The notes: generated from the letters alone by a model not told the origin. A stretch of 64,000 nucleotides of DNA from an uncultured Victivallales bacterium (GCA_934644965.1 CAKUDG010000016.1:1180-65179), one strand, 5' to 3'. Counted from the first letter of the stretch, positions 1 to 64,000 are shown. Made by a program: numbers and translations.

Positions 1-30
1 GATCAAAACTCCCAGGATACAGAATCGTTC

Positions 31-342
31 TCATGATGCCGGCTCCACCACATTGAGCGAGGACTCCCTCACCATTCCGCAAATTTTTTCACGATAACGC
101 CGCATATGCTCCGATTCCAGATGTGCCTTGAGCGCCTCCAGGCTTTCCCAGCCTTCCAGAATGGTCACCACATCCGGAGAACAACGCTGCTGCTTTGAGA
201 GCCCGGAAGGAAAATCCACCGCAGGCTGATACATCAGACAGCCGTTTTCGGCACGCACATTCGGGACATTCGCATTCAGAATTTCCAGAAATTCTGCCCT
301 CATCCCCTCCTTGAGTTCCGAGGTCGCAATCACATAAATCAT
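31..342 (-). CDS. Antibiotic biosynthesis monooxygenase (ABM) domain protein, YgiN-like, 103 aa
   Basis: C-terminal 103 aa of ORF 31..825 (MIYVIATSELKEG...TILEGWESLEALKAHLESEHM) has the typical ABM/ferredoxin-like pattern. The ATG at 342 was verified in sequence. The upstream part of the ORF is low-complexity and not credible. Confidence 0.75.
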   Translation of the reverse strand: MIYVIATSELKEGMRAEFLEILNANVPNVRAENGCLMYQPAVDFPSGLSKQQRCSPDVVTILEGWESLEALKAHLESEHMRRYREKICGMVRESSLNVVEPAS

Positions 343-589
343 GTTGTTGAACTCCTTGTTCTGTGCCTGTGAGAAAAAAGCACGATATATAAAATGCCAC
401 GTCCTCCGCCAATATGCAAACATGAAATCCGGGCATCCCCCTGAAAAGATTTCTCCCCCTTTTTTCTCCTCCGTCTCATTCCCTTGATTTCCACACTCTT
501 TCTTTTTCGGTTTTTTCTTCTTTCCCTTCTTTCCGGTGGAGAAGAAAACGGCAGGGCGCGGAACGCGGCAGGGAAAGGGAGAAACTCCT

Positions 590-1873
590 TCAGCAATCCA
601 TCCGGAGACAGGAAAAGGGGAAGTCCGTTTCGCAGGAATCGCTTTTTCCTTGGAGAAACGCGGAAAAAAAGTCTTCCGCGGCAGACTCCTTTTCCGGCGC
701 AGAAGAAGTGACGAAGCGACCTTCCGGAAGAGTGTCCGGGACGGCAGCGGCAGAAGAGGAGGATGACCACGCCGAAATACGGAGTCCCGGCACATTCCTC
801 GCCAGAAAAGTGGGGACTCCGGCAATCCGTTCCCGATGAGTTTCCCGCTTGAAATCCCGGATGAGGAAATTTTTCACGCGCGTTTCGCACTGGATCAGAG
901 CCAGTTGCAAAGGCCGGTCTGCGGAGAGATGCGTCCGGAAACCGTGAATGAGGATATTTTCAATACATCCGCAGCCTTCAGGGAAATCCTCCTCCCGGAA
1001 AAGGGGTGTTCTGCAATATCTTGCCGCATCGAGGTTGAGGGCAAAATGCCGGCATCCGGCCTCGATGTTTTCAAAGAGGATGTTCCGGATCGGAGAGCTT
1101 ACGCTGAGCATCCGGATCACGCTGTAACAATCCTCGGCGCGGACATTGCGGATGATGAGGTTTTCAATCGGACCACAGCAGAGATCCAGATTTTCCAGAC
1201 GCACCATGCTGTCATCGGCATTCAGTGCAATCAAATCGTCATTCGTCTGGCCTTTGGAGAGCACGCGGACATTTTCCACAATTCCGTTCCTGACACAGCC
1301 TCCGAAATGCAGCCCGTCCTGATTGAACGCCGGCTTTTCACTGGAGATCCTGAGATCCCGGATGAGAAAATCATCCAGGCGGGACATCCGGAGATTGTAG
1401 ACTACGGAATTGGCAAGCTCCATATTTTCCAGATGAAGACCGCGGACATGGAAGAAATCGAGAGTCGTTCCCGACCATGCATCGCTGCGGAAAAGATCCG
1501 GATCCTTGGTATTGAATCGGCCGCTGTTGTTTCCATCCCAGATTCCGCCGGTGATCCGGATGTCTTCATTTCCGTTTTCGTGATCGGCGTTGGTCAGCAG
1601 GAAATCGCCGCGCTGTTTCGGGGTTTCGCCGCAGAGGAAAAGACGGGCTCCCGGAGCGGCGTCGATGCAGGTATGGGAACGGACGAACAAGGTCCGGGTG
1701 ATCCGATAGCGTCCTTCGGGAATCCGGAGGATCCGTTTTTCAGTGTCAAGGGCTTTCTGAATGGGGCCGGAATCATCGGCCGTGCCGTCGCCTACGGCTC
1801 CGAAATCTCTGATGTCGATCTGCTGCCAGTCTTTCATTTTTTCTGTCCTGTTTTTCCTCTCCGGGGAATTCAT
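590..1873 (-). CDS. Right-handed beta-helix glycosidase, pectate-lyase superfamily / GH28-related
   Basis: N-terminal IDIRDFGAVGDGTADDSGPIQKAL motif, followed by repeated beta-helix-like segments (NQDGLHF, ENVRV, IRNVRAEDC). The alternative start MKDWQQ at 1837 has a better SD. The C-terminal ~60 aa are low complexity. Confidence 0.7.
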   Translation of the reverse strand: MNSPERKNRTEKMKDWQQIDIRDFGAVGDGTADDSGPIQKALDTEKRILRIPEGRYRITRTLFVRSHTCIDAAPGARLFLCGETPKQRGDFLLTNADHENGNEDIRITGGIWDGNNSGRFNTKDPDLFRSDAWSGTTLDFFHVRGLHLENMELANSVVYNLRMSRLDDFLIRDLRISSEKPAFNQDGLHFGGCVRNGIVENVRVLSKGQTNDDLIALNADDSMVRLENLDLCCGPIENLIIRNVRAEDCYSVIRMLSVSSPIRNILFENIEAGCRHFALNLDAARYCRTPLFREEDFPEGCGCIENILIHGFRTHLSADRPLQLALIQCETRVKNFLIRDFKRETHRERIAGVPTFLARNVPGLRISAWSSSSSAAAVPDTLPEGRFVTSSAPEKESAAEDFFSAFLQGKSDSCETDFPFSCLRMDC

Positions 1874-2014
1874 GATGCTCCTTCCGACGCATTAATATAG
1901 TCCTTTTTCCGCACCGGGCAATTTCTTTTTCCGCAATCGGGGTGTATCTTATCGGCCATTGAATTCAAGAAAAGGCGGGAGGGGGAAAACAAGAAAGGAC
2001 GTTTCAGCTTCATT

Positions 2015-2581
2015 ATGATGAACAGGGCTTTTTTCCTGGATCGGGACGGTGTCCTTATCCTGGACAAACATTATCTCTCCGATCCCGGACAGGTGGAACT
2101 GTTTCCCGGCACCGCAAAGGCGCTCCGCCGGATGCGCAGCTGCGGATATAAGATCATCGCTGTTTCCAATCAGTCCGGAATCGCCCGGGGATACTTCACT
2201 TTCGAGGACCTGGAGCGCGTTCAGGAACGGATCGACGAACTCCTCCGCAGGGAGAACGCCCAAATTGACGCATGGTATTACTGTCCACATTATCCCGGCG
2301 GAAAAGTTCCCGCCTATTCCGTTGTCTGTTCCTGCCGGAAGCCCGCCCCGGGGCTGATCCTGAAGGCGGCGGAGGAACAGAATATTGATCTCGGCTTCTC
2401 TGTTATGATCGGCGACAATCTTTCGGATCTCCAGGCTGGAAAGGCTGCTGGATGCGGCACGCTTATTCTGCTCAGGACAAAAAATCCGCCTCCTGACATC
2501 TCCTCCTGTCCGGAAGCCATGGAGGCGGATACCCTCTCCGATGCACTGGAATACATCCCAGATACTTGTAGAGGGCAATAA
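2015..2581 (+). CDS. gmhB: D-glycero-beta-D-manno-heptose-1,7-bisphosphate 7-phosphatase (HAD-IIIA)
   Basis: FLDRDGVL HAD motif I, AVSNQSGIARGY motif II, the CxC-RKP zinc/loop signature (CSCRKPAPGL) and a GD motif (MIGDNLSDLQAG). Confidence 0.85.
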   Translation: MMNRAFFLDRDGVLILDKHYLSDPGQVELFPGTAKALRRMRSCGYKIIAVSNQSGIARGYFTFEDLERVQERIDELLRRENAQIDAWYYCPHYPGGKVPAYSVVCSCRKPAPGLILKAAEEQNIDLGFSVMIGDNLSDLQAGKAAGCGTLILLRTKNPPPDISSCPEAMEADTLSDALEYIPDTCRGQ

Positions 2582-2756
2582 GTCATCTTGCTTCGGAAAA
2601 TGGGCATACGGCGGGGAAAACGATTCCGGATTGCAAGAAGGGGAGGGCAACATGCCTCCTCTCCTCATCTCAGATCCGGGATATTGTTCCGCGCTGCCTG
2701 AGCACGCGCATATTTTTCCCTATCTGTTTTTCCTCGCCGTATTTTCTTTTCCATTC

Positions 2757-2906
2757 TCAATTCTCCGTCTGCGATTTTCCGGAGGATCGTTTCTGTTTCC
2801 TTTTGTTTTTCATTTCATAATAAGCAGCCGTCAGAAAAAGCAGCAAAAGACCGCCTGTGATCAGAACGGCCAGAACCGTCAGAAATGTGGAAAACCAGTC
2901 TGGCAT
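2757..2906 (-). CDS. Possible small single-pass membrane protein (49 aa)
   Basis: MPDWFSTFLTVLAVLITGGLLLLFLTAAYY followed by a basic tail KNKRKQKR. A clean TM helix is unlikely by chance, but the SD is weak and I recognise no homology. Confidence 0.3.
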   Translation of the reverse strand: MPDWFSTFLTVLAVLITGGLLLLFLTAAYYEMKNKRKQKRSSGKSQTEN

Positions 2907-4131
2907 CGGAATCGAGTTCCTTATTTTACAAAGTTTGAATTCTGTTGTGAAAAAGAGGAGGGGAGAGCCCGGATCTTTTTTTCTTCCCGGCGCTCCCGGA
3001 ATTTCCTGCCGGCGGAAAGAATTCCGCGCGGACAGGTTCCTGGGAAAAAGGACGGCAGTTCTTCCTTCGCCATAGTAGCCGATATGATTTTCTTCCCTGT
3101 TTCTTATTCTCCCGTTTTCCGGAGACAATGGGAAGAAGCCGCATCCAGCTCTGTGTGAAAGCATGGATTAGCAGGGATGGAGGATTGTCCTGCTTCTTGA
3201 GGCGGCTGAGGAGAATCTTCCCCATCATCCGGAAGAAAGAAGAAGCTTTTTGAAGAGGCATCCGCCCTGTCAAAAAGGGGTGTTTCTTCAGAGGAAACTC
3301 CACTTCCCGGCGGTATTTCCCTCCGGTTTCCGGTGGGGAAGAAATCTGTTCAGGCAGGGGAAAGTCCGTCCGTTTTCTCCGGGCCCGCCCGGACCGGAAG
3401 AGTTCTGGAAAGAATCCTTTCCCTGGTGAGAAGACGTTCACGGAGAGTCGTTCCCGGGAAAGAAGACCAGGCGCAGAAGAATGAGACCGCATGGTCCCGA
3501 TGGGAAAAGCAAAAGGAAGAGGCTGAAGAAAAAGCTCTTCCTCCTCCATCGCCTCCGTTCTCTGAGAAAGCCCTGAATCTTCCCGTATTCAGAATGCGCG
3601 CATGGCGAGAAAAAAGAAGAGAGTCTGAAATGTGGGAGGGAATGCCGCAGGAAAGAGCGCTCTCGGCAGTCTTCTCTTTTCCCACCCCTCCAGTCTTCTC
3701 CATTCCGGGGAAGTGAGAAGAGAGTATCCCCCCCTCCTCCGTGCAGGCCAGAGCCGGCAGAACGACACCCTGACAAACGGAAAACAGAAAAAGAAACCCC
3801 GTAACGCATAAGAAAAACGGGAGGCGGACTTTTCTTATCACGTTCAGAAAAGTCGGGTTTCCCCCGCGTATATTATTCCCGGAGGATTTCCCGAAAAAAA
3901 GAGACGAGCCTCCGTTGCTGCTCTCATCGCGTTCCTTCACTTGCGGCATCCTCCTCCCGAAGAAGGGAAGGCAACGGAGCGGCGCCTGAAACACATGGAA
4001 AAAAGAGAAAGGCAAAAATTTCCAGAAGCAAAAACCTTTTCCCTCCTCCGGTCCGTACTGTCCACTCTGTTGTTCTCCCGGCATTTTCTGTTGTCTTTGC
4101 GGCATTTGGCATTATGAAGCGGCGGCGTTTT

Positions 4132-5535
4132 TTATTCCGCAGGGACATCTTCCCTGGGATCGAGATTTTTTGTTTTCTCCTCCCGGAGAAAGAGGGGATG
4201 TCCGGGATCCCCGCGGAGATAATTGGTCACAGAAGGGAATGCAATGGAAAGTCCGGCGGAATTGAATTCCTGCAGGATTTTCAGATTGATTTCATTCCGC
4301 ATCCGGTCTTCCTCCTTGAATCCGCAGGCTTTCAGCCACAGGATGACTTCGATGTCCAGTGCGGAAGCGCCGAAATCATGAAAGGTGACGATCGGTTTAT
4401 AGAGATCGGGATCCGCTCCGTGGAAATCGTCGACGATTCCGTGAAGGATTTGCATGGCCTGGCGGATCTGTTCCGGCGTACTGTCATAGACAAGTCCGAT
4501 GGTAAAGAGCATCCTGAGATGTCCGGCGGCGCTGACATTTTCAATGGAGGAATCCGTGAGAATGCTGTTCGGCACGCAGACCACGCTTTCGGACGCTGTC
4601 CTGAGGCGACAGGAACGCATGCCGACCTCTTCCACAATTCCGTCCATTCCGTTGAAACGGATTCTGTCTCCGATATGGAAAGGCTTGTCCAGTACGATGA
4701 TCACTGCTCCCAGAAAATTTGTCAGGGTTTCTTTCGCGAGGAAGGCCGTGGCAAGCCCAAGTGCGCCTGCGCCGGTCAGAACGGTGGCAATGTTCAACTC
4801 AAAAATGCTCTGTCCGATGAAAAGCACAGTCAGTACCCAGATCAGAACTTTGACGGTCTTCCGGATGATATTGACCAGCAGACAATCCAAACTGATGTCG
4901 CTCCGCGAAGCAATCGCTCCCAGAATCCCGTTGAACACTTCCACCACGCGGAACACTCCCCATACCACTATCAGGGTCAGGATCGTGAAGAAAATTTTCA
5001 GATCAAACGGATAGACCGCATCCGGAAGGGAATTCAGGATTGGCAGCAGAAAAAAGAAAACAGACAGTGTCACAAACAGGAAAATAATCGGAAGCGACAG
5101 ACTCGAAATCAATTGCCAGCGGAGAGGAAGCGACTTGTGTGCATTCCTTGCCTTCTCAATCCTGCGCCGCACGAGAATCCGCATGAGCATGACAGCGAGA
5201 AATCCGATTCCCGCGGCAGATCCGCTCCCCAGAATCAGGCAGATCAACGCATCTTTTTCCCGTGTGAACCAGTCTCCGGCTCCGCGCACATCTTCTCTTA
5301 GACTCCTTTCAATTTCATCCTGAGTCAAGATGGGATAGTCTGCTTCTCCCTTCCTGACGGCCTCCGTTTTTTCCAAAGTGGGGGATTCCTCCTCTTCCCC
5401 CGGCACCACCGGAGTCAGCATTTCCTGAGAGCTATCCCCGGAAAAAGCAGGAGACACAATAAACAGTCCCGGACAAAACAGTATTGCAAGGCAACACAGT
5501 AAACTTCTGATCCATTCAGATCCCTTTTCTCTCAT
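4132..5535 (-). CDS. Mechanosensitive ion channel, MscS family, with N-terminal signal peptide
   Basis: Multiple TM helices followed by the MscS beta-domain pattern (KPFHIGDRIRFNGMDGIVEEVGMRSCRLRTASESVVCVPNSIL). Confidence 0.85.
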   Translation of the reverse strand: MREKGSEWIRSLLCCLAILFCPGLFIVSPAFSGDSSQEMLTPVVPGEEEESPTLEKTEAVRKGEADYPILTQDEIERSLREDVRGAGDWFTREKDALICLILGSGSAAGIGFLAVMLMRILVRRRIEKARNAHKSLPLRWQLISSLSLPIIFLFVTLSVFFFLLPILNSLPDAVYPFDLKIFFTILTLIVVWGVFRVVEVFNGILGAIASRSDISLDCLLVNIIRKTVKVLIWVLTVLFIGQSIFELNIATVLTGAGALGLATAFLAKETLTNFLGAVIIVLDKPFHIGDRIRFNGMDGIVEEVGMRSCRLRTASESVVCVPNSILTDSSIENVSAAGHLRMLFTIGLVYDSTPEQIRQAMQILHGIVDDFHGADPDLYKPIVTFHDFGASALDIEVILWLKACGFKEEDRMRNEINLKILQEFNSAGLSIAFPSVTNYLRGDPGHPLFLREEKTKNLDPREDVPAE

Positions 5536-5752
5536 GGTGCGTCCTTTTTATGATTCCTCACGCGCTTGATTTTCTTTATCCTTTGCCGGAGGAGGCAACG
5601 GAAAAAAACACTTCTTCCTTCCTGCTTTTACTTTACGCCGGAAACTCATTTTTTCCAATTCCAGGAAAAAATCGGCTGCATAATAGAAGAAGAGATGCCG
5701 GGAGCGAAACGCTGGCCGCCGGAGGCAAAAAAAATAAAATAAAAATAAAAAC

Positions 5753-5832
5753 ATGAGGGCTGCTCGCCCTCATACTCCCCGGCAGGATTGCATCTCCTGC
5801 ACCTGGCAGGCGTCGCCTGCCGTATTTTTTTT
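5753..5832 (+). repeat. Three-hairpin intergenic repeat, copy 1 (bidirectional terminator-like)
   Basis: ATGAGGGC-n6-GCCCTCAT, GCAGGA-n7-TCCTGC and GGCAGGC-GTC-GCCTGCC hairpins, then a T-run. An A-rich run lies upstream (5728-5750). Confidence 0.8.
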
Positions 5833-5863
5833 ATTTTCTCTTTATTTTTTTTTTTTGAAAAGC

Positions 5864-5950
5864 ATGAGGGCTGCTCGCCCTCATACTCCCCGGCAGGATT
5901 GCATCTCCTGCACCCGGCAGGCGTCGCCTGCCGTATTTTTTTATTTTTTT
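5864..5950 (+). repeat. Three-hairpin intergenic repeat, copy 2 (tandem, 111 bp after copy 1)
   Basis: Identical to copy 1 except for one T/C difference (cacctgg vs cacccgg). It ends in a T-run abutting the stop of the exonuclease gene at 5941. Confidence 0.8.
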
Positions 5951-6753
5951 GGGAAAATTCCTTTCAAGGCATCCGCAGCAATTTTTTTCACGTCCGCTTC
6001 AAAATCCGACTTGATGATCCAGCGCAGAAAATCCGGATTGTCCACGGCAATCTTCGCCAGAGGAATTCCCGCATTCCTTCCGAAACCGATGACCGCAACT
6101 CCATTCCTCCATTTGAACTTCCCCCCGCGGTCGACCGCATCCGGATTCTGCTGACAGCAGAAGGCATGCAGAGAATCCAGGTCGGTCGGAAAAAGCTCGA
6201 CCGTTTCGGGGAGTTGCGACTTTTCCAGTTTGGAATAGCGTTCCATCTGAGCTTCAAAGATGTCCACTGTGGCAAGAGTGTCCGCCTCCGCGCTGTGTGC
6301 ATCTTCCATCTTCTTACCGCAGAAGAACTGATAGGCGGCCGAAAGATTCCGGGGTTCCATTCTGCAGAAAATCGTGTAGACGTCAATAATGCGCCGCCCC
6401 TCCAGAGAAAAGGAGAGCCCGGCGCGCGCAAATTCACGGACAAGCACCGGGATGTCGAAACGGGCGATGTTGTATCCTCCCAGATCACAGCCTTCCAGAC
6501 AGATGAACAGATTTTTGGAGATCTGGCGGAAAGTCGGGGCATCTTTCACATCTTCATCACTGATTTTGTGAATGGCGGTTGCTTCTGGAGGGATCGGCAT
6601 TTCCGGATTCAGGCGGCGCGTCTTCACTTCCCGCTGTCCGTCCGGATACAATTTGACCAGAGTCAATTCCACAATTCTGTCCGTAAGTACATTGGTTCCC
6701 GTGGTTTCCAGGTCAAAAAAAACCAGGGGACGGTCTTTAATCAAGCCGTTCAT
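5941..6753 (-). CDS. DEDDh 3'-5' exonuclease (DnaQ/epsilon-like) with C-terminal extension
   Basis: FFDLETTG (Exo I), GYNIARFDIPVL (Exo II) and HSAEADTLAT (Exo III, H-x4-D). The C-terminal ~70 aa (KFKWRNGVAVIGFGRNAGIPLAKIAVDNPDFLRWII) resemble a DUF3820-type motif, from memory. Confidence 0.85.
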   Translation of the reverse strand: MNGLIKDRPLVFFDLETTGTNVLTDRIVELTLVKLYPDGQREVKTRRLNPEMPIPPEATAIHKISDEDVKDAPTFRQISKNLFICLEGCDLGGYNIARFDIPVLVREFARAGLSFSLEGRRIIDVYTIFCRMEPRNLSAAYQFFCGKKMEDAHSAEADTLATVDIFEAQMERYSKLEKSQLPETVELFPTDLDSLHAFCCQQNPDAVDRGGKFKWRNGVAVIGFGRNAGIPLAKIAVDNPDFLRWIIKSDFEADVKKIAADALKGIFPKK

Positions 6754-6990
6754 GAAATTTCGTCTCCTCTTGCAGTCTCATACGGTTCCGGAACAATACA
6801 TCCGGCGCATGCAAAAGAAAAGTCAGCCTTTGCTGATTTCAGCTGCTTTTTCAGAGGGGCGTGTTCCGGGATGGTTCTGATTCCCCGTCCTTTCTCCTTT
6901 GTGCGGGGTGGGATGCGCCTTTTGTTTCCCGTGCCTGTGTTTTTTTCAGCGATGGTCCTGTTCCGGAGAAGAGGGAGAGGTGGAACCGTA

Positions 6991-8097
6991 TCAGGAGGGA
7001 AGGGGAGAAAGATTCAGAAGAGGCTGATAATATTCACCTTCCGCCTTCCGGCGGTCCTGTTCCGGGAAATGGGAGACCGTTACGCCGATGAGACGGACTT
7101 TCCGTTTTCCCGCCTCGCTGTTCTGGAGGAGTTCTCCGCAGATTCCCGCAATCAGTTCTGCATCGTTGGTGAAGAAATCGAGACTTCTGCTCCGCGTGAT
7201 GGTTTTGAAATCGAAGAATTTGATTTTCAGCGTCACCGTTTTTCCGGAAAGGCGGCGTTTCTTCAGTTCGGCGGCGACTTCTCCGGCCTGACGGCAGAGC
7301 GTTTCATACAGGAAGACGGTATCGTCCACATCATATTCAAACGTTTCTTCCGTGCCGAGAGATTTCCTTTCATACTTTGCGCAGACTTCCCGGTGGTCGA
7401 TGCCTCTGGCGATTTCATAATAGAAATCGCCGTTCTTTCCGAAAAGTTCATGGAGTGTGATGCGGGTGAGTTTTTTCAGATCGGAACCGTTCCGGATGCC
7501 CATTTTGAGGAACTGTTTTTCCGTCACTTTTCCGACACCGTAGAATTTTCCGATTGGCAAAGTATCCAGGAAAGCGGAGGCCATTTCAGGAAGAATCACG
7601 GTGAGACCGTCCGGCTTTCTGTAATCGGAAGCAATTTTTGCGAAAAACTTGTTGAAGGAGACGCCGGCGGAGGCGGTAAGTCCGTCGGTTTCCTTCCGGA
7701 TTCTTGAGCGGATTTCCCGGGCGATGCGCGTTGCATAGGGAATGCCGCGCTTGTTTTCGCTGACATCAAGATACGCTTCGTCCAGAGACATGGGTTCAAC
7801 AAGATCCGTGTAGTCGGAAAAAATCCTTCTGATTCTGCGCGACACTTCCGCATACACCTCCCGCCGCGGCTGCAGGAACACCGCTCCTGGACAAAGGCGG
7901 AAGGCCGTGTTGATCCCCATTGCCGAATGAATTCCGAAGCGTCTTGCTTCATAGGAACAGGTGCAGACCACGCCGCGCGTTCCGGGAAGACCACCCACGA
8001 CCACCGGTTTCCCTCTGAGCGCCGGATTGTCACGGATTTCCACGGAGGCATAAAACGCATCCATGTCCACATGTATGATTTTCCGGATTTTTTCCAT
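6991..8097 (-). CDS. dinB: DNA polymerase IV (Y-family translesion polymerase)
   Basis: KIIHVDMDAFYASVE start signature, SLDEAYLDV, and the little-finger region. The start at 8097 (MEKIRKII) is preferred over 8115 because GAGGA lies 11 nt upstream. Confidence 0.9.
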   Translation of the reverse strand: MEKIRKIIHVDMDAFYASVEIRDNPALRGKPVVVGGLPGTRGVVCTCSYEARRFGIHSAMGINTAFRLCPGAVFLQPRREVYAEVSRRIRRIFSDYTDLVEPMSLDEAYLDVSENKRGIPYATRIAREIRSRIRKETDGLTASAGVSFNKFFAKIASDYRKPDGLTVILPEMASAFLDTLPIGKFYGVGKVTEKQFLKMGIRNGSDLKKLTRITLHELFGKNGDFYYEIARGIDHREVCAKYERKSLGTEETFEYDVDDTVFLYETLCRQAGEVAAELKKRRLSGKTVTLKIKFFDFKTITRSRSLDFFTNDAELIAGICGELLQNSEAGKRKVRLIGVTVSHFPEQDRRKAEGEYYQPLLNLSPLPS

Positions 8098-8243
8098 CCT
8101 GCGGAAATTCCTCATCCAGCAGAACAGGTCTGATCTGGAACTGAGTTTGAAAGTCTGTTATGCCTCCGCCGCTGCGGCTCTGATGGTTTCCGCTGCGACG
8201 TTTCCTCTGAATCTTCCGTCCGGGAGAAGGCGTGTGCTCTTTC

Positions 8244-9113
8244 TCAGTAGAACGGAGAAAACAGATTGTTTTCCACCTGGTTCTGAGGTGCTGTGGGATC
8301 CAGAGGACTGCCGTACATTGTCCCGGCAAGCGCGGAGGAAGGAAGACTTTCCGCGTGGCCGTCGAAAAACAAGGTGTTCAGCAGGAGTTTGTGCCGTCCG
8401 AAACGGGCGTCTTCGAGCGCCTTTTTCTGATATTCATCCGCCGTGAAGTCGCTGAGGGAAAAGGAGGATCCCGAACAGGAAAGAGCTCCCGGCATATAGA
8501 TTCCCGGGGTGAAGGAGATCCAACCGTTCCCGTTGGTCAGCCCCGTCTTCCCGCCCTGGACGGAGGACGGCCCGTCCATCATATAAACCTTTCCCGAGGG
8601 CTGGCGGACCAGAGGAAGTCTGCTGCGGGCCATGTCGATCAGACGGTACTGCCAGAAATAATTCTGCCAGTAGCCGTAGGCAAAATCATAATTGTTCCAG
8701 TCCCTGCAGTAGCGTCTCTGTTCGGGACACATCATTTTGAGGTGGATTTTTGTCTTTGTCTTGTCCGTGCGCTGATAGAGAATTCCTCCATAGCTGAAAC
8801 GGGGAAGACGCGGATTCATCCGCAGAAGCAGATATTCCAGATTCGTCCCCGGACAGTTCGGAAGGACGCCTTCATAAGAGCTGACATAGGGCAAAAAACC
8901 CTGACTGTCATCCATCATATAACTGATCCCCTGCAGACCGAACTGTTTGAGATTCGTCATGCAGCTGATTCTGCATGCCGTGTCCTTCGCCGCCTGCAGG
9001 GCCGGCAGCAGAAGTCCTGCCAGAATTGCAATGACGGCAATGACCACCAGAAGCTCAATCAGCGTGAATTTTGCCTGTTCACGAACTCGATTCCATATCC
9101 GTCTCCGCATCAT
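8244..9113 (-). CDS. Prepilin-leader / H-X9-DG (DUF1559-type) pilin-like protein
   Basis: [26 protein letters not shown]-terminal cleavage/methylation motif. C-terminal H-x9-DG ([13 protein letters not shown]). Confidence 0.85.
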
Positions 9114-9366
9114 GGTCGTTTTCCCTTTTTCTCGGCTTCGTTTTTTCCCTGTTTTCCTGCTGTCTCAGGATTTTCCTTTCCTCTTGAAAAGGAGGCGCGG
9201 AATCCTGATTCGGGGGTGATGGGTGCTTTTTCCGGTCTCTGTCTTATAATAATACCATTGGGGGGGAGTCTTGTCAATCCTTTTCATTCTTTTTCCTTTC
9301 CTCGGAGCAATGCGGCGGTGCTTCAGACAGAGAATGTTCCGGAGAGTACCGCTTGCGGAGAATGCG

Positions 9367-10398
9367 TCAGCGGGGAACGGGACCGCTTGCGGAGAACAGC
9401 TTTCTTCCCAGTGCGGCGCAAAGACTTTCCGGGAAAAGAGAAGGGCTCGGATTCACCGTACATTCGCTTCCGCCGTCGGCGGCAGGGGCGAACCCTGAGG
9501 AACTGTTCCGGAGGAAAAGACGTTTTTCCCAGTCATGGTACGTCTCCGGATTACCGGTCAGGAAGGAGATCGCAATAGCGGCTGCTGCTGAAACGGAGTG
9601 GTCCGGTTCCCCGTTTTCTGCCCCTTTCTCCGTCTTCTCCTCTTTTTTCCTCTTCTCTTTCAGGAATTTTTCCGCGAACGCTTCCGCAAGGATCCGGAAA
9701 TGTGTTTCCTCCGGGAAGAGCTTCGCCGCAAGCACTGCAGCGGGCAGGGCGAAGGCCAGATCACCCGGAGTCAGAGCGGGGAACACCGCCCCGAGAAACT
9801 CATGGTACTGCTGCAGATACTGGCGGCAGCGCAGGTCTTTTCCCGGTGCGTGTATTTCTGCGGAGGCAAAGGCCAGACAGAGCAGAGAGCCGTGGCAGGG
9901 ACTGTCCAGAAATCCTTTTCTGCTTCCTTCCTCCGGGTCCACCCAGTGCCCCGGTTCCTTTTCCGTGTAGTTCATGAAAGTCCGTTCAAACGCCCCGAAG
10001 AGCCGTCCCAGGAGTTTTTCCGCGCGTTCCGCCAGGAGGAACACTTCCGCCTCACGAGGGAATTCCCTCAGTAGAAAATAGGCTCCGGAAAGGTCAAGAG
10101 CCTCCTTCTGAAATGTTTCCGGAGGGCATGATGAGGGGGCGGGGGAATGAGGCGCCTCTTCCTTCCTTCCCTGCAGGATGGCACTGCCGGAAGAGGGGGA
10201 TCCTGCAGACAGCGCTTCTCCGGAAAGACGGAAAGAGTGGGAATCGGCTTTTTCATGCCATCCGCGGCCGGGGAAAAGCCGGTCCGCCGTCAGGGCGATG
10301 AGTGTCCGGACAATGCCGGAATCTTTTCCGAAACGAATCCAGTCCTGTTCGAACAGGTTCCGGAGGAATTCTTCCTCATTCGTCTGCGTGTCTGTCAT
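9367..10398 (-). CDS. Hypothetical cytoplasmic protein (343 aa), translationally coupled to the upstream gene
   Basis: ATGA start/stop overlap at 10395-10398 was verified. The amino-acid composition looks protein-like (MTDTQTNEEEFLRNLFEQDWIRFGK...). I recognise no family. Confidence 0.6.
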   Translation of the reverse strand: MTDTQTNEEEFLRNLFEQDWIRFGKDSGIVRTLIALTADRLFPGRGWHEKADSHSFRLSGEALSAGSPSSGSAILQGRKEEAPHSPAPSSCPPETFQKEALDLSGAYFLLREFPREAEVFLLAERAEKLLGRLFGAFERTFMNYTEKEPGHWVDPEEGSRKGFLDSPCHGSLLCLAFASAEIHAPGKDLRCRQYLQQYHEFLGAVFPALTPGDLAFALPAAVLAAKLFPEETHFRILAEAFAEKFLKEKRKKEEKTEKGAENGEPDHSVSAAAAIAISFLTGNPETYHDWEKRLFLRNSSSGFAPAADGGSECTVNPSPSLFPESLCAALGRKLFSASGPVPR

Positions 10399-11840
10399 TT
10401 CTGTCTCCGGATGAGGAGTTCCCGCTCTCCGCCGAAGTCCACGGAAATGAAGTCCGGGGAAAAGCCGATCCCGATGGGCTTCCCGGAAAGGGGGGAGATG
10501 CTTTGCGAGGCGGAAGCCCCGAAATCCGCAAGACGGCAGCGCAGTCCGGCCTCCAGTGCATTCAGACGGGCCAGAATTTCCGAATGGAATTTGATGTTCG
10601 CTTCCACTTCGTTGGCGACTTTGCGTGCAATCACGTATTTCTCGAACCCCGGAGCCGTCCCGGAAAGCGATTTGTAACGGAAATAGGGAATCCATTCGTC
10701 GGAAATGGCCTGACGGCAGTAACGGAGGGCCAGAACTTCGTCCGCATCGACGTCATAGAAAAAGTCGCGCACGGCGCTTTTCACAACCCGCCACGCCCCT
10801 TTGGGATCCAGTTCCCTGACTGCATCGTAGATCCCCGTGAAGAACATGGCGTCGCCCAGAACCAGCCTCAGTCCGTTTGTCCGGATCTGTTCAAAACGCT
10901 TCAGGACCATCCTCCGGTATTCTTCCATCAGCCCTTTTTGCGGAATCCTGCATGTGGTTCGGATACGGACAAGTTCCTGCAGAATTTTCTTCAGGGATTC
11001 CGAATCCATGCCGGAATGTTCCAGAATGCCGGAAAGGGTCTGGAGTGTCAGATGAAGATAGTCCAGCTGCATGGCGTCCGACTCCGTCAGCAAGGAGGAG
11101 AGCCGGAGCATCAGAACGGCGTTGTCCGCCGCCGCACTGAATTGTTCCGTCGCGACATTCGTCTGCATCTGCTTTTCCAGCAGTCGGTAGAAAGTTCCGA
11201 AAGGATATTCCTGTTCCGGGAAGAGCCTTCTGAGCGGCAGCGGCTCTTTGGATTTTCTGATGATCCGTTCCACCAGGGCCGCCCCCTCCCGCAGGAGCGA
11301 TGCATAGGCGCCCAGACGCAGTTCCACTCCGGGATGATTCAGCAGAAACAGCTGATAATAATTGTAATCGAGCGGCGCGTAACGGTCGTAGTAAATCCCG
11401 TAGGAACTCAGAAAAGAGGAATACGCTTCATTTTCCCGTTCCTCCGATTCCAGGAAAACCCTCCATTTTTCAGGAGCCAGCAGTTTCTGAAGGGCGGCAT
11501 ATTCTTTTGAGAGGTCCGGAGAAGAAGAAAGCTCCTGCTCCCTCTCCTCGGAGGGACGGGATGAGACGGCACGCTGTCCTTCATAGCCCTGTTCCGCATA
11601 GATGGCCTGCAGTTCACGCCGCAGCGGACGGTGGGTTGTCCGCATGGTCTCTTCCAGTCCCGGCACATCCAAAGCCAGCGGCTCGGTACGGAACAGGTAA
11701 ACACATACGGGAATGCAGATGCAGAGACCTGCAAACAAGGAAAACAGCTTCAGATAAAAACTCTTCCTGTGCTGATGATCAGCGGTTCCGGCCCGGTTGT
11801 TCCGCCCCTGTGGCCGCCCCTGCAGAAGGTGTCTGTCCAT
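10395..11840 (-). CDS. Hypothetical N-terminally membrane-anchored protein (481 aa), mostly helical
   Basis: One TM helix (FYLKLFSLFAGLCICIPVCVYLF) followed by a ~420-aa non-repetitive domain. The opposite-strand ORF 10302..11510 looks like an antisense shadow. Confidence 0.65.
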   Translation of the reverse strand: MDRHLLQGRPQGRNNRAGTADHQHRKSFYLKLFSLFAGLCICIPVCVYLFRTEPLALDVPGLEETMRTTHRPLRRELQAIYAEQGYEGQRAVSSRPSEEREQELSSSPDLSKEYAALQKLLAPEKWRVFLESEERENEAYSSFLSSYGIYYDRYAPLDYNYYQLFLLNHPGVELRLGAYASLLREGAALVERIIRKSKEPLPLRRLFPEQEYPFGTFYRLLEKQMQTNVATEQFSAAADNAVLMLRLSSLLTESDAMQLDYLHLTLQTLSGILEHSGMDSESLKKILQELVRIRTTCRIPQKGLMEEYRRMVLKRFEQIRTNGLRLVLGDAMFFTGIYDAVRELDPKGAWRVVKSAVRDFFYDVDADEVLALRYCRQAISDEWIPYFRYKSLSGTAPGFEKYVIARKVANEVEANIKFHSEILARLNALEAGLRCRLADFGASASQSISPLSGKPIGIGFSPDFISVDFGGERELLIRRQK

Positions 11841-12159
11841 GCATGCCTTCTTCCGGTTGTCCGTTCAATAGAACCTGTTCCACGCTCCGTGCTTCCACAT
11901 CTATGATTTCACCCGCACTCTCTTCTTCCTCCTCCGCACGGCCTCCACGGAAGCCGGAGGCGGACGACTGGAAATTCGGGTGTTTCGGGCGTGTGCTGCT
12001 GCTGTGCCAGTTGAATCCCCCCGTCCAGCTCCTCTGCGCAAAAACTGAAAACAGAAACATCAGCAGCAGAAGCACCGGTATCAGGAGCATCAAGACCAGA
12101 AGCAGCAGCGGAGTCACCGCCAGAATCAAGAGCAATTTCGCAAAACTTTTCATTCCCAT
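11779..12159 (-). CDS. Small membrane protein, DUF4834-like architecture
   Basis: MGMKSFAKLLLILAVTPLLLLVLMLLIPVLLLLMFLF TM region, a Gly/Ser-rich linker, and an acidic GEIIDVEARSVEQ tail. It overlaps the next gene's start by ~60 nt. The family call is from memory. Confidence 0.4.
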   Translation of the reverse strand: MGMKSFAKLLLILAVTPLLLLVLMLLIPVLLLLMFLFSVFAQRSWTGGFNWHSSSTRPKHPNFQSSASGFRGGRAEEEEESAGEIIDVEARSVEQVLLNGQPEEGMHGQTPSAGAATGAEQPGRNR

Positions 12160-12408
12160 TCCTGTACAGAAAGTTTGTTCCCGCATTTCATTTCCGGACA
12201 CTTAATATATATCCGGAAAAAAGATATTCCAGACTCCCCTGTGAAAACTCGGGCTATCCGGATTCCTTCCATCCTCCATGATCCTTGTTCTCTTCCTTTT
12301 GTTTTTTTTCTCTTCCCCCTCTTCCTCTATGTGCGTTCCTTCTGCCGCAGAGAGAAAATGCGGGAATGAAAAGAGGAGAAGAACAGGTCTTTTTCTCTTG
12401 AATCTCCC

Positions 12409-13218
12409 CTAATCCAGTTCCAGCAGAACCGGGCAGTGATCCGATCCCTGGACGTCCGAAAGCACTTCCGCCCGTTTGACCCGCGGCAGCAGATCCGGAC
12501 TTACATAAAAGTAATCCAGACGCCACCCGAGGTTGCGTTCCCTGGCCAGGGTCCGCATGCTCCACCAGGAATAAGCGACGCTGTCCGGATGCAGACGGCG
12601 GAAAGTATCCTCATATCCGCAGGATTCCAGACGGTCCATCCAATCCCTTTCCACACGCAGAAAACCGGAGACGTTTTCATTTTCCTTCGGTCTGGCGAGA
12701 TCGATTTCCTGATGGGCTGTATTGAAGTCTCCGCAGAGAATCAGCGAACGTTTCAGTTCCCTGCGCAGGAATTCGCAGCAGGCCAGGACCGCGTCATAGA
12801 AATCCAGTTTGTAATTCAGGCGGTCCTGATCTTTCTGTCCGTTCGGGAAATAAATATTGAGCAGGAGGAAGTCTTCGTGATCCGTGATCAGGACGCGTCC
12901 TTCCGATTGAAAACGCTCCTCTCCGAACGGGGCGGGCAGTCCGCGTGAATACAGACGGACCTTCTCTCCGCCTTTCCTCACCAGAGTCCCCACTCCGCTG
13001 TATCCGCGCCGGACTCCGGACTCCCAGAACCCTTTCCGGGAAGCCGCTTCGCCTTCTGCATGGAGAAGCGGGCAGAGGAGATCCGTCGGGATCTGATCCT
13101 CGGTCGCCTTCGTCTCCTGAAAACACAGCACATCCGGATCCTCCGACTCGAGCCATTGCACAAGTCCCTTTTTCACCGCCGCGCGGATTCCGTTCACATT
13201 CCAGGAAATCAGTTTCAC
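12409..13218 (-). CDS. xth: Exodeoxyribonuclease III (AP endonuclease)
   Basis: MKLISWNVNGIRAA..., DVLCFQETK, CGDFNTAH, and C-terminal GSDHCPV. Confidence 0.92.
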   Translation of the reverse strand: MKLISWNVNGIRAAVKKGLVQWLESEDPDVLCFQETKATEDQIPTDLLCPLLHAEGEAASRKGFWESGVRRGYSGVGTLVRKGGEKVRLYSRGLPAPFGEERFQSEGRVLITDHEDFLLLNIYFPNGQKDQDRLNYKLDFYDAVLACCEFLRRELKRSLILCGDFNTAHQEIDLARPKENENVSGFLRVERDWMDRLESCGYEDTFRRLHPDSVAYSWWSMRTLARERNLGWRLDYFYVSPDLLPRVKRAEVLSDVQGSDHCPVLLELD

Positions 13219-13715
13219 AGATCATTCTCCTTCAACAGCAGTGTCCGGTTCCAGAGAACTGCATTGCTTCTGGCATCCTGCAGTTCTGCGCTCCATGTCT
13301 TCCCGTTCTTCTCCTCCGTGCGGAACAGGAGGCGGAAACGGGCGGCGGGAGAAAAGCCGGTCACGATTTTTTCCCTCAGAAGCGCATACAGGACTTCCTC
13401 ATCCATCCCGCTGGAAAGATCCGTTCCCCGGAGAGGCAGGAGCGTTTTCTCCCCGCCGGAATGCAGCCGGGAAAGCTCCATGATCAAAAAAGTCGTCATC
13501 CGGTCGACGGCTTCTTTTTTCGTGTAGGCCCTTTCTCCTTCCGCAGGGAAAGCGTTTTCCCCGAACAGACTCCCGTCCGGCGCCGGCAGGTCCCCTTCGA
13601 AACCGAAATAAGCGCAGCCCGGAAGAAAAAATGCGCCTGATACAAGCCAGACACTGCAGAAGAACGGGAAACAGGCCCCGATGAGATCATGCGGCATTCT
13701 GGATTCTTTTTTCAT
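13215..13715 (-). CDS. Putative lipoprotein, unknown function
   Basis: Signal peptide with a lipobox-like FFLPGC. Its stop overlaps the xth ATG (ATGA at 13215-13218). The start could be 13715 or 13697. Confidence 0.55.
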   Translation of the reverse strand: MKKESRMPHDLIGACFPFFCSVWLVSGAFFLPGCAYFGFEGDLPAPDGSLFGENAFPAEGERAYTKKEAVDRMTTFLIMELSRLHSGGEKTLLPLRGTDLSSGMDEEVLYALLREKIVTGFSPAARFRLLFRTEEKNGKTWSAELQDARSNAVLWNRTLLLKENDL

Positions 13716-13823
13716 GGAGATTCCATTTCGTTTGTGTTTGTACAGCTTTTTATCATGGGAAAACAAGGCTGTCTTCTTTTCTGTTCCTTCGGCTTTTCCC
13801 GTTTCCCATTCTCTTCCGAGGGC

Positions 13824-14432
13824 TCAGACTTCTTCTTCCTCCCGCGGCGGAGATCCCGGAGGAGAAGATGGTGGTGGAGGAGACGAAGGGGGAAAAAGCT
13901 GATAAAGACGTTTCATAGCCATGGAAAAAGCCTCCATGGTCATTTCCGCATCGAAAGCCGCGCGATGCGCCGTTCCCGGATAGTCTCCGGAAAGAGCCAG
14001 GGACGTTCGGAGGGACTGCAGACTGTAGCTGGGGAGTCCCGGATAGGCTTTCCGGATCAGCGCAATGCTGTCGTATGCCCCTCCGTTCCACAGGGGAAGC
14101 CCGGCGCGGGAAAGGCTTTCCTGGAGAAAGGACAAGTCAAAACGCGCGTTGTGAGCGACCAGGGAGGAGCCGCGGATGAAGTCCAGAAAACGGGCTCCCG
14201 CTTCCGGGAAAAACGGAGCGTCCGCCACCATGGAATCATCGATTCCGTGCACCCGGGAAACCTGGAAGGGAATCGGGACGGCCGGATTCACCAGCGTCTC
14301 AAAACGGGAAAGAGAACCGTCCTTTTCCACGCGCAGAGCTCCGATTTCCACGATCCGGTCCCGGACGGGACTCATTCCTGTGGTTTCAAAATCAAACACT
14401 GTAAAAGGTCCGAGTCTGTGCCAGAGTTCCAT
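13824..14432 (-). CDS. DEDDh 3'-5' exonuclease (DNA Pol III epsilon-like), Pro/Ser-rich tail
   Basis: FDFETTG, AHNARFDLSFL and HRAAFDAEMT motifs. The C-terminus is PPSSPPPPSSPPGSPPREEEEV. Confidence 0.85.
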   Translation of the reverse strand: MELWHRLGPFTVFDFETTGMSPVRDRIVEIGALRVEKDGSLSRFETLVNPAVPIPFQVSRVHGIDDSMVADAPFFPEAGARFLDFIRGSSLVAHNARFDLSFLQESLSRAGLPLWNGGAYDSIALIRKAYPGLPSYSLQSLRTSLALSGDYPGTAHRAAFDAEMTMEAFSMAMKRLYQLFPPSSPPPPSSPPGSPPREEEEV

Positions 14433-14483
14433 ATTCCTTTTCCTTTCCTCTTCCTTTCCAGCTCTTTCCTTTTTTCCAGCGCT

Positions 14484-15446
14484 TCATTTGACCAGTTTCG
14501 CTGTGATCTTCCCCGGGATGAAGAGACGGTCCGCCACAATGAGGAACGCCGCTTCCTTTTCAGGTGCTTTCACAAGAAATCGCCGGATTCCTTCCGGTGC
14601 GTCCGCCCGGGGCAGGACATTGGAATTCGGAATCAGGGAAAGAGAACGCAGATTCCAGTCTTCCGGATCCACTCCTTCCGGGAGCGTGTATTCCAGATGC
14701 CAGTCCCCTTTGCAGAAGACTCTGAAATAATGAACATACAGTCCTCCGAGCGGGAGTTCCATTCCCGGGTGCAGAGAATATTCACTGGAATTCATCAGAT
14801 CGAAGCGGAAGGGGAAAACCAGCGTTTCCGGAGAACTCTGGGCAACGGCTCCGGTACGGTCTCCGCTTTCTCCGATGGAAATGGAAGCACTCGCTTCCCC
14901 ATTTCTGGTGGAAAGACGTGTTTCCGTCCACCGTTTCGATTTTTTCATATCCCAGAAAATAGTGGATTCCGCCTTCAGATCGGCTTTCCTGGCAAGGCCT
15001 TCGAGCACTGCGGCGTTGCGGTCGACCACATAATTCCGGTCTGTTTCGATTCTCAGTCCGCCGTGGGGTGTGGAATCGCGCATGCTTTCCTGAAAGGATT
15101 TCCGCACGGCGCTGATGCTCCGGTCGGAACTGTTGAAATATTTATCCACCAGGAACTGGTCGCTCCGGAGGGTTGAAATCTGTGGAAAGGACTCTTCCGG
15201 GTCCGGAAGGTCGTTTTTTCTGATGATGCGGAAGCGGGCGTCCATTTCCGCGATGCTCCGTTCCAGGCCTGCCAGCGTTTCGGCATATTTTCTTTCGTTG
15301 CTTTCAATGACAAGCTGCTTTTCCGCGGACCGGAGGGCATAGGTCTTCAGCTTCATAATGACTTTCGCAAGACTCAAGGCGAACAGAATGCACGCGATGA
15401 GCAGGACGGCAATCGTCCCTTTCATATAAATCTGTTTCATTGGCAT
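14484..15446 (-). CDS. Hypothetical membrane-anchored protein with coiled-coil N-terminal region
   Basis: N-terminal TM helix (GTIAVLLIACILFALSLAKVI) and protein-like composition. I recognise no family. Confidence 0.6.
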   Translation of the reverse strand: MPMKQIYMKGTIAVLLIACILFALSLAKVIMKLKTYALRSAEKQLVIESNERKYAETLAGLERSIAEMDARFRIIRKNDLPDPEESFPQISTLRSDQFLVDKYFNSSDRSISAVRKSFQESMRDSTPHGGLRIETDRNYVVDRNAAVLEGLARKADLKAESTIFWDMKKSKRWTETRLSTRNGEASASISIGESGDRTGAVAQSSPETLVFPFRFDLMNSSEYSLHPGMELPLGGLYVHYFRVFCKGDWHLEYTLPEGVDPEDWNLRSLSLIPNSNVLPRADAPEGIRRFLVKAPEKEAAFLIVADRLFIPGKITAKLVK

Positions 15447-15829
15447 GGCTGTGATTCTTCTTTTTCTTTCTGCTCCGGTTTTTTCATGCGGGGGAACTTA
15501 ACTCCGTTTCCGCCGGATGTCAATTATTTTTCCGGAAATATGGGCAATTTGCCGTCCCCCGTTTGGAAGAAGGGAGTTTTTTTCATGTCATAAGTTGATT
15601 CTTTCCAGAATGTTCACTTCCTATTCCTTCCATATTTCGATCCCCATCCATCGCCTCGGATTGATGTTGGCAGGAGGATGAATGCAGAATCTTTTCATGG
15701 AAATCAATGGTGTTTCCACAGGGAGAGAGAATCGGAAGGGAACAGGAACGGCAGAAAAGAGAAGGCTGGCTCCCCCTTTCCTCTTTCTCTTTTCTCCCGC
15801 CCAGCCAGGCGGCCGAGGAAAAGAGAAAG

Positions 15830-18478
15830 TCAAATAGACATTTCCTGTTTTCTGCGTTCCTCCTCCTGATGGCGGAATGTTTCCTCCAGCAGGGGGCGCA
15901 ACTTAAGTTTTTCCACATAAATCCAGCCCAGAGAGGAAATTCCGGAATATACATACAAAACTTCCTCAGCACCTTCCTGGCGGAGATTCACTCCGAATTT
16001 TCTGCGTCTCATATCCAGGAACAAAAGGCGGTCCGGGAAGTTGCGCACGGAATTTTCCTCTTCCTCCGCCACATCAGGCGGTGCCGACTGCCAATTTGGG
16101 GAAGGGTTGCTGCTTCCGCTTGTCTGGGCGATGATTCCACCGCTCCCGTCCAGGAGGAACTTTTCAATCACAAAATTGCCGCGGTTTCCATGGGAATTCA
16201 TCATTTCTGTAAAATATTTCACGGAGACATCGATGGCCATGACGCCGTAAAAGACCCGTTCCATATCCATGATGGCCATGGAACAGGTGATGACAAGCTC
16301 CCTCATGCTTCCGGTGTCCCTGTAGGGAGCTCCCCAGACAGGCAGTCCGTTCTGTTTTTCGGCGGAGCGGTACCAGTTGCGTTTTCTGGCGTCATAATCG
16401 GAGGAATACTGCCCGTTGCCCGGGAAACAGAGCTGGAGTCCATCCTTGAGCGAAAGGTAGGCCCAGTAGACCGGCATGCCTTTGGAGCCGGCCTCTTTCT
16501 TCAGATCTTCGATATTGCCGATGGTAAGATCGGAATCGAGCGGACTTTCCAGAATCAAACGGGTCAATCGCTGTTTCAGAGGCGCCAGAAGACGCAGTTC
16601 TTTTTCCATTTGACTCTGGTCCGCTCCCGTCGGGATCTGGTAACAGAGGGAATCAAAATCCACCTTTGCGGCGTAAACGGGAGAGAAGGTGAAAGTTTCC
16701 CGCGAGGATGCCTCCTCTCCGGTGTAGACGGTATAGGGCGGCACAGGCGGGAAATGCGCTTTCCCGGATTTTGCTTTCCCTTCTGCGGCGGGATGGTCCT
16801 CCTGATTCAGGAGAAACGCCGTTTCCCACGCCGTCGAGGCGAGAGACTGTTCCAGACGGGCGATTTGACGGTCCAGGGTGAAAGACGCCTCCACGCATTT
16901 CGAGTAAGCGTCGCTGAGCGCGGCGTCTCTCAGACGGTTGTCTATGGCCTGTCCCATTTTTTCATACATGGTCCATGCGATGCCGCAGGCACCGAGGAAA
17001 AGCAGAAAGAAAGTCAGCAGGAGAGTGCTTTTCCGGTGTTTCACCATCCAGCGGAGCATCGCGGAAAAAAGATTGTCCGGATTTGCCGAGACTTCGGCGC
17101 CGTTGATGTATTTCCGGAGATCGTCGGCAAGTTCGCTCACATGCTGATAGCGTTTTTCCCTGTCATAGGCGGTCGCCTTCTGGATGATGGCCTTCAGATC
17201 CCGGTCGATCCGGTAGCGGAAGCGGTGCTCGATCTTCTCCATATTGTTGTTTTTGATATTGGACATGACTTCTACGCTGGTATTTCCGGAGAAGGCCGGT
17301 TTGAGCGTCACCGCTTCAAAGAGGATGAGTCCCAAGGTGAAGATGTCCGCACGGTGGTCGCAGTACTCTCCGTTGATGGCTTCTGGGGAGAGAAAGCGGG
17401 GCGTTCCGGAAATCTGTTTCGGGCGTTCCCACTTCGACGGATCGAATCCCGGTTCCCGGATCAGGCGTGCGATTCCCCAGTCCATGACATAGGTCTCATG
17501 ATATTCACCGATCATGATGTTTTCCGGCTTCAGGTCCCGGTGCATCACGTTGCGGCTGTGCGCATATTCCATGGCTTCACAGACGCGGAGAAAAATTTCC
17601 AGGCGGTTCAGCAGAGATTTATGTTCATCGAAGGCTCCGATCCCGTCCAGTTTGTAATGTGTGCAGATCTGGTCCAGGTAGTCCTTGAAGTTCTGGCCGT
17701 TGATGAGCTTCATGGCCAGAAACAGGCCGTTGTCCTGGCTTTTTCCGAGGGAGTAGATCGGGACGATGGAGGGATGGTCCAGCTGAGCGGTCACCTTGGC
17801 TTCGGCAATGAAGCTGTTGCGGACTGCGATGTCGTTGAAGAATTCCTTCTTCAGGGCTTTGATGGCGACCAGACGGTTCAGAGTGCGGTCGACCGCGGAG
17901 GAAATCGTGCCCTGGCCTCCTTCCGCAAAACTTGTCACGATATCATAGGTGTCGCCCATGAAGGACAGGTGTTCCGAGGCGGATTCCGTTCCGGTTTCGA
18001 CCTCTTTGCGGATATGCGTCCTCAAATGCGAATTGGCTTCGATCAGCTGGTCCACGTCCTTGCGCTTGTCGAAGATGGTTCGTGTGATGCGCCCCGTTTC
18101 TCCAAAAAAGGCCGACGGATCGTCCAGCAGAGTCGAAATCTTCGCCCGGGTGGAATCCGATGCGGGCTTTTGCACCTGTTTGGCGATCTGATCGATTTCG
18201 TCCTCATCCAGGCGCACGGTGCGGTTGTTGTCCATGGAGGTGCGGGAAAGCCTCTGGAGCGCATCCAGAACGGTTTTGTCGGAGAGGGATGATTCCTCGC
18301 TGCCTTTTCCTCCTGCTGCTGCTCCTCCTCCGGAGATTCCCGCCGCTTTTCCTTCAAAGGTGCCGGAAAGGCTTTCCTTGCCCGGCACTGGCATGGCGAG
18401 GGACCGTGCTGTCTGTTCTTCCGTCGACAGCGGGGAAAGGTTTAAGGCTTGTTCGGTACGGCTGTTGCTTTCATCCAT
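15830..18478 (-). CDS. Hanks-type Ser/Thr protein kinase with extracytoplasmic Cache-like sensor domain
   Basis: VAIKALKK, HRDLKPENIM, DWGIARL (a DWG variant of DFG) and GTPRFLSPE. These are followed by a TM helix (LLLTFFLLFLGACGIAW) and a C-terminal domain with Cache-like signature (RNWYRSAEKQNGLPVWGAPYRDTGSMRELVITCSMAI). The start is uncertain: 18478 has GGGAG upstream; alternatives are 18502, 18550 and 18625. Confidence 0.85.
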   Translation of the reverse strand: MDESNSRTEQALNLSPLSTEEQTARSLAMPVPGKESLSGTFEGKAAGISGGGAAAGGKGSEESSLSDKTVLDALQRLSRTSMDNNRTVRLDEDEIDQIAKQVQKPASDSTRAKISTLLDDPSAFFGETGRITRTIFDKRKDVDQLIEANSHLRTHIRKEVETGTESASEHLSFMGDTYDIVTSFAEGGQGTISSAVDRTLNRLVAIKALKKEFFNDIAVRNSFIAEAKVTAQLDHPSIVPIYSLGKSQDNGLFLAMKLINGQNFKDYLDQICTHYKLDGIGAFDEHKSLLNRLEIFLRVCEAMEYAHSRNVMHRDLKPENIMIGEYHETYVMDWGIARLIREPGFDPSKWERPKQISGTPRFLSPEAINGEYCDHRADIFTLGLILFEAVTLKPAFSGNTSVEVMSNIKNNNMEKIEHRFRYRIDRDLKAIIQKATAYDREKRYQHVSELADDLRKYINGAEVSANPDNLFSAMLRWMVKHRKSTLLLTFFLLFLGACGIAWTMYEKMGQAIDNRLRDAALSDAYSKCVEASFTLDRQIARLEQSLASTAWETAFLLNQEDHPAAEGKAKSGKAHFPPVPPYTVYTGEEASSRETFTFSPVYAAKVDFDSLCYQIPTGADQSQMEKELRLLAPLKQRLTRLILESPLDSDLTIGNIEDLKKEAGSKGMPVYWAYLSLKDGLQLCFPGNGQYSSDYDARKRNWYRSAEKQNGLPVWGAPYRDTGSMRELVITCSMAIMDMERVFYGVMAIDVSVKYFTEMMNSHGNRGNFVIEKFLLDGSGGIIAQTSGSSNPSPNWQSAPPDVAEEEENSVRNFPDRLLFLDMRRRKFGVNLRQEGAEEVLYVYSGISSLGWIYVEKLKLRPLLEETFRHQEEERRKQEMSI

Positions 18479-19595
18479 GGCGGCAGACTCCCGGGATTCC
18501 ATGTTTCCGGGCAAGCGGATGGAAAATCCGCCGTCCGTCGATACCTTCATAAACGCCGTCTTCCCCGCAGCTGTAATCCGGCTGCAGCGGGACTTTCCCT
18601 CCGCCGGAGGGAAGATCAATCGCATACGTCGGAGTGGCGATGGAGGAGAGTCCTGCGCGCAGACTCCTCAATATTTCCAGTCCGCGAGTGACAGGCACGG
18701 CAAAATGCGCCGTCCCGCGGATCGGGTCGGCGCTGAACAGATAATGCGGTTTGATTCTTTCCGAAACCAGTTTTCGGAAAAGACGCTTCAATGTCTCTGC
18801 GTCGTCATTGACTCCCGCCAGCAGAACCGTCTGATTCAGCACGGGAATCCCCCTCAGGCGGATTCGGCGGCAGGCGGACAGACTCCGTTCATCCAGTTCG
18901 TCCGGATGATTGAAATGCGTCACAAACCAGAGTCCTCTGATTTTCCCGAGAGCATCGGTCAGGGCGTCGGTGATCCTCTCGGGGCAGGAGAGCGGCGCCC
19001 GGGTGCAGAGCCGGAGAGTCTCCGTTTTCCCGGAGGCCGAAAGGGTCTGCAGAATTTCAAGCAGCCGTTCATCCGGAAGCGTCAGCGGGTCCCCGCCGGA
19101 TACGAGCACATCTTTCACTTCAGGATGGGATTCCAGATAGGAGGAGATGTCTGAAAGTTCCTTCCCCGTCAGGTCCTTGCGCGAAGATCCCCTTTTCCAG
19201 ATCCTTTTACGGAAGCAGAAACGGCAGTAGCTGAAACAGTCCGAGGCGGCAAGAACCAGAACGCGGTCCGGATAGCGGTGAATCAGGCCGGGGCACGGGC
19301 TCTGTGCCTTTTCTCCGAGACCGTCGTCCTCCAGTCCACATTCCAGGGAAAGCTCTTCCGGAGAGGGGACAAACTGACGCCAGAGGGGATCCCCGGGGCT
19401 CTTCAGAAGATCCCGGCAGTGTCCCGAGATTTTTGCCGGATATGCATCCGTTACATTCCCGAGGGCGGAAATATGCTTTCCCAGCTCGTCTGTATCCATG
19501 GCGTCAAACAATTCTCCGCTATCTGCGGCTTTTTTTGTCTGTTCCGGCCGCTGTTTTCTCTCCGCTGTTTTCCCTCCGCTGTTTTTTCTCCGCAT
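18471..19595 (-). CDS. KamA-family radical SAM aminomutase (lysine 2,3-aminomutase / EpmB-like)
   Basis: PGLIHRYPDRVLVLAASDCFSYCRFCFRKR (CxxxCxxC) and GGDPL. The start is uncertain (19595 or 19499). The 19742 start would overlap pgi. Confidence 0.85.
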   Translation of the reverse strand: MRRKNSGGKTAERKQRPEQTKKAADSGELFDAMDTDELGKHISALGNVTDAYPAKISGHCRDLLKSPGDPLWRQFVPSPEELSLECGLEDDGLGEKAQSPCPGLIHRYPDRVLVLAASDCFSYCRFCFRKRIWKRGSSRKDLTGKELSDISSYLESHPEVKDVLVSGGDPLTLPDERLLEILQTLSASGKTETLRLCTRAPLSCPERITDALTDALGKIRGLWFVTHFNHPDELDERSLSACRRIRLRGIPVLNQTVLLAGVNDDAETLKRLFRKLVSERIKPHYLFSADPIRGTAHFAVPVTRGLEILRSLRAGLSSIATPTYAIDLPSGGGKVPLQPDYSCGEDGVYEGIDGRRIFHPLARKHGIPGVCRHG

Positions 19596-19693
19596 GCTGA
19601 AAGGAGAATGAGAGGGCGGGGGTTGTCCGGGAAAGAGAGGGGGAAAAAAAGAAGTGTTTACGCCCCGTCCATTTCCCGGGCAAGCCGACCGAA

Positions 19694-21301
19694 TCAAGCT
19701 TTCCCGATGCAGTGATAGACCCAGCCCTTGTCTTTGTTCCATTCGCGGGAAAGTTTGAAGTGAAGATCTCTCTTGTCCGTGTTGGCGGAAAGCTTTGCGA
19801 GGATACCGTCAAGCTCGTACTCCCGGTCTTCGAGTCCGAGTTTCAATGCGAATTCGGAAACGGTTCCCGAAAAGGTTCCCAGATCCGAGAGCTTTTTCTC
19901 CAGGTCCAGCAACAGCTGGATTACGCCTTTGCTCGCCAGTTTGTACGCTTGAACGCCCGGCTGGTGGAAGGCATTGATGTGGATCAGTTCCGCGTATGCG
20001 GCGACAGCCCGTTCATACAGGGCAATGAGCATGCCGAGATTGTATTCATCGACCTTTTGAAGGCGCATTTCGATCACGGAACGGTCCTTCTGGCGGAGCG
20101 CGTTGGAAAGCCCCACCAGAAACCCGTGCAGGTAATCGCCCATGCAGATGCCGGGACTTATGGGATCCTTTGCACTGTCTTCCAGGACTTCGATGAAGGT
20201 GACAAAAAAGTCGTTGCGTCCGTCATTGAGCTGCTGGATGAATGCATGGGCGTCCGTTCCGCCCTTGTTCCCGAAGACATTCAAGCCCTGATGAACCGTT
20301 TTCCCGTCCAGATCCTTTTCCTTCCCGAGACTTTCCATCACCAGTTGCTGCAGATAGCGGGACATCAGAATCAGACGGTCCGAATAGGGCACGATCACCA
20401 TGTTTCTGTCCCCCTTCCCGTTTCCCGCGATGTGCCACATTGCCGAAAGCATATAGGCGGGGTTGTGCAGCAGACGGGGCTGACGCGTCAGCGTGTCCAT
20501 GTGGCACGCCCCTTCCAGGAAGGTGCGGAAACGGATTCCGGCGAGCGCGGCCGGAAGATGCCCTACAATGCTCGTTTCACTGGTTCTGCCTCCGATGGAA
20601 TCGGCCATTTCAAAGACTCTCAGCCAGTTCTCCGAGCGGGCAAGCTGATCGAGTTCACTGCCTGCCATCGTGATGGCGCAGGCGTGTCCGGTGAAATCCA
20701 GTCCGGCTTTCGCATAGGCGTCGCGGCAGACCAGCATATTGTTCTTCGTTTCCTGGGTTCCCCCCGACTTGGAAATGTTCACGATCAGGGCGCTCTCCAG
20801 GGGGCAGACATTCATCAGATCGGTCACCCCCGCGGTGTCGGTGTTGTCCAGAAAATAGATCTTGAGATAATTGCGGCGTTTTTCCCGGGAAAGCTCGTTC
20901 CAGTACGGGCCGTTGACGGCCATCTGAAGCAGCTGGGGACCGAGTGCGGAACCGCCGATTCCGTTGATGATCGCGGAGTCGAAAAGTTCGCCTGTGGAGC
21001 TGCGGATCCTGCCGCTGCGGATGTCTTCCACGAAATTTTCCACGGCGGTGAATTCTTCAGAACCGGTATAGACGGAGCGGTCTGTGAAATGCGTGACTTT
21101 CCTGTTTTCGTCGGGATTCTTGATTTCGCCGCGTTCGATTTTCTGCATTTCAGCATGGACTGCCGGAAAACGTTTTTCCAGTTCGTCCAGGCTGGATTCC
21201 TTGAACTGCATTCCTGCGAAGTTCACCTGAAAACCGCTGTCCCCGTCGATAAATGTGTACTTATGGCAGCGTTCAATCCAGTTTCTGGCCGTCAGCGACA
21301 T
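19694..21301 (-). CDS. pgi: Glucose-6-phosphate isomerase
   Basis: Full-length PGI-like ORF with IGGSALGP and GGRTSETS-type SIS motifs and GKEKDLDG...NVFGNKGGTDAHAF. Confidence 0.9.
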   Translation of the reverse strand: MSLTARNWIERCHKYTFIDGDSGFQVNFAGMQFKESSLDELEKRFPAVHAEMQKIERGEIKNPDENRKVTHFTDRSVYTGSEEFTAVENFVEDIRSGRIRSSTGELFDSAIINGIGGSALGPQLLQMAVNGPYWNELSREKRRNYLKIYFLDNTDTAGVTDLMNVCPLESALIVNISKSGGTQETKNNMLVCRDAYAKAGLDFTGHACAITMAGSELDQLARSENWLRVFEMADSIGGRTSETSIVGHLPAALAGIRFRTFLEGACHMDTLTRQPRLLHNPAYMLSAMWHIAGNGKGDRNMVIVPYSDRLILMSRYLQQLVMESLGKEKDLDGKTVHQGLNVFGNKGGTDAHAFIQQLNDGRNDFFVTFIEVLEDSAKDPISPGICMGDYLHGFLVGLSNALRQKDRSVIEMRLQKVDEYNLGMLIALYERAVAAYAELIHINAFHQPGVQAYKLASKGVIQLLLDLEKKLSDLGTFSGTVSEFALKLGLEDREYELDGILAKLSANTDKRDLHFKLSREWNKDKGWVYHCIGKA

Positions 21302-21650
21302 GATATTCTGCTCCTGTTCTGAAATCTTCTGAATCTGTTCTGAAGAACAGCCGATGCGAACGGCTGTCTGTCATGTTTTCCGTTTTTTCTGCAATTCTCC
21401 TTAATATATTCTCTTTCCCTTGAAAATTCAACGTTTCCCCCCGGGAAAATCGCTGTTGTTCCGAAGGGTATCCTGCCGTGGGCGGTCGTTGTGGAGCGGG
21501 GGAGGGTTTTTTCTTGACGTCTCTGAATATCGCCACTGCTGTTGAGTCGTGGGAGACCCTTGTCCCGGGAGAGCGAAGGAAAGAGAACGGGGAAGGAGCA
21601 AAAGGGAAAAGGAGGAGTTTGAGTGAAAAGGATTCGTCTTTTTTTCCTCC

Positions 21651-21682
21651 ATCCTCCCGGGAATGCGCTTTCCCGGGAGGAT
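21651..21682. promoter_or_regulatory. Perfect 13-bp-stem hairpin / palindrome in the pgi-GH32 divergent region
   Basis: ATCCTCCCGGGAA-tgcgct-TTCCCGGGAGGAT, with no U-tract on either strand. Confidence 0.5.
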
Positions 21683-21791
21683 CCCCATGAAAATCTTGTT
21701 CGTGGAACTTGATTCTCCGCCCTGACAGGGTTATCTTGAGTCCGTCTGTGAATTCATGACCCCGGCACATCTTCCCGCGGAGGCGGGGGAA

Positions 21792-21818
21792 GAGCCTGAT
21801 TCCCGGGGAATCAGGCTC
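21792..21818. promoter_or_regulatory. Perfect 12-bp-arm palindrome (possible operator or RNA hairpin)
   Basis: GAGCCTGATTCC-cgg-GGAATCAGGCTC, about 220 nt upstream of the GH32 start. Confidence 0.5.
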
Positions 21819-22016
21819 CGAATATCACCCCCGTTTCAGGATGAAAGCGACTTTTCCAGGAAATTTTCCCGCAATGGGGAAGGAGGAGGGAGAGGGAGGC
21901 ATGTTTCCCTTCCCTGTGTCGTCTTCCCTCAGACATGAGTTATGAACGGGAGAAAAGAATGAAAAGTTCTGCCGGAATCAATATACAAAGGACAAAGGGA
22001 CAAAGTAGTATACAAC

Positions 22017-23411
22017 GTGAAAACGGAAGGAAAACAGCGAATGGTCCGAAATCTGAATCACTGGAAACCGGAGGGGGAATTCTTCGTAGGGGACTGCATG
22101 CCGTTCCGGATCGGAGAAGAGTTTCATTTGTTTTATCTTCTGGATCAGGGGCATCACAATCATCCGCTTGTCGGGCATCTCGGTGGGCACCAGTGGGCGC
22201 ATGCGGTGAGCCGTGATCTGGTGCACTGGGAACACCGGGCTCTGGCGCTTCCGCTTGATTTTGAAGAGGGGGAATGCAGCAACTGCACCGGTTCGCTCCT
22301 GGAAAAGGACGGGAAGATCTATGCGTTTTACGCATTGCGTTCCCGGAAATTCAAGGGGGAGCAGTTCCGGGTCGCAATCAGCCGGGACGGGGGAAACAGC
22401 TTCCGGAAATGGGAGGAACCGCTCCTGAAGACTCCTCCGCCGGGAAGAACGGGCGACTTCCGGGATCCCGAAGCGTTTCTGGGCGAAGACGCGCTGGTGC
22501 ATGTTTTCCTTTCCGGCGCCCGGATCCGCAGCGACGGGTCCATCCATTCCCATACCGGCGAACTGCTCCATTATTCAACGCCGGACCTGATTCATTACCG
22601 TCAGGAGGAATCCGTTCTTCATTCCTGGGCGGTCCCCGAATGCTCCGACTGTTTCCGCTGGAAAGGACGCAGCTATCTTCTCTATGGGAACCTGAATGAA
22701 ACCCGCTGCTGTGTCTCGGAACAGCCTTCCGGCCCCTGGGAAACACCGCGTCTTGACGTCCCCGCCTGCGGGCAGTGCAGGGTCATGAAGACGGCTCCGT
22801 GGAAGGACGGCAGAAGAATCGGAGTCGGCTGGTCGGCCACTCCGGAAAAGGGCGGCGGGCGCTTCCTCTTCGGCGGGCGGACTCTCTTCCGCGAACTGGT
22901 TCAGGAAAAAGACGGTTCCCTCGGGACGGCGTTTGTCCCGGAAATGCTTCCTGTCAAAAACCGGCGGGCCCTGGAGTCCGTGGAAGCGGGGGCTTCCGTC
23001 GGCTGCGAATGGAAGGGGCTCGGAATGCTGCCCGATTCCTTCCGGCTCGACGGGACAATCCGTTTTTCTCCGGAAAAGATTTCCCGCTTCGGGATTGTCG
23101 TCATGGATGCGGAAGGGGAATACAGGCGTTTCGTGGAATTTGATCCGCATGCCGGAATCGTGGAGCTGGACCGGATCCATTCGATCCGTCAGGTGGACCT
23201 GTCTTCCGGAGTCCTTCGCTTCCGTCTGCTCCGCACCCATGAACTGATCGATGTGGAAATCGACGGAAGAAGGACCGTGGCTCTGCCGGGATGCGATTTC
23301 CGGACTGGTGGAGCAGGAGGAGAAGGAGGATGCGCCGTCGCGTTTTATGCCGCAGGGGGAAATGCCGTTCTGGAAAATCCCGTCTGCTTTGACGGTTTGG
23401 ATACACCCTGA
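22017..23411 (+). CDS. Glycoside hydrolase family 32 (beta-fructofuranosidase-like), no signal peptide
   Basis: GH32 blocks are present: nucleophile block FFVGDCMPF..FHLFYL, WAHAVSRDLVHWEH, the RDP motif (GDFRDPEAF), and the EC motif (WAVPECSDCF). An alternative start is at 22041. Confidence 0.8.
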   Translation: MKTEGKQRMVRNLNHWKPEGEFFVGDCMPFRIGEEFHLFYLLDQGHHNHPLVGHLGGHQWAHAVSRDLVHWEHRALALPLDFEEGECSNCTGSLLEKDGKIYAFYALRSRKFKGEQFRVAISRDGGNSFRKWEEPLLKTPPPGRTGDFRDPEAFLGEDALVHVFLSGARIRSDGSIHSHTGELLHYSTPDLIHYRQEESVLHSWAVPECSDCFRWKGRSYLLYGNLNETRCCVSEQPSGPWETPRLDVPACGQCRVMKTAPWKDGRRIGVGWSATPEKGGGRFLFGGRTLFRELVQEKDGSLGTAFVPEMLPVKNRRALESVEAGASVGCEWKGLGMLPDSFRLDGTIRFSPEKISRFGIVVMDAEGEYRRFVEFDPHAGIVELDRIHSIRQVDLSSGVLRFRLLRTHELIDVEIDGRRTVALPGCDFRTGGAGGEGGCAVAFYAAGGNAVLENPVCFDGLDTP

Positions 23412-23594
23412 TCCCACTGATGATCCTCAGATCTGTCAGGTCTGTCAGGTCCGCCTGATTTCCGGATGGAGGGTGGAGCATGGGGTCCCGGATTGTTCCG
23501 TACGCTGCTGTGTCGGGACTCCGTGCCGTCATGGATTTGAGTGCCGGTGCCGATCTGCGGGGAACTTCGGAAGAGGCCGGGTGAGGAAAAACGT

Positions 23595-24563
23595 TCAGCA
23601 GGCGGCGCTTTCTGTCAGGAGAACCACTTTCCCGAGGTTCCGGCATTCCTCAAGCCTTCTCTGAGCTTCCGAAGCGCGTTCGAGCGGAAAGCTGCGGTCG
23701 ATCATGACCCGGATTCTGCCGGAGGAGAGATCCTCCCACAGGAAATCCTTCATGGAACGGAGAATTTCCGCCTTCACCGCATCCGGACGGCTGCGCAAGG
23801 TGCTTCCGATCAGGCGGATTCTGTTTCTGAAAATAATGTCCACGGGGATTTCCGCCTTGGCTCCGCCGAGGGCGGCGATCAGAATCCATCGACCCCAGGG
23901 ATTCATTTTTGCGAGATGTTTTCCGAGATCCGGTCCCCCGACGCAGTCGAGGGCCACATCAATGGGATTCTCCTCCAGGACCCGCCCCAGATCCTCCGTC
24001 TTGCGGTTGACCGCGATGTCCGCCCCGAGGGACCTGACGAATTCCGCTTTTTCCGGACTCCCCACCATGGTGATCACTCTGCATCCGAATTTCTTCATCA
24101 TCTGAATGGCCGCCGATCCGAGTCCGCCGGCGCCCGCCTGGATCAGCACGGTTTCCGATTTCCGGACTTTCGCCTCCATGAAAAAATTCAGATAAGCGGT
24201 GGCGAACACCTCCGGGATTGCCGCGGCCTCCGCCATGGAAAGCCCCTCCGGAACGGGGAGAACCAGATCCTGCGGGACGGCTGTTTTCTCCGCATATCCT
24301 CCTCCCCCCAGCAGGGCGCAGACACGGTCTCCCTTCTGCCATTTCGAGCCCTCAAAACTTTCTTCCACGACTCCCGCGACTTCCAGTCCCGGCCATTCCG
24401 GCCAGCCGTCCGGAGGAGGATAATTCCCCTCCCTCTGCATCAGATCCGCACGGTTGAGTCCCGCTGCTGCGACCCGGATGATGATTTCGTCATTTTTCCG
24501 TACCGGATCCGGCACCTCGCACGGAACCAGATTTTTCTCCTTGTCAATGACCACTGCAATCAT
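23595..24563 (-). CDS. NAD(P)H:quinone oxidoreductase (MDR superfamily, PIG3/Qor-like)
   Basis: AAGLNRADLMQREGNYPPP, and GAGGLGSAAIQ as the Rossmann motif. Confidence 0.85.
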   Translation of the reverse strand: MIAVVIDKEKNLVPCEVPDPVRKNDEIIIRVAAAGLNRADLMQREGNYPPPDGWPEWPGLEVAGVVEESFEGSKWQKGDRVCALLGGGGYAEKTAVPQDLVLPVPEGLSMAEAAAIPEVFATAYLNFFMEAKVRKSETVLIQAGAGGLGSAAIQMMKKFGCRVITMVGSPEKAEFVRSLGADIAVNRKTEDLGRVLEENPIDVALDCVGGPDLGKHLAKMNPWGRWILIAALGGAKAEIPVDIIFRNRIRLIGSTLRSRPDAVKAEILRSMKDFLWEDLSSGRIRVMIDRSFPLERASEAQRRLEECRNLGKVVLLTESAAC

Positions 24564-24742
24564 GAATGCATTCTCCTGTTTTTGATTTCCGTTTTTCCAT
24601 TTTTCTGTTTTTTCCCCTGTCGGGGTGTTTCGGAGCGGGATACAGAGTGCTTTCTCTGTGGATTTTCCATCCCGTTTTCAGATCATCGCTGCGGCGCCGG
24701 AGATTATTTGAGGGGAGGGCGTTTTTTCCCCCTCTGTCATCA

Positions 24743-25777
24743 TCAGCGGGGGATCGTTCCTGAGCGGAGGAACTCGTCCATCCGTTTGTTGACGGGCCAC
24801 TGGCGGTTTCCGGAGCAGCGGGTGATTTCTTTTTTCAGTCCCTCGTAAAGCGGAGTGAGATCTTCCTGACTCATGTTGGCGGCGGCCAGAATTTTGGAGT
24901 TGTCCATGATCCGCGCGAAGAGACGGTCGTATTCCAGCTGCCATCGTGCATGGAGGGCAAAGGGATCGGGATTGAGAAGGCGCAGATAGTCCTCCTTGTC
25001 GATCCAGACGCTTTTCAGCTGACAGATGTCCTTGTAGTAATCGGCGATTTCCCCCCAGGTGTGGTGTTCCGCGGTGGAGACGGTATAGCTTTCCCCGCAG
25101 GCGCTTTCCTGAAAGAGAAGGGAGGCGATCATCCGGGCGACATCGCCCGCCCAGCTCATCGTCGCAGGGACGTTCCTGGCCTGTTCGGGGAGAGGGACGG
25201 CTTTCCCGGCAAAGGCGCGCCCGACTGTGTCGGGCGCTTCCAGCGTCACAAGCTGATAGCGGAGAAAGGAATATGTGACTGCGGGGCGAAGAATGCTCCA
25301 GTTCTTCCGGGGAAGACTGTGAAGAATGTTTTCACCGCGGGCCTTGTAGATGCAGTAGTCGTCGGAATTGCGCAGCATGGGGTTGTCGGACCAGTCGATC
25401 AGGCGCGGGGAACTTTCCTTCACCGGATGTTCCGCGTCCCCGTAGACTCTGTAGCTGGAGAGGTAGAGATAATGATCCGTATGTGCGGAGAGCAGGGGGA
25501 GAAAGTATGTGATCTGGGAAGTCGGGTAGATCAGAAAGTCGATGATTCCGTCATACGCATTTTCGAGCAGACGGGTCAGATGTTCCGGGTTTTTGGCGTC
25601 GAGCCGATGGAATTTCACGTTCGGGAGCTCGGGATTGTCCGGCTCATCCATGGCGACGGCGTCGACCCGGTATTCGCGCTCCGCCAGAAGCGGGACCAGA
25701 TAACGCCCCATGGCGCCTGTCGCTCCGAGAACCAGCACTTTCCTGCAACGGGATGTCTTCTGCTTCTGTTTCATCAT
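24743..25777 (-). CDS. NAD-dependent epimerase/dehydratase family (extended SDR)
   Basis: VLVLGATGAMGRYLV Rossmann motif. The start at MMKQKQK (25777) was verified. Confidence 0.75.
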   Translation of the reverse strand: MMKQKQKTSRCRKVLVLGATGAMGRYLVPLLAEREYRVDAVAMDEPDNPELPNVKFHRLDAKNPEHLTRLLENAYDGIIDFLIYPTSQITYFLPLLSAHTDHYLYLSSYRVYGDAEHPVKESSPRLIDWSDNPMLRNSDDYCIYKARGENILHSLPRKNWSILRPAVTYSFLRYQLVTLEAPDTVGRAFAGKAVPLPEQARNVPATMSWAGDVARMIASLLFQESACGESYTVSTAEHHTWGEIADYYKDICQLKSVWIDKEDYLRLLNPDPFALHARWQLEYDRLFARIMDNSKILAAANMSQEDLTPLYEGLKKEITRCSGNRQWPVNKRMDEFLRSGTIPR

Positions 25778-25909
25778 CTGGACTTGTGTTCCTTTCTTTG
25801 CCGCCGGAATGGGCGGAGTTTTTTTCCTGATTGTCGGGAGGCATTGTTTTTTTCCCGGTTTCCGCACTCTTTGCCTTGGCTCTTTTCCTTCCGCCTGTTT
25901 CGAGGAGCC

Positions 25910-26938
25910 TCAGGGAGAGGCGGTGAAAATTCCTTCCTTCCGGTCTTCCGGGAATCCCCGGCAGAGGTGTCCGAGAATCCGGACACGTCCGTCATACGCG
26001 AGATTCCAGTCCCCGGTCCGGGAACTGAGCACCACGGCGGCGAAGCCGTTTTCCGGATCCACGCAGAGACTCTGCCCCGTGAATCCGGAGTGGTAGACCG
26101 TTTGAGTGGAAAGTCCCCGGGGCCGATGCTCTGCGGACATGTCCCATCCGAAACTGCGTCTCGCTCCGTTTTTTTCAAAGGAACACGTGAGCATGAGCCG
26201 ATAGTATTCCGGCGGGAAACATTCCCGGCGGAGGAGGTCTCCTGCAAACAGGAGCAGATCCGCCGCGGTGGAAAAACAGCTCCCGCTCCCGAGCGGCCTC
26301 TTGTAGCGGAAACAGACTTCATCGTTATGCTGTCCCGGCGGGCGGTTCGGTTCCCAGTGTTCCACCTCATGCGGGCCGTCTCCGGGCGGATCCCAGGTGC
26401 TGCTGAGCATCCCGAGCGGCTTCCAGATCCGTTCCCGCGCCAGAGTCCCCAGGTCCGTTCCGGAGAGGCGTTCGGCGATTTTCCCGAGAAGAATGTAGTT
26501 GGAACAGGCGTATTCAAACGCTTCCCCGCGCGGACGGACCGGGAGTTTCCGGAAGAGTTTTTCATCAAACACGGCAGGATCACCGGATAGATACGGCTTG
26601 CTGTTGTCGAACCCGGACGCATGGACGGCCAGATCGCGCACGGTGACAGCACAGTTCTTCCCCAGAATGTGTTCCGGGAGATATTCCGTGAACGGCGCAT
26701 CGGGATCCAGCCTGCCCTCCGCCGCGAGCATGGAACAGCATGCGGCGGTAAAGACTTTCCCGACGGAAGCGATGTCAAAACGCGATTCCGCCGTCATCGG
26801 ACATTCGGATCCGCTGACGCGCTGCTTCCCCACTGCGGTGATTTCTCCCCCCGCCGTCCCGAACACCATTCCCTGAACCAGTCCCTCTTCCATCTGCTTC
26901 CAGGCTTCACGGACGGCATTTTCAAGCGCTCTGTTCAT
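25910..26938 (-). CDS. Serine hydrolase, beta-lactamase/transpeptidase-like family
   Basis: FDIASVGKVFTA (SxxK), YSNYILLG-like (CSNYILLG), HSGFTGQS. Confidence 0.8.
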   Translation of the reverse strand: MNRALENAVREAWKQMEEGLVQGMVFGTAGGEITAVGKQRVSGSECPMTAESRFDIASVGKVFTAACCSMLAAEGRLDPDAPFTEYLPEHILGKNCAVTVRDLAVHASGFDNSKPYLSGDPAVFDEKLFRKLPVRPRGEAFEYACSNYILLGKIAERLSGTDLGTLARERIWKPLGMLSSTWDPPGDGPHEVEHWEPNRPPGQHNDEVCFRYKRPLGSGSCFSTAADLLLFAGDLLRRECFPPEYYRLMLTCSFEKNGARRSFGWDMSAEHRPRGLSTQTVYHSGFTGQSLCVDPENGFAAVVLSSRTGDWNLAYDGRVRILGHLCRGFPEDRKEGIFTASP

Positions 26939-27153
26939 CGTTTCTGCATGTCCTTTCCGTTGTTTGCAGGATTGGATTGAATGGAGTCCCGTTTCCGTTT
27001 TTTTCTTCCGGATTCCGGTCCTGATTCCTCCTTCTCTTGTGCTCTGCTTTCTTTTTTCATCATACGCATGCGTTTTTTTCTTTATTCCGGGCTTCTTTTC
27101 CGCGATGCGCTTCCGGTCTGCGCAAAGGAGGACTTATCCAGGAAGGAATGGCC

Positions 27154-27927
27154 TCAGCAGGGGAGATGGTTCATAAAAGTCTTCAGTGAACGGATGGTCG
27201 GCTGCGTCATCAGCGAGGCGGCCCTGTACTCGTGCACGCCGAAGACCACCGAACAGCCGAAGACCGCACCCAGAAAACGGTGCTGACGGCTCCAGGAACC
27301 GTTGCAGAGATGAATGAAGGGAGTCTTCATTTCCCGCTTCAGCAGCAGTGTTGTCCGGATCGCCTCCAGGAATTCCTCCTCGCTGTTGACTCCCGTGACG
27401 ATTTTCACGATATCGGCCCCCCGTTTTTCCTGGCATCGGAGGTGTTCGAGCACCTCCTCCGCGCTCCGTGCCTGCCCCATGTGGGAGGACATCACCACCC
27501 GGGCCCCCAGCGAATGGATCTGTTCAATGAGCTTCTCCTGTTTCGCGACGGCCGCGGGGTCATGCGTCAGTTCAAAGGGCGAGGGATCATACAAGTCTCC
27601 CATCACATCGATCACATCCGCGCCCGCCCTGGCGGCGTCGAGCAGGAAACTCTGTCTTTCCTCGTCCTTTCCTCCAAGCCACTGGTCGTTCCGGTAGAGG
27701 ATGAACATGAAAGGAAGGCGGACTTCATTCATCATCCGGCGGAACTGCTCTTCCGTACGGAATTCCGGGGGGAGTTTCCCGAGTTCGACGGCGATGCCGT
27801 CGGCGCCGTCAAATTCCGCGTTGCGCGCGTCCGCGATGATTTCCTCCGGAGTTGCTCCGCCTGTCAGCAGAAAGACAGCCGCCCTGCTCCGTGAAAAAGA
27901 CGGAATCCCTGTTTCATTCTTCCACAT
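27154..27927 (-). CDS. Type I 3-dehydroquinate dehydratase (AroD)-like TIM-barrel protein
   Basis: VMSSHMGQARSAEEVLEHL...GADIVKIVTGV matches the SxH ... GADIxKIA catalytic His/Lys blocks of type I DHQase. The substrate is not certain. Confidence 0.65.
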   Translation of the reverse strand: MWKNETGIPSFSRSRAAVFLLTGGATPEEIIADARNAEFDGADGIAVELGKLPPEFRTEEQFRRMMNEVRLPFMFILYRNDQWLGGKDEERQSFLLDAARAGADVIDVMGDLYDPSPFELTHDPAAVAKQEKLIEQIHSLGARVVMSSHMGQARSAEEVLEHLRCQEKRGADIVKIVTGVNSEEEFLEAIRTTLLLKREMKTPFIHLCNGSWSRQHRFLGAVFGCSVVFGVHEYRAASLMTQPTIRSLKTFMNHLPC

Positions 27928-29083
27928 TTCCCGGCACTCCTTTCCCTTTACAGCCCGTATTTTCTTTTTTCCGCTTTTCTTTTTCCGCAGATCCGGAACG
28001 GATTTTCATCCCGTCCGGCGGAAAAGTTTTTTCTTTCATTCCCTCTTCCTCTGCTCCGTGTCCGGTGAGAGGACGGATCCCGGAGGCCGCCAGAAGCACC
28101 TCATGGACCAGGAGATCCTGTTCCGGAGGCCATGGAGCGGAGATTTCTCCGCGGATCAGGGAAGCGAATTCCAGGAGCTGTTCCTCATAACGGTTCCGGC
28201 GCGGGGGGAAGTGGATGGAATGAATGCCGGAGGGGTACTCTTCGTTTCCTCCGGCAAGCGCCAGAGTCATTTCGAGAGTCTTTCCGTCAAAACGTTCGAG
28301 GGGGGATAGTTCGATCCATCCTCCGGTTCCGGAAATCTTGAGACGCCGGTGATTCAATCCGTCGTACTCTCTGCTGCAGCAGCGGATTACGACCGTGGCG
28401 CAGGGATACTCCAGAACCGCAAGCGCGTTGTTACACGGCGCGGGGGGGCAGGTGCCCGAAGTGGATTTCAAAAACGGCGTCACCCGTTCCGGAGCCCCCA
28501 GGACCGATACGGCGAAATCAATCAGATGACATCCCAGATTGAACATGATGCCGCCCGGAAGCTGTCCCAGATAAAGCTGGTAGGGATCTCCTCCGTAGTC
28601 ATGGCTCATGTCCGCCTCGATTTCGAAGACGTTTCCAAGCCAGCCTTTCCGGAGCGTTTCCCGGCAGAAAGCGAATGCCGGATTCCCACGGAACATATAT
28701 CCCATCTGAAGAGGAAGATTTTTTGTTCTGCAAGCGGACAGTAGAGTTCGGAAGGCTTCCAGATCCTCTCCGGGGGGTTTGTCCAGATGCATCGGAAGAT
28801 TCCGCTCCGTGCAGAGCAGGGCGGCGGGAACGAGATCGTTGTTCGGGGTTTCGATCAGAACGCCTTCGATGGAGGGATCCTGAAGGAGATCGTCCATGGT
28901 CAGGCGCGGGAGTCCCTTGAAGGGGTCCATCCATCCGGGGAATTTGGGGGAGCTGCTTGCCGTGTCGTCGACCACTCCGGCAATGTCATAGACATCCTCC
29001 AGAAGACGCAGCGTTTCCATTTTCCCCGCAGCGTGTTCATGAGACATCCCGATCTGTACGATTCTGATGCGGCGTTTCCTCAT
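27914..29083 (-). CDS. Gfo/Idh/MocA family oxidoreductase
   Basis: IRIVQIGMSHEHAAGKMETL N-terminal Rossmann region, and EKP-like LDKPPGED. Its 3' end overlaps the AroD-like start by 14 nt. Confidence 0.8.
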   Translation of the reverse strand: MRKRRIRIVQIGMSHEHAAGKMETLRLLEDVYDIAGVVDDTASSSPKFPGWMDPFKGLPRLTMDDLLQDPSIEGVLIETPNNDLVPAALLCTERNLPMHLDKPPGEDLEAFRTLLSACRTKNLPLQMGYMFRGNPAFAFCRETLRKGWLGNVFEIEADMSHDYGGDPYQLYLGQLPGGIMFNLGCHLIDFAVSVLGAPERVTPFLKSTSGTCPPAPCNNALAVLEYPCATVVIRCCSREYDGLNHRRLKISGTGGWIELSPLERFDGKTLEMTLALAGGNEEYPSGIHSIHFPPRRNRYEEQLLEFASLIRGEISAPWPPEQDLLVHEVLLAASGIRPLTGHGAEEEGMKEKTFPPDGMKIRSGSAEKEKRKKENTGCKGKGVPGNVEE

Positions 29084-29172
29084 TGCAGTTCCCAGTTTCT
29101 CAGTAGTTCCTGTTTCGGATTTCCGGAGAACAATAAGGGGAAACGCCGCTCCCTTCAAGAGCTTAAAATTCC

Positions 29173-29218
29173 TTTTTATGAAAAGATGCAGGCAAATGAA
29201 GACTTGTTTTCATAAAAA
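29173..29218. promoter_or_regulatory. 12-bp perfect inverted repeat with 22-nt spacer in the divergent promoter region
   Basis: TTTTTATGAAAA (29173-29184) and TTTTCATAAAAA (29207-29218), between the Gfo/Idh/MocA and LacI starts. Confidence 0.4.
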
Positions 29219-29263
29219 AGAATTTTATATTGAAAACGTGTCATGAACAAGGGAGATCTGGCG

Positions 29264-30244
29264 ATGAAAATTCAGGAGATGGCAAAACTGGCGGGGGTTT
29301 CTCCGTCGACGGTGTCGAGGGTCTTTTCCAATCATCGGAATGTAAGCGGCGAAGTCCGGGAACGTGTTTTTGCGCTGGCGAGGGCGCACGGTTATCATCC
29401 CCGTCTGACTGGCAAGCAGCGCAATGTGGTCATTGTGACCCCATACAACTCTGTCTATCCGGTGCAGAGCTGTGTGGACATGCTGCTCATGGCATTGACT
29501 CAGGCTCTTCCCCTGCGCGGATTCCGGGTGGAAATCCTTCCGGTAAACAATCTGGAACGTCTGAACAACATTCAGTTCTGTGCTGCCGCTGCAATCGGGG
29601 TGGAGCAGAGGGATTTCCCGGAGTGGGCGGAACACTTTGCCGCTCCGCTGCTCATTCTGGACAGGAGTCCGGGGAAGGCGCAGGAAAATGTTTTTTTTGT
29701 CCATTCGGATGAAAAACAGGGAATGGAAACGGCCGTTGCGCATCTCCGCGACTGCGGCTGCCGGAAAATCGGCTGCCTGATTCATGGAACGGACGACTGT
29801 GGAAATGCCGCCATCCGCAGAAAGGCGATCCTGGAGGCGTTGAATCAATATGCGTTTCCTGCGGAGGAGCGTCTGGTCTGTTTTACCGGGACCGGCTCTG
29901 ATGCCTATGTGGAACTGACGGGAAAGATGTTGCGTTACGGAGTGGACGCCTTTTTTTGTCCCGGAGGAAATGCGGGGATCGTTCTGCCTTATGCTCTCTC
30001 GCTTTACAACCGGAAAATTCCAGAGGACATTTCCCTGATCGCTTCCGAACAGACTTTTTATTCCCGATTCGCGGTTCCTCCGCAGACAACGATTACTCAG
30101 GACTATCCCGGTCTTGCGGATGCGGTCTGTTCACTGATTGAAAATCTCCTCGACAACCGGAAGGATGTTGTTTTGAGGGAAACGGTTCTTCCCTATCGTC
30201 TGATCGTGAGGGAGAGTGTTTCTGCTGGTGTCATTCAGAAATAA
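29264..30244 (+). CDS. LacI-family transcriptional regulator
   Basis: MKIQEMAKLAGVSPSTVSRVFSNHRNVS HTH followed by a periplasmic-binding-protein-like domain. AAGGGAG SD lies 9 nt upstream of the ATG at 29264. Confidence 0.88.
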   Translation: MKIQEMAKLAGVSPSTVSRVFSNHRNVSGEVRERVFALARAHGYHPRLTGKQRNVVIVTPYNSVYPVQSCVDMLLMALTQALPLRGFRVEILPVNNLERLNNIQFCAAAAIGVEQRDFPEWAEHFAAPLLILDRSPGKAQENVFFVHSDEKQGMETAVAHLRDCGCRKIGCLIHGTDDCGNAAIRRKAILEALNQYAFPAEERLVCFTGTGSDAYVELTGKMLRYGVDAFFCPGGNAGIVLPYALSLYNRKIPEDISLIASEQTFYSRFAVPPQTTITQDYPGLADAVCSLIENLLDNRKDVVLRETVLPYRLIVRESVSAGVIQK

Positions 30245-30323
30245 ATAAAAAAACGGCAGGCTTGCCTGCCGGGTGCAGGAGATGCAATCCTGCCGGGGAG
30301 TATGAGGGCGAGGAGCCCTCATG
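30244..30323 (-). repeat. Three-hairpin intergenic repeat, copy 3 (inverted), bidirectional terminator between lacI-family gene and tonB
   Basis: The reverse complement matches copies 1 and 2. Stems are conserved and loops differ (gctcctcg vs gctgctcg; GGCAGGC-AA-GCCTGCC vs -GTC-). T-runs face outward on both strands. Confidence 0.8.
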
Positions 30324-30401
30324 TTTTTTATTTTTATTTATTTTATTTTTTTACCTCCGGGGCCAGCGTTTCGCCGCTGGACTGCGACAAGGTCGCTGAA
30401 A

Positions 30402-31397
30402 TTATTTTACCCTGAGAGTAATCGTCAGAGTCATTGCTTTGGGCGGTGCGGGAAGCACCTTGACTTTGCGGATCAATTCCTCAACAGAAGCATCCATGGC
30501 GGGAATACCGGACTTTTCCCGAATCTGGGCGGACTGAATCCTGCCGTCCGCCGTAATCTGGAAGACAACATCGACCGCAAGATCCGTTCTGCCTTCAAGC
30601 AGTCTGGAAGAAGGCTGATTCCATTGAGGATGAAGAAAATCCTGAACTTTTTTGTAATATTTTTCCAAATCACTGATGGTCACGTCCCCCCTGGGGCCGC
30701 CCCCGCCGCCGGCGGGGAGAGAGTTCCTTCCCAGATTGCGGAGCATATCGGCATATTCCCGGTTTCTCCGTGCCGTTTCCCTTGCCGCGGAAGAATTGAC
30801 TGCGGATCGATTGGAAACAACCCGTTTTCTGCTGATGGTGATGTCTTCAGGCCGAAGCATCCGCCTTTTTGGCTTTTCCGTTTTTCTGGGCTGAGTTGTC
30901 TTTTCCGGCTGTTTCGCAGGGGGCGGAGGAGGAACGGCCTGCGCTTTTTTCGTCGGCTCAGGCTCCGGTTCGGGTTCCGGTTCGGGTTCCGGTTCGGGCG
31001 GAGGGGGAACGGGCAGATCCGGCACATCAGGAATCTCCGTCGGCAAATCGGGAACGGAGGGAATCTCCGAAAGAGGCTCGGGATCCGGATTGGGGACAGG
31101 ATTGTCCGCCGACGGATGATAGGACGGTGAATCAAATTCATTCGGAGGACTGTCCACCAGCGAGACCTTCATCACCGCCACAGGCGGATCAAAATATTCC
31201 CACAGCGCCAGAAAAAGCAGCGGACAGAAGACCAGAGCACAGTGCAGGGCAAAGACCCCGCCTGCAATCAGGCATTTTGTCCGCCGTCCGAGATAGGAAT
31301 CGGCATTGTTTCCTCCGGGATCCGTCCTGAACATGGATTTTTCATCCGCTCCGTTGTTTTTCCGTTGTTTTCCGTTTTCTGAATCCGGACATTTCAA
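30402..31397 (-). CDS. tonB: Energy transducer TonB
   Basis: N-terminal TM helix, Pro-rich (PEPEPEPEPEPEPEP) spacer, and a C-terminal TonB_C-like domain (DVVFQITADGRIQSAQI...). It lies downstream of exbB-exbD. Confidence 0.8.
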   Translation of the reverse strand: MKCPDSENGKQRKNNGADEKSMFRTDPGGNNADSYLGRRTKCLIAGGVFALHCALVFCPLLFLALWEYFDPPVAVMKVSLVDSPPNEFDSPSYHPSADNPVPNPDPEPLSEIPSVPDLPTEIPDVPDLPVPPPPEPEPEPEPEPEPEPTKKAQAVPPPPPAKQPEKTTQPRKTEKPKRRMLRPEDITISRKRVVSNRSAVNSSAARETARRNREYADMLRNLGRNSLPAGGGGGPRGDVTISDLEKYYKKVQDFLHPQWNQPSSRLLEGRTDLAVDVVFQITADGRIQSAQIREKSGIPAMDASVEELIRKVKVLPAPPKAMTLTITLRVK

Positions 31398-31444
31398 TAC
31401 GGTTAATACGAGTTTCCCCGCCGCAAATAGCGTGCCCTTGTTTT

Positions 31445-31490
31445 CCCCTTCTCCGCATCAGGGATGAAAGAAAGAGAAGGGGCTTTTTTT
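31445..31490 (+). terminator. Terminator-like hairpin plus T7 run, oriented antisense to the exbD-tonB genes
   Basis: CCCCTTCTC (31445-31453) pairs with GAGAAGGGG (31474-31482). It is followed by C and TTTTTTT (31484-31490). The 20-nt loop has an inner CATC/GATG pairing. Confidence 0.4.
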
Positions 31491-31539
31491 CATCTTTCTC
31501 CTGAGAAACGATCCCGGAGGAAGGGCGGCTGCATCAGCG

Positions 31540-31950
31540 CTATTTTTCATCCTCGGTGACCAGCAGGATGTCATTGAAACCGGCCTTTTTCACCGCCCGC
31601 ATCACATCTATGACGAGTCCGTAACGCAAATCTTTGTCTCCGCGCAGATAAATTTTGGAATTTTTCGAAAAAAGCGAACTTTTCATTTCCTCAAGACGGA
31701 GAATCAGCTGCTGGAGAGTCAGCGTTCTGTGTTCAAAAATGATTTCGCCCTTGCGGTTGATGTTGATGACTTTGGACTTTTCATCCGGCTTCATTTCGGA
31801 AGCCTTCATCTGCGGAGGGGAAACGTCGATGCTGTATTCGAGAATCGGCGCCGTAATCATGAAAATGATGAGCAGGAAGAAGAGCGTGTCGATCAGCGGG
31901 GTGACGTTGATCTGATCAAAGGAGACGGATGGAAATCTGCGTCTTGCCAT
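31540..31950 (-). CDS. exbD: Biopolymer transport protein ExbD/TolR
   Basis: INVTPLIDTLFFLLIIFMITAP signature TM helix; 136 aa. Confidence 0.88.
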   Translation of the reverse strand: MARRRFPSVSFDQINVTPLIDTLFFLLIIFMITAPILEYSIDVSPPQMKASEMKPDEKSKVININRKGEIIFEHRTLTLQQLILRLEEMKSSLFSKNSKIYLRGDKDLRYGLVIDVMRAVKKAGFNDILLVTEDEK

Positions 31951-31973
31951 GTCCGTGCGCTTTCCGTGAACGT

Positions 31974-32693
31974 TCAGTTGACACTGTCAAGCTGTTCAAT
32001 TCTGAGACGGACCACGACTTCTTCCGTGAAATTGTCCAGATGCACGGTAATCCGTTTGATCAGAATCGTGATGATGTTGTATCCCACGAGTGAGGGAATG
32101 GCGACCAGCAGAGCCACCACCGTTGTCAGCAGCGCACCGCTGACTCCCGGGGCGAGCGTTCCGATTTCCGCCTTCCCCTGGATGGCGAGCTGAGTGAAAG
32201 AAAGCGTGATTCCCCACACGGTTCCGAAAAGTCCGAGGAAGGGAGACGCGCTCACCGCCGTGGCGAGAAACATCATTTTCGATTCCAGAAGCAGAATCTG
32301 GTCTGCCACGGCCTGTTCCATGGATGCCCGGACCACTTCCAGTTCCACATCGTTCAAGGCCCGTCTTCCTCCTCCGGGCACTTCAAGATGCAGATTTTCA
32401 ATCCGGTCGCAGGCCGCCGTATAGACCTTTGCCGCGGGGGAGGGATTCCCCGCGGCGCGTTCCTTCAGCGCAAGGGGATTCCTTTTTTCGTTGAAAAGGC
32501 GGATGAATTCCACGGAGTCCTTCTTCGCCTTCTTCAGGCTGATTCCCTTTTCCAGCATGACCGTCCACGTGACGACCGAAAAAATCATCAGCAGCACGCA
32601 GATTCCCTGCCCCATCAGATCACTGTGGCTGAAAGCGTAGTAAATTCCGCTCTGCGCAAGAAGCGGGTTCGCGACAAAATCTGGCAGCATCAT
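31974..32693 (-). CDS. exbB: MotA/TolQ/ExbB proton channel
   Basis: SASPFLGLFGTVWGI and APGVSGALLTTVVALLVAIP motifs. Confidence 0.88.
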   Translation of the reverse strand: MMLPDFVANPLLAQSGIYYAFSHSDLMGQGICVLLMIFSVVTWTVMLEKGISLKKAKKDSVEFIRLFNEKRNPLALKERAAGNPSPAAKVYTAACDRIENLHLEVPGGGRRALNDVELEVVRASMEQAVADQILLLESKMMFLATAVSASPFLGLFGTVWGITLSFTQLAIQGKAEIGTLAPGVSGALLTTVVALLVAIPSLVGYNIITILIKRITVHLDNFTEEVVVRLRIEQLDSVN

Positions 32694-32813
32694 CAGAAAC
32701 GTTCCCCGGTAAAATAAAATTCAGCTTGAAAGACAAAAAAAAAGCGAAAAGTATCCGTTGCTCGCGGAATTTACTTTGCCTTCCCGTATTTTTCAATATA
32801 TATTCCACATTTA

Positions 32814-32855
32814 TTGTGAAACTAATGTTGTGAAACTAATGTTGTGAAACTAACA
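32814..32855 (+). promoter_or_regulatory. 3 x 14-bp perfect tandem repeat (TTGTGAAACTAATG) just upstream of the ROK kinase gene
   Basis: Units lie at 32814-27, 32828-41 and 32842-55 (the last ends ACA). The phasing yields TTGTGA-N17-TAATGT and TTGTGA-N17-TAACAA promoter-like pairs. Confidence 0.6.
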
Positions 32856-32883
32856 ATCCATCTTTACAGGAGAACTGGAAAGT

Positions 32884-33891
32884 ATGAACAGTCCGTTTCC
32901 GGTCATGGGATTCGATATCGGGGGAACGAAAATTGCGATCTGCCTCGCGATGAGCGACGGGCGCATCCTGGCGTCTTCACGCGTCAACAGCAAGGACAGG
33001 AGGTCGTCCGAAGTGCTTCCGGAGCTGGTTCTTGCGGGGAAGAAACTCCTTGCGGACGCCGGACTGGACGGAGGGGAACTCCGTGCCATCGGAATCGGGT
33101 CGCCTTCTCCGATGGACTTTGAAAAAGGCGTCATTCTCTCCCCCTTCAACATGACGGGCTGGGACGAAGTGCCCATCCGGGATTACCTTTCCAGAGAATT
33201 CGGCGTGGAAGCCTTCTTCGACAACGACGCCAACGGAGCAGGCGCCGCCGAATGGATTTTCGGCGCAGGCAAAGGCTGTGAGGATATGCTGTATCTGACC
33301 ATGAGCACCGGAATCGGTGCCGGAATCGTGGCTGGCGGCCATCTTCTCCGGGGACATACCCATTACGGCGGAGAAGTCGGGCATATGATCATCGACATCC
33401 ATGGTCCCAAATGCAACTGCGGACTCACCGGATGCTACGAGGCTTTCTGCGGCGGCCGCGCCATCGCCCAGAGAATGCAGAAGGAACTTGCGGACAAACC
33501 GGATTCCGCCGTGCTGAAAGCCGCAGGGGGAAAACTTGAGAACGTGGATATGAAGGCGCTTGAAATCGCCGTCCGGGAAAATGATCCTTATGCGTGCGGC
33601 GTCTGGGACGAAATGATCGAACGCAATGCGCAGGCCATCGGGATGCTTCTGAACATTTTCAACCCCGCCGTGATTGCACTTGGGACCATTGCGGTTCATA
33701 CGGGGGAACTCTTCATGAAACCGCTTCTGGAACGGGTTCCCCGCTACAGCTGGCCGCAGATGTTTTCCGCCTGTGAAATCCGGGCGAGCGCATTGGGCGG
33801 AAGCATCGGGGAATATTCCGGCGTGGCCGTTGCGCTCAACTTCCTGTATGAACGCGGAGACTGGATGCTTCCGTGGAAACAGAAGGTTTGA
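32884..33891 (+). CDS. ROK-family sugar kinase (glucokinase / N-acetylhexosamine kinase-like), no HTH domain
   Basis: GFDIGGTKIA, DNDANGAGAAE, and GHMIIDIHGPKCNCGLTGCYEAFCGG (ROK zinc motif). Confidence 0.88.
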   Translation: MNSPFPVMGFDIGGTKIAICLAMSDGRILASSRVNSKDRRSSEVLPELVLAGKKLLADAGLDGGELRAIGIGSPSPMDFEKGVILSPFNMTGWDEVPIRDYLSREFGVEAFFDNDANGAGAAEWIFGAGKGCEDMLYLTMSTGIGAGIVAGGHLLRGHTHYGGEVGHMIIDIHGPKCNCGLTGCYEAFCGGRAIAQRMQKELADKPDSAVLKAAGGKLENVDMKALEIAVRENDPYACGVWDEMIERNAQAIGMLLNIFNPAVIALGTIAVHTGELFMKPLLERVPRYSWPQMFSACEIRASALGGSIGEYSGVAVALNFLYERGDWMLPWKQKV

Positions 33892-33987
33892 AAAATCCGC
33901 TTTGAGGAGTATCTTTCCCGGAGCCGCGCCGCAGGAATCACCGCCGCCGGAAGAACGGAGAAGAGAAAAGGAAGAAGGTGTCAGAAT

Positions 33988-34476
33988 ATGCCGAATGCCA
34001 GTGTCAAGGCCTTGTATTCCTGCAAAAGGAAGACCGATTTCATCACATTCACGGCGGTGGCGCTCTTTGTCTGCACGGTTCTGTTTGAACTGTATTTGAT
34101 TCTGCTGGTACCCATTCAGCTGAAAAACCGGGGAGCGCTGGAGAAACATGTGGCGAAGGAGGAGATGCTTTCTCTGTTTGATTCGCTCCGGAGCAGGGTG
34201 CGTGGAGTGTCCACGTCAAACAACCTTCAGTCGGGGGAAAAGGTTCTGGTGAAGAATGCATTGGACATCATTGCCCTTTACCTGCGTGAAAACCAGGATG
34301 TCATGACAAGCACCCAGATCCGTCAGGTCACACAGACTCTTACCCGCTATGAGCTGATCTACAGGGACTGGACGAATGGAAAATTCCATATCGTCAAAGA
34401 GAGCGTCGCACTCCCGTATTTCCTCCGGGAAATCGAAAAGAGAAACAGCATTGCTCCATCAGAAAAACAGAATTGA
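33988..34476 (+). CDS. Hypothetical membrane-anchored protein (162 aa)
   Basis: TM helix FITFTAVALFVCTVLFELYLILLVPI followed by a soluble domain. I recognise no family. Confidence 0.5.
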   Translation: MPNASVKALYSCKRKTDFITFTAVALFVCTVLFELYLILLVPIQLKNRGALEKHVAKEEMLSLFDSLRSRVRGVSTSNNLQSGEKVLVKNALDIIALYLRENQDVMTSTQIRQVTQTLTRYELIYRDWTNGKFHIVKESVALPYFLREIEKRNSIAPSEKQN

Positions 34477-34523
34477 ACACAGAAGAAGAAGAAAAGAAAA
34501 AAAGACAGGATTCAGAAATTCAT

Positions 34524-35546
34524 ATGTCAGTGTCGGTCGAAAAACTGAAAAATATTCTTCGCGAAAGCGCGGCGAAGCGGATCGCGGTCCTCGGAGACCT
34601 TATGCTGGACGTGTATCTCTGGGGGACGGCCAGCAGATTGTCTCAGGAGGCGCCGGTGCCCGTGCTTCATGTCAAGCGCAGGGACATCCGTCTGGGAGGG
34701 GCTGCGAATGTCATGCGCAACCTCTCGGCTCTGTCGGACTGCTCCATCACGGCTTTCGGCGTGGCGGGGCGGGATGAGGGCGGAACTTATCTGAAGGATC
34801 TTCTCGGAAAAAGCGGCATTGATCCCGCTTATGTCGTCATTGATCCGGAACGCAGGACCACGGAAAAGCAGCGTGTCATTGCGGGCAGCCAGCAGGTGGT
34901 GCGCATGGATTTTGAAGACACCTGGCCTGTTTCCGGTAGCGTCCGCGAGCAAATCTCCGATGCACTGAAAAGCAAAATCCGGAACGGGGAGCTCGACGCC
35001 GTCATTTTCGAGGATTATGCCAAGGGGCTGCTTGAAAAGGATATGCTTCAGGAAATCGTGGATCTGGCCTCCGAATACGGAGTCTATACATCGCTGGATC
35101 CCCATCCCGGGCATGCGATGGAAGTGCATTCCCTCTCCCTGATGACTCCCAACAGGGCGGAGGCCTTCGGACTCGCGGGGGTGTATCCTTTCGATCCCGC
35201 GCTGAAGGTTGAGGATGATCTCCATTTGAAACAGGTCGCGCAACGCATTGCGGAGACCTGGCACCCGGAATCCCTGCTGATTACTCTGGGACATCAGGGA
35301 ATGGCGCTCTTTGAACGGAACAGTCCGGATACGCCGCTTGTCATTCCCACCATTGCGCGGGAAGTGTTCGATGTCTCCGGCGCAGGGGATACGGTGATTG
35401 CCAGTTTCACCCTCTGCATGGCTTCCGGCGCCTCTACCGCGGAAGCGGCGGACATTTCAAATCATGCGGCGGGCATTGTTGTGGGAAAGGCCGGTACCGC
35501 CACCCCCACCGTAGAGGAGCTTCTGGAAAGTTTCCGCGAAGTTTGA
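34524..35546 (+). CDS. hldA: D-glycero-beta-D-manno-heptose-7-phosphate kinase (RfaE domain I, PfkB family)
   Basis: IAVLGDLMLDVYLWG...EAPVPV...RLGGAANV at the N-terminus. C-terminal DVSGAGDTVIA and the anion hole. The ATG at 34524 was verified. Confidence 0.85.
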   Translation: MSVSVEKLKNILRESAAKRIAVLGDLMLDVYLWGTASRLSQEAPVPVLHVKRRDIRLGGAANVMRNLSALSDCSITAFGVAGRDEGGTYLKDLLGKSGIDPAYVVIDPERRTTEKQRVIAGSQQVVRMDFEDTWPVSGSVREQISDALKSKIRNGELDAVIFEDYAKGLLEKDMLQEIVDLASEYGVYTSLDPHPGHAMEVHSLSLMTPNRAEAFGLAGVYPFDPALKVEDDLHLKQVAQRIAETWHPESLLITLGHQGMALFERNSPDTPLVIPTIAREVFDVSGAGDTVIASFTLCMASGASTAEAADISNHAAGIVVGKAGTATPTVEELLESFREV

Positions 35547-36064
35547 AATGACGGGAAAGGTTTTTTACTCTTTCCCATCATCTTTTTCTTCCTTCTCTTT
35601 CCTCTCCCCTTCCGCTTTCTTGGCAGAGAGAGAAAAAAGAACACTGTTTCCTCTTGTTGTTTTCCTTCAGTTCTTCTTCCTTTTTCCCATGAACAACAAG
35701 GGAGGAAAGAGAGAAAAGCGGGAAAAAGGCCCGTATGGGCGGACGGCAGAGAGAAACGCTGTTCCTGCGGCTGATTGCTGAGGATCAGATATTCCGCAAC
35801 TTTCCATGGAAAAACATTTGTACTCATTGCACGTGGATTGTATATTCTTCTTCCCCGGGAAAGGATTTTTCCGCTGGACAGGAAGGAACGGGAGGACGGG
35901 GAAAAAGGGCAGACCGTTCTTTTTCCCCATGAAGCTCCTGCCTTTTTTATGGAGAGAGAGGGAAATTTGAATTTGCACGGAGGCAGATTGATTTCCAGCG
36001 GACTGGATTCTGCGCCGATGGTTTTTTGAGTGAGAGGCGGAGGCGATTACGGAGGGAAAAGGAG

Positions 36065-36883
36065 ATGGGTTCAAACGGACCTGTACTGAATCTGCTGTTT
36101 GTGGGAGACGTTGTCGGGAAAGGCGGGCGTGCCGCGGTCAGGGAGCTGGTGCCGGAGCTGAGAAGGAAGTACAACTGTTCCTTCTGCATTGTGAATGCGG
36201 AGAATTCTGCGAACGGCTCGGGCCTGAACAGTTCCACAATCCGGGACATGGGTGCTGCGGCGGAAGTGTATACCTCAGGCGACCATGTCTGGGATCAGAA
36301 AAGCTTTGAAAGCGAAATCCGGGATCTGAAGAACGTGCTCCGTCCTGCGAACATGAGCCGTCTTCAGCCGGGGAAGGGCTGGGGGGTGTTCCAGAATCCG
36401 GCCGGGGGATCGGTGGCGGTCATCAATCTGATGGGGAAGGTGTTTATGCGGGACAGTGCGTACTGCCCTTTTGAAACGGCCGAAGAGATCCTGAAACAGA
36501 TTCCATGTACGGTCAAGTGCATCATTGTCGATTTTCATGCGGAAGCGACCAGCGAAAAACTGGCGATGGCATGGTTTCTGAACGGCCGCGTGACCGCCGT
36601 GATCGGGACCCATACCCATGTACAGACGGCGGATGGAAGGATTCTGCCGGAAGGAACGGCCATGCTGACCGATGTCGGAATGGTCGGGGGACAGGATTCC
36701 ATTCTGGGGCGGGATGTGTCAGATGTGCTCCGGAAATTCCGGACCGGCATGCCTGTGCGTCTGAATGTGACGGAGAAGAACATCCGTCTGGACGCCGCTG
36801 TCATTTCCTATGAACTCAACACAGGAAAGGCCGTCGCCATCCGGCCCCTTTCCGAATTTCATCATCCCACGGAGGAGGAGTAA
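36065..36883 (+). CDS. ymdB: YmdB-family metallophosphoesterase (2',3'-cyclic-nucleotide phosphodiesterase, TIGR00282-like)
   Basis: LNLLFVGDVVGKGGR, NAENSANGSGL, DFHAEATSEK, GTHTHVQTAD. Confidence 0.88.
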   Translation: MGSNGPVLNLLFVGDVVGKGGRAAVRELVPELRRKYNCSFCIVNAENSANGSGLNSSTIRDMGAAAEVYTSGDHVWDQKSFESEIRDLKNVLRPANMSRLQPGKGWGVFQNPAGGSVAVINLMGKVFMRDSAYCPFETAEEILKQIPCTVKCIIVDFHAEATSEKLAMAWFLNGRVTAVIGTHTHVQTADGRILPEGTAMLTDVGMVGGQDSILGRDVSDVLRKFRTGMPVRLNVTEKNIRLDAAVISYELNTGKAVAIRPLSEFHHPTEEE

Positions 36884-36888
36884 ATACC

Positions 36889-37752
36889 ATGCCTGTTCAC
36901 CCGCTTGACTGGAAAAGAATCGATCTTCTCATTGACCTGGCTCTGGAGGAGGATCTCGGAGAAAACGGCGACATCACCACCGATTCCGTCATTCCCGAAG
37001 ACCTTTCCGCGAAGGCCGTGTTTCTCTGCAAGGAGGATCTGGTCTGCGCCGGTCTTCCGGTGGCGGAACGGCTCTTTCATCGTCTTTCCCCGGAAATTGT
37101 TTTCACGGGAAAGGCGGAGGAGGGAGCTTTCTGTCCGAAAGGGAGCGTCCTTGCCGAAATGAAGGGCCCCGCAAGGGCGCTTCTGACCGGGGAGCGGACG
37201 GCTCTGAATTTTCTTCAGCGTCTCTGCGGAATTGCCACCGCCTCGCACCGCTATCAGGAGCTGGCGGGAGAAAAGGCGCAGATCCTGGATACGAGAAAAA
37301 CGACTCCGGGATGGAGAAACCTGGAAAAATACGCCGTTTCCGTCGGAGGCGCACACAACCACAGAATCGGACTCTTCGACCGGGTGATGATCAAGGACAA
37401 CCACCGGGAACTGGCCGGACTCGAAGGAACCGGAGGAATCCTCCGCTCCGTCGAACGCGCACGGAAACGCTTCCCCGGATTTGAAGTGGAGGTCGAGGTC
37501 GATTCCCTGGATGAACTTGCGGAAGCCCTGGAAAGTGGCGCGGAATACATCCTGCTGGACAACATGAGCTGCGGAGACATGAAGAAAGCAGTCGATCTCA
37601 CCGCGCACCGTTCCAGACTGGAAGCCAGCGGAAATGTCACCCTTGCCCGGGTCGGAGCCATTGCTGAGACCGGAGTTGATTTCATTTCCTCCGGTGCTCT
37701 CACCCATTCGGTCAAGTCTGCGGACATTTCCATGGATATCGTGCTTTCCTGA
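36889..37752 (+). CDS. nadC: Nicotinate-nucleotide diphosphorylase (carboxylating), quinolinate phosphoribosyltransferase
   Basis: LTGERTALNFLQRLCGIAT, ILDTRKTTPG, IKDNH, ILLDNM, EASGNV. Confidence 0.92.
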   Translation: MPVHPLDWKRIDLLIDLALEEDLGENGDITTDSVIPEDLSAKAVFLCKEDLVCAGLPVAERLFHRLSPEIVFTGKAEEGAFCPKGSVLAEMKGPARALLTGERTALNFLQRLCGIATASHRYQELAGEKAQILDTRKTTPGWRNLEKYAVSVGGAHNHRIGLFDRVMIKDNHRELAGLEGTGGILRSVERARKRFPGFEVEVEVDSLDELAEALESGAEYILLDNMSCGDMKKAVDLTAHRSRLEASGNVTLARVGAIAETGVDFISSGALTHSVKSADISMDIVLS

Positions 37753-37774
37753 CCTTCTGCGGGACCGCAGAAGG
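37753..37774 (+). other. 9-bp GC-rich hairpin immediately after the nadC stop (terminator-like, no U-tract)
   Basis: CCTTCTGCG-ggac-CGCAGAAGG. Confidence 0.35.
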
Positions 37775-38055
37775 GCGAAGACTCCGGGAGGACGGCGAAA
37801 AAAAAGTCCCTCCCCCAGAGGGAAAGCCCCCCGGGCAGAAACGGGAGAAAGACCGCTTGGAAAGAATCGGAAGCCCCTTCTCCCCTTGTTTTTTCAGCAG
37901 AAGCTTTTATATTTCCTCCACATCATGTTCCACATTGAAGAAGACGTGATTTCACAAAAAGAAGCGGAGCGGCGCTTCTTCCCCCGCCGGATAGAAGTCC
38001 ACGGCGGCGGCTCCGCCGCGGCATCGCAGACAAAGAAAAAAAGGACAGGCGACGC

Positions 38056-38679
38056 ATGATTGCACAGCTCAGAGGGAAAATCGTTTCGGCGAGTTTGACG
38101 GAAGTGGTTCTTGATGTCAACGGAGTCGGCTACCGTGTCTTCATTCCCGTCAGCACTTACGATGCTCTTCCCAGAGAGGGCGGGGAAGCCCTTCTCCTGA
38201 CTCATATGCATGTCCGGGAAGACGCCATTCAGCTCTTCGGTTTTTCCACCCGCCAGGAGCTGCTCATTTTTGAACTGCTGATCACGGTCAACGGGATCGG
38301 TGCGAAAACGGCACTGAACATTCTGAGCAGTTTGAACATTCCCTCCTTCTGTTCAGCGGTGGCGGCGGGAGATGTGCGTTCGCTGAAAAAGATCAACGGA
38401 GTCGGTCCGAAATCGGCGGAACGCATGATTGTGGAGCTCAGGGACAAAATTGAAAGCATCATGCCTGAATTCTCCACCGCAGTTTCCGGAGAGCGGAACG
38501 GCAGCTCCGCCGCAGGAAGCTGCAAGGAACTGGACGATGCCCTCCTGGCTTTGGAACAGCTCGGATTCCAGCGGGCAAAAATCCAGAAACTTGTCACCGA
38601 AATCTCTTCCGCCATTCCCGAGGAACAGAGATCCAGCGAGAATATCATCCGGAAGGCTCTTCAGGCGCTGAACAAATGA
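38056..38679 (+). CDS. ruvA: Holliday junction branch migration complex subunit RuvA
   Basis: MIAQLRGKIV...VLDVNGVGYRVFIP, HhH motifs (VNGIGAKTALNIL, INGVGPKSAERM), and C-terminal domain III. Confidence 0.92.
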   Translation: MIAQLRGKIVSASLTEVVLDVNGVGYRVFIPVSTYDALPREGGEALLLTHMHVREDAIQLFGFSTRQELLIFELLITVNGIGAKTALNILSSLNIPSFCSAVAAGDVRSLKKINGVGPKSAERMIVELRDKIESIMPEFSTAVSGERNGSSAAGSCKELDDALLALEQLGFQRAKIQKLVTEISSAIPEEQRSSENIIRKALQALNK

Positions 38680-38758
38680 ACTTTTGTCCCCCCCCTTCCT
38701 CCTTCTTTTCGGAGGGGCGAGTTCGGAGATCAGAAAAAAAAGAAGGAGTTTCTCTTTC

Positions 38759-39328
38759 ATGGAAGAACAGATTTTATTTCCCAGCTACATTGTTCTGGAC
38801 ATTCCGTCTCCCATGGCGGAGGAAATCCGGAGACTTCGTTCCCGTTTTGATGCCGTCCGTGCCTCGCTTCCCGCGGAAATCACGCTGACCGGATCCTGCG
38901 GGGTGGGGCTGATCCGTCAGGGCCAGACTATCCGGAGCGTGGTGGAGGAAATGCAGAAAATCGCCTCCCGTTTCCCGCCTTTTGCAACGGCGTTCGATCA
39001 TGTTGAACGTTTTCAGAACACGGACATTTATTTTCTGACCGTCCGCGACCCCGGATACTTTATTGAGCTCAACCGCGCGTTTGCGGAATCCGCCATTGAG
39101 TTTGAGCCCAATCCCTACCCGTACAAGCCCCACTGCACGCTGAAACTGCGGAGCAAGCCCACGGAACAGGAACTTTTCGATCTTTTTTTTCTGAATGCCC
39201 CCCGCGGAGAATTCATTTTGGACACCCTTTCCCTCTACGGCATGCATGACATGAACAGCTGCGAACTTCTCGCCAAAGTCGAACTGCAGAAGAAGCCTCC
39301 CCCTGCCTTCTCTGACGCAATACACTGA
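38759..39328 (+). CDS. 2H phosphoesterase superfamily protein (LigT / 2'-5' RNA ligase-like)
   Basis: The second HxT motif is present (PHCTLKL). The first position is degenerate (EITLTG). AGAAGGAG SD lies ~10 nt upstream of the ATG at 38759. Confidence 0.6.
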   Translation: MEEQILFPSYIVLDIPSPMAEEIRRLRSRFDAVRASLPAEITLTGSCGVGLIRQGQTIRSVVEEMQKIASRFPPFATAFDHVERFQNTDIYFLTVRDPGYFIELNRAFAESAIEFEPNPYPYKPHCTLKLRSKPTEQELFDLFFLNAPRGEFILDTLSLYGMHDMNSCELLAKVELQKKPPPAFSDAIH

Positions 39329-39425
39329 TTCTGTCTGATTTGAAAGCAAACGTTTTCCCCCTTTCCGTGCGTGTTTTTTTTCCCGTCTTCCATGTCCCGG
39401 AGACGGAGGCACGGAGCTCAGGGAA

Positions 39426-40280
39426 ATGCAGAAATACAAGGAGATTGACCAGATCATGCCAGCCCCCCAAGCCCATACACTGGAGGAACACCGCGATTAT
39501 CTGCATCAGATTGTCCGGCTTCAGCTCTTCTTTCTTCACCGCTGGCTTACGGCGCATCCGGAGGAAAGTTTCCGCGACGCGATCCGGAACCGTGTGGACA
39601 TCTACCGGAAAACCGATGCGAATCCCGGTCCCATGACTCCCAGCGTCTGCTTCTTCGACGCTCCCGCATGGAAATCCATGGAAGACGAAGCCGAAGCCCT
39701 CTTCCGCCGCTTCCCGGACGACGGCAGCGCATTTGAGAACCATGCCTTTGAAGTCTTCCGGAAATCACTTGACGCCCGCTGTGAACGCGATTACCTGGAT
39801 GAATCCTCTCTGTCCGCCTACCAGTGCGGGAGTCTGCGCTATGAAACCTCTCTCCAGCCGGACGGCGAGACCGTGAACTTCCATATTGCCAACGCCGTGG
39901 CACCGCAGTCGATCTTTTCCGATCCTGACTACCTGAAAAACTGTTTCTTCGAGCTCATGAACCAGACGGAACACACCCTCGGCGCCAGACGCATCGCCAC
40001 CAGTTCATGGCTGAATTCCCATCCCCGCTGGCTGGCTCTCTTCCCGCAGGAATGGCATGAGCGCATGGAAGCGGAAAACCGCAATATCCAGTGGCATTAC
40101 GGATTCTGGGGGCAGTTCATCAATGCCAGGAATACCTTCAATCGGAAATACGGGCAGATCCTCCGGGAAACCGGGGAATTCCCCTTCTATCCCCGCAAAT
40201 CCAGCTGTTCCATTGTGGAAATGAGGAAATTCCTCCGCGGCGGCGAATCCTCCAGTTCCGCAGCAGCTTCCTCCTTGTGA
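39426..40280 (+). CDS. Hypothetical protein, possibly GNAT-like acyltransferase C-terminal fold
   Basis: VNFHIANAV...IATSSWLNSHPRWLALFPQEW resembles the SWLL-P-L pattern of uncharacterised acyltransferase-like proteins. This is a memory-based, weak call. Confidence 0.5.
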   Translation: MQKYKEIDQIMPAPQAHTLEEHRDYLHQIVRLQLFFLHRWLTAHPEESFRDAIRNRVDIYRKTDANPGPMTPSVCFFDAPAWKSMEDEAEALFRRFPDDGSAFENHAFEVFRKSLDARCERDYLDESSLSAYQCGSLRYETSLQPDGETVNFHIANAVAPQSIFSDPDYLKNCFFELMNQTEHTLGARRIATSSWLNSHPRWLALFPQEWHERMEAENRNIQWHYGFWGQFINARNTFNRKYGQILRETGEFPFYPRKSSCSIVEMRKFLRGGESSSSAAASSL

Positions 40281-40383
40281 GCAGCAGCAGGGGGCGGGGA
40301 AAACTGACTTTTTCATGCACGGAAGAACTCCATCCCCGAGTTTTCGGAGAAAGACGGGCGGCGGCGCGGGTTCCCTTAAAGAA

Positions 40384-41976
40384 TCACTCCACTGCATCCC
40401 TGAAAAATTTCCCCACCGTTCTGCGGTCTCTGGGGGAGAGGCGCATTCCCCTGTTTTCGCCTCCGGGAACGGCGGAGCCGGGTTCTCTGAGGAGCGAACC
40501 CCCTGCGGATCCATAGGAATTGTCTTCCGGGCGAAAGACTTCAGGAGCACTGAAGGAAAGTCCGAGCTGTTCACCGGGAATCCTCCGGAGCGATTCGCTG
40601 CGGAGTTTTTCGCGGATGCCCCCCTCTGTGACCTGAGTGTCTGAAGGGGTGTAAATCAAAGGCGCGTCCCCGGGTCCGTGGGAGGGGGATCCGGAACCTG
40701 TATTTCTGCCTGCGGCGGGGAAGGCAGGGCAGTCCGGCCCCCCGGGGCAACCTGGCTGAGTGCAGCGGCAGATGTTCCCGTAAAGCTGTTCCAGTTCCTC
40801 CCGGGTCAGAAATTTTCCTTCCTCCAGGAATTCCTCCGGGTGATCGAGAGCGGAGGAGAATTCTTTCAGAAAATTCCGCAACTCCTCCGCCCGTTCCCGG
40901 GAAAGCGCTCCGGAAGAGGAAAGTTTTTTCATGGCCTCTTCCAGTTTCTTCCCGGACGACTTCAGAGCTTTGGCGAGTTCCTGCGGATCATTCCATTGTT
41001 CCCATCCTCCGGCGGCGGAACCGGAGGCGGAGGAGGAAAGAGCCTCCCCCTCATTCTGTCCGGAGGAGAATTCCGCAGCGAGGCCGGAAAAAAACGGAGT
41101 GCCGGAGGAATTCCGGGACAGGGCTTTGGAAAGTTCCGCCGCCCTTCTGCGCAGATCCGCATTTGCAGTGTCGGAAGGAGCAATTTCGAACGCTGCGGAG
41201 GAAAACCGGGCGTTTCTCAGAAGACGCCCGGTTTCCAGCATGCGCCGGGCGGCGCTGTCGGAAAGATTCTGCACAGCTGCGCTGACACTGTCCAGGGTTT
41301 CAAAAATTCTTGCCGGTTCGTAGGCTGCGGCGTTGTGTTCCAGATTTTCGAGCAGTTGATCCAGCGTCTCCGCGCGTTGCGGATCCACGGAACCCGTTTC
41401 TTTCAGAATTTCCACATTTCCGGCAATTTCCCGTGTCAGGGACCCGACGTTCAGGAGGGCTTCGCTTCCAGCAGCCGAATGGCGCTGGAGGTCTCTTCTC
41501 TCCGGCATGGGGATCCACAGGCACAGCCCCGTGAACAAGAGCGCTCCCAGGCAGAGGAGAATGGGTTTCCTGCAGTCCGTATGAAAATGCAGTTTCCCGT
41601 GTGCGGCGGCGGGGGGGGAGGATTTCCAGTTCCCCAGCGGAACGCCTTCACATGCAGCCATGAAAAGCCCGCCGGACTCTGATATGCGGTCGCAGTATGC
41701 GGCGGCATCCAGAGAGTCAAACTTCATCCTAGCCAGCGCCGCCCCCGCGGGAATCGCCGCGAGCAGCGGCAGAAAGAAGATCGAGGGAAGCAGAAACGCA
41801 TCCCCCGTATCTAAATAGCGCAGCGTCAGGACGATTGCGCCGCCCGGGCAGGCCAGGATGGCAAGGCAGCGGCTGAAGACGTCCAGCCAGACCGTCCGCC
41901 GGCAGAGACGCAGAAGACGCTCCGCAGTACGTCCGTATTCATATCCGTCTTTCTGTTTCTTCCTCATCTCTGCCAT
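40384..41976 (-). CDS. Hypothetical multi-pass membrane protein with long coiled/low-complexity extracytoplasmic region
   Basis: Three to four N-terminal TM helices and then ~380 aa. The C-terminal LSPRDRRTVGKFF motif recalls DUF4175-like tails. The call is weak. Confidence 0.55.
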   Translation of the reverse strand: MAEMRKKQKDGYEYGRTAERLLRLCRRTVWLDVFSRCLAILACPGGAIVLTLRYLDTGDAFLLPSIFFLPLLAAIPAGAALARMKFDSLDAAAYCDRISESGGLFMAACEGVPLGNWKSSPPAAAHGKLHFHTDCRKPILLCLGALLFTGLCLWIPMPERRDLQRHSAAGSEALLNVGSLTREIAGNVEILKETGSVDPQRAETLDQLLENLEHNAAAYEPARIFETLDSVSAAVQNLSDSAARRMLETGRLLRNARFSSAAFEIAPSDTANADLRRRAAELSKALSRNSSGTPFFSGLAAEFSSGQNEGEALSSSASGSAAGGWEQWNDPQELAKALKSSGKKLEEAMKKLSSSGALSRERAEELRNFLKEFSSALDHPEEFLEEGKFLTREELEQLYGNICRCTQPGCPGGPDCPAFPAAGRNTGSGSPSHGPGDAPLIYTPSDTQVTEGGIREKLRSESLRRIPGEQLGLSFSAPEVFRPEDNSYGSAGGSLLREPGSAVPGGENRGMRLSPRDRRTVGKFFRDAVE

Positions 41977-42204
41977 TTTTTCTGCCGTATTCTTTTCCTC
42001 GTTCCCGCATGTTCCGGGAAGGGGAATGGGGGGGTGGGGGAAGCTTTCCTTTTTCCCTATGAAAGGTCCCGTCTCCAGCGGATTCCTCCGAGATTGAATT
42101 TATTCCCGAAAAAACCTTCTGTCAACAGGAAAACGCTTGAAGTTTTCAAGAACAGGTCAATATTTACCCTCATAGCATTTCACAGGGGCCATGAAACAGA
42201 AACC

Positions 42205-44238
42205 ATGAAGATCTACGGAATTTCTCTTGCGGCGGGATACGGCAAACGCCTTCTCCCTCTGACAGCTCATATACCGAAACCTCTGCTGCCCTTCTGCGGC
42301 AAATCCATTATTGACCTTACGCTGGAAAGACTGCTCTTTTCCGGAGGAGCGGAACTCTGCGTGGTCAACACCCATCATCTCGGGTCCCGGCTGGAGGAGC
42401 ATCTTTCCGCTCTTCCGTATGCGGGGAGGCTCCGGATTTTCCCGGAAAAGGAGATCCTCGGGACAGGGGGGCCGTTTGTTCATGCGAAAAGTCTGCTCAG
42501 AGAGGCGGATCTGATTCTGCTTCAGAATGCCGACGTTGTCTGCGATTTTGATGTATCCGCCCTCATAGCTCAGCATGTGGCTGAATCCAATATTGCGACC
42601 ATGGCATTGATTGACGGACCGGAAAACCGTGTCCTCTGCGCGGGGGGAAAAGTGTATGACATTCTCGGGAAGCTGTCGCTTTCCCCTCCGGAGGCATTGT
42701 CCTCCTCGGCGCGTCTTCTCACCTACGGCTGCGTGGCGGCTTTTTCCCCTGAAATTTTCGACTATCTCCCGGAGGAACCCATTTTCTGCAGTCTCATCGA
42801 CGGTATTCTGAATGCCCTGAAAGCCAATCCCGGCCGGATCGGCGCCTATCTTCCGCCCCGGCCGTTTGAGTGGACGGACATCGGATCCTTTGGACAATAT
42901 TTTGAAATACACCGCAGGGCGCTGGAAAAGGATCCGTTCCGCTTCGGGAAGGACTGCCGGATTGGGGAGAATGTCCGGATGTCGGGATTTGTGTCCGCAG
43001 GGGATGGCTGCGAAATCGGAGATGGAGCCGTCCTGTCCGACTGCATTCTGCTTCCGGGGACCGGCATCCGCCCCGGGGCGAAACACGTCCGTGAAGTCAT
43101 CGGCCCGGGCTTTTCCGTTCACCGCGACTACCGGGAAATCAGCGCACTGGACATGGTTTCGGGATTTCTTCCGGATCTTCAGGTTGCGTCCTTTGCGGAA
43201 CAGGGGTCGAGCCGCCGTTTCTACCGTCTCCGAAAAACATCGGCGCCGGAAGAGAGCAGGGTGCTGATGCTGTCCTCGGCGGAAGACGCGGATTTCCAGC
43301 GTTTTATTGACATCGGGCTCTTTTTCTCCGAACACGGTCTTTCCCAGACTCCACGGATCCATTGCTTCGACTCTGCCCGTTTCGCGGTCCTGATGGAGGA
43401 CCTCGGCGATGACACCCTCCACAGTCTCGCCACCCGGCATGCGGACAAATCTTCCCGTCTGGAAGATCTCTACCGGCATGTCATTGATGCTTCCGCCGAC
43501 TTCCAGATCAGGGGAAACACCCTGGTCCAGGAACACTCCTTCCCCCTGCGCCGTTTCGACTATGCCTATCTCCGCTGGGAGTCAGACTACTTCCTGAAGT
43601 TTTTTCTGGAAGCCCTCTGCGGAATCCGGCTGACGGAAGCCGACCGCGCTGCTCTGAAAAAGGAATTCCACACCATTGCGGCGGAGGCGGAGTCCATGCC
43701 GCATCTGCTGATGCACCGGGATTTTCAGTCCCAGAACATTCTGTTTCATCAGGGGCAGGTTCGCTTTGTGGACTATCAGGGCGCACGGATCGGTCCGTAC
43801 GCCTATGACATCATGTCGCTGCTGAAAGACCCCTATTTTATTTTGGAGGACGCTCTCAGGAGCCGTCTGGAACAGTATCATCGGCAGGCGTTGGAGCTTC
43901 TCGGGATGCGGATCGGCCTGGAACAGTACAGAAAGGACTGCACGGTTGTGGCGCTGCAGAGAAACATGCAGTGTCTCGGAGCTTACGGATTTCTCTCCCT
44001 GGTCCGGAAGAAGAGGAGATATCTGTCCTATGTGGAGCCGTGTCTGCGCTATCTGCGTGACAGTCTGCGTTCTGCGGAGGCGTTTTCCGGGGAATGGAAT
44101 CTGAGTCTGCTGTCCGAACTGGCGGCGAAGGCGGAGTCCTCCTTTTCCTGCATGACGGCATCCTCCCTCCCGGAGGGGGGCGGGCGGCTGCCCGACGCCG
44201 GCGCAGGGAACGGCAGTCCTGGAAAGAGGAGATTCTGA
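42205..44238 (+). CDS. Bifunctional sugar-1-phosphate nucleotidyltransferase (NTP_transferase + hexapeptide LbH) / anomeric sugar kinase (APH fold), MurU-AmgK-like fusion
   Basis: N-terminal LAAGYGKRLLPLTAHIPKPLLPF, a mid-region hexapeptide stretch (GENVRMSGFVSAGDGCEIGDGAVLSDC), and C-terminal LMHRDFQSQNILF...FVDYQGAR (APH/AmgK Brenner-like motif). The ATG at 42205 was verified. Confidence 0.8.
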   Translation: MKIYGISLAAGYGKRLLPLTAHIPKPLLPFCGKSIIDLTLERLLFSGGAELCVVNTHHLGSRLEEHLSALPYAGRLRIFPEKEILGTGGPFVHAKSLLREADLILLQNADVVCDFDVSALIAQHVAESNIATMALIDGPENRVLCAGGKVYDILGKLSLSPPEALSSSARLLTYGCVAAFSPEIFDYLPEEPIFCSLIDGILNALKANPGRIGAYLPPRPFEWTDIGSFGQYFEIHRRALEKDPFRFGKDCRIGENVRMSGFVSAGDGCEIGDGAVLSDCILLPGTGIRPGAKHVREVIGPGFSVHRDYREISALDMVSGFLPDLQVASFAEQGSSRRFYRLRKTSAPEESRVLMLSSAEDADFQRFIDIGLFFSEHGLSQTPRIHCFDSARFAVLMEDLGDDTLHSLATRHADKSSRLEDLYRHVIDASADFQIRGNTLVQEHSFPLRRFDYAYLRWESDYFLKFFLEALCGIRLTEADRAALKKEFHTIAAEAESMPHLLMHRDFQSQNILFHQGQVRFVDYQGARIGPYAYDIMSLLKDPYFILEDALRSRLEQYHRQALELLGMRIGLEQYRKDCTVVALQRNMQCLGAYGFLSLVRKKRRYLSYVEPCLRYLRDSLRSAEAFSGEWNLSLLSELAAKAESSFSCMTASSLPEGGGRLPDAGAGNGSPGKRRF

Positions 44239-44241
44239 CAG

Positions 44242-45765
44242 ATGCCTGCAAAAATCCTCCTCACCATGATCGGAGGCCCCATTCAGGGAACCCGCTACCG
44301 CTTCGATGAGCGCATGCTCTGCCTGATCGGCCGGGCGGGGAGCTGTACGCTCCAGCTGACCGGAGAAGCCGGGGAAGGGGTTTCCCGTCATCACTGCCTG
44401 CTGGATCTGCAGCCGCCTTCGGCCTTCATCCGGGATCTCGCCAGCCGGAACGGCACGCTTCTGAACGGCGTCAACATCGGGAAAACCGAACGCAATCAGG
44501 ACAACAGTACACTGGAGACCCACTCCCTTGCTTCCGGAGACGTTTTCCAGATAGGGAGGAATGTCTTCCGGATCGAACTGTTTCCCGCCCTGAAATGCCG
44601 TATCTGCCACAAGGTTCTGCCGGATGGAGAAGCGGAAGTGCAAGCGGGGAAAGAGGATCCCGAAGGTCTCCTTTGTCCGCAATGCCGTGCGGCAGGGCTG
44701 AAAACTCCTGTTTCTGCCGCCGCGGAAACACTTCGGATCCGGAACTGCCGTATCTGCGGAGTGGAGTTCACGACGCTCAGGAATACCGGGGAAAGCCTCT
44801 GTCAGGACTGCCGGAAACGCGTTCCCGACGCCTTTTCCACATGGAAGATGCCGGAAAACGCGGAAGCACCGGATACGCTGCTGCATATTCCCGGATACAA
44901 GGTGCTCCGCCAGATCGGACGCGGAGGGATGGGAGCGGTATATCTGGCGCAGTCTCGCGAGACGCTGGAAAAAGTGGCTGTCAAAGTCCTTCTTCCTGAC
45001 GTTGCCGTTCACGAGAGCTGCCGCGACGATTTCATCCGCGAGGCCGAAAACCTGAAACAGCTCAGGCATCCCAATATCATTGAACTCAAACAGTGCAGCA
45101 GCAGCGGAGGCGCCCTGTACCTGGTTCTGGAATATTGTTCCGGCGGCACGCTGCGGGAATATCTGAATCGGCAGGGGAAGGTTTTCAATCTGCCTATGGC
45201 GCTGAATCTGCTGTACCAGATTCTGGATGCGCTCGACTATGCGCACCATACGCGTCTGACCCAGTTCTCCATGATGGACGTCGAACCCATGGAAGTTTCC
45301 GGACTCGTCCACCGTGACATCAAACCGGAAAACATCTTCATCTGGGAAGGCTACGGCGGCATCTCCGCGAAAATCGCCGATTTCGGCATTTCCAAAGCCT
45401 ACGATCTTGCCGGAATCAGCGGCTGGACGCGTACAGGAGACTTTTCCGGCACGCTCGGCTTCATCCCGAAACAGCAGTTCCTGAATTTTAAATACGTCAA
45501 ACCCGAAGTCGACGTCTGGGCCGCCGCGGCCACGTTCTTCTACATGCTGACGGGAAAGCCTCCGCGCAGATTCTCTCCCAAAGAGGATATTGCCAAACTT
45601 TTTGAAGAACACCCGATTCCCGTCCGGGCGCTGAATCCGGATATTCCTCTTCCCATTGCCCAGACCCTTCACGCCGCCCTTGAAGACCGCAGGGAACTCA
45701 AGTTCAAAAGTGCCGCCGCCCTGAAATTCGCCATGCAGGATGCCGCAAAGAAAGCGTCTCTCTGA
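44242..45765 (+). CDS. FHA domain - double zinc-ribbon - Hanks-type Ser/Thr protein kinase
   Basis: FHA region (CLIGRAGSCTLQL..VSRHHCLL...SRNGTLLNG). Two CxxC-n-CxxC pairs (CRICHK...CPQC; CRICGV...CQDC). Kinase motifs GRGGMGAVY, VAVKVL, HRDIKPENIF and ADFGISKA. It starts 4 nt after the upstream stop. Confidence 0.88.
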   Translation: MPAKILLTMIGGPIQGTRYRFDERMLCLIGRAGSCTLQLTGEAGEGVSRHHCLLDLQPPSAFIRDLASRNGTLLNGVNIGKTERNQDNSTLETHSLASGDVFQIGRNVFRIELFPALKCRICHKVLPDGEAEVQAGKEDPEGLLCPQCRAAGLKTPVSAAAETLRIRNCRICGVEFTTLRNTGESLCQDCRKRVPDAFSTWKMPENAEAPDTLLHIPGYKVLRQIGRGGMGAVYLAQSRETLEKVAVKVLLPDVAVHESCRDDFIREAENLKQLRHPNIIELKQCSSSGGALYLVLEYCSGGTLREYLNRQGKVFNLPMALNLLYQILDALDYAHHTRLTQFSMMDVEPMEVSGLVHRDIKPENIFIWEGYGGISAKIADFGISKAYDLAGISGWTRTGDFSGTLGFIPKQQFLNFKYVKPEVDVWAAAATFFYMLTGKPPRRFSPKEDIAKLFEEHPIPVRALNPDIPLPIAQTLHAALEDRRELKFKSAAALKFAMQDAAKKASL

Positions 45766-45843
45766 CACATGGAAACACGGCAGAACGGGAACTCGAAAAC
45801 TTATTTTACTTAAGAACAACAGAGAAAGGACCCTCCCCCGCCG

Positions 45844-46791
45844 ATGAATATCAATCCTTTTCCCGACACCGTCCGGAAAATTGCCGTGCTGTCTCCCGCC
45901 GGGATTCCCCCACGCGGGAATCTGGAGGAATCCATGACCCTCATCCGCTCCTGGGGAATCGAAGTGCTGCCGGGACAGGACCTCTTCACCCGCGGGGAGG
46001 AGGAGTACTTCGCTGCCGACCGGGAAGCGCGCGCAGAAGACATGAACCGGATGATCTCGGATCCGGAGGTGGATCTGATTCTCTGCTCAAGAGGAGGATA
46101 CGGATCGGCGCAGATCCTGCCGCTGCTGGACTGGGACACGCTCCGGGAAAGGCGTCTGCCAGTACTGGGATTCAGCGACATCACAGCACTGCATCTGGGG
46201 ATGCTGGCCTCCGGAGCCGGCATCCCCGTTGCCTGCCAGATGGGGGCGAGGCTGCGGGAAAGCTCCGCCGACAGCTTTACCATGAACTCCATGCGCCTGG
46301 CTCTGGGGCAGGCTCTTTTCCTGAGGGAGCGCGGCGGGACTCTTCCCGCCGGCGGAAAAGAGGACGTATCACTGCTCCCTTCTTCCCTGCGCCGGACAAC
46401 TGTCATGACTCCCTGCGTACGGGGAAATGCCGAAGGCTGGATTCTTCCGGCCAATCTCTCGATTCTGGCCTCCCTCTGCGGAACGCCCTGGCTTCCCTCT
46501 TTCCGCAATGCGGTGCTGCTGCTGGAAGACATCGGGGAAAAAACCAGGATCCTCGACAGGCACCTGACCCAGCTCCTGCTTTCGGGAATTCTTTCGGAGG
46601 TCTCCGCTTTGATTTTCGGAGACTACAGAAACTGCGGAACAGGCGAAGAACTCGAACGGATTATCCGGAGGACGGCGTCCCGGATTTCTGTTCCCGTCTA
46701 CAGCGGCGTTCCCTTCGGTCATTCGCTCCCGAGTCTTTCCTTTCTCTGCGGTGCCCGCGTCCGGATAGAGGACGATGTCCTCTGCTTCTGA
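45844..46791 (+). CDS. ldcA: LD-carboxypeptidase (peptidase S66, muramoyltetrapeptide carboxypeptidase)
   Basis: IAVLSPAG, CSRGGYGSAQIL, GFSDITALH (nucleophile Ser), and C-terminal GVPFGHS. Confidence 0.85.
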   Translation: MNINPFPDTVRKIAVLSPAGIPPRGNLEESMTLIRSWGIEVLPGQDLFTRGEEEYFAADREARAEDMNRMISDPEVDLILCSRGGYGSAQILPLLDWDTLRERRLPVLGFSDITALHLGMLASGAGIPVACQMGARLRESSADSFTMNSMRLALGQALFLRERGGTLPAGGKEDVSLLPSSLRRTTVMTPCVRGNAEGWILPANLSILASLCGTPWLPSFRNAVLLLEDIGEKTRILDRHLTQLLLSGILSEVSALIFGDYRNCGTGEELERIIRRTASRISVPVYSGVPFGHSLPSLSFLCGARVRIEDDVLCF

Positions 46792-46817
46792 ACAACTTTT
46801 GTCAGAAAACCATATGC

Positions 46818-46838
46818 AGCGCTCTATTGCGCTTTTTT
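46818..46838 (+). terminator. Weak rho-independent terminator after ldcA
   Basis: AGCGC-tctatt-GCGCT followed by TTTTT. The stem is only 5 bp. Confidence 0.35.
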
Positions 46839-47024
46839 GTGTTCTTTCCCCGCTTTCCCAGATGGGAATGCGGGGAAAGGTGGAGGTGAAGAAGGTAAAA
46901 AGGGAAAGAGAACAAGAGCGGAGATTCCGGATTTTTTTCTTTTGAAGGGAGTTGAAATTCCTGAATTTCATATTCTATTTGCTCCGGAGTCAAAAATCTA
47001 TTCAAAAGGTTCGGATTTCATTTT

Positions 47025-47453
47025 ATGGATACAAAAATATTCGGAGTGGTTGTCAGGGTCCGCAACCTGGAACTTTGCAGAGCGTTTTACAGGGACGTCC
47101 TTGATTTGGGGACGCCTCTGCTGGACAGCAATTTCTGGGTGGAATTCCGTCTGGGCTCGTCGCGTCTCTGCCTGGAAAAAATCGAGTGGGAGGACGAGTC
47201 CGCTCCCAAAGAAGATCAGGGAGGGGAATCTTCTTCTTCCTCCTCCGGCATTTCCTGGATTCTCATGGTGAAGGATCTGGAGGATTTCGCCAACCGGATC
47301 GCCGCCTATGGATATGCCGCGGAATCGAAGGCGTGCGACAGTTTCGGCTTTTCACTGCTCCGCTTCCGGGATCCGGAAGGCAATCCGTTTCTTGTATCCG
47401 CGGAAAGAACACCCAATGCCGGTCGGGAAACCGGGAAAGGAACTGGTTTATGA
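47025..47453 (+). CDS. VOC / glyoxalase-bleomycin resistance family protein
   Basis: FGVVVRVRNLELCRAFYRDVLDLG and the C-terminal FRDPEGNPF pattern. Confidence 0.7.
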   Translation: MDTKIFGVVVRVRNLELCRAFYRDVLDLGTPLLDSNFWVEFRLGSSRLCLEKIEWEDESAPKEDQGGESSSSSSGISWILMVKDLEDFANRIAAYGYAAESKACDSFGFSLLRFRDPEGNPFLVSAERTPNAGRETGKGTGL

Positions 47454-48643
47454 AGACAAGCTTTACTGTTGTTGTCCGGAGAGCACGCATTTCCGTTTTT
47501 GCGGCGTTCTGCCTTATCTTTTCCAGCATGATGATGTTTCCGCTCCTTGCAGCAGCGGGGCAGTCCCGTCAGATTCTGTCCAATGTGCCGGGGGATTCGG
47601 GGTCACTGCTTGTAGTTGACTACGGAAAGCTGAAAGAGTCCCGATTCTTTGAACAGATCCGCGCCTCCATGCCGGAGGAAACGAAGAAGGTGCTGGAACA
47701 GTATGTGGAAAAACTCCAGAATGCAGGGATTTCCGTCAATCCCGGCAGAATCATTCTTTTTGCCGAGGATCTGTTGTCCGATACGACGGGCGGAGGCGTC
47801 CTTCTGGAATCTTCCGTAACCGCCGGACAGATTGAAAAATTCCTGAGGGACAATCATCTTATCGGCGAACCTTCCGCTTCCTTTCAGGTCCTTTCCGTGG
47901 AAGGCAGGAAGACCTTTGTCCTGAATCCGGCTGCATTGAAGAACGGTCTGAATACGGGCGCTGTGCTTCCCCCTGCTTCTCCGGACAGCCTGTCCATCAC
48001 ACCCATGGAGAACGGACAGATCCTTCTGACGGACAAAGCTCATCTTCCCGCGATTCTCCAGTCCCCGAAAGGCAGCCCCGGTAAACTGGGGGAGGCGCTG
48101 GGCATTCTGGATATGGATTCCATGATCTACGGGGTGATTGTTTCAGAAAAGCTGGCGGTCTATGGGAGGAAACTGGATCCCGGAATGGCGGGAGGCGGCA
48201 GCGGCGGGACAGCTTCTTCCAATGGCGCTTCCCTTGCGGGAGGAATCAAAGCACTTTTCTTCTGGGGGAATCTTACGGGGGAGGATCTCTCGGGATTTGA
48301 AGGAAACCTGGTCTTTGTCGCAGGAGACAGCGAAACCGCCGCCCGTTCCGTTGCAATGCTTCAGCAGAGTTTCCTCATTCTCATGATGGCTCTTGGGCAG
48401 GATCCGGAAAGTCAGGAACTCTCCACTCAGCTTTTATCGGCGGTCAGCATTTTCGGGAAAGAAAACCTCATTCAGATCCGGGTGAACTTTCCGGAGGAAC
48501 TCCTGAAAAAGATTGCCCGGCTTGCGGAAAGTGTTCTGCCGCAGAATTTCGTGGGAGATGTCATGGAGCCTCTTTCTGCACCTCTGCCTTCTTCAACTGC
48601 TCCGATCAAAGCGGTGACTCCTGCAGGAGAAGGAGGAAAATAA
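47450..48643 (+). CDS. Hypothetical secreted protein (397 aa)
   Basis: Signal peptide RRARISVFAAFCLIFSSMMMFPLLAAAG. ATGA overlap with the VOC gene stop at 47450-47453 was verified. Confidence 0.65.
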   Translation: MKTSFTVVVRRARISVFAAFCLIFSSMMMFPLLAAAGQSRQILSNVPGDSGSLLVVDYGKLKESRFFEQIRASMPEETKKVLEQYVEKLQNAGISVNPGRIILFAEDLLSDTTGGGVLLESSVTAGQIEKFLRDNHLIGEPSASFQVLSVEGRKTFVLNPAALKNGLNTGAVLPPASPDSLSITPMENGQILLTDKAHLPAILQSPKGSPGKLGEALGILDMDSMIYGVIVSEKLAVYGRKLDPGMAGGGSGGTASSNGASLAGGIKALFFWGNLTGEDLSGFEGNLVFVAGDSETAARSVAMLQQSFLILMMALGQDPESQELSTQLLSAVSIFGKENLIQIRVNFPEELLKKIARLAESVLPQNFVGDVMEPLSAPLPSSTAPIKAVTPAGEGGK

Positions 48644-48915
48644 GTTTCCGCGGCGGGAAAGGAAAGAAGGGAGACACAGGAAAGAAGGAAGGCGGGAAGT
48701 CTTCCGCGCCTTCTTCTTTTCCCCCAGCTTCCCCCAACTTCTCATTTTCCGTTTCCGACGCGAGGAAGGCGGGATGCGGGGAGAGGAAGGGTGACGACAC
48801 CTCTTGATGAAATTACAGAGGCGGAACTTCTTCCTTTCTTTCTTTTATGCCGCCTTCCGATGAAGGAAGAACCCCGGCGTCGTATGATTTCAGTTCATCC
48901 ACATGCTGTTCCGGT

Positions 48916-51156
48916 TCATTCACGTTCCGGCAGCAGTTTCCAGATCCGGGACTCCCGCGCCTTCAAGACGAGATCTCCGGCTTTTCTGCCGTTGACAAAG
49001 ACCGTCGTGGAGTGCTTGCGATCCAGCTCGTTTTCGATGCGGATCTCGCCCTTTTGCCAGTCGGCGGAAAGAATTCTGACGCAGTCCAGCCCGAAGGCAT
49101 GGCGGAGATGCGTGTTGACGGCGACTCCCCCGAATTCCCGCAGGATGCGCCCCAGATACAAATAGAGATCGATGAAGAGGGAATAACTGTTTTCGGCGTG
49201 ACTGTGTTTGTAAAGACCGGATTCATCGTCCATCTGGGGATTGTTTTCAAAGATGCTGTACAGGATTTCGTTGCGGTGGGGGTTGCCTTCGAGACTTTTT
49301 TCATCGCGGAACACCATGGTCTGTCGGAAGGCGGCGATTCCGCGTTCGGCATACACGGCTTTGCCAGTGGCCCTGTAAAGACGCATCAGCAGATAGCCCA
49401 CCCAGGCGACGGATTGATTTCCCGTTGCCGTGCACTGGGTCCGGGCGTAGTCCGGCCAGGGATAGTAGCTTGTGGCCATCATTCCCCGCGATTTCCAGTG
49501 AACGGAATCATAAAAGGATCCGGGAAGATTCGGCACGTTGTAGCCCATCTGCATGATGTTCCCGAACAGCTGGACCTTTTCCGCCGCTTCCAGCCAGCGG
49601 GAATCTTTCTCCTGATCATAAAGATCCAGAAATGCCCGGAGCATAGTTCGGTAGCCGTCCACGTCCCAGAAGTCCGGGTAGTCGGTTTCACATCCGCCCA
49701 TGGAAAAGAGGCCCTGCTCCTCCAGATCCAGGAGACAGCGCCCGGCGGTTTTGAGATAGGCGTTGCGCAGACGTTCATCCCCGGTGGCCTGATACAGTCT
49801 GATCAGCGCCGGGATCCATGCCTGCGTTTCGGAATACTGGCTGATCCAGCCGGGCTTTTCCTTCGGGCTCAGATCGGAATGATACAGGCGCCGGAAATGA
49901 CCGTCCGGCTGCTGGAGCTTCAGGACGTCTTCCAGAATGTCGAACGGATAAGGAGTTTTGAACAGGGTTGCGTCCTGAAAATAGAGATCCATGGCGTCGC
50001 AGATCATTTCCGGGAGCGCCAGACTGTCCAGCGCATCGGGTTCAAAGGGAGCGCCCCAGCCCGTTTTCTCGCAGAAGGGGATGATGTCTTTCATGAAGCT
50101 TCCCGTATGGAAGGGATAGGTCAGTCTGGAACTGCCGGCGAAATGATGGTACAGATAGAAATGAATCAGTCTTTCCGCACGGTCGCGGTCTTCTTGGTTT
50201 CCTGTCAGCCGATGGCGCCGGTAGAATTCCCCCGCCTTCAGGAGGTCGTATTCCAGCCAGGAACAGCCGAACTGGTCTTCGGGACGGAATCCGGTGTTGA
50301 ACTGTCCGAAAAAGTCGGAGAAGTAATGCGCGGCGTAATGATCGGCCTCCTTCTCGCCCCGGAGTTCCGAACGTTTCCAGATCGTGGTGACTTTGGTCGA
50401 AAAATCCTCCATATCGGTCTGCGGCGTGTGAACCGGTGAGGGATCAAGACGCCAGAGCACATTCGAGAGATGTCCCGCATGTTCCTCTCCCCCTTTGCCG
50501 AAAAACCAGAAGAAACGCAGATCAAGCGGTCCGTCCACTGCCTCGCGCAGGCGGAACACATGCGCCAGATCCGTATCCTCCCGTTCCGTTTCGGAAATCC
50601 GGTCGAGATCCGTTTCAAAGTACGCCTCCCCGAAATAGAGATGTCCGGAGCAGGTGAAGAAAATCCGGTTGTTTGCCGCCCTCGCCAGATAATCGCTCCA
50701 GTCCTTCTGAAACGGATAGGCGCCCTGATTCATTTTGCGCGAAATCCATTTGTAGGAGACGTAGGTGAAGTCTGCAACAGGGCCTTCGTTGAAATAGCGG
50801 GTGCGGAACTGTGCATCGCCGCCGTGACGGTAATGAATGTCGCGGACGAAATAGAGTTCGTTTTCCTCCGCGTCAAAGGCCGGATGAATCCTTTCCCCGC
50901 CCGAATCCCGGACGATCTGAATCCCCCCGCCGCTCCTGTGGACGGCGGAAACATTCCCGAGATCCGCTTCCGCCTTCCTGCGCCATAAACCGCGTTCCAG
51001 AACATACCCCTGAAGACGATTCCCCGTGACGATGAGCGCTTTCTCCCCTTCGACAATCCCCGCCTGATATTCAGGCAGCTCCTCCAGACGAAGGGTTCTT
51101 GCCTCCCTGGCATAGTTCAGAATCTTTTCCTGGCGCGCTGCAATCTGTTCATTCAT
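48916..51156 (-). CDS. Large cytoplasmic protein, probably an alpha/alpha-barrel (six-hairpin) glycoside hydrolase-like enzyme
   Basis: 746 aa with protein-like composition and no signal peptide. The C-terminal half has repeated aromatic/helical hairpin-like segments (QAWIPALIRLYQATGDERLRNAYLKTA; WVGYLLMRLYRATGKAVYAERG). The fold call is inference. Confidence 0.6.
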   Translation of the reverse strand: MNEQIAARQEKILNYAREARTLRLEELPEYQAGIVEGEKALIVTGNRLQGYVLERGLWRRKAEADLGNVSAVHRSGGGIQIVRDSGGERIHPAFDAEENELYFVRDIHYRHGGDAQFRTRYFNEGPVADFTYVSYKWISRKMNQGAYPFQKDWSDYLARAANNRIFFTCSGHLYFGEAYFETDLDRISETEREDTDLAHVFRLREAVDGPLDLRFFWFFGKGGEEHAGHLSNVLWRLDPSPVHTPQTDMEDFSTKVTTIWKRSELRGEKEADHYAAHYFSDFFGQFNTGFRPEDQFGCSWLEYDLLKAGEFYRRHRLTGNQEDRDRAERLIHFYLYHHFAGSSRLTYPFHTGSFMKDIIPFCEKTGWGAPFEPDALDSLALPEMICDAMDLYFQDATLFKTPYPFDILEDVLKLQQPDGHFRRLYHSDLSPKEKPGWISQYSETQAWIPALIRLYQATGDERLRNAYLKTAGRCLLDLEEQGLFSMGGCETDYPDFWDVDGYRTMLRAFLDLYDQEKDSRWLEAAEKVQLFGNIMQMGYNVPNLPGSFYDSVHWKSRGMMATSYYPWPDYARTQCTATGNQSVAWVGYLLMRLYRATGKAVYAERGIAAFRQTMVFRDEKSLEGNPHRNEILYSIFENNPQMDDESGLYKHSHAENSYSLFIDLYLYLGRILREFGGVAVNTHLRHAFGLDCVRILSADWQKGEIRIENELDRKHSTTVFVNGRKAGDLVLKARESRIWKLLPERE

Positions 51157-51298
51157 GATTTCCCTCCCGGGTGCATTTCTCAGAGAGATGTCTTTCTCGG
51201 GTTTCCGCCGCCATCCTGTTTCCTCCTTTCTTCTCCTCCGCAGGGGGTCCGAGGGGAAAAAAGGAGGGAGCGGGGAGGTGGAGAATTCCTTTGCGGGC

Positions 51299-53737
51299 TC
51301 AGCGGAAAGTCAGTGTCCCGAACTGCGTATAATTGTGATTGTTCCCGATCGACATGGTCGATCCATGATACTGGTTCGGCAGAGAAGTGATCCGGCTTCG
51401 GACAAAATTGCCGTGCCAGACATCGCCCGCGGAAGGAGGATCCACCTTCAGCGATTCGTACGGGATGAACATTTCAAGACTCCAGAAATCCTTCCCGACA
51501 AAAACCGCGGACTGGAAATCCGCCACCTGTTTCATGTACGGAGTCCCGATGGGCGCCACCGTCCGGCTGCCGAACCACTGTTCGTTTCTGGTGTCGACGG
51601 CATACTGGTGATAGCGCGTGATTTCTTTTCCCGGGGCAAGGAAGACTTCCACCGTGTCATTTTCCCAGATGTCGCCTTCGGTCTTGATCACAGGGGCGTA
51701 TCCCATCCGGAAGGCCAGGTAGAGACCTTTCTTTCCGTAGAGCATCTTCATGCTCAGACGGGGATCCTCCTCAATCGGATAGCCGTTCGGGTGAAAGACC
51801 GGCATGTCCGGCGTGGAGGACCAGACCTTTTTCGAAAGTTTTCCGTCGATAGTCATTTCCCCGTCCCCGACCTTTGCGACGGGGTAGTCCGGGCGTTGGA
51901 AGCGGATTCGTGCCATCTGTCCGTAAATGGCCTTGTTCCAGGGTTCGGCCAGCACCCGGAAACGTTTCATTTCCACGGAATCCGGAGCAAGTTTCTTTTC
52001 CGCCTCATGGAGGAGTTTCTGTATTTTCTCCAGCGATTCGAGCGGATAGAGAGCATCCCGGTTCTCAGTGGCGACCACATATTGTTCAAAACAGCGGATC
52101 AGTTCGTCATGGAACTCCTTCAGGAGCGGTCCGGCCTCGGGGCCGTAAAAGAGGTTCCAGTGTTCGTCGATGGCCGCCTTTGCGTTGAAGTTTGGATTCC
52201 ACAATCCGCGGTACATGGTGTATGCGGAAAAATAATAGCACCATTCAAAATGTCCGTAGAAATCATAGAAGACTTCCGTCCGCCCGAATCCGAGCGAGCG
52301 GATGGCTTCGGCCGTGTATTCCGGGGCCACGGCGCGTGCGAAGACGTTGTTCGGAATTCCGTAAAACCAGGCGCTGCCCACGGGATGGCCCAGGACTTCC
52401 TCCCAGGCCTGGATCCGTTTCTGCCAGCCTTCACGGACTTTGGGGTTGCGGATCATGCCGGGGATGTCTCCGGTGCAGATCTGGAGTTCCACGTTGTCCG
52501 GCCAGTTGCGGTAGCGTTCGAGAGTCGGGGGGGTGGAGTAGGAGGCATAGGCCATCAGGCTCAGACGCGTTCCGGGAAGTTTTTCCTTCAGCTTCTGCGC
52601 AAGATGCTTGTGAAATCTTGCATAGAGATTGGGATAACTGCTTCCGACTTCTTTGAATACGCTGTGGTCGCGCAGATCCGTGATCGGGATTTCGGCATCG
52701 CACTGGCCGAAGGTGACAAAATCCGCATTCGTCTCCCGGGTCTGACGGTTTCCCCAGAGCTTGCTCTTCCCGTTCTGGAGGAGCTGAACCCATTCTTCCA
52801 CAATGGCGTCGGCAAGTTCCAGATTGGTGATGTCCATGAGCGGGATTCCGTTTCCTCCGACTTCGGCGGGAGCGTAGAGCGTCCCGTTCGGAGCCTTGTA
52901 GAAGAATTCCCGGACTTTGTCCGGAAAGGCCTTGATGAGCATGGGAGCATGCGGGTTGTGGACGGCGCGGTAGCGCAGGGCTGTGCCGGTCCGGAAGACT
53001 TCGTGCATGCGGTTTGGTTCGGGGATCGCCTTTCCGATCTCTTCGGGGAGTCCGGCGATGGGTTTCTGGTAGTCCTTGCCGAAATACTTTTCCCAGCGCA
53101 CCTTGTTGTCGTATCCGAACGCCGTGGCAATGAACCAGCCCTGTTCGCGGTTGATGACATAGGGTTCGTCCCTGTAACGGGCGGGCGAGATGCTCAGGTC
53201 CCGGCAGGCGGGCCAGACGGAACCGATTTCAGTCGGCATGAAGAAGCGGCAGCCCAGATAGCGTTCGATAAAGTCGTAGACTCCGAAGACGGTCCCCGTG
53301 CTTTTTCCCGCAATGACCACTCCTCCGGGGAAGGTTTTCAGTTCAAACCCCTGTACCGGGATCTGTTTCATGTTGATCCCCTCAGTGCGGGCGTATTCGG
53401 AATCGCCCAGAAAAATCATCTTCTTTTCCCTGTTTGAGGCGACTTCCTCCGCTGTGCTCAGAAGGGCGGGGATCTTTCCCGTACAGCGCCAGAAGGCTTC
53501 GCGCAGGACTTCCGCCGCCCTGCGGTAACGGGGGGCTTCCGGAGCTTTCGGATCAAAATACACCGCAAATTGCAGTTCTCCGTCCTTCACGAGAGTGAGC
53601 GGGGGATGAGGATCCGCTTCCAGAACCCGGACCGGATTCAGAGCCGGATTCTTCAGCGGGGTGACAGCCCCTTCCGAAGCATGGAGAACAAAAACGGAGA
53701 GGAGCAGAAGACAAAAGACCGTCAGAGTAGATTTCAT
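51299..53737 (-). CDS. DUF4838 domain protein with C-terminal CBM9-like carbohydrate-binding module, secreted
   Basis: Signal peptide MKSTLTVFCLLLLSVFVLHA. The core is paralogous to 56525-58626. The C-terminus has the CBM9/DOMON-like pattern (IDGKLSKKVWSS...DTVEVFLAP...YHQYAVD...WSLEMFIPYESL...GDVWHGNFVR). Confidence 0.8.
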   Translation of the reverse strand: MKSTLTVFCLLLLSVFVLHASEGAVTPLKNPALNPVRVLEADPHPPLTLVKDGELQFAVYFDPKAPEAPRYRRAAEVLREAFWRCTGKIPALLSTAEEVASNREKKMIFLGDSEYARTEGINMKQIPVQGFELKTFPGGVVIAGKSTGTVFGVYDFIERYLGCRFFMPTEIGSVWPACRDLSISPARYRDEPYVINREQGWFIATAFGYDNKVRWEKYFGKDYQKPIAGLPEEIGKAIPEPNRMHEVFRTGTALRYRAVHNPHAPMLIKAFPDKVREFFYKAPNGTLYAPAEVGGNGIPLMDITNLELADAIVEEWVQLLQNGKSKLWGNRQTRETNADFVTFGQCDAEIPITDLRDHSVFKEVGSSYPNLYARFHKHLAQKLKEKLPGTRLSLMAYASYSTPPTLERYRNWPDNVELQICTGDIPGMIRNPKVREGWQKRIQAWEEVLGHPVGSAWFYGIPNNVFARAVAPEYTAEAIRSLGFGRTEVFYDFYGHFEWCYYFSAYTMYRGLWNPNFNAKAAIDEHWNLFYGPEAGPLLKEFHDELIRCFEQYVVATENRDALYPLESLEKIQKLLHEAEKKLAPDSVEMKRFRVLAEPWNKAIYGQMARIRFQRPDYPVAKVGDGEMTIDGKLSKKVWSSTPDMPVFHPNGYPIEEDPRLSMKMLYGKKGLYLAFRMGYAPVIKTEGDIWENDTVEVFLAPGKEITRYHQYAVDTRNEQWFGSRTVAPIGTPYMKQVADFQSAVFVGKDFWSLEMFIPYESLKVDPPSAGDVWHGNFVRSRITSLPNQYHGSTMSIGNNHNYTQFGTLTFR

Positions 53738-53762
53738 AAACATTTGCATCCTTTTCTGGATC

Positions 53763-54596
53763 TTAGAGTTCAATGACAAGGCCGTCGTATGCGGCCTCGA
53801 TTCCGAAGGGCTTGAAAAAGGCGTTGAACTCAGCCTGAGTCCCGCCTCCGTTGTGGGAAAAATGGGTTGCCAGACAGCGGCTTCCCGGATTCAGGCAGCC
53901 CATGCCCCGCAGTTTTTCCCATGTCTCTGCGACGGCCTTTGCGCCCATGTGCCCGGAACGTGCGTCGGGATAGACCAGTCCGCAGGTGCAGTCCAGAATC
54001 GCAAGATCGATGGACTTCCCTTCCAGCGCCCGCCATGTCTGTTCCGGGAACCATCCGCTGTCGTTTCCGATCAGGACGCTTTTCCCATTCCGGGAAAGCA
54101 GGTACAGGAGCGCCTGTCTGCCTGCCGCGTGCTGCGCGTCCAGTGCGAAGATCTCCAGCTTGTTTTCCGTTTCACAGCGCCGATTGTGTCCCATCGGGTG
54201 CGGGATCAGCTTCAAATCCTCTTCCAGGCTCAGAAGTGCGGAATCCCTTGCGCAGAAGGAAAGAATCTCCGCAAAGGACGGCGGCGCACCGTACAGGGAG
54301 ACCGGATGCGGGACTTTGCTGAACCATTCCTTTCTCCAGAGGAATTCAAGAGGGCTCAGATGATCTCCGTGGGGATGAGTCAGAATCACCTGGCGGATGC
54401 GGGAAAGGTCAATTCCGAATTCGGTGATCTGCCAGTGGATGTCAGGGCCGAAATCCACCAGGGTGTCATCGTCGATGAGATAGGCGGCGGTCCGGCGGAT
54501 TTCCCTGTTTTTCCGTGCGGTTCTGCAATATGCGCATTCGCACCAGATGGCGGGATAACGTTCCGCTGCGGCTGTGCCGAGCACTTGAATTTTCAT
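53763..54596 (-). CDS. MBL-fold metallo-hydrolase (PhnP/RNase Z-like subgroup)
   Basis: ILTHPHGDHL (HxHxDH) and an N-terminal CxxC (CECAYC). The start MKIQVLG at 54596 was verified. Confidence 0.8.
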   Translation of the reverse strand: MKIQVLGTAAAERYPAIWCECAYCRTARKNREIRRTAAYLIDDDTLVDFGPDIHWQITEFGIDLSRIRQVILTHPHGDHLSPLEFLWRKEWFSKVPHPVSLYGAPPSFAEILSFCARDSALLSLEEDLKLIPHPMGHNRRCETENKLEIFALDAQHAAGRQALLYLLSRNGKSVLIGNDSGWFPEQTWRALEGKSIDLAILDCTCGLVYPDARSGHMGAKAVAETWEKLRGMGCLNPGSRCLATHFSHNGGGTQAEFNAFFKPFGIEAAYDGLVIEL

Positions 54597-54642
54597 CTTG
54601 CTCCTTTCGCTCGTTTCATGATCCCGGATCCGTTTTCTTCTC

Positions 54643-55410
54643 TCAGAAGCCGGGGTATTGTTCCGTGATGACGCGTCCGCCCTGAATGGAGGGATTGGGG
54701 CAGCCCCAGACAAACCATGTCCAGTAATTCCAGGTGTTGAAATTGGGGTCATAGGCGGAAGTCGGCAGAGTCGGCAGAGGACGCAGCTCCGCATGCCCGT
54801 CCATAAAGAAGATGTTGCAGCTGAAATCATGACGGAAGGCCGGAGCAGGACAGTATTCCGACAGCAGCGTTTCCCCCTTCCCGAAAATCACATTGCTGTT
54901 TGAAAAAAAATTGACGGAATTGATTTCATCCCCCTTGTGCTCCGCCAGAAGAAACGTGTTTCCCGGCCGGGAAAAGGCGTGCCGTTTTTTGACATATTTC
55001 TGTTTCTGCCACGGCTGGTCGTACATATTTTCCCCCGTGCAGATGCCGACCTGATTGTATCCGTATCCCAGGCGCGGATCCCGGAATTTCTTCATGCTCG
55101 GGCAGAGCCTGATTTTTTCGAGTTTCACGTCCCGCAGGAAATATATCATCCAGAAAATGGTATTGTCGATGCCGTTTGTCGAGTATCCGTAATGCGGGAA
55201 ACAGTCGTCATAGCCGTTGGCGTACATGTGGAATTCCAGACCGATGTTCCGGATCTGGTTTTTGCAGGAGAGTGCGATCGCGGTCGCGCGGGCCTTGCCC
55301 AGGGCGGGAAACAGAAGAGAGGCGAGAATCGCGATTATGACGATCACAACCAGAAGCTCGATCAGCGTGAACAGGCTGTGCCTTGAGTCGATCATTCTTT
55401 TCATTTTCAT
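54643..55410 (-). CDS. Prepilin-leader / H-X9-DG (DUF1559-type) pilin-like protein
   Basis: [26 protein letters not shown]; [13 protein letters not shown]. Confidence 0.85.
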
Positions 55411-56195
55411 GGTTTTCTCTGATATTTTTTTATGAGGTAAGGCAAGGTCTCTGTTACAATCCGTTCCAGGTGGGGCAATGGCTTTGTTGCCGCCGAGGAA
55501 ATAGGTGCGGGTTACGGCCTCCACATCCTGGCCGACTTGTCTGTCCGGCAGTTTGAAAGCGGGAATCAGTTCGCAATGTCCGTCCCCAAATGCAAAATTG
55601 GCGGAGAAATTGTTGTGACGGTATCCGACGCTGTTGCTGAGCGGCCTGTTTGCCAGCAAATCTTCCGTCCGAATCAGATGGCAGACATTCTGCGAGTTCC
55701 TTAAAACGTATTCATTCAGATGACCCCAGTTTTCAGCACAGATCGTTATCTGCTGCGGTTTTTCAGGACGGAAATCCTGGAATAGACTTTCGGTTTGTCG
55801 GTTTTTGCCATGCCCTGATGGTTCAACGTATAGGAATGGTTGGCCCAGGAAAAGAGCTTCAGCGGATGGTCCGGACACTGGAGTAGTTTGATCTCCTTCC
55901 GGCAGTAACGCGTATAACTGGCATAAGCTCCCGGTATCCCGGGAAGACTGACAAAAAACTCCCATGGGGAAAGCGCTTTGAATAGTCCGTTGTCATCTAT
56001 GGCAAGCGGGAAACTGTCGTCAAAGTCATTGGCATACTGGAGAGTGAACAGCGCAAGCGTTTTCACATTGTTCATGCAGTGAATGCCGCGGCTTGCACCC
56101 GCCGCCTTGGAGAGCGAAGGAAACAGAAGGGAGGCGAGAATCGCGATTATGGCAATCACAACCAGCAGTTCGATCAGCGTGAATTTCCTTCGCAT
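55411..56195 (-). pseudogene. DUF1559-type pilin-like gene disrupted by a frameshift and lacking its own stop in the C-terminal frame
   Basis: The N-terminal part ([28 protein letters not shown]...) is in ORF 55746..56258. The H-x9-DG part ([14 protein letters not shown]) is in the frame of ORF 54643..55965. The switch lies near 55770-55810 (A5 runs). That frame reads without a stop into the next gene's ATG at 55410. Confidence 0.7.
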
Positions 56196-56524
56196 CCTTC
56201 TGCATAACAGTAGATTATCGTCGAAGAGAGAACTGCTGAAGAAAAAGTTCCGTTGCATGTTTCCTGCCTTCCTTTCTGTTGATGGGACTGTCTCTGCCTG
56301 AAAAAGCCGGCATGCTCATGCTGATCCATGATGTTTTTTTGCATGCTGCCCCCCTCGGCGTTGTTCTTTTTTTCCGTTTTTTTCTTGTCGTTGCTCTGTT
56401 CTTTCCTTCCGGGGAGAGTGTGTGCGATTATGCTGAAAATCAAAAAGGAGCTGTTCCTGCTTCCGTGTTGTTGGTGTTGTAGTGTTGCTGGTATCCGATT
56501 TCCTTTTTTTCTGCAGCTGTGATT

Positions 56525-58626
56525 TTACTTGCCGCCGTCTTCCCGGGGCGGTGCCGGGAGAGGGGGGCGCTCGGGGGAGTTTTTCCGGTGAAGGTTCCGC
56601 TGTGCGGCAATGGCTTTTGACCAGGGTTCGGCAAAGACGCGGAAGCGTTTCAGCTCCATGGGGGTGTTATCCTGTTCCTTTTCCATTTCTTCGGAGAGGA
56701 GAGAAGTGTCCTCGCCGATGGATTCTGGTTCGGAGAGGAGATCCAGAGCGTCGATTCCCGGTTCCTGTTTTCCGGCCTGAGAGGGCGGTGTTTTTCCAGC
56801 AGCAGCGGTACTGCTGTTGTCTCCGAGAATGCTTCCGGCTTTTTTCAGAAGAGCTTCCAGACGATCCAGCACCTCGGGCGGGAAAGGCGCCCTCTGATTG
56901 CCGGATGCGGAGATGTACTTGTCATAACTCTCCGTCAGGACCTTGTGGAATTCCTTGAGGAGTGCTCCCGCCTCCGGTCCGTAGAAGAGCTCCCAGTGCT
57001 CGTCAAGTGCCGCCTGAACATTGAAGTCCGGATTCCAGAGACTCCGGTACATGACATAAAATGCGTAGTAGTAACACCATTCCAGCGAACCGTAGTAATC
57101 GAAGAAGACTTCGAGACTGCCCGCTCCACCGAGCTGCCGAAGAGTCTCTCCGGTCAGGGAGGGGACCACGGCCCTCGCAAAGGGATTCAGCGCTTCATTG
57201 TAGAGCCAGATTCCCGCGGCGCTCCGGCCTCCGAGGACTTCCTGCCAGTCGCGGAAGAGTTTCTGCCAGCTTTCCCGGGTGGGTGTATGACGGATCAGTC
57301 CCGGCAGGTTTCCGGGGCAGATCTGCACATCCACGTTGTCCGGAAAGCGGCGGAACTCTTTGCTTGCGGGAGGACGCTTGTAATTGGCGTAGGCAATCAC
57401 GGAAAGACGCGAATCCGGGCATTCTTTCTTCAGACGTTCGGCCAGCAGGATTGTGAAGCGTCCATAGATTTCACCGAATCCGTTGTCATGATCCAGAAGC
57501 CCGAGTTTCTGCACGGTGGGGTCAGCGCGCATGTCTTCAGTCCTCACATCCGAATCGCATTGCCCGAAGGGGAGGTATTCTCTGCTGGGGACGATGTCTC
57601 CGTCCTCGAAAACGGATTTTTCTCCATGGAGGAATTTTTTGTATTCCGCAACAAGCATGTCCGCCAGCAGCGGATTTGTGACATCGAAATAACTTCCTGT
57701 GGAACTTCCGTTGTAGTAAAGCTTTCCTTCCGCCGACCGGAAAAAGAATTCCTTCATCCGTTCTGGATATGCCTCCGCCACATTTTTCGGCGCAGGCATG
57801 TGGAGTGCCCGGTACGGCACCTGAATCCGGAAGCGCCAGGATCCCGCCATCCGTTCTGTTTCGGAAATGGGGGGATTCCTTTGCCGGTGGGCAGAGGACC
57901 TCCGAGGTTTTCGGTCTGGAAGAGAGCGTTCCAGCGCTGAGTTTCCGTGAAACCGGTGGATAGGAAATAGCCCTGATTGACATTCTGGATCCGGGGATAA
58001 TCCGAATAGGACATCGGGCGGAGTGTCAGGTTCCGGATCTGCGGCCAGATGCTCCCGAATTCTCCCGGCAGATAGATCCTGACCCCCAGAAACCGTTCGA
58101 TGAAATCGTAAGCCGCATGCACTGTCCCGGCAATCTGTATTTTCCGGTTCTTCCCGTTTTCATGAAATCCGGGCACATGGCTGGAGTCAAAGCCCAGCAG
58201 ATAGACCGCGTTCCCTGACGTGTGGACGAGAAATCCGCCCCTGGGCAGCAATTCGCCCTTCAGCTGTTTCCTCTCTGCGGCATCCGTTTTGCCGACATAG
58301 ATCATGGTTTTGAAATATCCGGTCTCATTGGGGGACGAATGGTTTTCCACGAAGAGTTTCGGAATTTTCCCAGTGCATCGGAAAAACGCATCTCTCAATA
58401 CATTCGCGGCTTTTCTGGCTTCCGGTCCTCCTTTCAGGCTGATCATCACGGCAAAGGATAGTTCACCGTTCCTGACGAGTTCCAGATCCGGATGGGATTC
58501 CGCCTCCTGCACGCTGACCGGGAGCAGTGCGGGATGGAAAAGGGGATCGTTTGAAACGGGGACCTTTCCTGCAGCGGAAAGCAGCAGGGACAGACAAAAA
58601 AACAGGATGGAAAGTCTTCTTCGCAT
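56525..58626 (-). pseudogene. DUF4838 paralog split by a frameshift near 57851-57875 (no CBM9 tail)
   Basis: ORF 57754..58707 aligns by eye to the N-terminal third of 51299-53737 (FAV...GKIP...AYDFIERFLGVR). ORF 56525..57850 aligns to the middle part (YRALHMPAP..., ICPGNLPGLIRH, EWCYYYAFYVMYRSLWNPDFN, MELKRFRVFAEPW). The junction IPPFP / ERM corresponds to IPEPNRM in the paralog. Confidence 0.7.
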
Positions 58627-58829
58627 GGGAACATACTCCGGATTGCTTTTTTCATCGCTTGCCTGGTACATTGCAGGTATAATAAATGATGCCTCAGAAT
58701 TTGTCAACCCCTTTTTTTTGTTTTTTTTGCATATTCCTTTCAGAAAAACAAAGTTGAATGCTTGAGATATTGCATGCTGAAGCTATAGTACCCCGGTATG
58801 CTTGCGATAGACCTGCGGAGATGGAGTCA

Positions 58830-59978
58830 ATGAGTGCCTTACAGCGCATGAAGCGGGATGTGATTTTTGAATGGCTGCGAGAGCGGATTGTGTCGGGTTT
58901 TTATCCGGCGGGGCTCCGTCTGCCTATGGAACGGGATCTGGCGCAGGAATGTTCCGTTGCCCGCGGAACCTTGCGGAACGCCTTGCAGATGCTGGAGGAA
59001 GAGGGGTTTCTGGAACGGATCCGGGGGCAGGGGACTTTTGTTCGGAATCCAGTCCATGGGAAACGCCGGGATCCGGGAAAGGTCCTCAGCATTCTTGTCC
59101 CCTGCGCGGATTATCTGACCGTTTCCGATCTGTACCAGAGAAGACGCGAACAGCAGTACTGGACCGCCATCCTGCGCGCCGCCCGGGAGTGTGCCTGCCG
59201 GATCGAGACCATTGAATTCTCCCCGAGCAATTCCCCAGATGATGTGGACTGGAAGGCCTTGAAAAGATTGACTTCGGAAAGCAGGGTGATTATCTCCAGT
59301 CTCTGGTATGAGAAAGCGTTTGAATTTCTTGCCGAGAGGCATGTGAAAGTCGCGTTGATCCGTATGCGGGATTTTGACCTGGAACGTTATCAGGGCATCT
59401 TTGCAAACTGGATTGATTTCTTTTATGATTCCCTGGATTCAAGCTGCCTTGCAGTCAAAAAGCTTCGTTCGCTGGGCTGCAGGAGAATCGCCAATGCCGG
59501 GAGATACGTCCTGGACCGATACAACAACAAGACCATCGGATATCAGCGTGCGCTTGCCGGAATGGCGGGAATGCCGGAAGGCGGATTGAACATCGACATT
59601 TCATCGGAGGACTGCTGTTGCGAGTCCCTGCTGCGGACCAGAATTTCTGAAAGCTGGAATCAGATGCATTTTGACGGGCTCTTTTTTGAAAACTGCGATT
59701 ATTCATTTGATCCGCGTTTTTCTTTGAACCGAAACCTCGGTATTCCGGAACATGTCCGGATCATCTCCTTTTTCGACACGCCGCAGAATCTGCAATACCG
59801 TCCTCAGATCAGCGCGCTGGAGCACAATGTCCCGGGCGGTTTCTATGAAATGACAAAACTTCTGCTTGCGGAAGAGTATATTCCTCTTCACAAACGCTTT
59901 GACATGACCTTTTTCAACCGGGAATCCACCGGAGGCGCCTATCAGAAGCCGCCGCACCAGGGAGTTCCGCTGTTTTAG
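58830..59978 (+). CDS. GntR-family HTH regulator fused to a LacI/periplasmic sugar-binding-like effector domain
   Basis: LPMERDLAQECSVARGTLRNALQMLEEEGFLERIRGQGTFV (GntR wHTH), then a ~300-aa PBP-type domain. The start could be 58821 or 58830 (SD spacing favours 58830). Confidence 0.8.
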   Translation: MSALQRMKRDVIFEWLRERIVSGFYPAGLRLPMERDLAQECSVARGTLRNALQMLEEEGFLERIRGQGTFVRNPVHGKRRDPGKVLSILVPCADYLTVSDLYQRRREQQYWTAILRAARECACRIETIEFSPSNSPDDVDWKALKRLTSESRVIISSLWYEKAFEFLAERHVKVALIRMRDFDLERYQGIFANWIDFFYDSLDSSCLAVKKLRSLGCRRIANAGRYVLDRYNNKTIGYQRALAGMAGMPEGGLNIDISSEDCCCESLLRTRISESWNQMHFDGLFFENCDYSFDPRFSLNRNLGIPEHVRIISFFDTPQNLQYRPQISALEHNVPGGFYEMTKLLLAEEYIPLHKRFDMTFFNRESTGGAYQKPPHQGVPLF

Positions 59979-60296
59979 ATCTGGTCTTTCCCCGCATTCT
60001 TTTCTCTGGAGACGCTTCCTCATCTTCATCCGGATCCGTTTTCTCCCGGGGAAAAACAAGCCTTGAAGGAAGACTTGCCTCCGCAAGAACTCCCCTCTTC
60101 ATCCGTGTTTTCTTTGAAGAATTTCCTCCTGAAACACAGAAAAACTGCCGCTTTTTTGCTTCCCTAACCTTGACAAATTGCAGAAATCAGATATAATTCA
60201 GGGAATGTGCTATAACGATTGTGCAAATATGACATGTTTCCCTCTGAAATTTCCGTGCTTCAGTCAGGGGGACAATGAAAAAGGAAGGTTTTAGAT

Positions 60297-61175
60297 ATGT
60301 CCGGGACAGGAGACAGGTGCAAAAGAGGAAGAACGGATTATTTGTTTTGCTCATTTACATTGATTGAACTGCTCGTAGTCCTTGCTGTGATTGCAATTCT
60401 GGCGTCACTTCTTCTTCCTGCTCTGAGGACAGCCCGCGAGTCGGTGAAACAGATCACCTGCCTTGGGAACCTGAGGCAAATCTATTTCGGATTTGAATGT
60501 TATGTTTCGGACAATCAGGAATATTTTCCTCCGGGAGGAGGCTCATCATACGCCACATGCGATTTCAGCAAGGGGGCGAGAGAAGTCATAAGCGGTACGG
60601 ATTTTGCATGGCAGGAAATCATCGCGGAATATCTGGGAACGCATCTGGACATCAGATCCTGGAGTTTGACGAGTCAGACGATTCTGGAAAACCAGCATTT
60701 CTGGAGCCGTTCATCCATCGTGCACTGCAGCAGTCTTCCCTCCGACAGCATCATAGAAAAATACAGCGCACCGGGGATTCCTCCGAACAGAAGGAGTTTC
60801 TATTACGGCCCCACTTATAAAATGAACGGTCCTCTCTCCCAGGCCAAAAGGAGCCGTTTGCCGGCCATGCGCACCAGAAGATACCTCCTGGTGTCGGAAG
60901 GCTCCGACTATGACACGACTCTGTATGTGGAATCCTTCCCCGGAGTCAACCGTTCCGGAGGAACTTATTGAACAGGAGTTTTCCTGGAAGACAAAAACGA
61001 CGGACGCCATAACTCCCAGACAAACAATTTGTACATGGATGGATCCGCAGCCTCCATGAGCAGCAGTGAAAAATGGAAGGAATATTCCGAAGGATGGGCA
61101 AAGAGACAGGAAAATATTTACTACAAAGGACAGATCTTCCCCTCCAGTGCGGAAAGAATCGCCCTCTGCCGTTAA
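60297..61175 (+). pseudogene. DUF1559-type pilin-like gene with a single in-frame TGA at 60969-60971
   Basis: The leader [24 protein letters not shown] is in ORF 60297..60971. The same reading frame continues after the TGA as TGVFLEDKNDGRHNSQTNNLYMDGSAAS (H-x9-DG) to a TAA at 61173-61175. The total of 292 codons is similar to intact paralogs. Confidence 0.7.
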
Positions 61176-61687
61176 ACAAAGAATTCGTTGACAGTTTTTC
61201 TTTTCCCCTCCCGGGAAGAGAAGGAACGTTCAAAAGCGGAAAAAACAGCCCGTCTGAAGAAAACAAAACGAAACAAAAAAATAAAAAGAAAAAAAGAAGT
61301 CCCCGTTCAAGATGCCGGGGAAGCTGATTTTGACAGAAACAAGCCGGGCACGTCCTTACCGGAAAAGCGGTGAGGTGACAATAGGATGAGGATGCCCTGG
61401 GCTCTATGATTTCTGCAAGAAATCTTCCCTTCAATCAGAAAAGGAGAAAAAACAGAAAGATCCTGAAACTCAAGAATTGAACCCCCGCCCGGATCTGATT
61501 CCGGGACCGGATAATCCGTCCTGGTCCAGACGTTTCGGGCGGAATCTTTCTTTTCCCGTCCCCCAGGCTGAGGGCTAAGACGGAAAAAGAAGGTTTATCC
61601 GCACCCTGCCTGTTTCCGCGGACGATCCTGATCCGATGGGAAACTCGGCTTGAATGATTGATTGCTTAACACGCAGAGGAAGACAGA

Positions 61688-63637
61688 ATGAGGGAAAAAC
61701 AACAAATTCAGCTGTGGATTTTTGCCATATTGACGGCATTGTCGCCGATTCTGACGGCACAAGTGGAGACAGTGCCGGAATCGGAGTTGAAACGTTATGA
61801 AGCGATGCTGCCGGAGCTTGCCGGGAAGGCGAAGGGGCCTCTTGCCGGACATTTGAAAAAACTCTCTGCAGAGCAGCAGCGAGGGAAACGGGTGAATGCG
61901 CTTCGTGTCGCCCTGGATTCCATGGAAAACGGAGTTGGAACACGTCCGCTGATTCATTATGCCGTTCCGGCTCTTTCGGACGCCCAGTATCTGCCGGACG
62001 CCTATCCGTATAACGGCCGTCCGATGGCGCCCGTGCGGATTATCGCCGCACGGGGAGAATATGAACCGGGCTCTTTCATCCTGTATCCTTTTTCGGATCT
62101 GGGACGCGTGGAGCTGAAGCTTTCCCCTTTGAAAACGGCGGACGGCGTGGTTTTCCCCGTGGCGAAAGCGGATCTGAAAGTGGTCAAGGTCTGGTATCAG
62201 GACAAGAATGCCTGGTACAGCTATTTCGGCGACCAGGAGCTGAAACTCGTTCCGGAGCTGCTGCTGAATGACGAAGACTTGATCAAGGTCGATACCGTCA
62301 CAGAAAACAATTATGCGCGTCTGACGGAAAAAGACGGCAGCGTTTCATACCGCTGCATCACTCCTCCGATGATCCTTGATTCCGTCATGATGGACCAGCC
62401 GCGCCGGGGATCCGATGCACCCGTATTCCGTCCGATGAAGGAAAATTTCCAGGATGCGCCTGTCTTGCAGCCCGTCACTTTGAAATCAGGAGAATTCAAA
62501 CAGTTTTTCCTGACCGTGCAGATCTCTGAAGATGCCGTCCCCGGGATTTACCGGGGAACTGTCCATGTTGAGAAAGACGGTTCGCTTCTCGCGGACATCC
62601 CATTGGAACTGAAGATTCTGCCGTTTGTCCTTCCGAAACCGAAAACCTATTTCGCTCCCGACCGCAATTTCATCGTGTCTTCCTATTCTTATTTTGACTA
62701 TAACAGCATCATGAGGTGGAACGGGGGAGATTATGATCTCGCCGTCAGACAGCTGAAAAGCATCCTGAAAAACCTGGCCGCGCATAATCAGGACGTATAC
62801 TGGCTCCGAGGGGACTTCTACTCCAGAGAACTCCGCGATCAGTACGAAGCCATGAAAGAGGCCGGTATGAGGACAGACATCATCTTCGGCTCCTCCCCCC
62901 GGAACGGTCCGGAGTGGATGCTGAAACAGGATGTGGCGTCCGCAAAAAAATATGCGCTTGATCATTTCGGGCATGTCAACGTTTACCTGGGCTATGGCGA
63001 TGAACCGAACGGACAATGGCTGATGAATGCCAGAAAAGTGCATCATGCCTACCAGAAGGAGGGATTCCGCTTCCTCATGGCAGGATGGGATTCGCTCTTC
63101 CACAAGGCGGGCTATCTTTATGACTGGGTCAACTCCGCCGGGGCTCCGGAACAGCAGAGAGACCGCGTCCGGCGATGGAATGAAATCGGTCATGCCAATG
63201 TCGCGTGGTATGCCACTCATCATGAGGGAGTGGAAAATCCCTCCTTCAGCAGGAGACAGAACGGACTGGCTCCCTATCTGAACAATTTCAGCGCGCTCTG
63301 CAACTATGCGCATGCTCTCGGACCATGGAACGACCGTTCGCACACCTACCGGAATATGACCATCATGTACGGATGTTATGACGGCGTGATCGACACTCTG
63401 GCATGGGAAGGCTTCCGGGAAGGGATTGATGACATCCGTTATGCCACGCTTCTCAGGCAACTGGCCCTGGAAGCCTCCCGTTCCGGAAACATCGACACCG
63501 CTTATGCCGGACGCATCTCACTTTATTATCTTGCCTCCCTGAATCCGGAAAGCGTCGACCAGGACGCCGCAAGGATGGAGATGATTCATCACATTCTGAA
63601 ACTCCGTACTCTTCTCGGAAAGGAAAAACAGTCATGA
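61688..63637 (+). CDS. Secreted putative glycoside hydrolase (DUF4091 / GH123-like)
   Basis: Signal peptide IQLWIFAILTALSPILTAQV. An N-terminal beta-sandwich-like block with AARGEYEPGSFILYP, then a TIM-like region. The family call is from memory and moderate. GAGGAAG SD lies upstream. Confidence 0.6.
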   Translation: MREKQQIQLWIFAILTALSPILTAQVETVPESELKRYEAMLPELAGKAKGPLAGHLKKLSAEQQRGKRVNALRVALDSMENGVGTRPLIHYAVPALSDAQYLPDAYPYNGRPMAPVRIIAARGEYEPGSFILYPFSDLGRVELKLSPLKTADGVVFPVAKADLKVVKVWYQDKNAWYSYFGDQELKLVPELLLNDEDLIKVDTVTENNYARLTEKDGSVSYRCITPPMILDSVMMDQPRRGSDAPVFRPMKENFQDAPVLQPVTLKSGEFKQFFLTVQISEDAVPGIYRGTVHVEKDGSLLADIPLELKILPFVLPKPKTYFAPDRNFIVSSYSYFDYNSIMRWNGGDYDLAVRQLKSILKNLAAHNQDVYWLRGDFYSRELRDQYEAMKEAGMRTDIIFGSSPRNGPEWMLKQDVASAKKYALDHFGHVNVYLGYGDEPNGQWLMNARKVHHAYQKEGFRFLMAGWDSLFHKAGYLYDWVNSAGAPEQQRDRVRRWNEIGHANVAWYATHHEGVENPSFSRRQNGLAPYLNNFSALCNYAHALGPWNDRSHTYRNMTIMYGCYDGVIDTLAWEGFREGIDDIRYATLLRQLALEASRSGNIDTAYAGRISLYYLASLNPESVDQDAARMEMIHHILKLRTLLGKEKQS

Positions 63638-64000
63638 AAAAAGCACCGTTTCCATGTTTCCTTTTTCTCTGCCTCCTCCTCGGCAGTGTTCTGCCATGCA
63701 CCTTGAAAGGGCAGAGCGCTGAAGAAAAGCAGAAACAGCAGATCCGGATCATAGAACAGGAAAGTCCGGGAACAACACTTCAGGAGAGGATCAAGGTTTT
63801 CCGGAATTATGCGGATTCTCTTGCGGGAAACCGCTATCAGGCGCATCAGCCGGTTGATACGCTGTACCGCCTGGCCGATCTGCTGATGAGACATCCGGAC
63901 TTGACAGGAAATGAGATCTTTCAAATTCAGCAGACGCTCTGGAAAGCCGCAAAAAATGTCGAAGACCATGAAAAACGCCTGGCTGCAGCCGATCTTGTGA
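63634..64000 (+). CDS. Secreted hypothetical protein, 3'-truncated by the window end
   Basis: ATGA overlap with the upstream stop (63634-63637). MKKAPFPCFLFLCLLLGSVLPCTLKGQ signal peptide. The frame is open to position 64000 (translated by hand, no stops). It is not in the ORF track because it has no stop. Confidence 0.65.
   Translation, partial: MKKAPFPCFLFLCLLLGSVLPCTLKGQSAEEKQKQQIRIIEQESPGTTLQERIKVFRNYADSLAGNRYQAHQPVDTLYRLADLLMRHPDLTGNEIFQIQQTLWKAAKNVEDHEKRLAAADLV

Follow-up and report, generated by a model that had tools for sequence, protein, structure and literature searches.

In an uncultured Lentisphaeria bacterium of the gut, of the Victivallales type, the region between 48.9 and 64 kb of the window, which is the whole 64,000-nucleotide stretch of DNA analysed, holds a cluster of genes for glycan degradation. 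It can be described as a sugar-regulated cluster in which each secreted glycosidase gene is placed behind a pilin-like gene of its own. The region contains a GntR/LacI-hybrid regulator, an MBL-fold hydrolase, a cytoplasmic protein of 746 aa with a predicted beta-sandwich/(alpha/alpha)6-barrel structure, three prepilin-like genes and, as cassette enzymes, two DUF4838 proteins and one remote GH123-like protein:

48916..51156, minus strand: 746-aa cytoplasmic enzyme candidate without signal peptide (predicted structure)
51299..53779, minus strand: secreted DUF4838 protein with a C-terminal CBM9-like module (PF16126 6.9e-16, PF06452 1.5e-6)
53763..54596, minus strand: MBL-fold hydrolase, 277 aa, without signal peptide (Lactamase_B_2 1.5e-14)
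54643..55410, minus strand: pilin-like gene B, 255 aa, intact, H-X9-DG near the C-terminus, Leu at -1
55411..56195, minus strand: pilin-like gene A, disrupted (three-frame translation)
56525..58626, minus strand: secreted DUF4838 paralog without CBM9, split by a frameshift
58679..58707, minus strand: promoter-like site TTGACA-17-TATTAT (11/12) in front of the minus-strand arm, a consensus match only
58830..59978, plus strand: AraR-type regulator, GntR winged helix (2e-17) and LacI/PBP-type effector domain
60170..60197, plus strand: perfect sigma-70 consensus TTGACA-16-TATAAT, 100 nt upstream of pilin C
60297..61175, plus strand: pilin-like gene C, in-frame TGA at 60969-60971, Ser at -1
61688..63637, plus strand: secreted remote GH123-like enzyme, 649 aa (beta-N-acetylgalactosaminidase-type fold family)
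63634..64000, plus strand: start of a gene for a signal-peptide protein with faint TPR matches (794 aa in L060)

The minus-strand arm (48916-58626) consists of the 746-aa gene, the DUF4838-CBM9 gene, the MBL gene, pilin B, pilin A and the DUF4838 paralog, and the plus-strand arm (58830-64000) of the regulator, pilin C, the GH123-like gene and the signal-peptide gene. There is a 4-nt overlap between the end of the GH123-like gene and the beginning of the signal-peptide gene. Pfam, PDB and profile searches agree with the gene order and domain content given in the first-pass annotation, apart from three broken genes. That the DUF4838 paralog, pilin A and pilin C are disrupted had not been noticed. 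As had also been reported, no SusC/SusD pair, ABC transporter or PTS was found when every ORF between 48.9 and 64 kb was searched with Pfam. Genes for secretion, pilus machinery or prepilin peptidase were absent among the approximately 40 larger ORFs of the window scanned in the same way.

Regulator, lesions and conservation of the cluster

Both parts of an AraR-type regulator, a GntR winged helix-turn-helix and a LacI/PBP-type effector domain, are found in the protein between the arms, in line with the earlier description of a regulator with a sugar-binding-type effector. The effector domain is visible with the family profile only, which was built from the regulator and its four closest homologues and matches PBP/LacI structures (3ctp 3e-7, RbsR 4e-4); over positions 182-360 the matches are 3ctp (3e-7), 3hs3 (4e-4) and 5ysz (1e-3). 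Homologues of the regulator are located upstream of pilin-DUF4838 pairs in about eight loci. The overall number of promoter-consensus sites such as the two listed is not above that in shuffled sequence.

In this strain three genes, namely the DUF4838 paralog, pilin A and pilin C, have been inactivated, and all three are intact in L004, a relative with 95% identity that has C7, one additional nucleotide and TGC at the respective sites. The paralog is frameshifted at a C6 tract (G6 on the plus strand, 57869-57874), and the two resulting ORFs correspond in alignment to residues 13-253 and 270-633 of the DUF4838-CBM9 protein (826 aa); in both L004 and L061 the tract is C7 and the ORF uninterrupted (732 aa in L004). 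Pilin A has a deficit of one nucleotide beside an A5 run (55759-55763), so that the frame ends after approximately 150 codons, and the distal frame, in which an H-X10-DG motif is found, lacks its own stop and reads on into gene B. The extra base in L004 gives a continuous frame. In pilin C the H-X9-DG motif falls after the in-frame TGA, where L004 encodes Cys, and the truncated product of 224 aa is encoded on at least seven contigs from at least two samples.

A dN/dS of 0.14-0.26 in the broken genes indicates a recent inactivation. Values of 0.12-0.49 in pilin and enzyme genes alike show that both are under purifying selection. What is left intact in this strain is the string of pilin B, MBL, DUF4838-CBM9 and 746-aa genes together with the GH123-like gene.

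The region had been read as a single polysaccharide-utilisation-like locus, but the whole locus is not one conserved PUL. The conserved unit is the regulator-pilin-enzyme cassette only, and the near-identical relative is the only one that also combines the 746-aa, MBL and 649-aa genes.

Enzymes of the cluster

The two DUF4838 proteins are putative enzymes that belong, judged by their sequences, to the GH163/GH185 beta-N-acetylglucosaminidase superfamily. PF16126 scores 58.7 bits in the 826-aa protein and 54.2 bits in the C-terminal half of the paralog (cut-off 26.6), and CBM9_1 (PF06452) scores 28.6 bits in the former (cut-off 23.4), where the CBM9-like module also matches the CBM9 of T. maritima Xyn10A (PDB 1i82, E=0.0019). 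The gene for this protein has a probable start codon at 53737 (812 aa), and the protein carries a signal peptide. In GH163 (BT1035) and GH185 (Sp_0475) the catalytic domain is DUF4838, with catalytic residues D309/Y436 in Sp_0475 (PMC10570127), and the PDB search returned no DUF4838 structure. The founders BT1035, an endo-beta-N-acetylglucosaminidase acting on complex N-glycans, and Sp_0475, a 6-sulfo-beta-GlcNAcase, share with the protein described here a DUF4838 domain followed by a C-terminal carbohydrate-binding-type module; this module is CBM9-like here but of F5/8 type C in the founders. The DUF4838-CBM9 protein has 49 relatives in Lentisphaeria MAGs, and it may represent a separate subfamily because the nearest ones are exclusively Lentisphaeria proteins with 30-41% identity. 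The MBL gene, located between pilin B and the DUF4838-CBM9 gene, has weak PhnP/RNase Z-like NCBIfam matches far under the cut-offs and is frameshifted in L004.

The 649-aa protein had been labelled DUF4091/GH123-like, and this label stands in part. GH123_cat (PF13320, formerly DUF4091) has no match in the protein or in 43 relatives, and GH123_N reaches 17.7 bits, below the cut-off of 22. However, the profile of its family (2537 representatives) matches the GH123 structures 8k2f (3e-12), 5l7v (5e-11) and 5fqe (8e-8), with E-values of only 0.05-0.1 for the single sequence, and 28 of the 43 relatives match Glyco_hydro_123_N_2. The family profile aligns with the GH123 beta-N-acetylgalactosaminidases CpNga123 (5fqe) and BvGH123 (5l7v) and with the beta-N-acetylgalactosaminidase entries 8k2f-8k2m over the N-terminal beta-sandwich and the barrel, and D438-E439, nearly invariant and invariant in the family, are aligned with 'ADE' of 8k2f. 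The relation to GH123 is probably one of remote homology and not of family membership. The matches to DUF4838, CBM9_1 and the GH123 structures are consistent with the earlier view that the neighbours of the pilin-like genes are carbohydrate-active enzymes.

The 746-aa protein has no sequence match in Pfam, NCBIfam or PDB and 22 homologues, all in Lentisphaeria/Victivallaceae. Its AF2 model (pLDDT 80, pTM 0.87) has an (alpha/alpha)6 barrel between an N-terminal and a C-terminal beta-sandwich, as the first-pass call of an alpha/alpha-barrel-like protein had it. The best Foldseek match is the polysaccharide lyase 5no8 (E=6e-9, TM 0.36-0.39), followed by GH94, GH65, GH95 and AGE-type (alpha/alpha)6 enzymes, and dN/dS against L004 is 0.12. 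On the basis of the model it is a novel candidate (alpha/alpha)6-barrel enzyme of the cytoplasm. One of its homologues neighbours NagA-like and amidohydrolase genes, an amino-sugar theme.

Three groups represented in the locus are candidates for new CAZyme subfamilies, namely the clade of DUF4838-CBM9 proteins, that of GH123-like proteins without GH123_cat and the 746-aa (alpha/alpha)6 family.

Pilin-like genes and their pairing with enzymes

The pilin-like proteins pass the cut-off only for N_methyl/TIGR02532 (20.6-22.5 bits, cut-off 16.3), and TIGR04294 was not reported in the NCBIfam search. Their earlier assignment to DUF1559 is partly justified: PF07596 (DUF1559, SBP_bac_10) is below the cut-off in pilin B (21.3 against 23.3 bits) and without match in pilins A and C, but pilin B has more than 7500 homologues at E<=1e-3, and among the matches listed most carry N_methyl and/or PF07596 or are named H-X9-DG. 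To our knowledge, DUF1559/H-X9-DG prepilin-like proteins have no known function.

The N-terminal 50 aa are GspG-like and display the features of type IV pilins and T2SS pseudopilins, with a short basic leader, Phe(+1), Glu(+5) and a hydrophobic alpha1 segment. In pilin B a leader of 13 residues is followed by FTLIELLVV, and across 65 homologues none of the residues F, T, L, I, E, L, L and V varies. Gly(-1), a requirement of the canonical prepilin peptidase, is absent: the pilin-like genes of the window have K, L, S and K at this position. Gly is found at -1 in 1 of 54 Lentisphaeria relatives and in 11 of 65 wider homologues, whereas 61 of 73 environmental relatives have G or A. Processing or assembly of these proteins may therefore differ or not occur.

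The AF2 model of pilin B has moderate confidence (pLDDT 72) and consists of a long alpha1 helix and a small four-stranded beta-sheet. Beyond the N-terminal helix it has no significant match in the PDB, and the best Foldseek match is gonococcal pilin 1ay2 with E=0.6 only. Structure prediction had been suggested earlier as a check for CBM-like surfaces; the predicted head has no CBM-like, lectin-like, solute-binding or bilobed periplasmic-binding-protein fold.

Comparisons of 49 related Lentisphaeria loci anchored on DUF4838 (samples of loci, not whole genomes) show that the pairing is a regular arrangement. Up to 1 kb from the anchor the pilin motif occurs at a density of 2.56 per 10 kb, against approximately 0.39 per 10 kb in the background at 3-10 kb, a rate ratio of 6.6 (p=2.6e-8), and every one of the 33 pilin-like genes within 3 kb shares the strand of the anchor. 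Such a gene is present in 32 of the 49 loci. It encodes about 250 aa and lies directly upstream of the DUF4838 gene in the same orientation, with typically -4 to 60 nt from its stop to the enzyme start. When the downstream partner is considered, a CAZyme or CBM protein follows 15 of 22 pilin-like genes but only 4 of 45 other genes (p=1e-6). The link that had been proposed between pilin-like genes and CAZymes therefore stands, because the neighbours are CAZymes and their adjacency exceeds what the local density of pilin-like genes would give.

The partners of other pilin-like genes include CBM4_9+CBM9, Laminin_G_3, GH20 (two cases), GH2, GH123 and heparinase II/III-like proteins, and further ones are GH5, GH42-like, GH39, GH42 and GH84 proteins. 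A signal-peptide-like N-terminus is found in 36 of 40 partners (approximately 90%), and three partner enzymes, two GH20 and one GH2, lack a signal peptide. The pilin heads group by the class of the partner enzyme (19 of 23 and 24 of 32 best matches, p=3e-5), and several cassettes can lie within approximately 12 kb (L057). A pilin-like gene at 8244-9113 in the window has no CAZyme link.

The standard cassette in Lentisphaeria consists of a gene for a prepilin-like protein of 210-260 aa and, 0-60 nt downstream in the same orientation, a gene for a glycosidase with a signal peptide; a sugar-sensing regulator of the GntR, LacI or AraC type often comes before the two. In the pilin-like protein the FTLIELLV...E5 segment is invariant, whereas the head that follows varies strongly, and the tail bears H-X9-DG. 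Statistically, the pairing is real in the Victivallales-type Lentisphaeria clade, but it is not a trait of PVC DUF1559 genes generally: the genes that follow in 33 environmental relatives are of mixed type and mostly small. The coupling of DUF1559/H-X9-DG-type proteins with secreted glycosidases of at least ten families is tight, oriented and at operon level, and no description of a pilin-glycosidase pairing was found in the searchable literature.

Possible role of the pilin-like partner and comparison with known systems

Lentisphaeria are glycan degraders of the gut and rumen, and we know of none with Sus-type systems; Victivallis is a relative that can be cultured. The pilin-like partner may have a role in export, surface display or glycan capture. 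As a whole, the locus is best explained as a glycan-degradation cluster of cassettes with recent gene loss, in which the pilin partner serves the export or surface display of the enzyme, an explanation we hold with somewhat less than even confidence. The AraR-like regulator would sense released sugar and de-repress both divergent arms. The enzymes would pass the inner membrane via the Sec pathway, while the conserved N-terminal segment would anchor the co-expressed pilin-like partner in this membrane. A machine of the type II secretion or type IV pilus kind, encoded elsewhere, might then use the partner to export the cognate enzyme or to keep it at the surface. Family-level homology suggests an amino-sugar or HexNAc substrate, and HexNAc-containing oligosaccharides from host or dietary glycans could be imported and finished by the two cytoplasmic enzymes, the 746-aa protein and the MBL-fold hydrolase. 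In a planctomycete, T2SS-related proteins are induced by fucoidan (PMC11685898).

A more far-reaching proposal, tentative and rather doubtful at present, is that Victivallales-type Lentisphaeria forage in a modular, Sus-independent way. Nearly every secreted CAZyme would be coupled to its own pseudopilin-like adaptor, with a constant machine-docking N-terminus, a non-Gly cleavage site and an enzyme-specific head, which pilots or tethers the enzyme via a T2SS/T4P-type apparatus. If true, this would offer a first way into the function of the large families of DUF1559/H-X9-DG paralogs in PVC bacteria.

The first-pass model, in which the proteins form a surface fibre or pseudopilus whose variable heads bind the glycan cut by the neighbouring enzyme as an alternative to SusD, is unlikely. 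It would account for a constant assembly segment joined to a variable head that tracks the enzyme class, for the tight operon coupling with extracytoplasmic enzymes and for a locus without SusC/D, and type IV pilins that bind cellulose or xylan are reportedly found in Ruminococcus albus and Caldicellulosiruptor. However, the head as predicted resembles neither a lectin nor a CBM in fold and is without PDB match, many partner enzymes already bear CBMs of their own (CBM9, CBM4_9, F5/8), and Gly(-1) is missing.

The absence of Gly(-1) could also mean that the protein is not processed. It would then be an uncleaved bitopic inner-membrane protein whose periplasmic head is a chaperone, a docking site or an oligosaccharide-binding or sensing part for the enzyme. 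The short basic leader with a hydrophobic helix and the contrast with environmental relatives at -1 are consistent with this, as is the placing of DUF1559 among solute-binding families in Pfam, hence the name SBP_bac_10 (PMC2754498). Nevertheless, the invariance of F+1 and E+5 is a hallmark of pilin-type assembly and not of a simple anchor, the model is not of the bilobed periplasmic-binding-protein fold and no transporter gene is coupled to the pairs, which makes this a distinctly unlikely reading.

It is improbable that there is no functional coupling. In that case the two genes would have been duplicated and transferred as one, or the pilin gene would only provide a promoter or leader, and the locus would be decaying here. 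In favour of this, pairs pass on as units and turn up in unrelated surroundings, such as L063, where one lies between the operons for ribosomal proteins and groEL; three lesions are present here and one in the MBL gene of L004, and the gene at 8244-9113 is not CAZyme-linked. Against it, adjacency and orientation are kept down to approximately 30% enzyme identity across at least ten enzyme families, and dN/dS indicates purifying selection on both partners.

The export or display reading can be compared with several known systems. The pullulanase secreton of Klebsiella oxytoca, in which pulA is found with pulC-O, is a MalT-regulated type II secretion system whose enzyme crosses the inner membrane by Sec. 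There too, a secreted glycosidase gene is clustered and co-regulated by a sugar-responsive regulator with GspG-like pseudopilin genes. The pul cluster is, however, one complete machine with ATPase, platform, secretin, peptidase and five pseudopilins, whereas there is one pilin-like gene per enzyme here and no machine genes nearby. The heads here also diverge strongly, and the proteins carry an H-X9-DG tail and lack Gly(-1).

The Sus-like PULs of Bacteroidota are likewise sugar-regulated clusters that combine secreted or surface glycosidases with a non-catalytic partner, and they can target host-type glycans; BT1035 (GH163) is located in an N-glycan PUL. Unlike these, the unit described here is a cassette of two to three genes with a pilin-like partner, without a SusC/SusD pair or lipoprotein anchoring.

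Glycan-binding type IV pilins are said to occur in cellulolytic Firmicutes, with CbpC/GP25 in Ruminococcus albus and pilins beside a glucan degradation locus in Caldicellulosiruptor bescii. In both settings pilin-type proteins are genetically or functionally tied to polysaccharide degradation, but the Firmicutes pilins belong to single canonical T4P operons with assembly genes, in contrast to one pilin-like gene per enzyme here.

The DUF1559/H-X9-DG families of Planctomycetota belong to the same superfamily, with an N_methyl segment plus either PF07596 or the H-X9-DG motif, and with massive paralogy: there are 68 copies in Planctopirus limnophila, its largest paralog family (PMC10632474), and 74 in Rhodopirellula baltica (PMC2754498). 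In environmental DUF1559 relatives the downstream genes encode, for example, CarboxypepD_reg proteins, further DUF1559 proteins or sulfatases and CAZymes only occasionally, whereas in the Lentisphaeria clade Gly(-1) has been lost and the pairing is tight, with large secreted glycosidases as partners.

Pairing of pilin-like and glycosidase genes in Lentisphaeria

Genes for pilin-like proteins are located next to genes for carbohydrate-active enzymes (CAZymes) more often than expected from gene density, as the first-pass annotation had proposed for DUF1559 genes. This was found in a six-frame scan of 49 loci anchored on relatives of the DUF4838-CBM9 gene, all from Lentisphaeria/Victivallales MAGs (gut, rumen and digesters), where an FTLIELL-type motif was counted if its ORF continued for 100 codons or more beyond it. 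The density of such motifs is 2.56 per 10 kb up to 1 kb from the anchor versus about 0.39 at 3-10 kb, a 6.6-fold difference (binomial p=2.6e-8). All 33 pilin motifs within 3 kb are on the strand of the anchor, and 32 of the 49 loci have one. The usual layout is a pilin-like gene of about 250 amino acids whose stop is separated from the DUF4838-CBM9 gene downstream by approximately 10-60 nt and now and then by more, and in about eight loci a homologue of the GntR-type regulator of the window precedes the pair. In the window itself, about 510 nt of A-rich, low-complexity sequence (61176-61687) lie between pilin C and the GH123-like gene, far above the 0-60 nt usual in the cassette.

The region had been described as one polysaccharide utilisation locus (PUL)-like unit. 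Only the pilin-DUF4838 pair, at times with the regulator, recurs, and a single conserved multi-gene PUL is ruled out because the genes for the 746-aa protein, the MBL-fold hydrolase and the 649-aa protein are not co-conserved in the 49 loci.

The partners are not restricted to DUF4838. Other pilin-like genes in the same flanks precede genes for CBM4_9+CBM9, Laminin_G_3, GH20 (two cases), GH2, GH123_cat, heparinase II/III-like and F5/8+CBM9 proteins. A second search, begun from pilin B homologues situated on long contigs, gave GntR-pilin-GH123 in a Victivallis genome assembly, pilin-GH5, pilin-GH42-like, pilin-GH84, GntR/PBP-pilin-GH39-GH1 and LacI-pilin-GH42. Pairing with a CAZyme was not seen at two of the pilin B homologues on long contigs, and one homologue is followed by an 803-aa protein of no known family between the ribosomal-protein and groEL operons. 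Of 22 downstream genes, 15 encode CAZyme or CBM proteins, whereas among the other genes of these loci the count is 4 of 45 (Fisher p=1e-6). A signal-peptide-like N-terminus is present in 36 of 40 partners, the exceptions being two GH20 proteins, one GH2 protein and one dehydrogenase. Cassette architecture, co-direction, operon spacing, sugar-sensor regulators and extracytoplasmic partners are demonstrated.

Three arrangements were observed in addition. A fourth pilin-like gene in the window (8244-9113, minus strand, 289-aa ORF) is not paired with a CAZyme and is followed by genes for a DinB-type polymerase (6991-8115) and an RNase T-like exonuclease (5941-6753). In L055, an unrelated Lentisphaeria-type genome, an MBL-fold gene (Lactamase_B_2 / Apyc1-like) adjoins a GHL10+DUF4985 glycosidase-like gene and a pilin-like gene (6687-9626), an arrangement reminiscent of the MBL gene within the window's own cassette (53763-54596). 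Another related locus, L058, has a GntR-pilin-GH39 cassette in a ROK-ExbB-ExbD-TonB neighbourhood similar to the ExbB gene with an adjacent small ORF (31540-32693, minus strand), ROK/PfkB sugar kinase genes (32884-35546, plus strand) and GH32 gene (22017-23411, plus strand) of the window.

As a general trait of PVC DUF1559 genes the pairing is ruled out, because 33 metagenomic relatives (80 relatives in all, mostly environmental) are followed by heterogeneous and mostly small genes, including further DUF1559 genes, CarboxypepD_reg, sulfatase, FGE-sulfatase and one DUF4838. Of 73 environmental relatives, 61 have Gly or Ala as residue -1 of the prepilin motif. In Lentisphaeria pilin-like proteins (loci L005-L059), where Phe(+1) and Glu(+5) never vary, it is Gly in one of 54 cases and otherwise almost any residue; in the window it is K in pilin A (motif start 56183), L in pilin B (55371), S in pilin C (60354) and K in the fourth gene (9068). 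The mixed neighbours and the Gly/Ala(-1) of environmental relatives therefore make CAZyme coupling and loss of Gly(-1) features of the Lentisphaeria clade and not of PVC bacteria as a whole.

Gene content and regulation of the region

The gene order and most domains given in the first-pass annotation stand; three broken genes had been missed. DUF4838, the catalytic domain of GH163 and GH185 (PMC10570127), was confirmed in both paralogs, as was the MBL fold of the hydrolase. The CBM9 module of the 826-aa protein was recovered as CBM9_1 and also through a match to 1i82. The regulator has a GntR wHTH, and a profile built from it and its four closest homologues identified a LacI/PBP-type effector domain (3ctp, 3e-7); it is therefore AraR-type and sugar-responsive.

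The 746-aa protein, proposed to be alpha/alpha-barrel-like, is modelled with confidence as a beta-sandwich, an (alpha/alpha)6 barrel and a second beta-sandwich (pLDDT 80, pTM 0.87). Foldseek matches the model to polysaccharide lyase 5no8 (E=6e-9) and to GH94, GH65, GH95 and AGE-type enzymes. Naming the protein directly from sequence failed because Pfam, NCBIfam and PDB (phmmer) gave no match, and only its fold is assignable. It has no signal peptide, and 22 of 22 homologues are from Lentisphaeria.

The 649-aa protein, claimed to be DUF4091/GH123-like, comes from a large family of 2537 representatives in which an Asp-Glu pair is conserved. It is called GH123-like and not GH123 because the GH123_cat Pfam model is matched neither by the protein nor by its relatives, and only the family profile matches GH123 structures (3e-12 to 8e-8). 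The DUF1559 identity of the three pilin-like genes likewise holds in part: it is supported by homology through pilin B, which has more than 7500 homologues, most of the best matches listed being annotated PF07596 or H-X9-DG, and in their own model searches only the prepilin N-terminal model passes.

Intact ordinary genes upstream in the window encode RuvA, quinolinate phosphoribosyltransferase, YmdB, LD-carboxypeptidase, FHA-kinase, ROK and PfkB kinases, GH32 and PGI. Two candidate ORFs at 47025-48643 (plus strand; 142 and 397 aa in the related contig L001) between the LD-carboxypeptidase and 746-aa genes have no Pfam match and score low for codon usage. Long antisense 'shadow' ORFs (530-861 aa) opposite real genes at 51155-53437, 48847-50439 and 15707-18292, all on the plus strand, are a codon-composition artefact that could mislead an ORF-based reading.

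The following promoter matches were found:
60170-60197, plus strand, sigma-70 consensus (12/12) upstream of pilin C
58707-58679, minus strand, sigma-70 consensus match (11/12) upstream of the DUF4838 paralog
58762-58789, plus strand, sigma-70 consensus match (10/12) upstream of the regulator start

Overall counts in the promoter and terminator scans of the region are not above those in shuffled sequence, and only where the two best promoter matches lie, one in front of each arm, is suggestive. No common palindrome was found as a shared operator in the three promoter regions.

Three broken genes and their age

The DUF4838 paralog consists of two ORFs, aligning to residues 13-253 and 270-633 of the 826-aa paralog, with the break at a C6 tract on the coding strand (57869-57874). 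In pilin A the frame shifts next to an A5 run (55759-63), and its distal frame, having no stop, reads into pilin B. The H-X9-DG motif of pilin C is preceded by an in-frame TGA (60969-71). The nearest species-level genome record, L004 ('uncultured Lentisphaeria bacterium ERR321547-bin.2'; 95.4% identity over 41323-63706), has C7, one additional nucleotide and TGC at the three sites, and an intact DUF4838 paralog (732-aa ORF). It carries a frameshift of its own in the MBL gene (reverse-complemented 12465-13528, orthologue of window 53763-54830).

Sequencing error was suspected because all indels are at or beside homopolymers. The split genes recur in L001, a MEGAHIT contig from another record with 99.996% identity to 38916-61156, and housekeeping genes in other parts of the window are unbroken. 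Several public metagenome contigs encode the 746-aa protein of the window. For the pilin C TGA an error is ruled out, as the truncated product is encoded on at least seven contigs from at least two samples. One of these, L061 (99.88% identical), has C7 where the window and L001 have C6; the length of the poly-C tract thus varies between strains of about 99.9% identity. The difference may reflect slipped-strand on/off switching, a mutation of very recent date or noise in the assembly.

When the window is compared with L004, dN/dS ranges from 0.08 to 0.49 over all genes and from 0.14 to 0.26 in the broken genes. The latter resemble intact genes; the lesions are therefore recent, and long-term pseudogenisation is ruled out. 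Identity to L004 is a mosaic over 41323-63706, with blocks of about 99% (the 746-aa, DUF4838-CBM9, MBL, pilin B and regulator genes, the N-terminal half of the DUF4838 paralog and the 3' part of pilin C) alternating with blocks of 90-94% (pilin A, the C-terminal half of the DUF4838 paralog, the 5' part of pilin C and the upstream NTP-transferase and kinase genes). This pattern points to recombination between strains.

Possible function and relation to known systems

The proposed interpretation is partly supported: the pairing stands, and the whole PUL, the PVC-wide scope and a CBM-like pilin head do not. The pilin-like protein may work with a T2SS/T4P-type machine encoded elsewhere, and together they would export the cognate enzyme or retain it at the surface. 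In a planctomycete grown on fucoidan, type II secretion proteins are induced (PMC11685898), which is compatible with export or retention and not specific to it.

A rival explanation is that a fibre of pilin-like proteins captures glycans. In the AF2 model of pilin B, built from an alignment of 65 sequences (pLDDT 72), an N-terminal helix of 50 residues is accompanied by a small beta-sheet whose loops are of low confidence; the anticipated CBM-like fold is absent from the model, as is a bilobed solute-binding fold. Foldseek of the model against PDB gave nothing significant (best match gonococcal pilin, E=0.6), and DUF1559 as a bilobed solute-binding or CBM-like fold is unsupported by either. 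The pilin-like protein could also be an uncleaved, membrane-anchored periplasmic partner of the enzyme. Mere co-inheritance of the two genes is the last rival. With the conserved N-terminus removed, pilin heads tend to have their best match among pilins of the same partner class (p=3e-5). A constant N-terminus, a variable head tracking the enzyme class and purifying selection are established for the pilin-like proteins.

The enzyme set (DUF4838 twice and GH123-like) points to HexNAc-containing glycans as the probable target, as does the NagA-like/amidohydrolase/GntR-PBP neighbourhood of a homologue of the 746-aa protein. This homologue (P0141, 47% identical, L065-L067) is preceded by genes for a NagA-like amidohydrolase, a Zn-ribbon membrane protein, peptidase M28/M20 and a creatininase-family amidohydrolase, and followed by a GntR+Peripla_BP regulator, with a DUF4838 gene 6 kb upstream, judged from gene content to be an amino-sugar context.

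Published accounts present DUF1559 as no more than a large paralog family without a known function (PMC10632474, PMC2754498). Full-text searches, mainly of openly accessible papers, and a closer reading of work on Lentisphaerae, Kiritimatiellota and Planctomycetota turned up no description of a pilin-CAZyme cassette. The locus itself is rated as an ordinary, partly decayed CAZyme cluster. For the cassette rule, the nearest known kinds are PUL-like clusters and T2SS pseudopilins.
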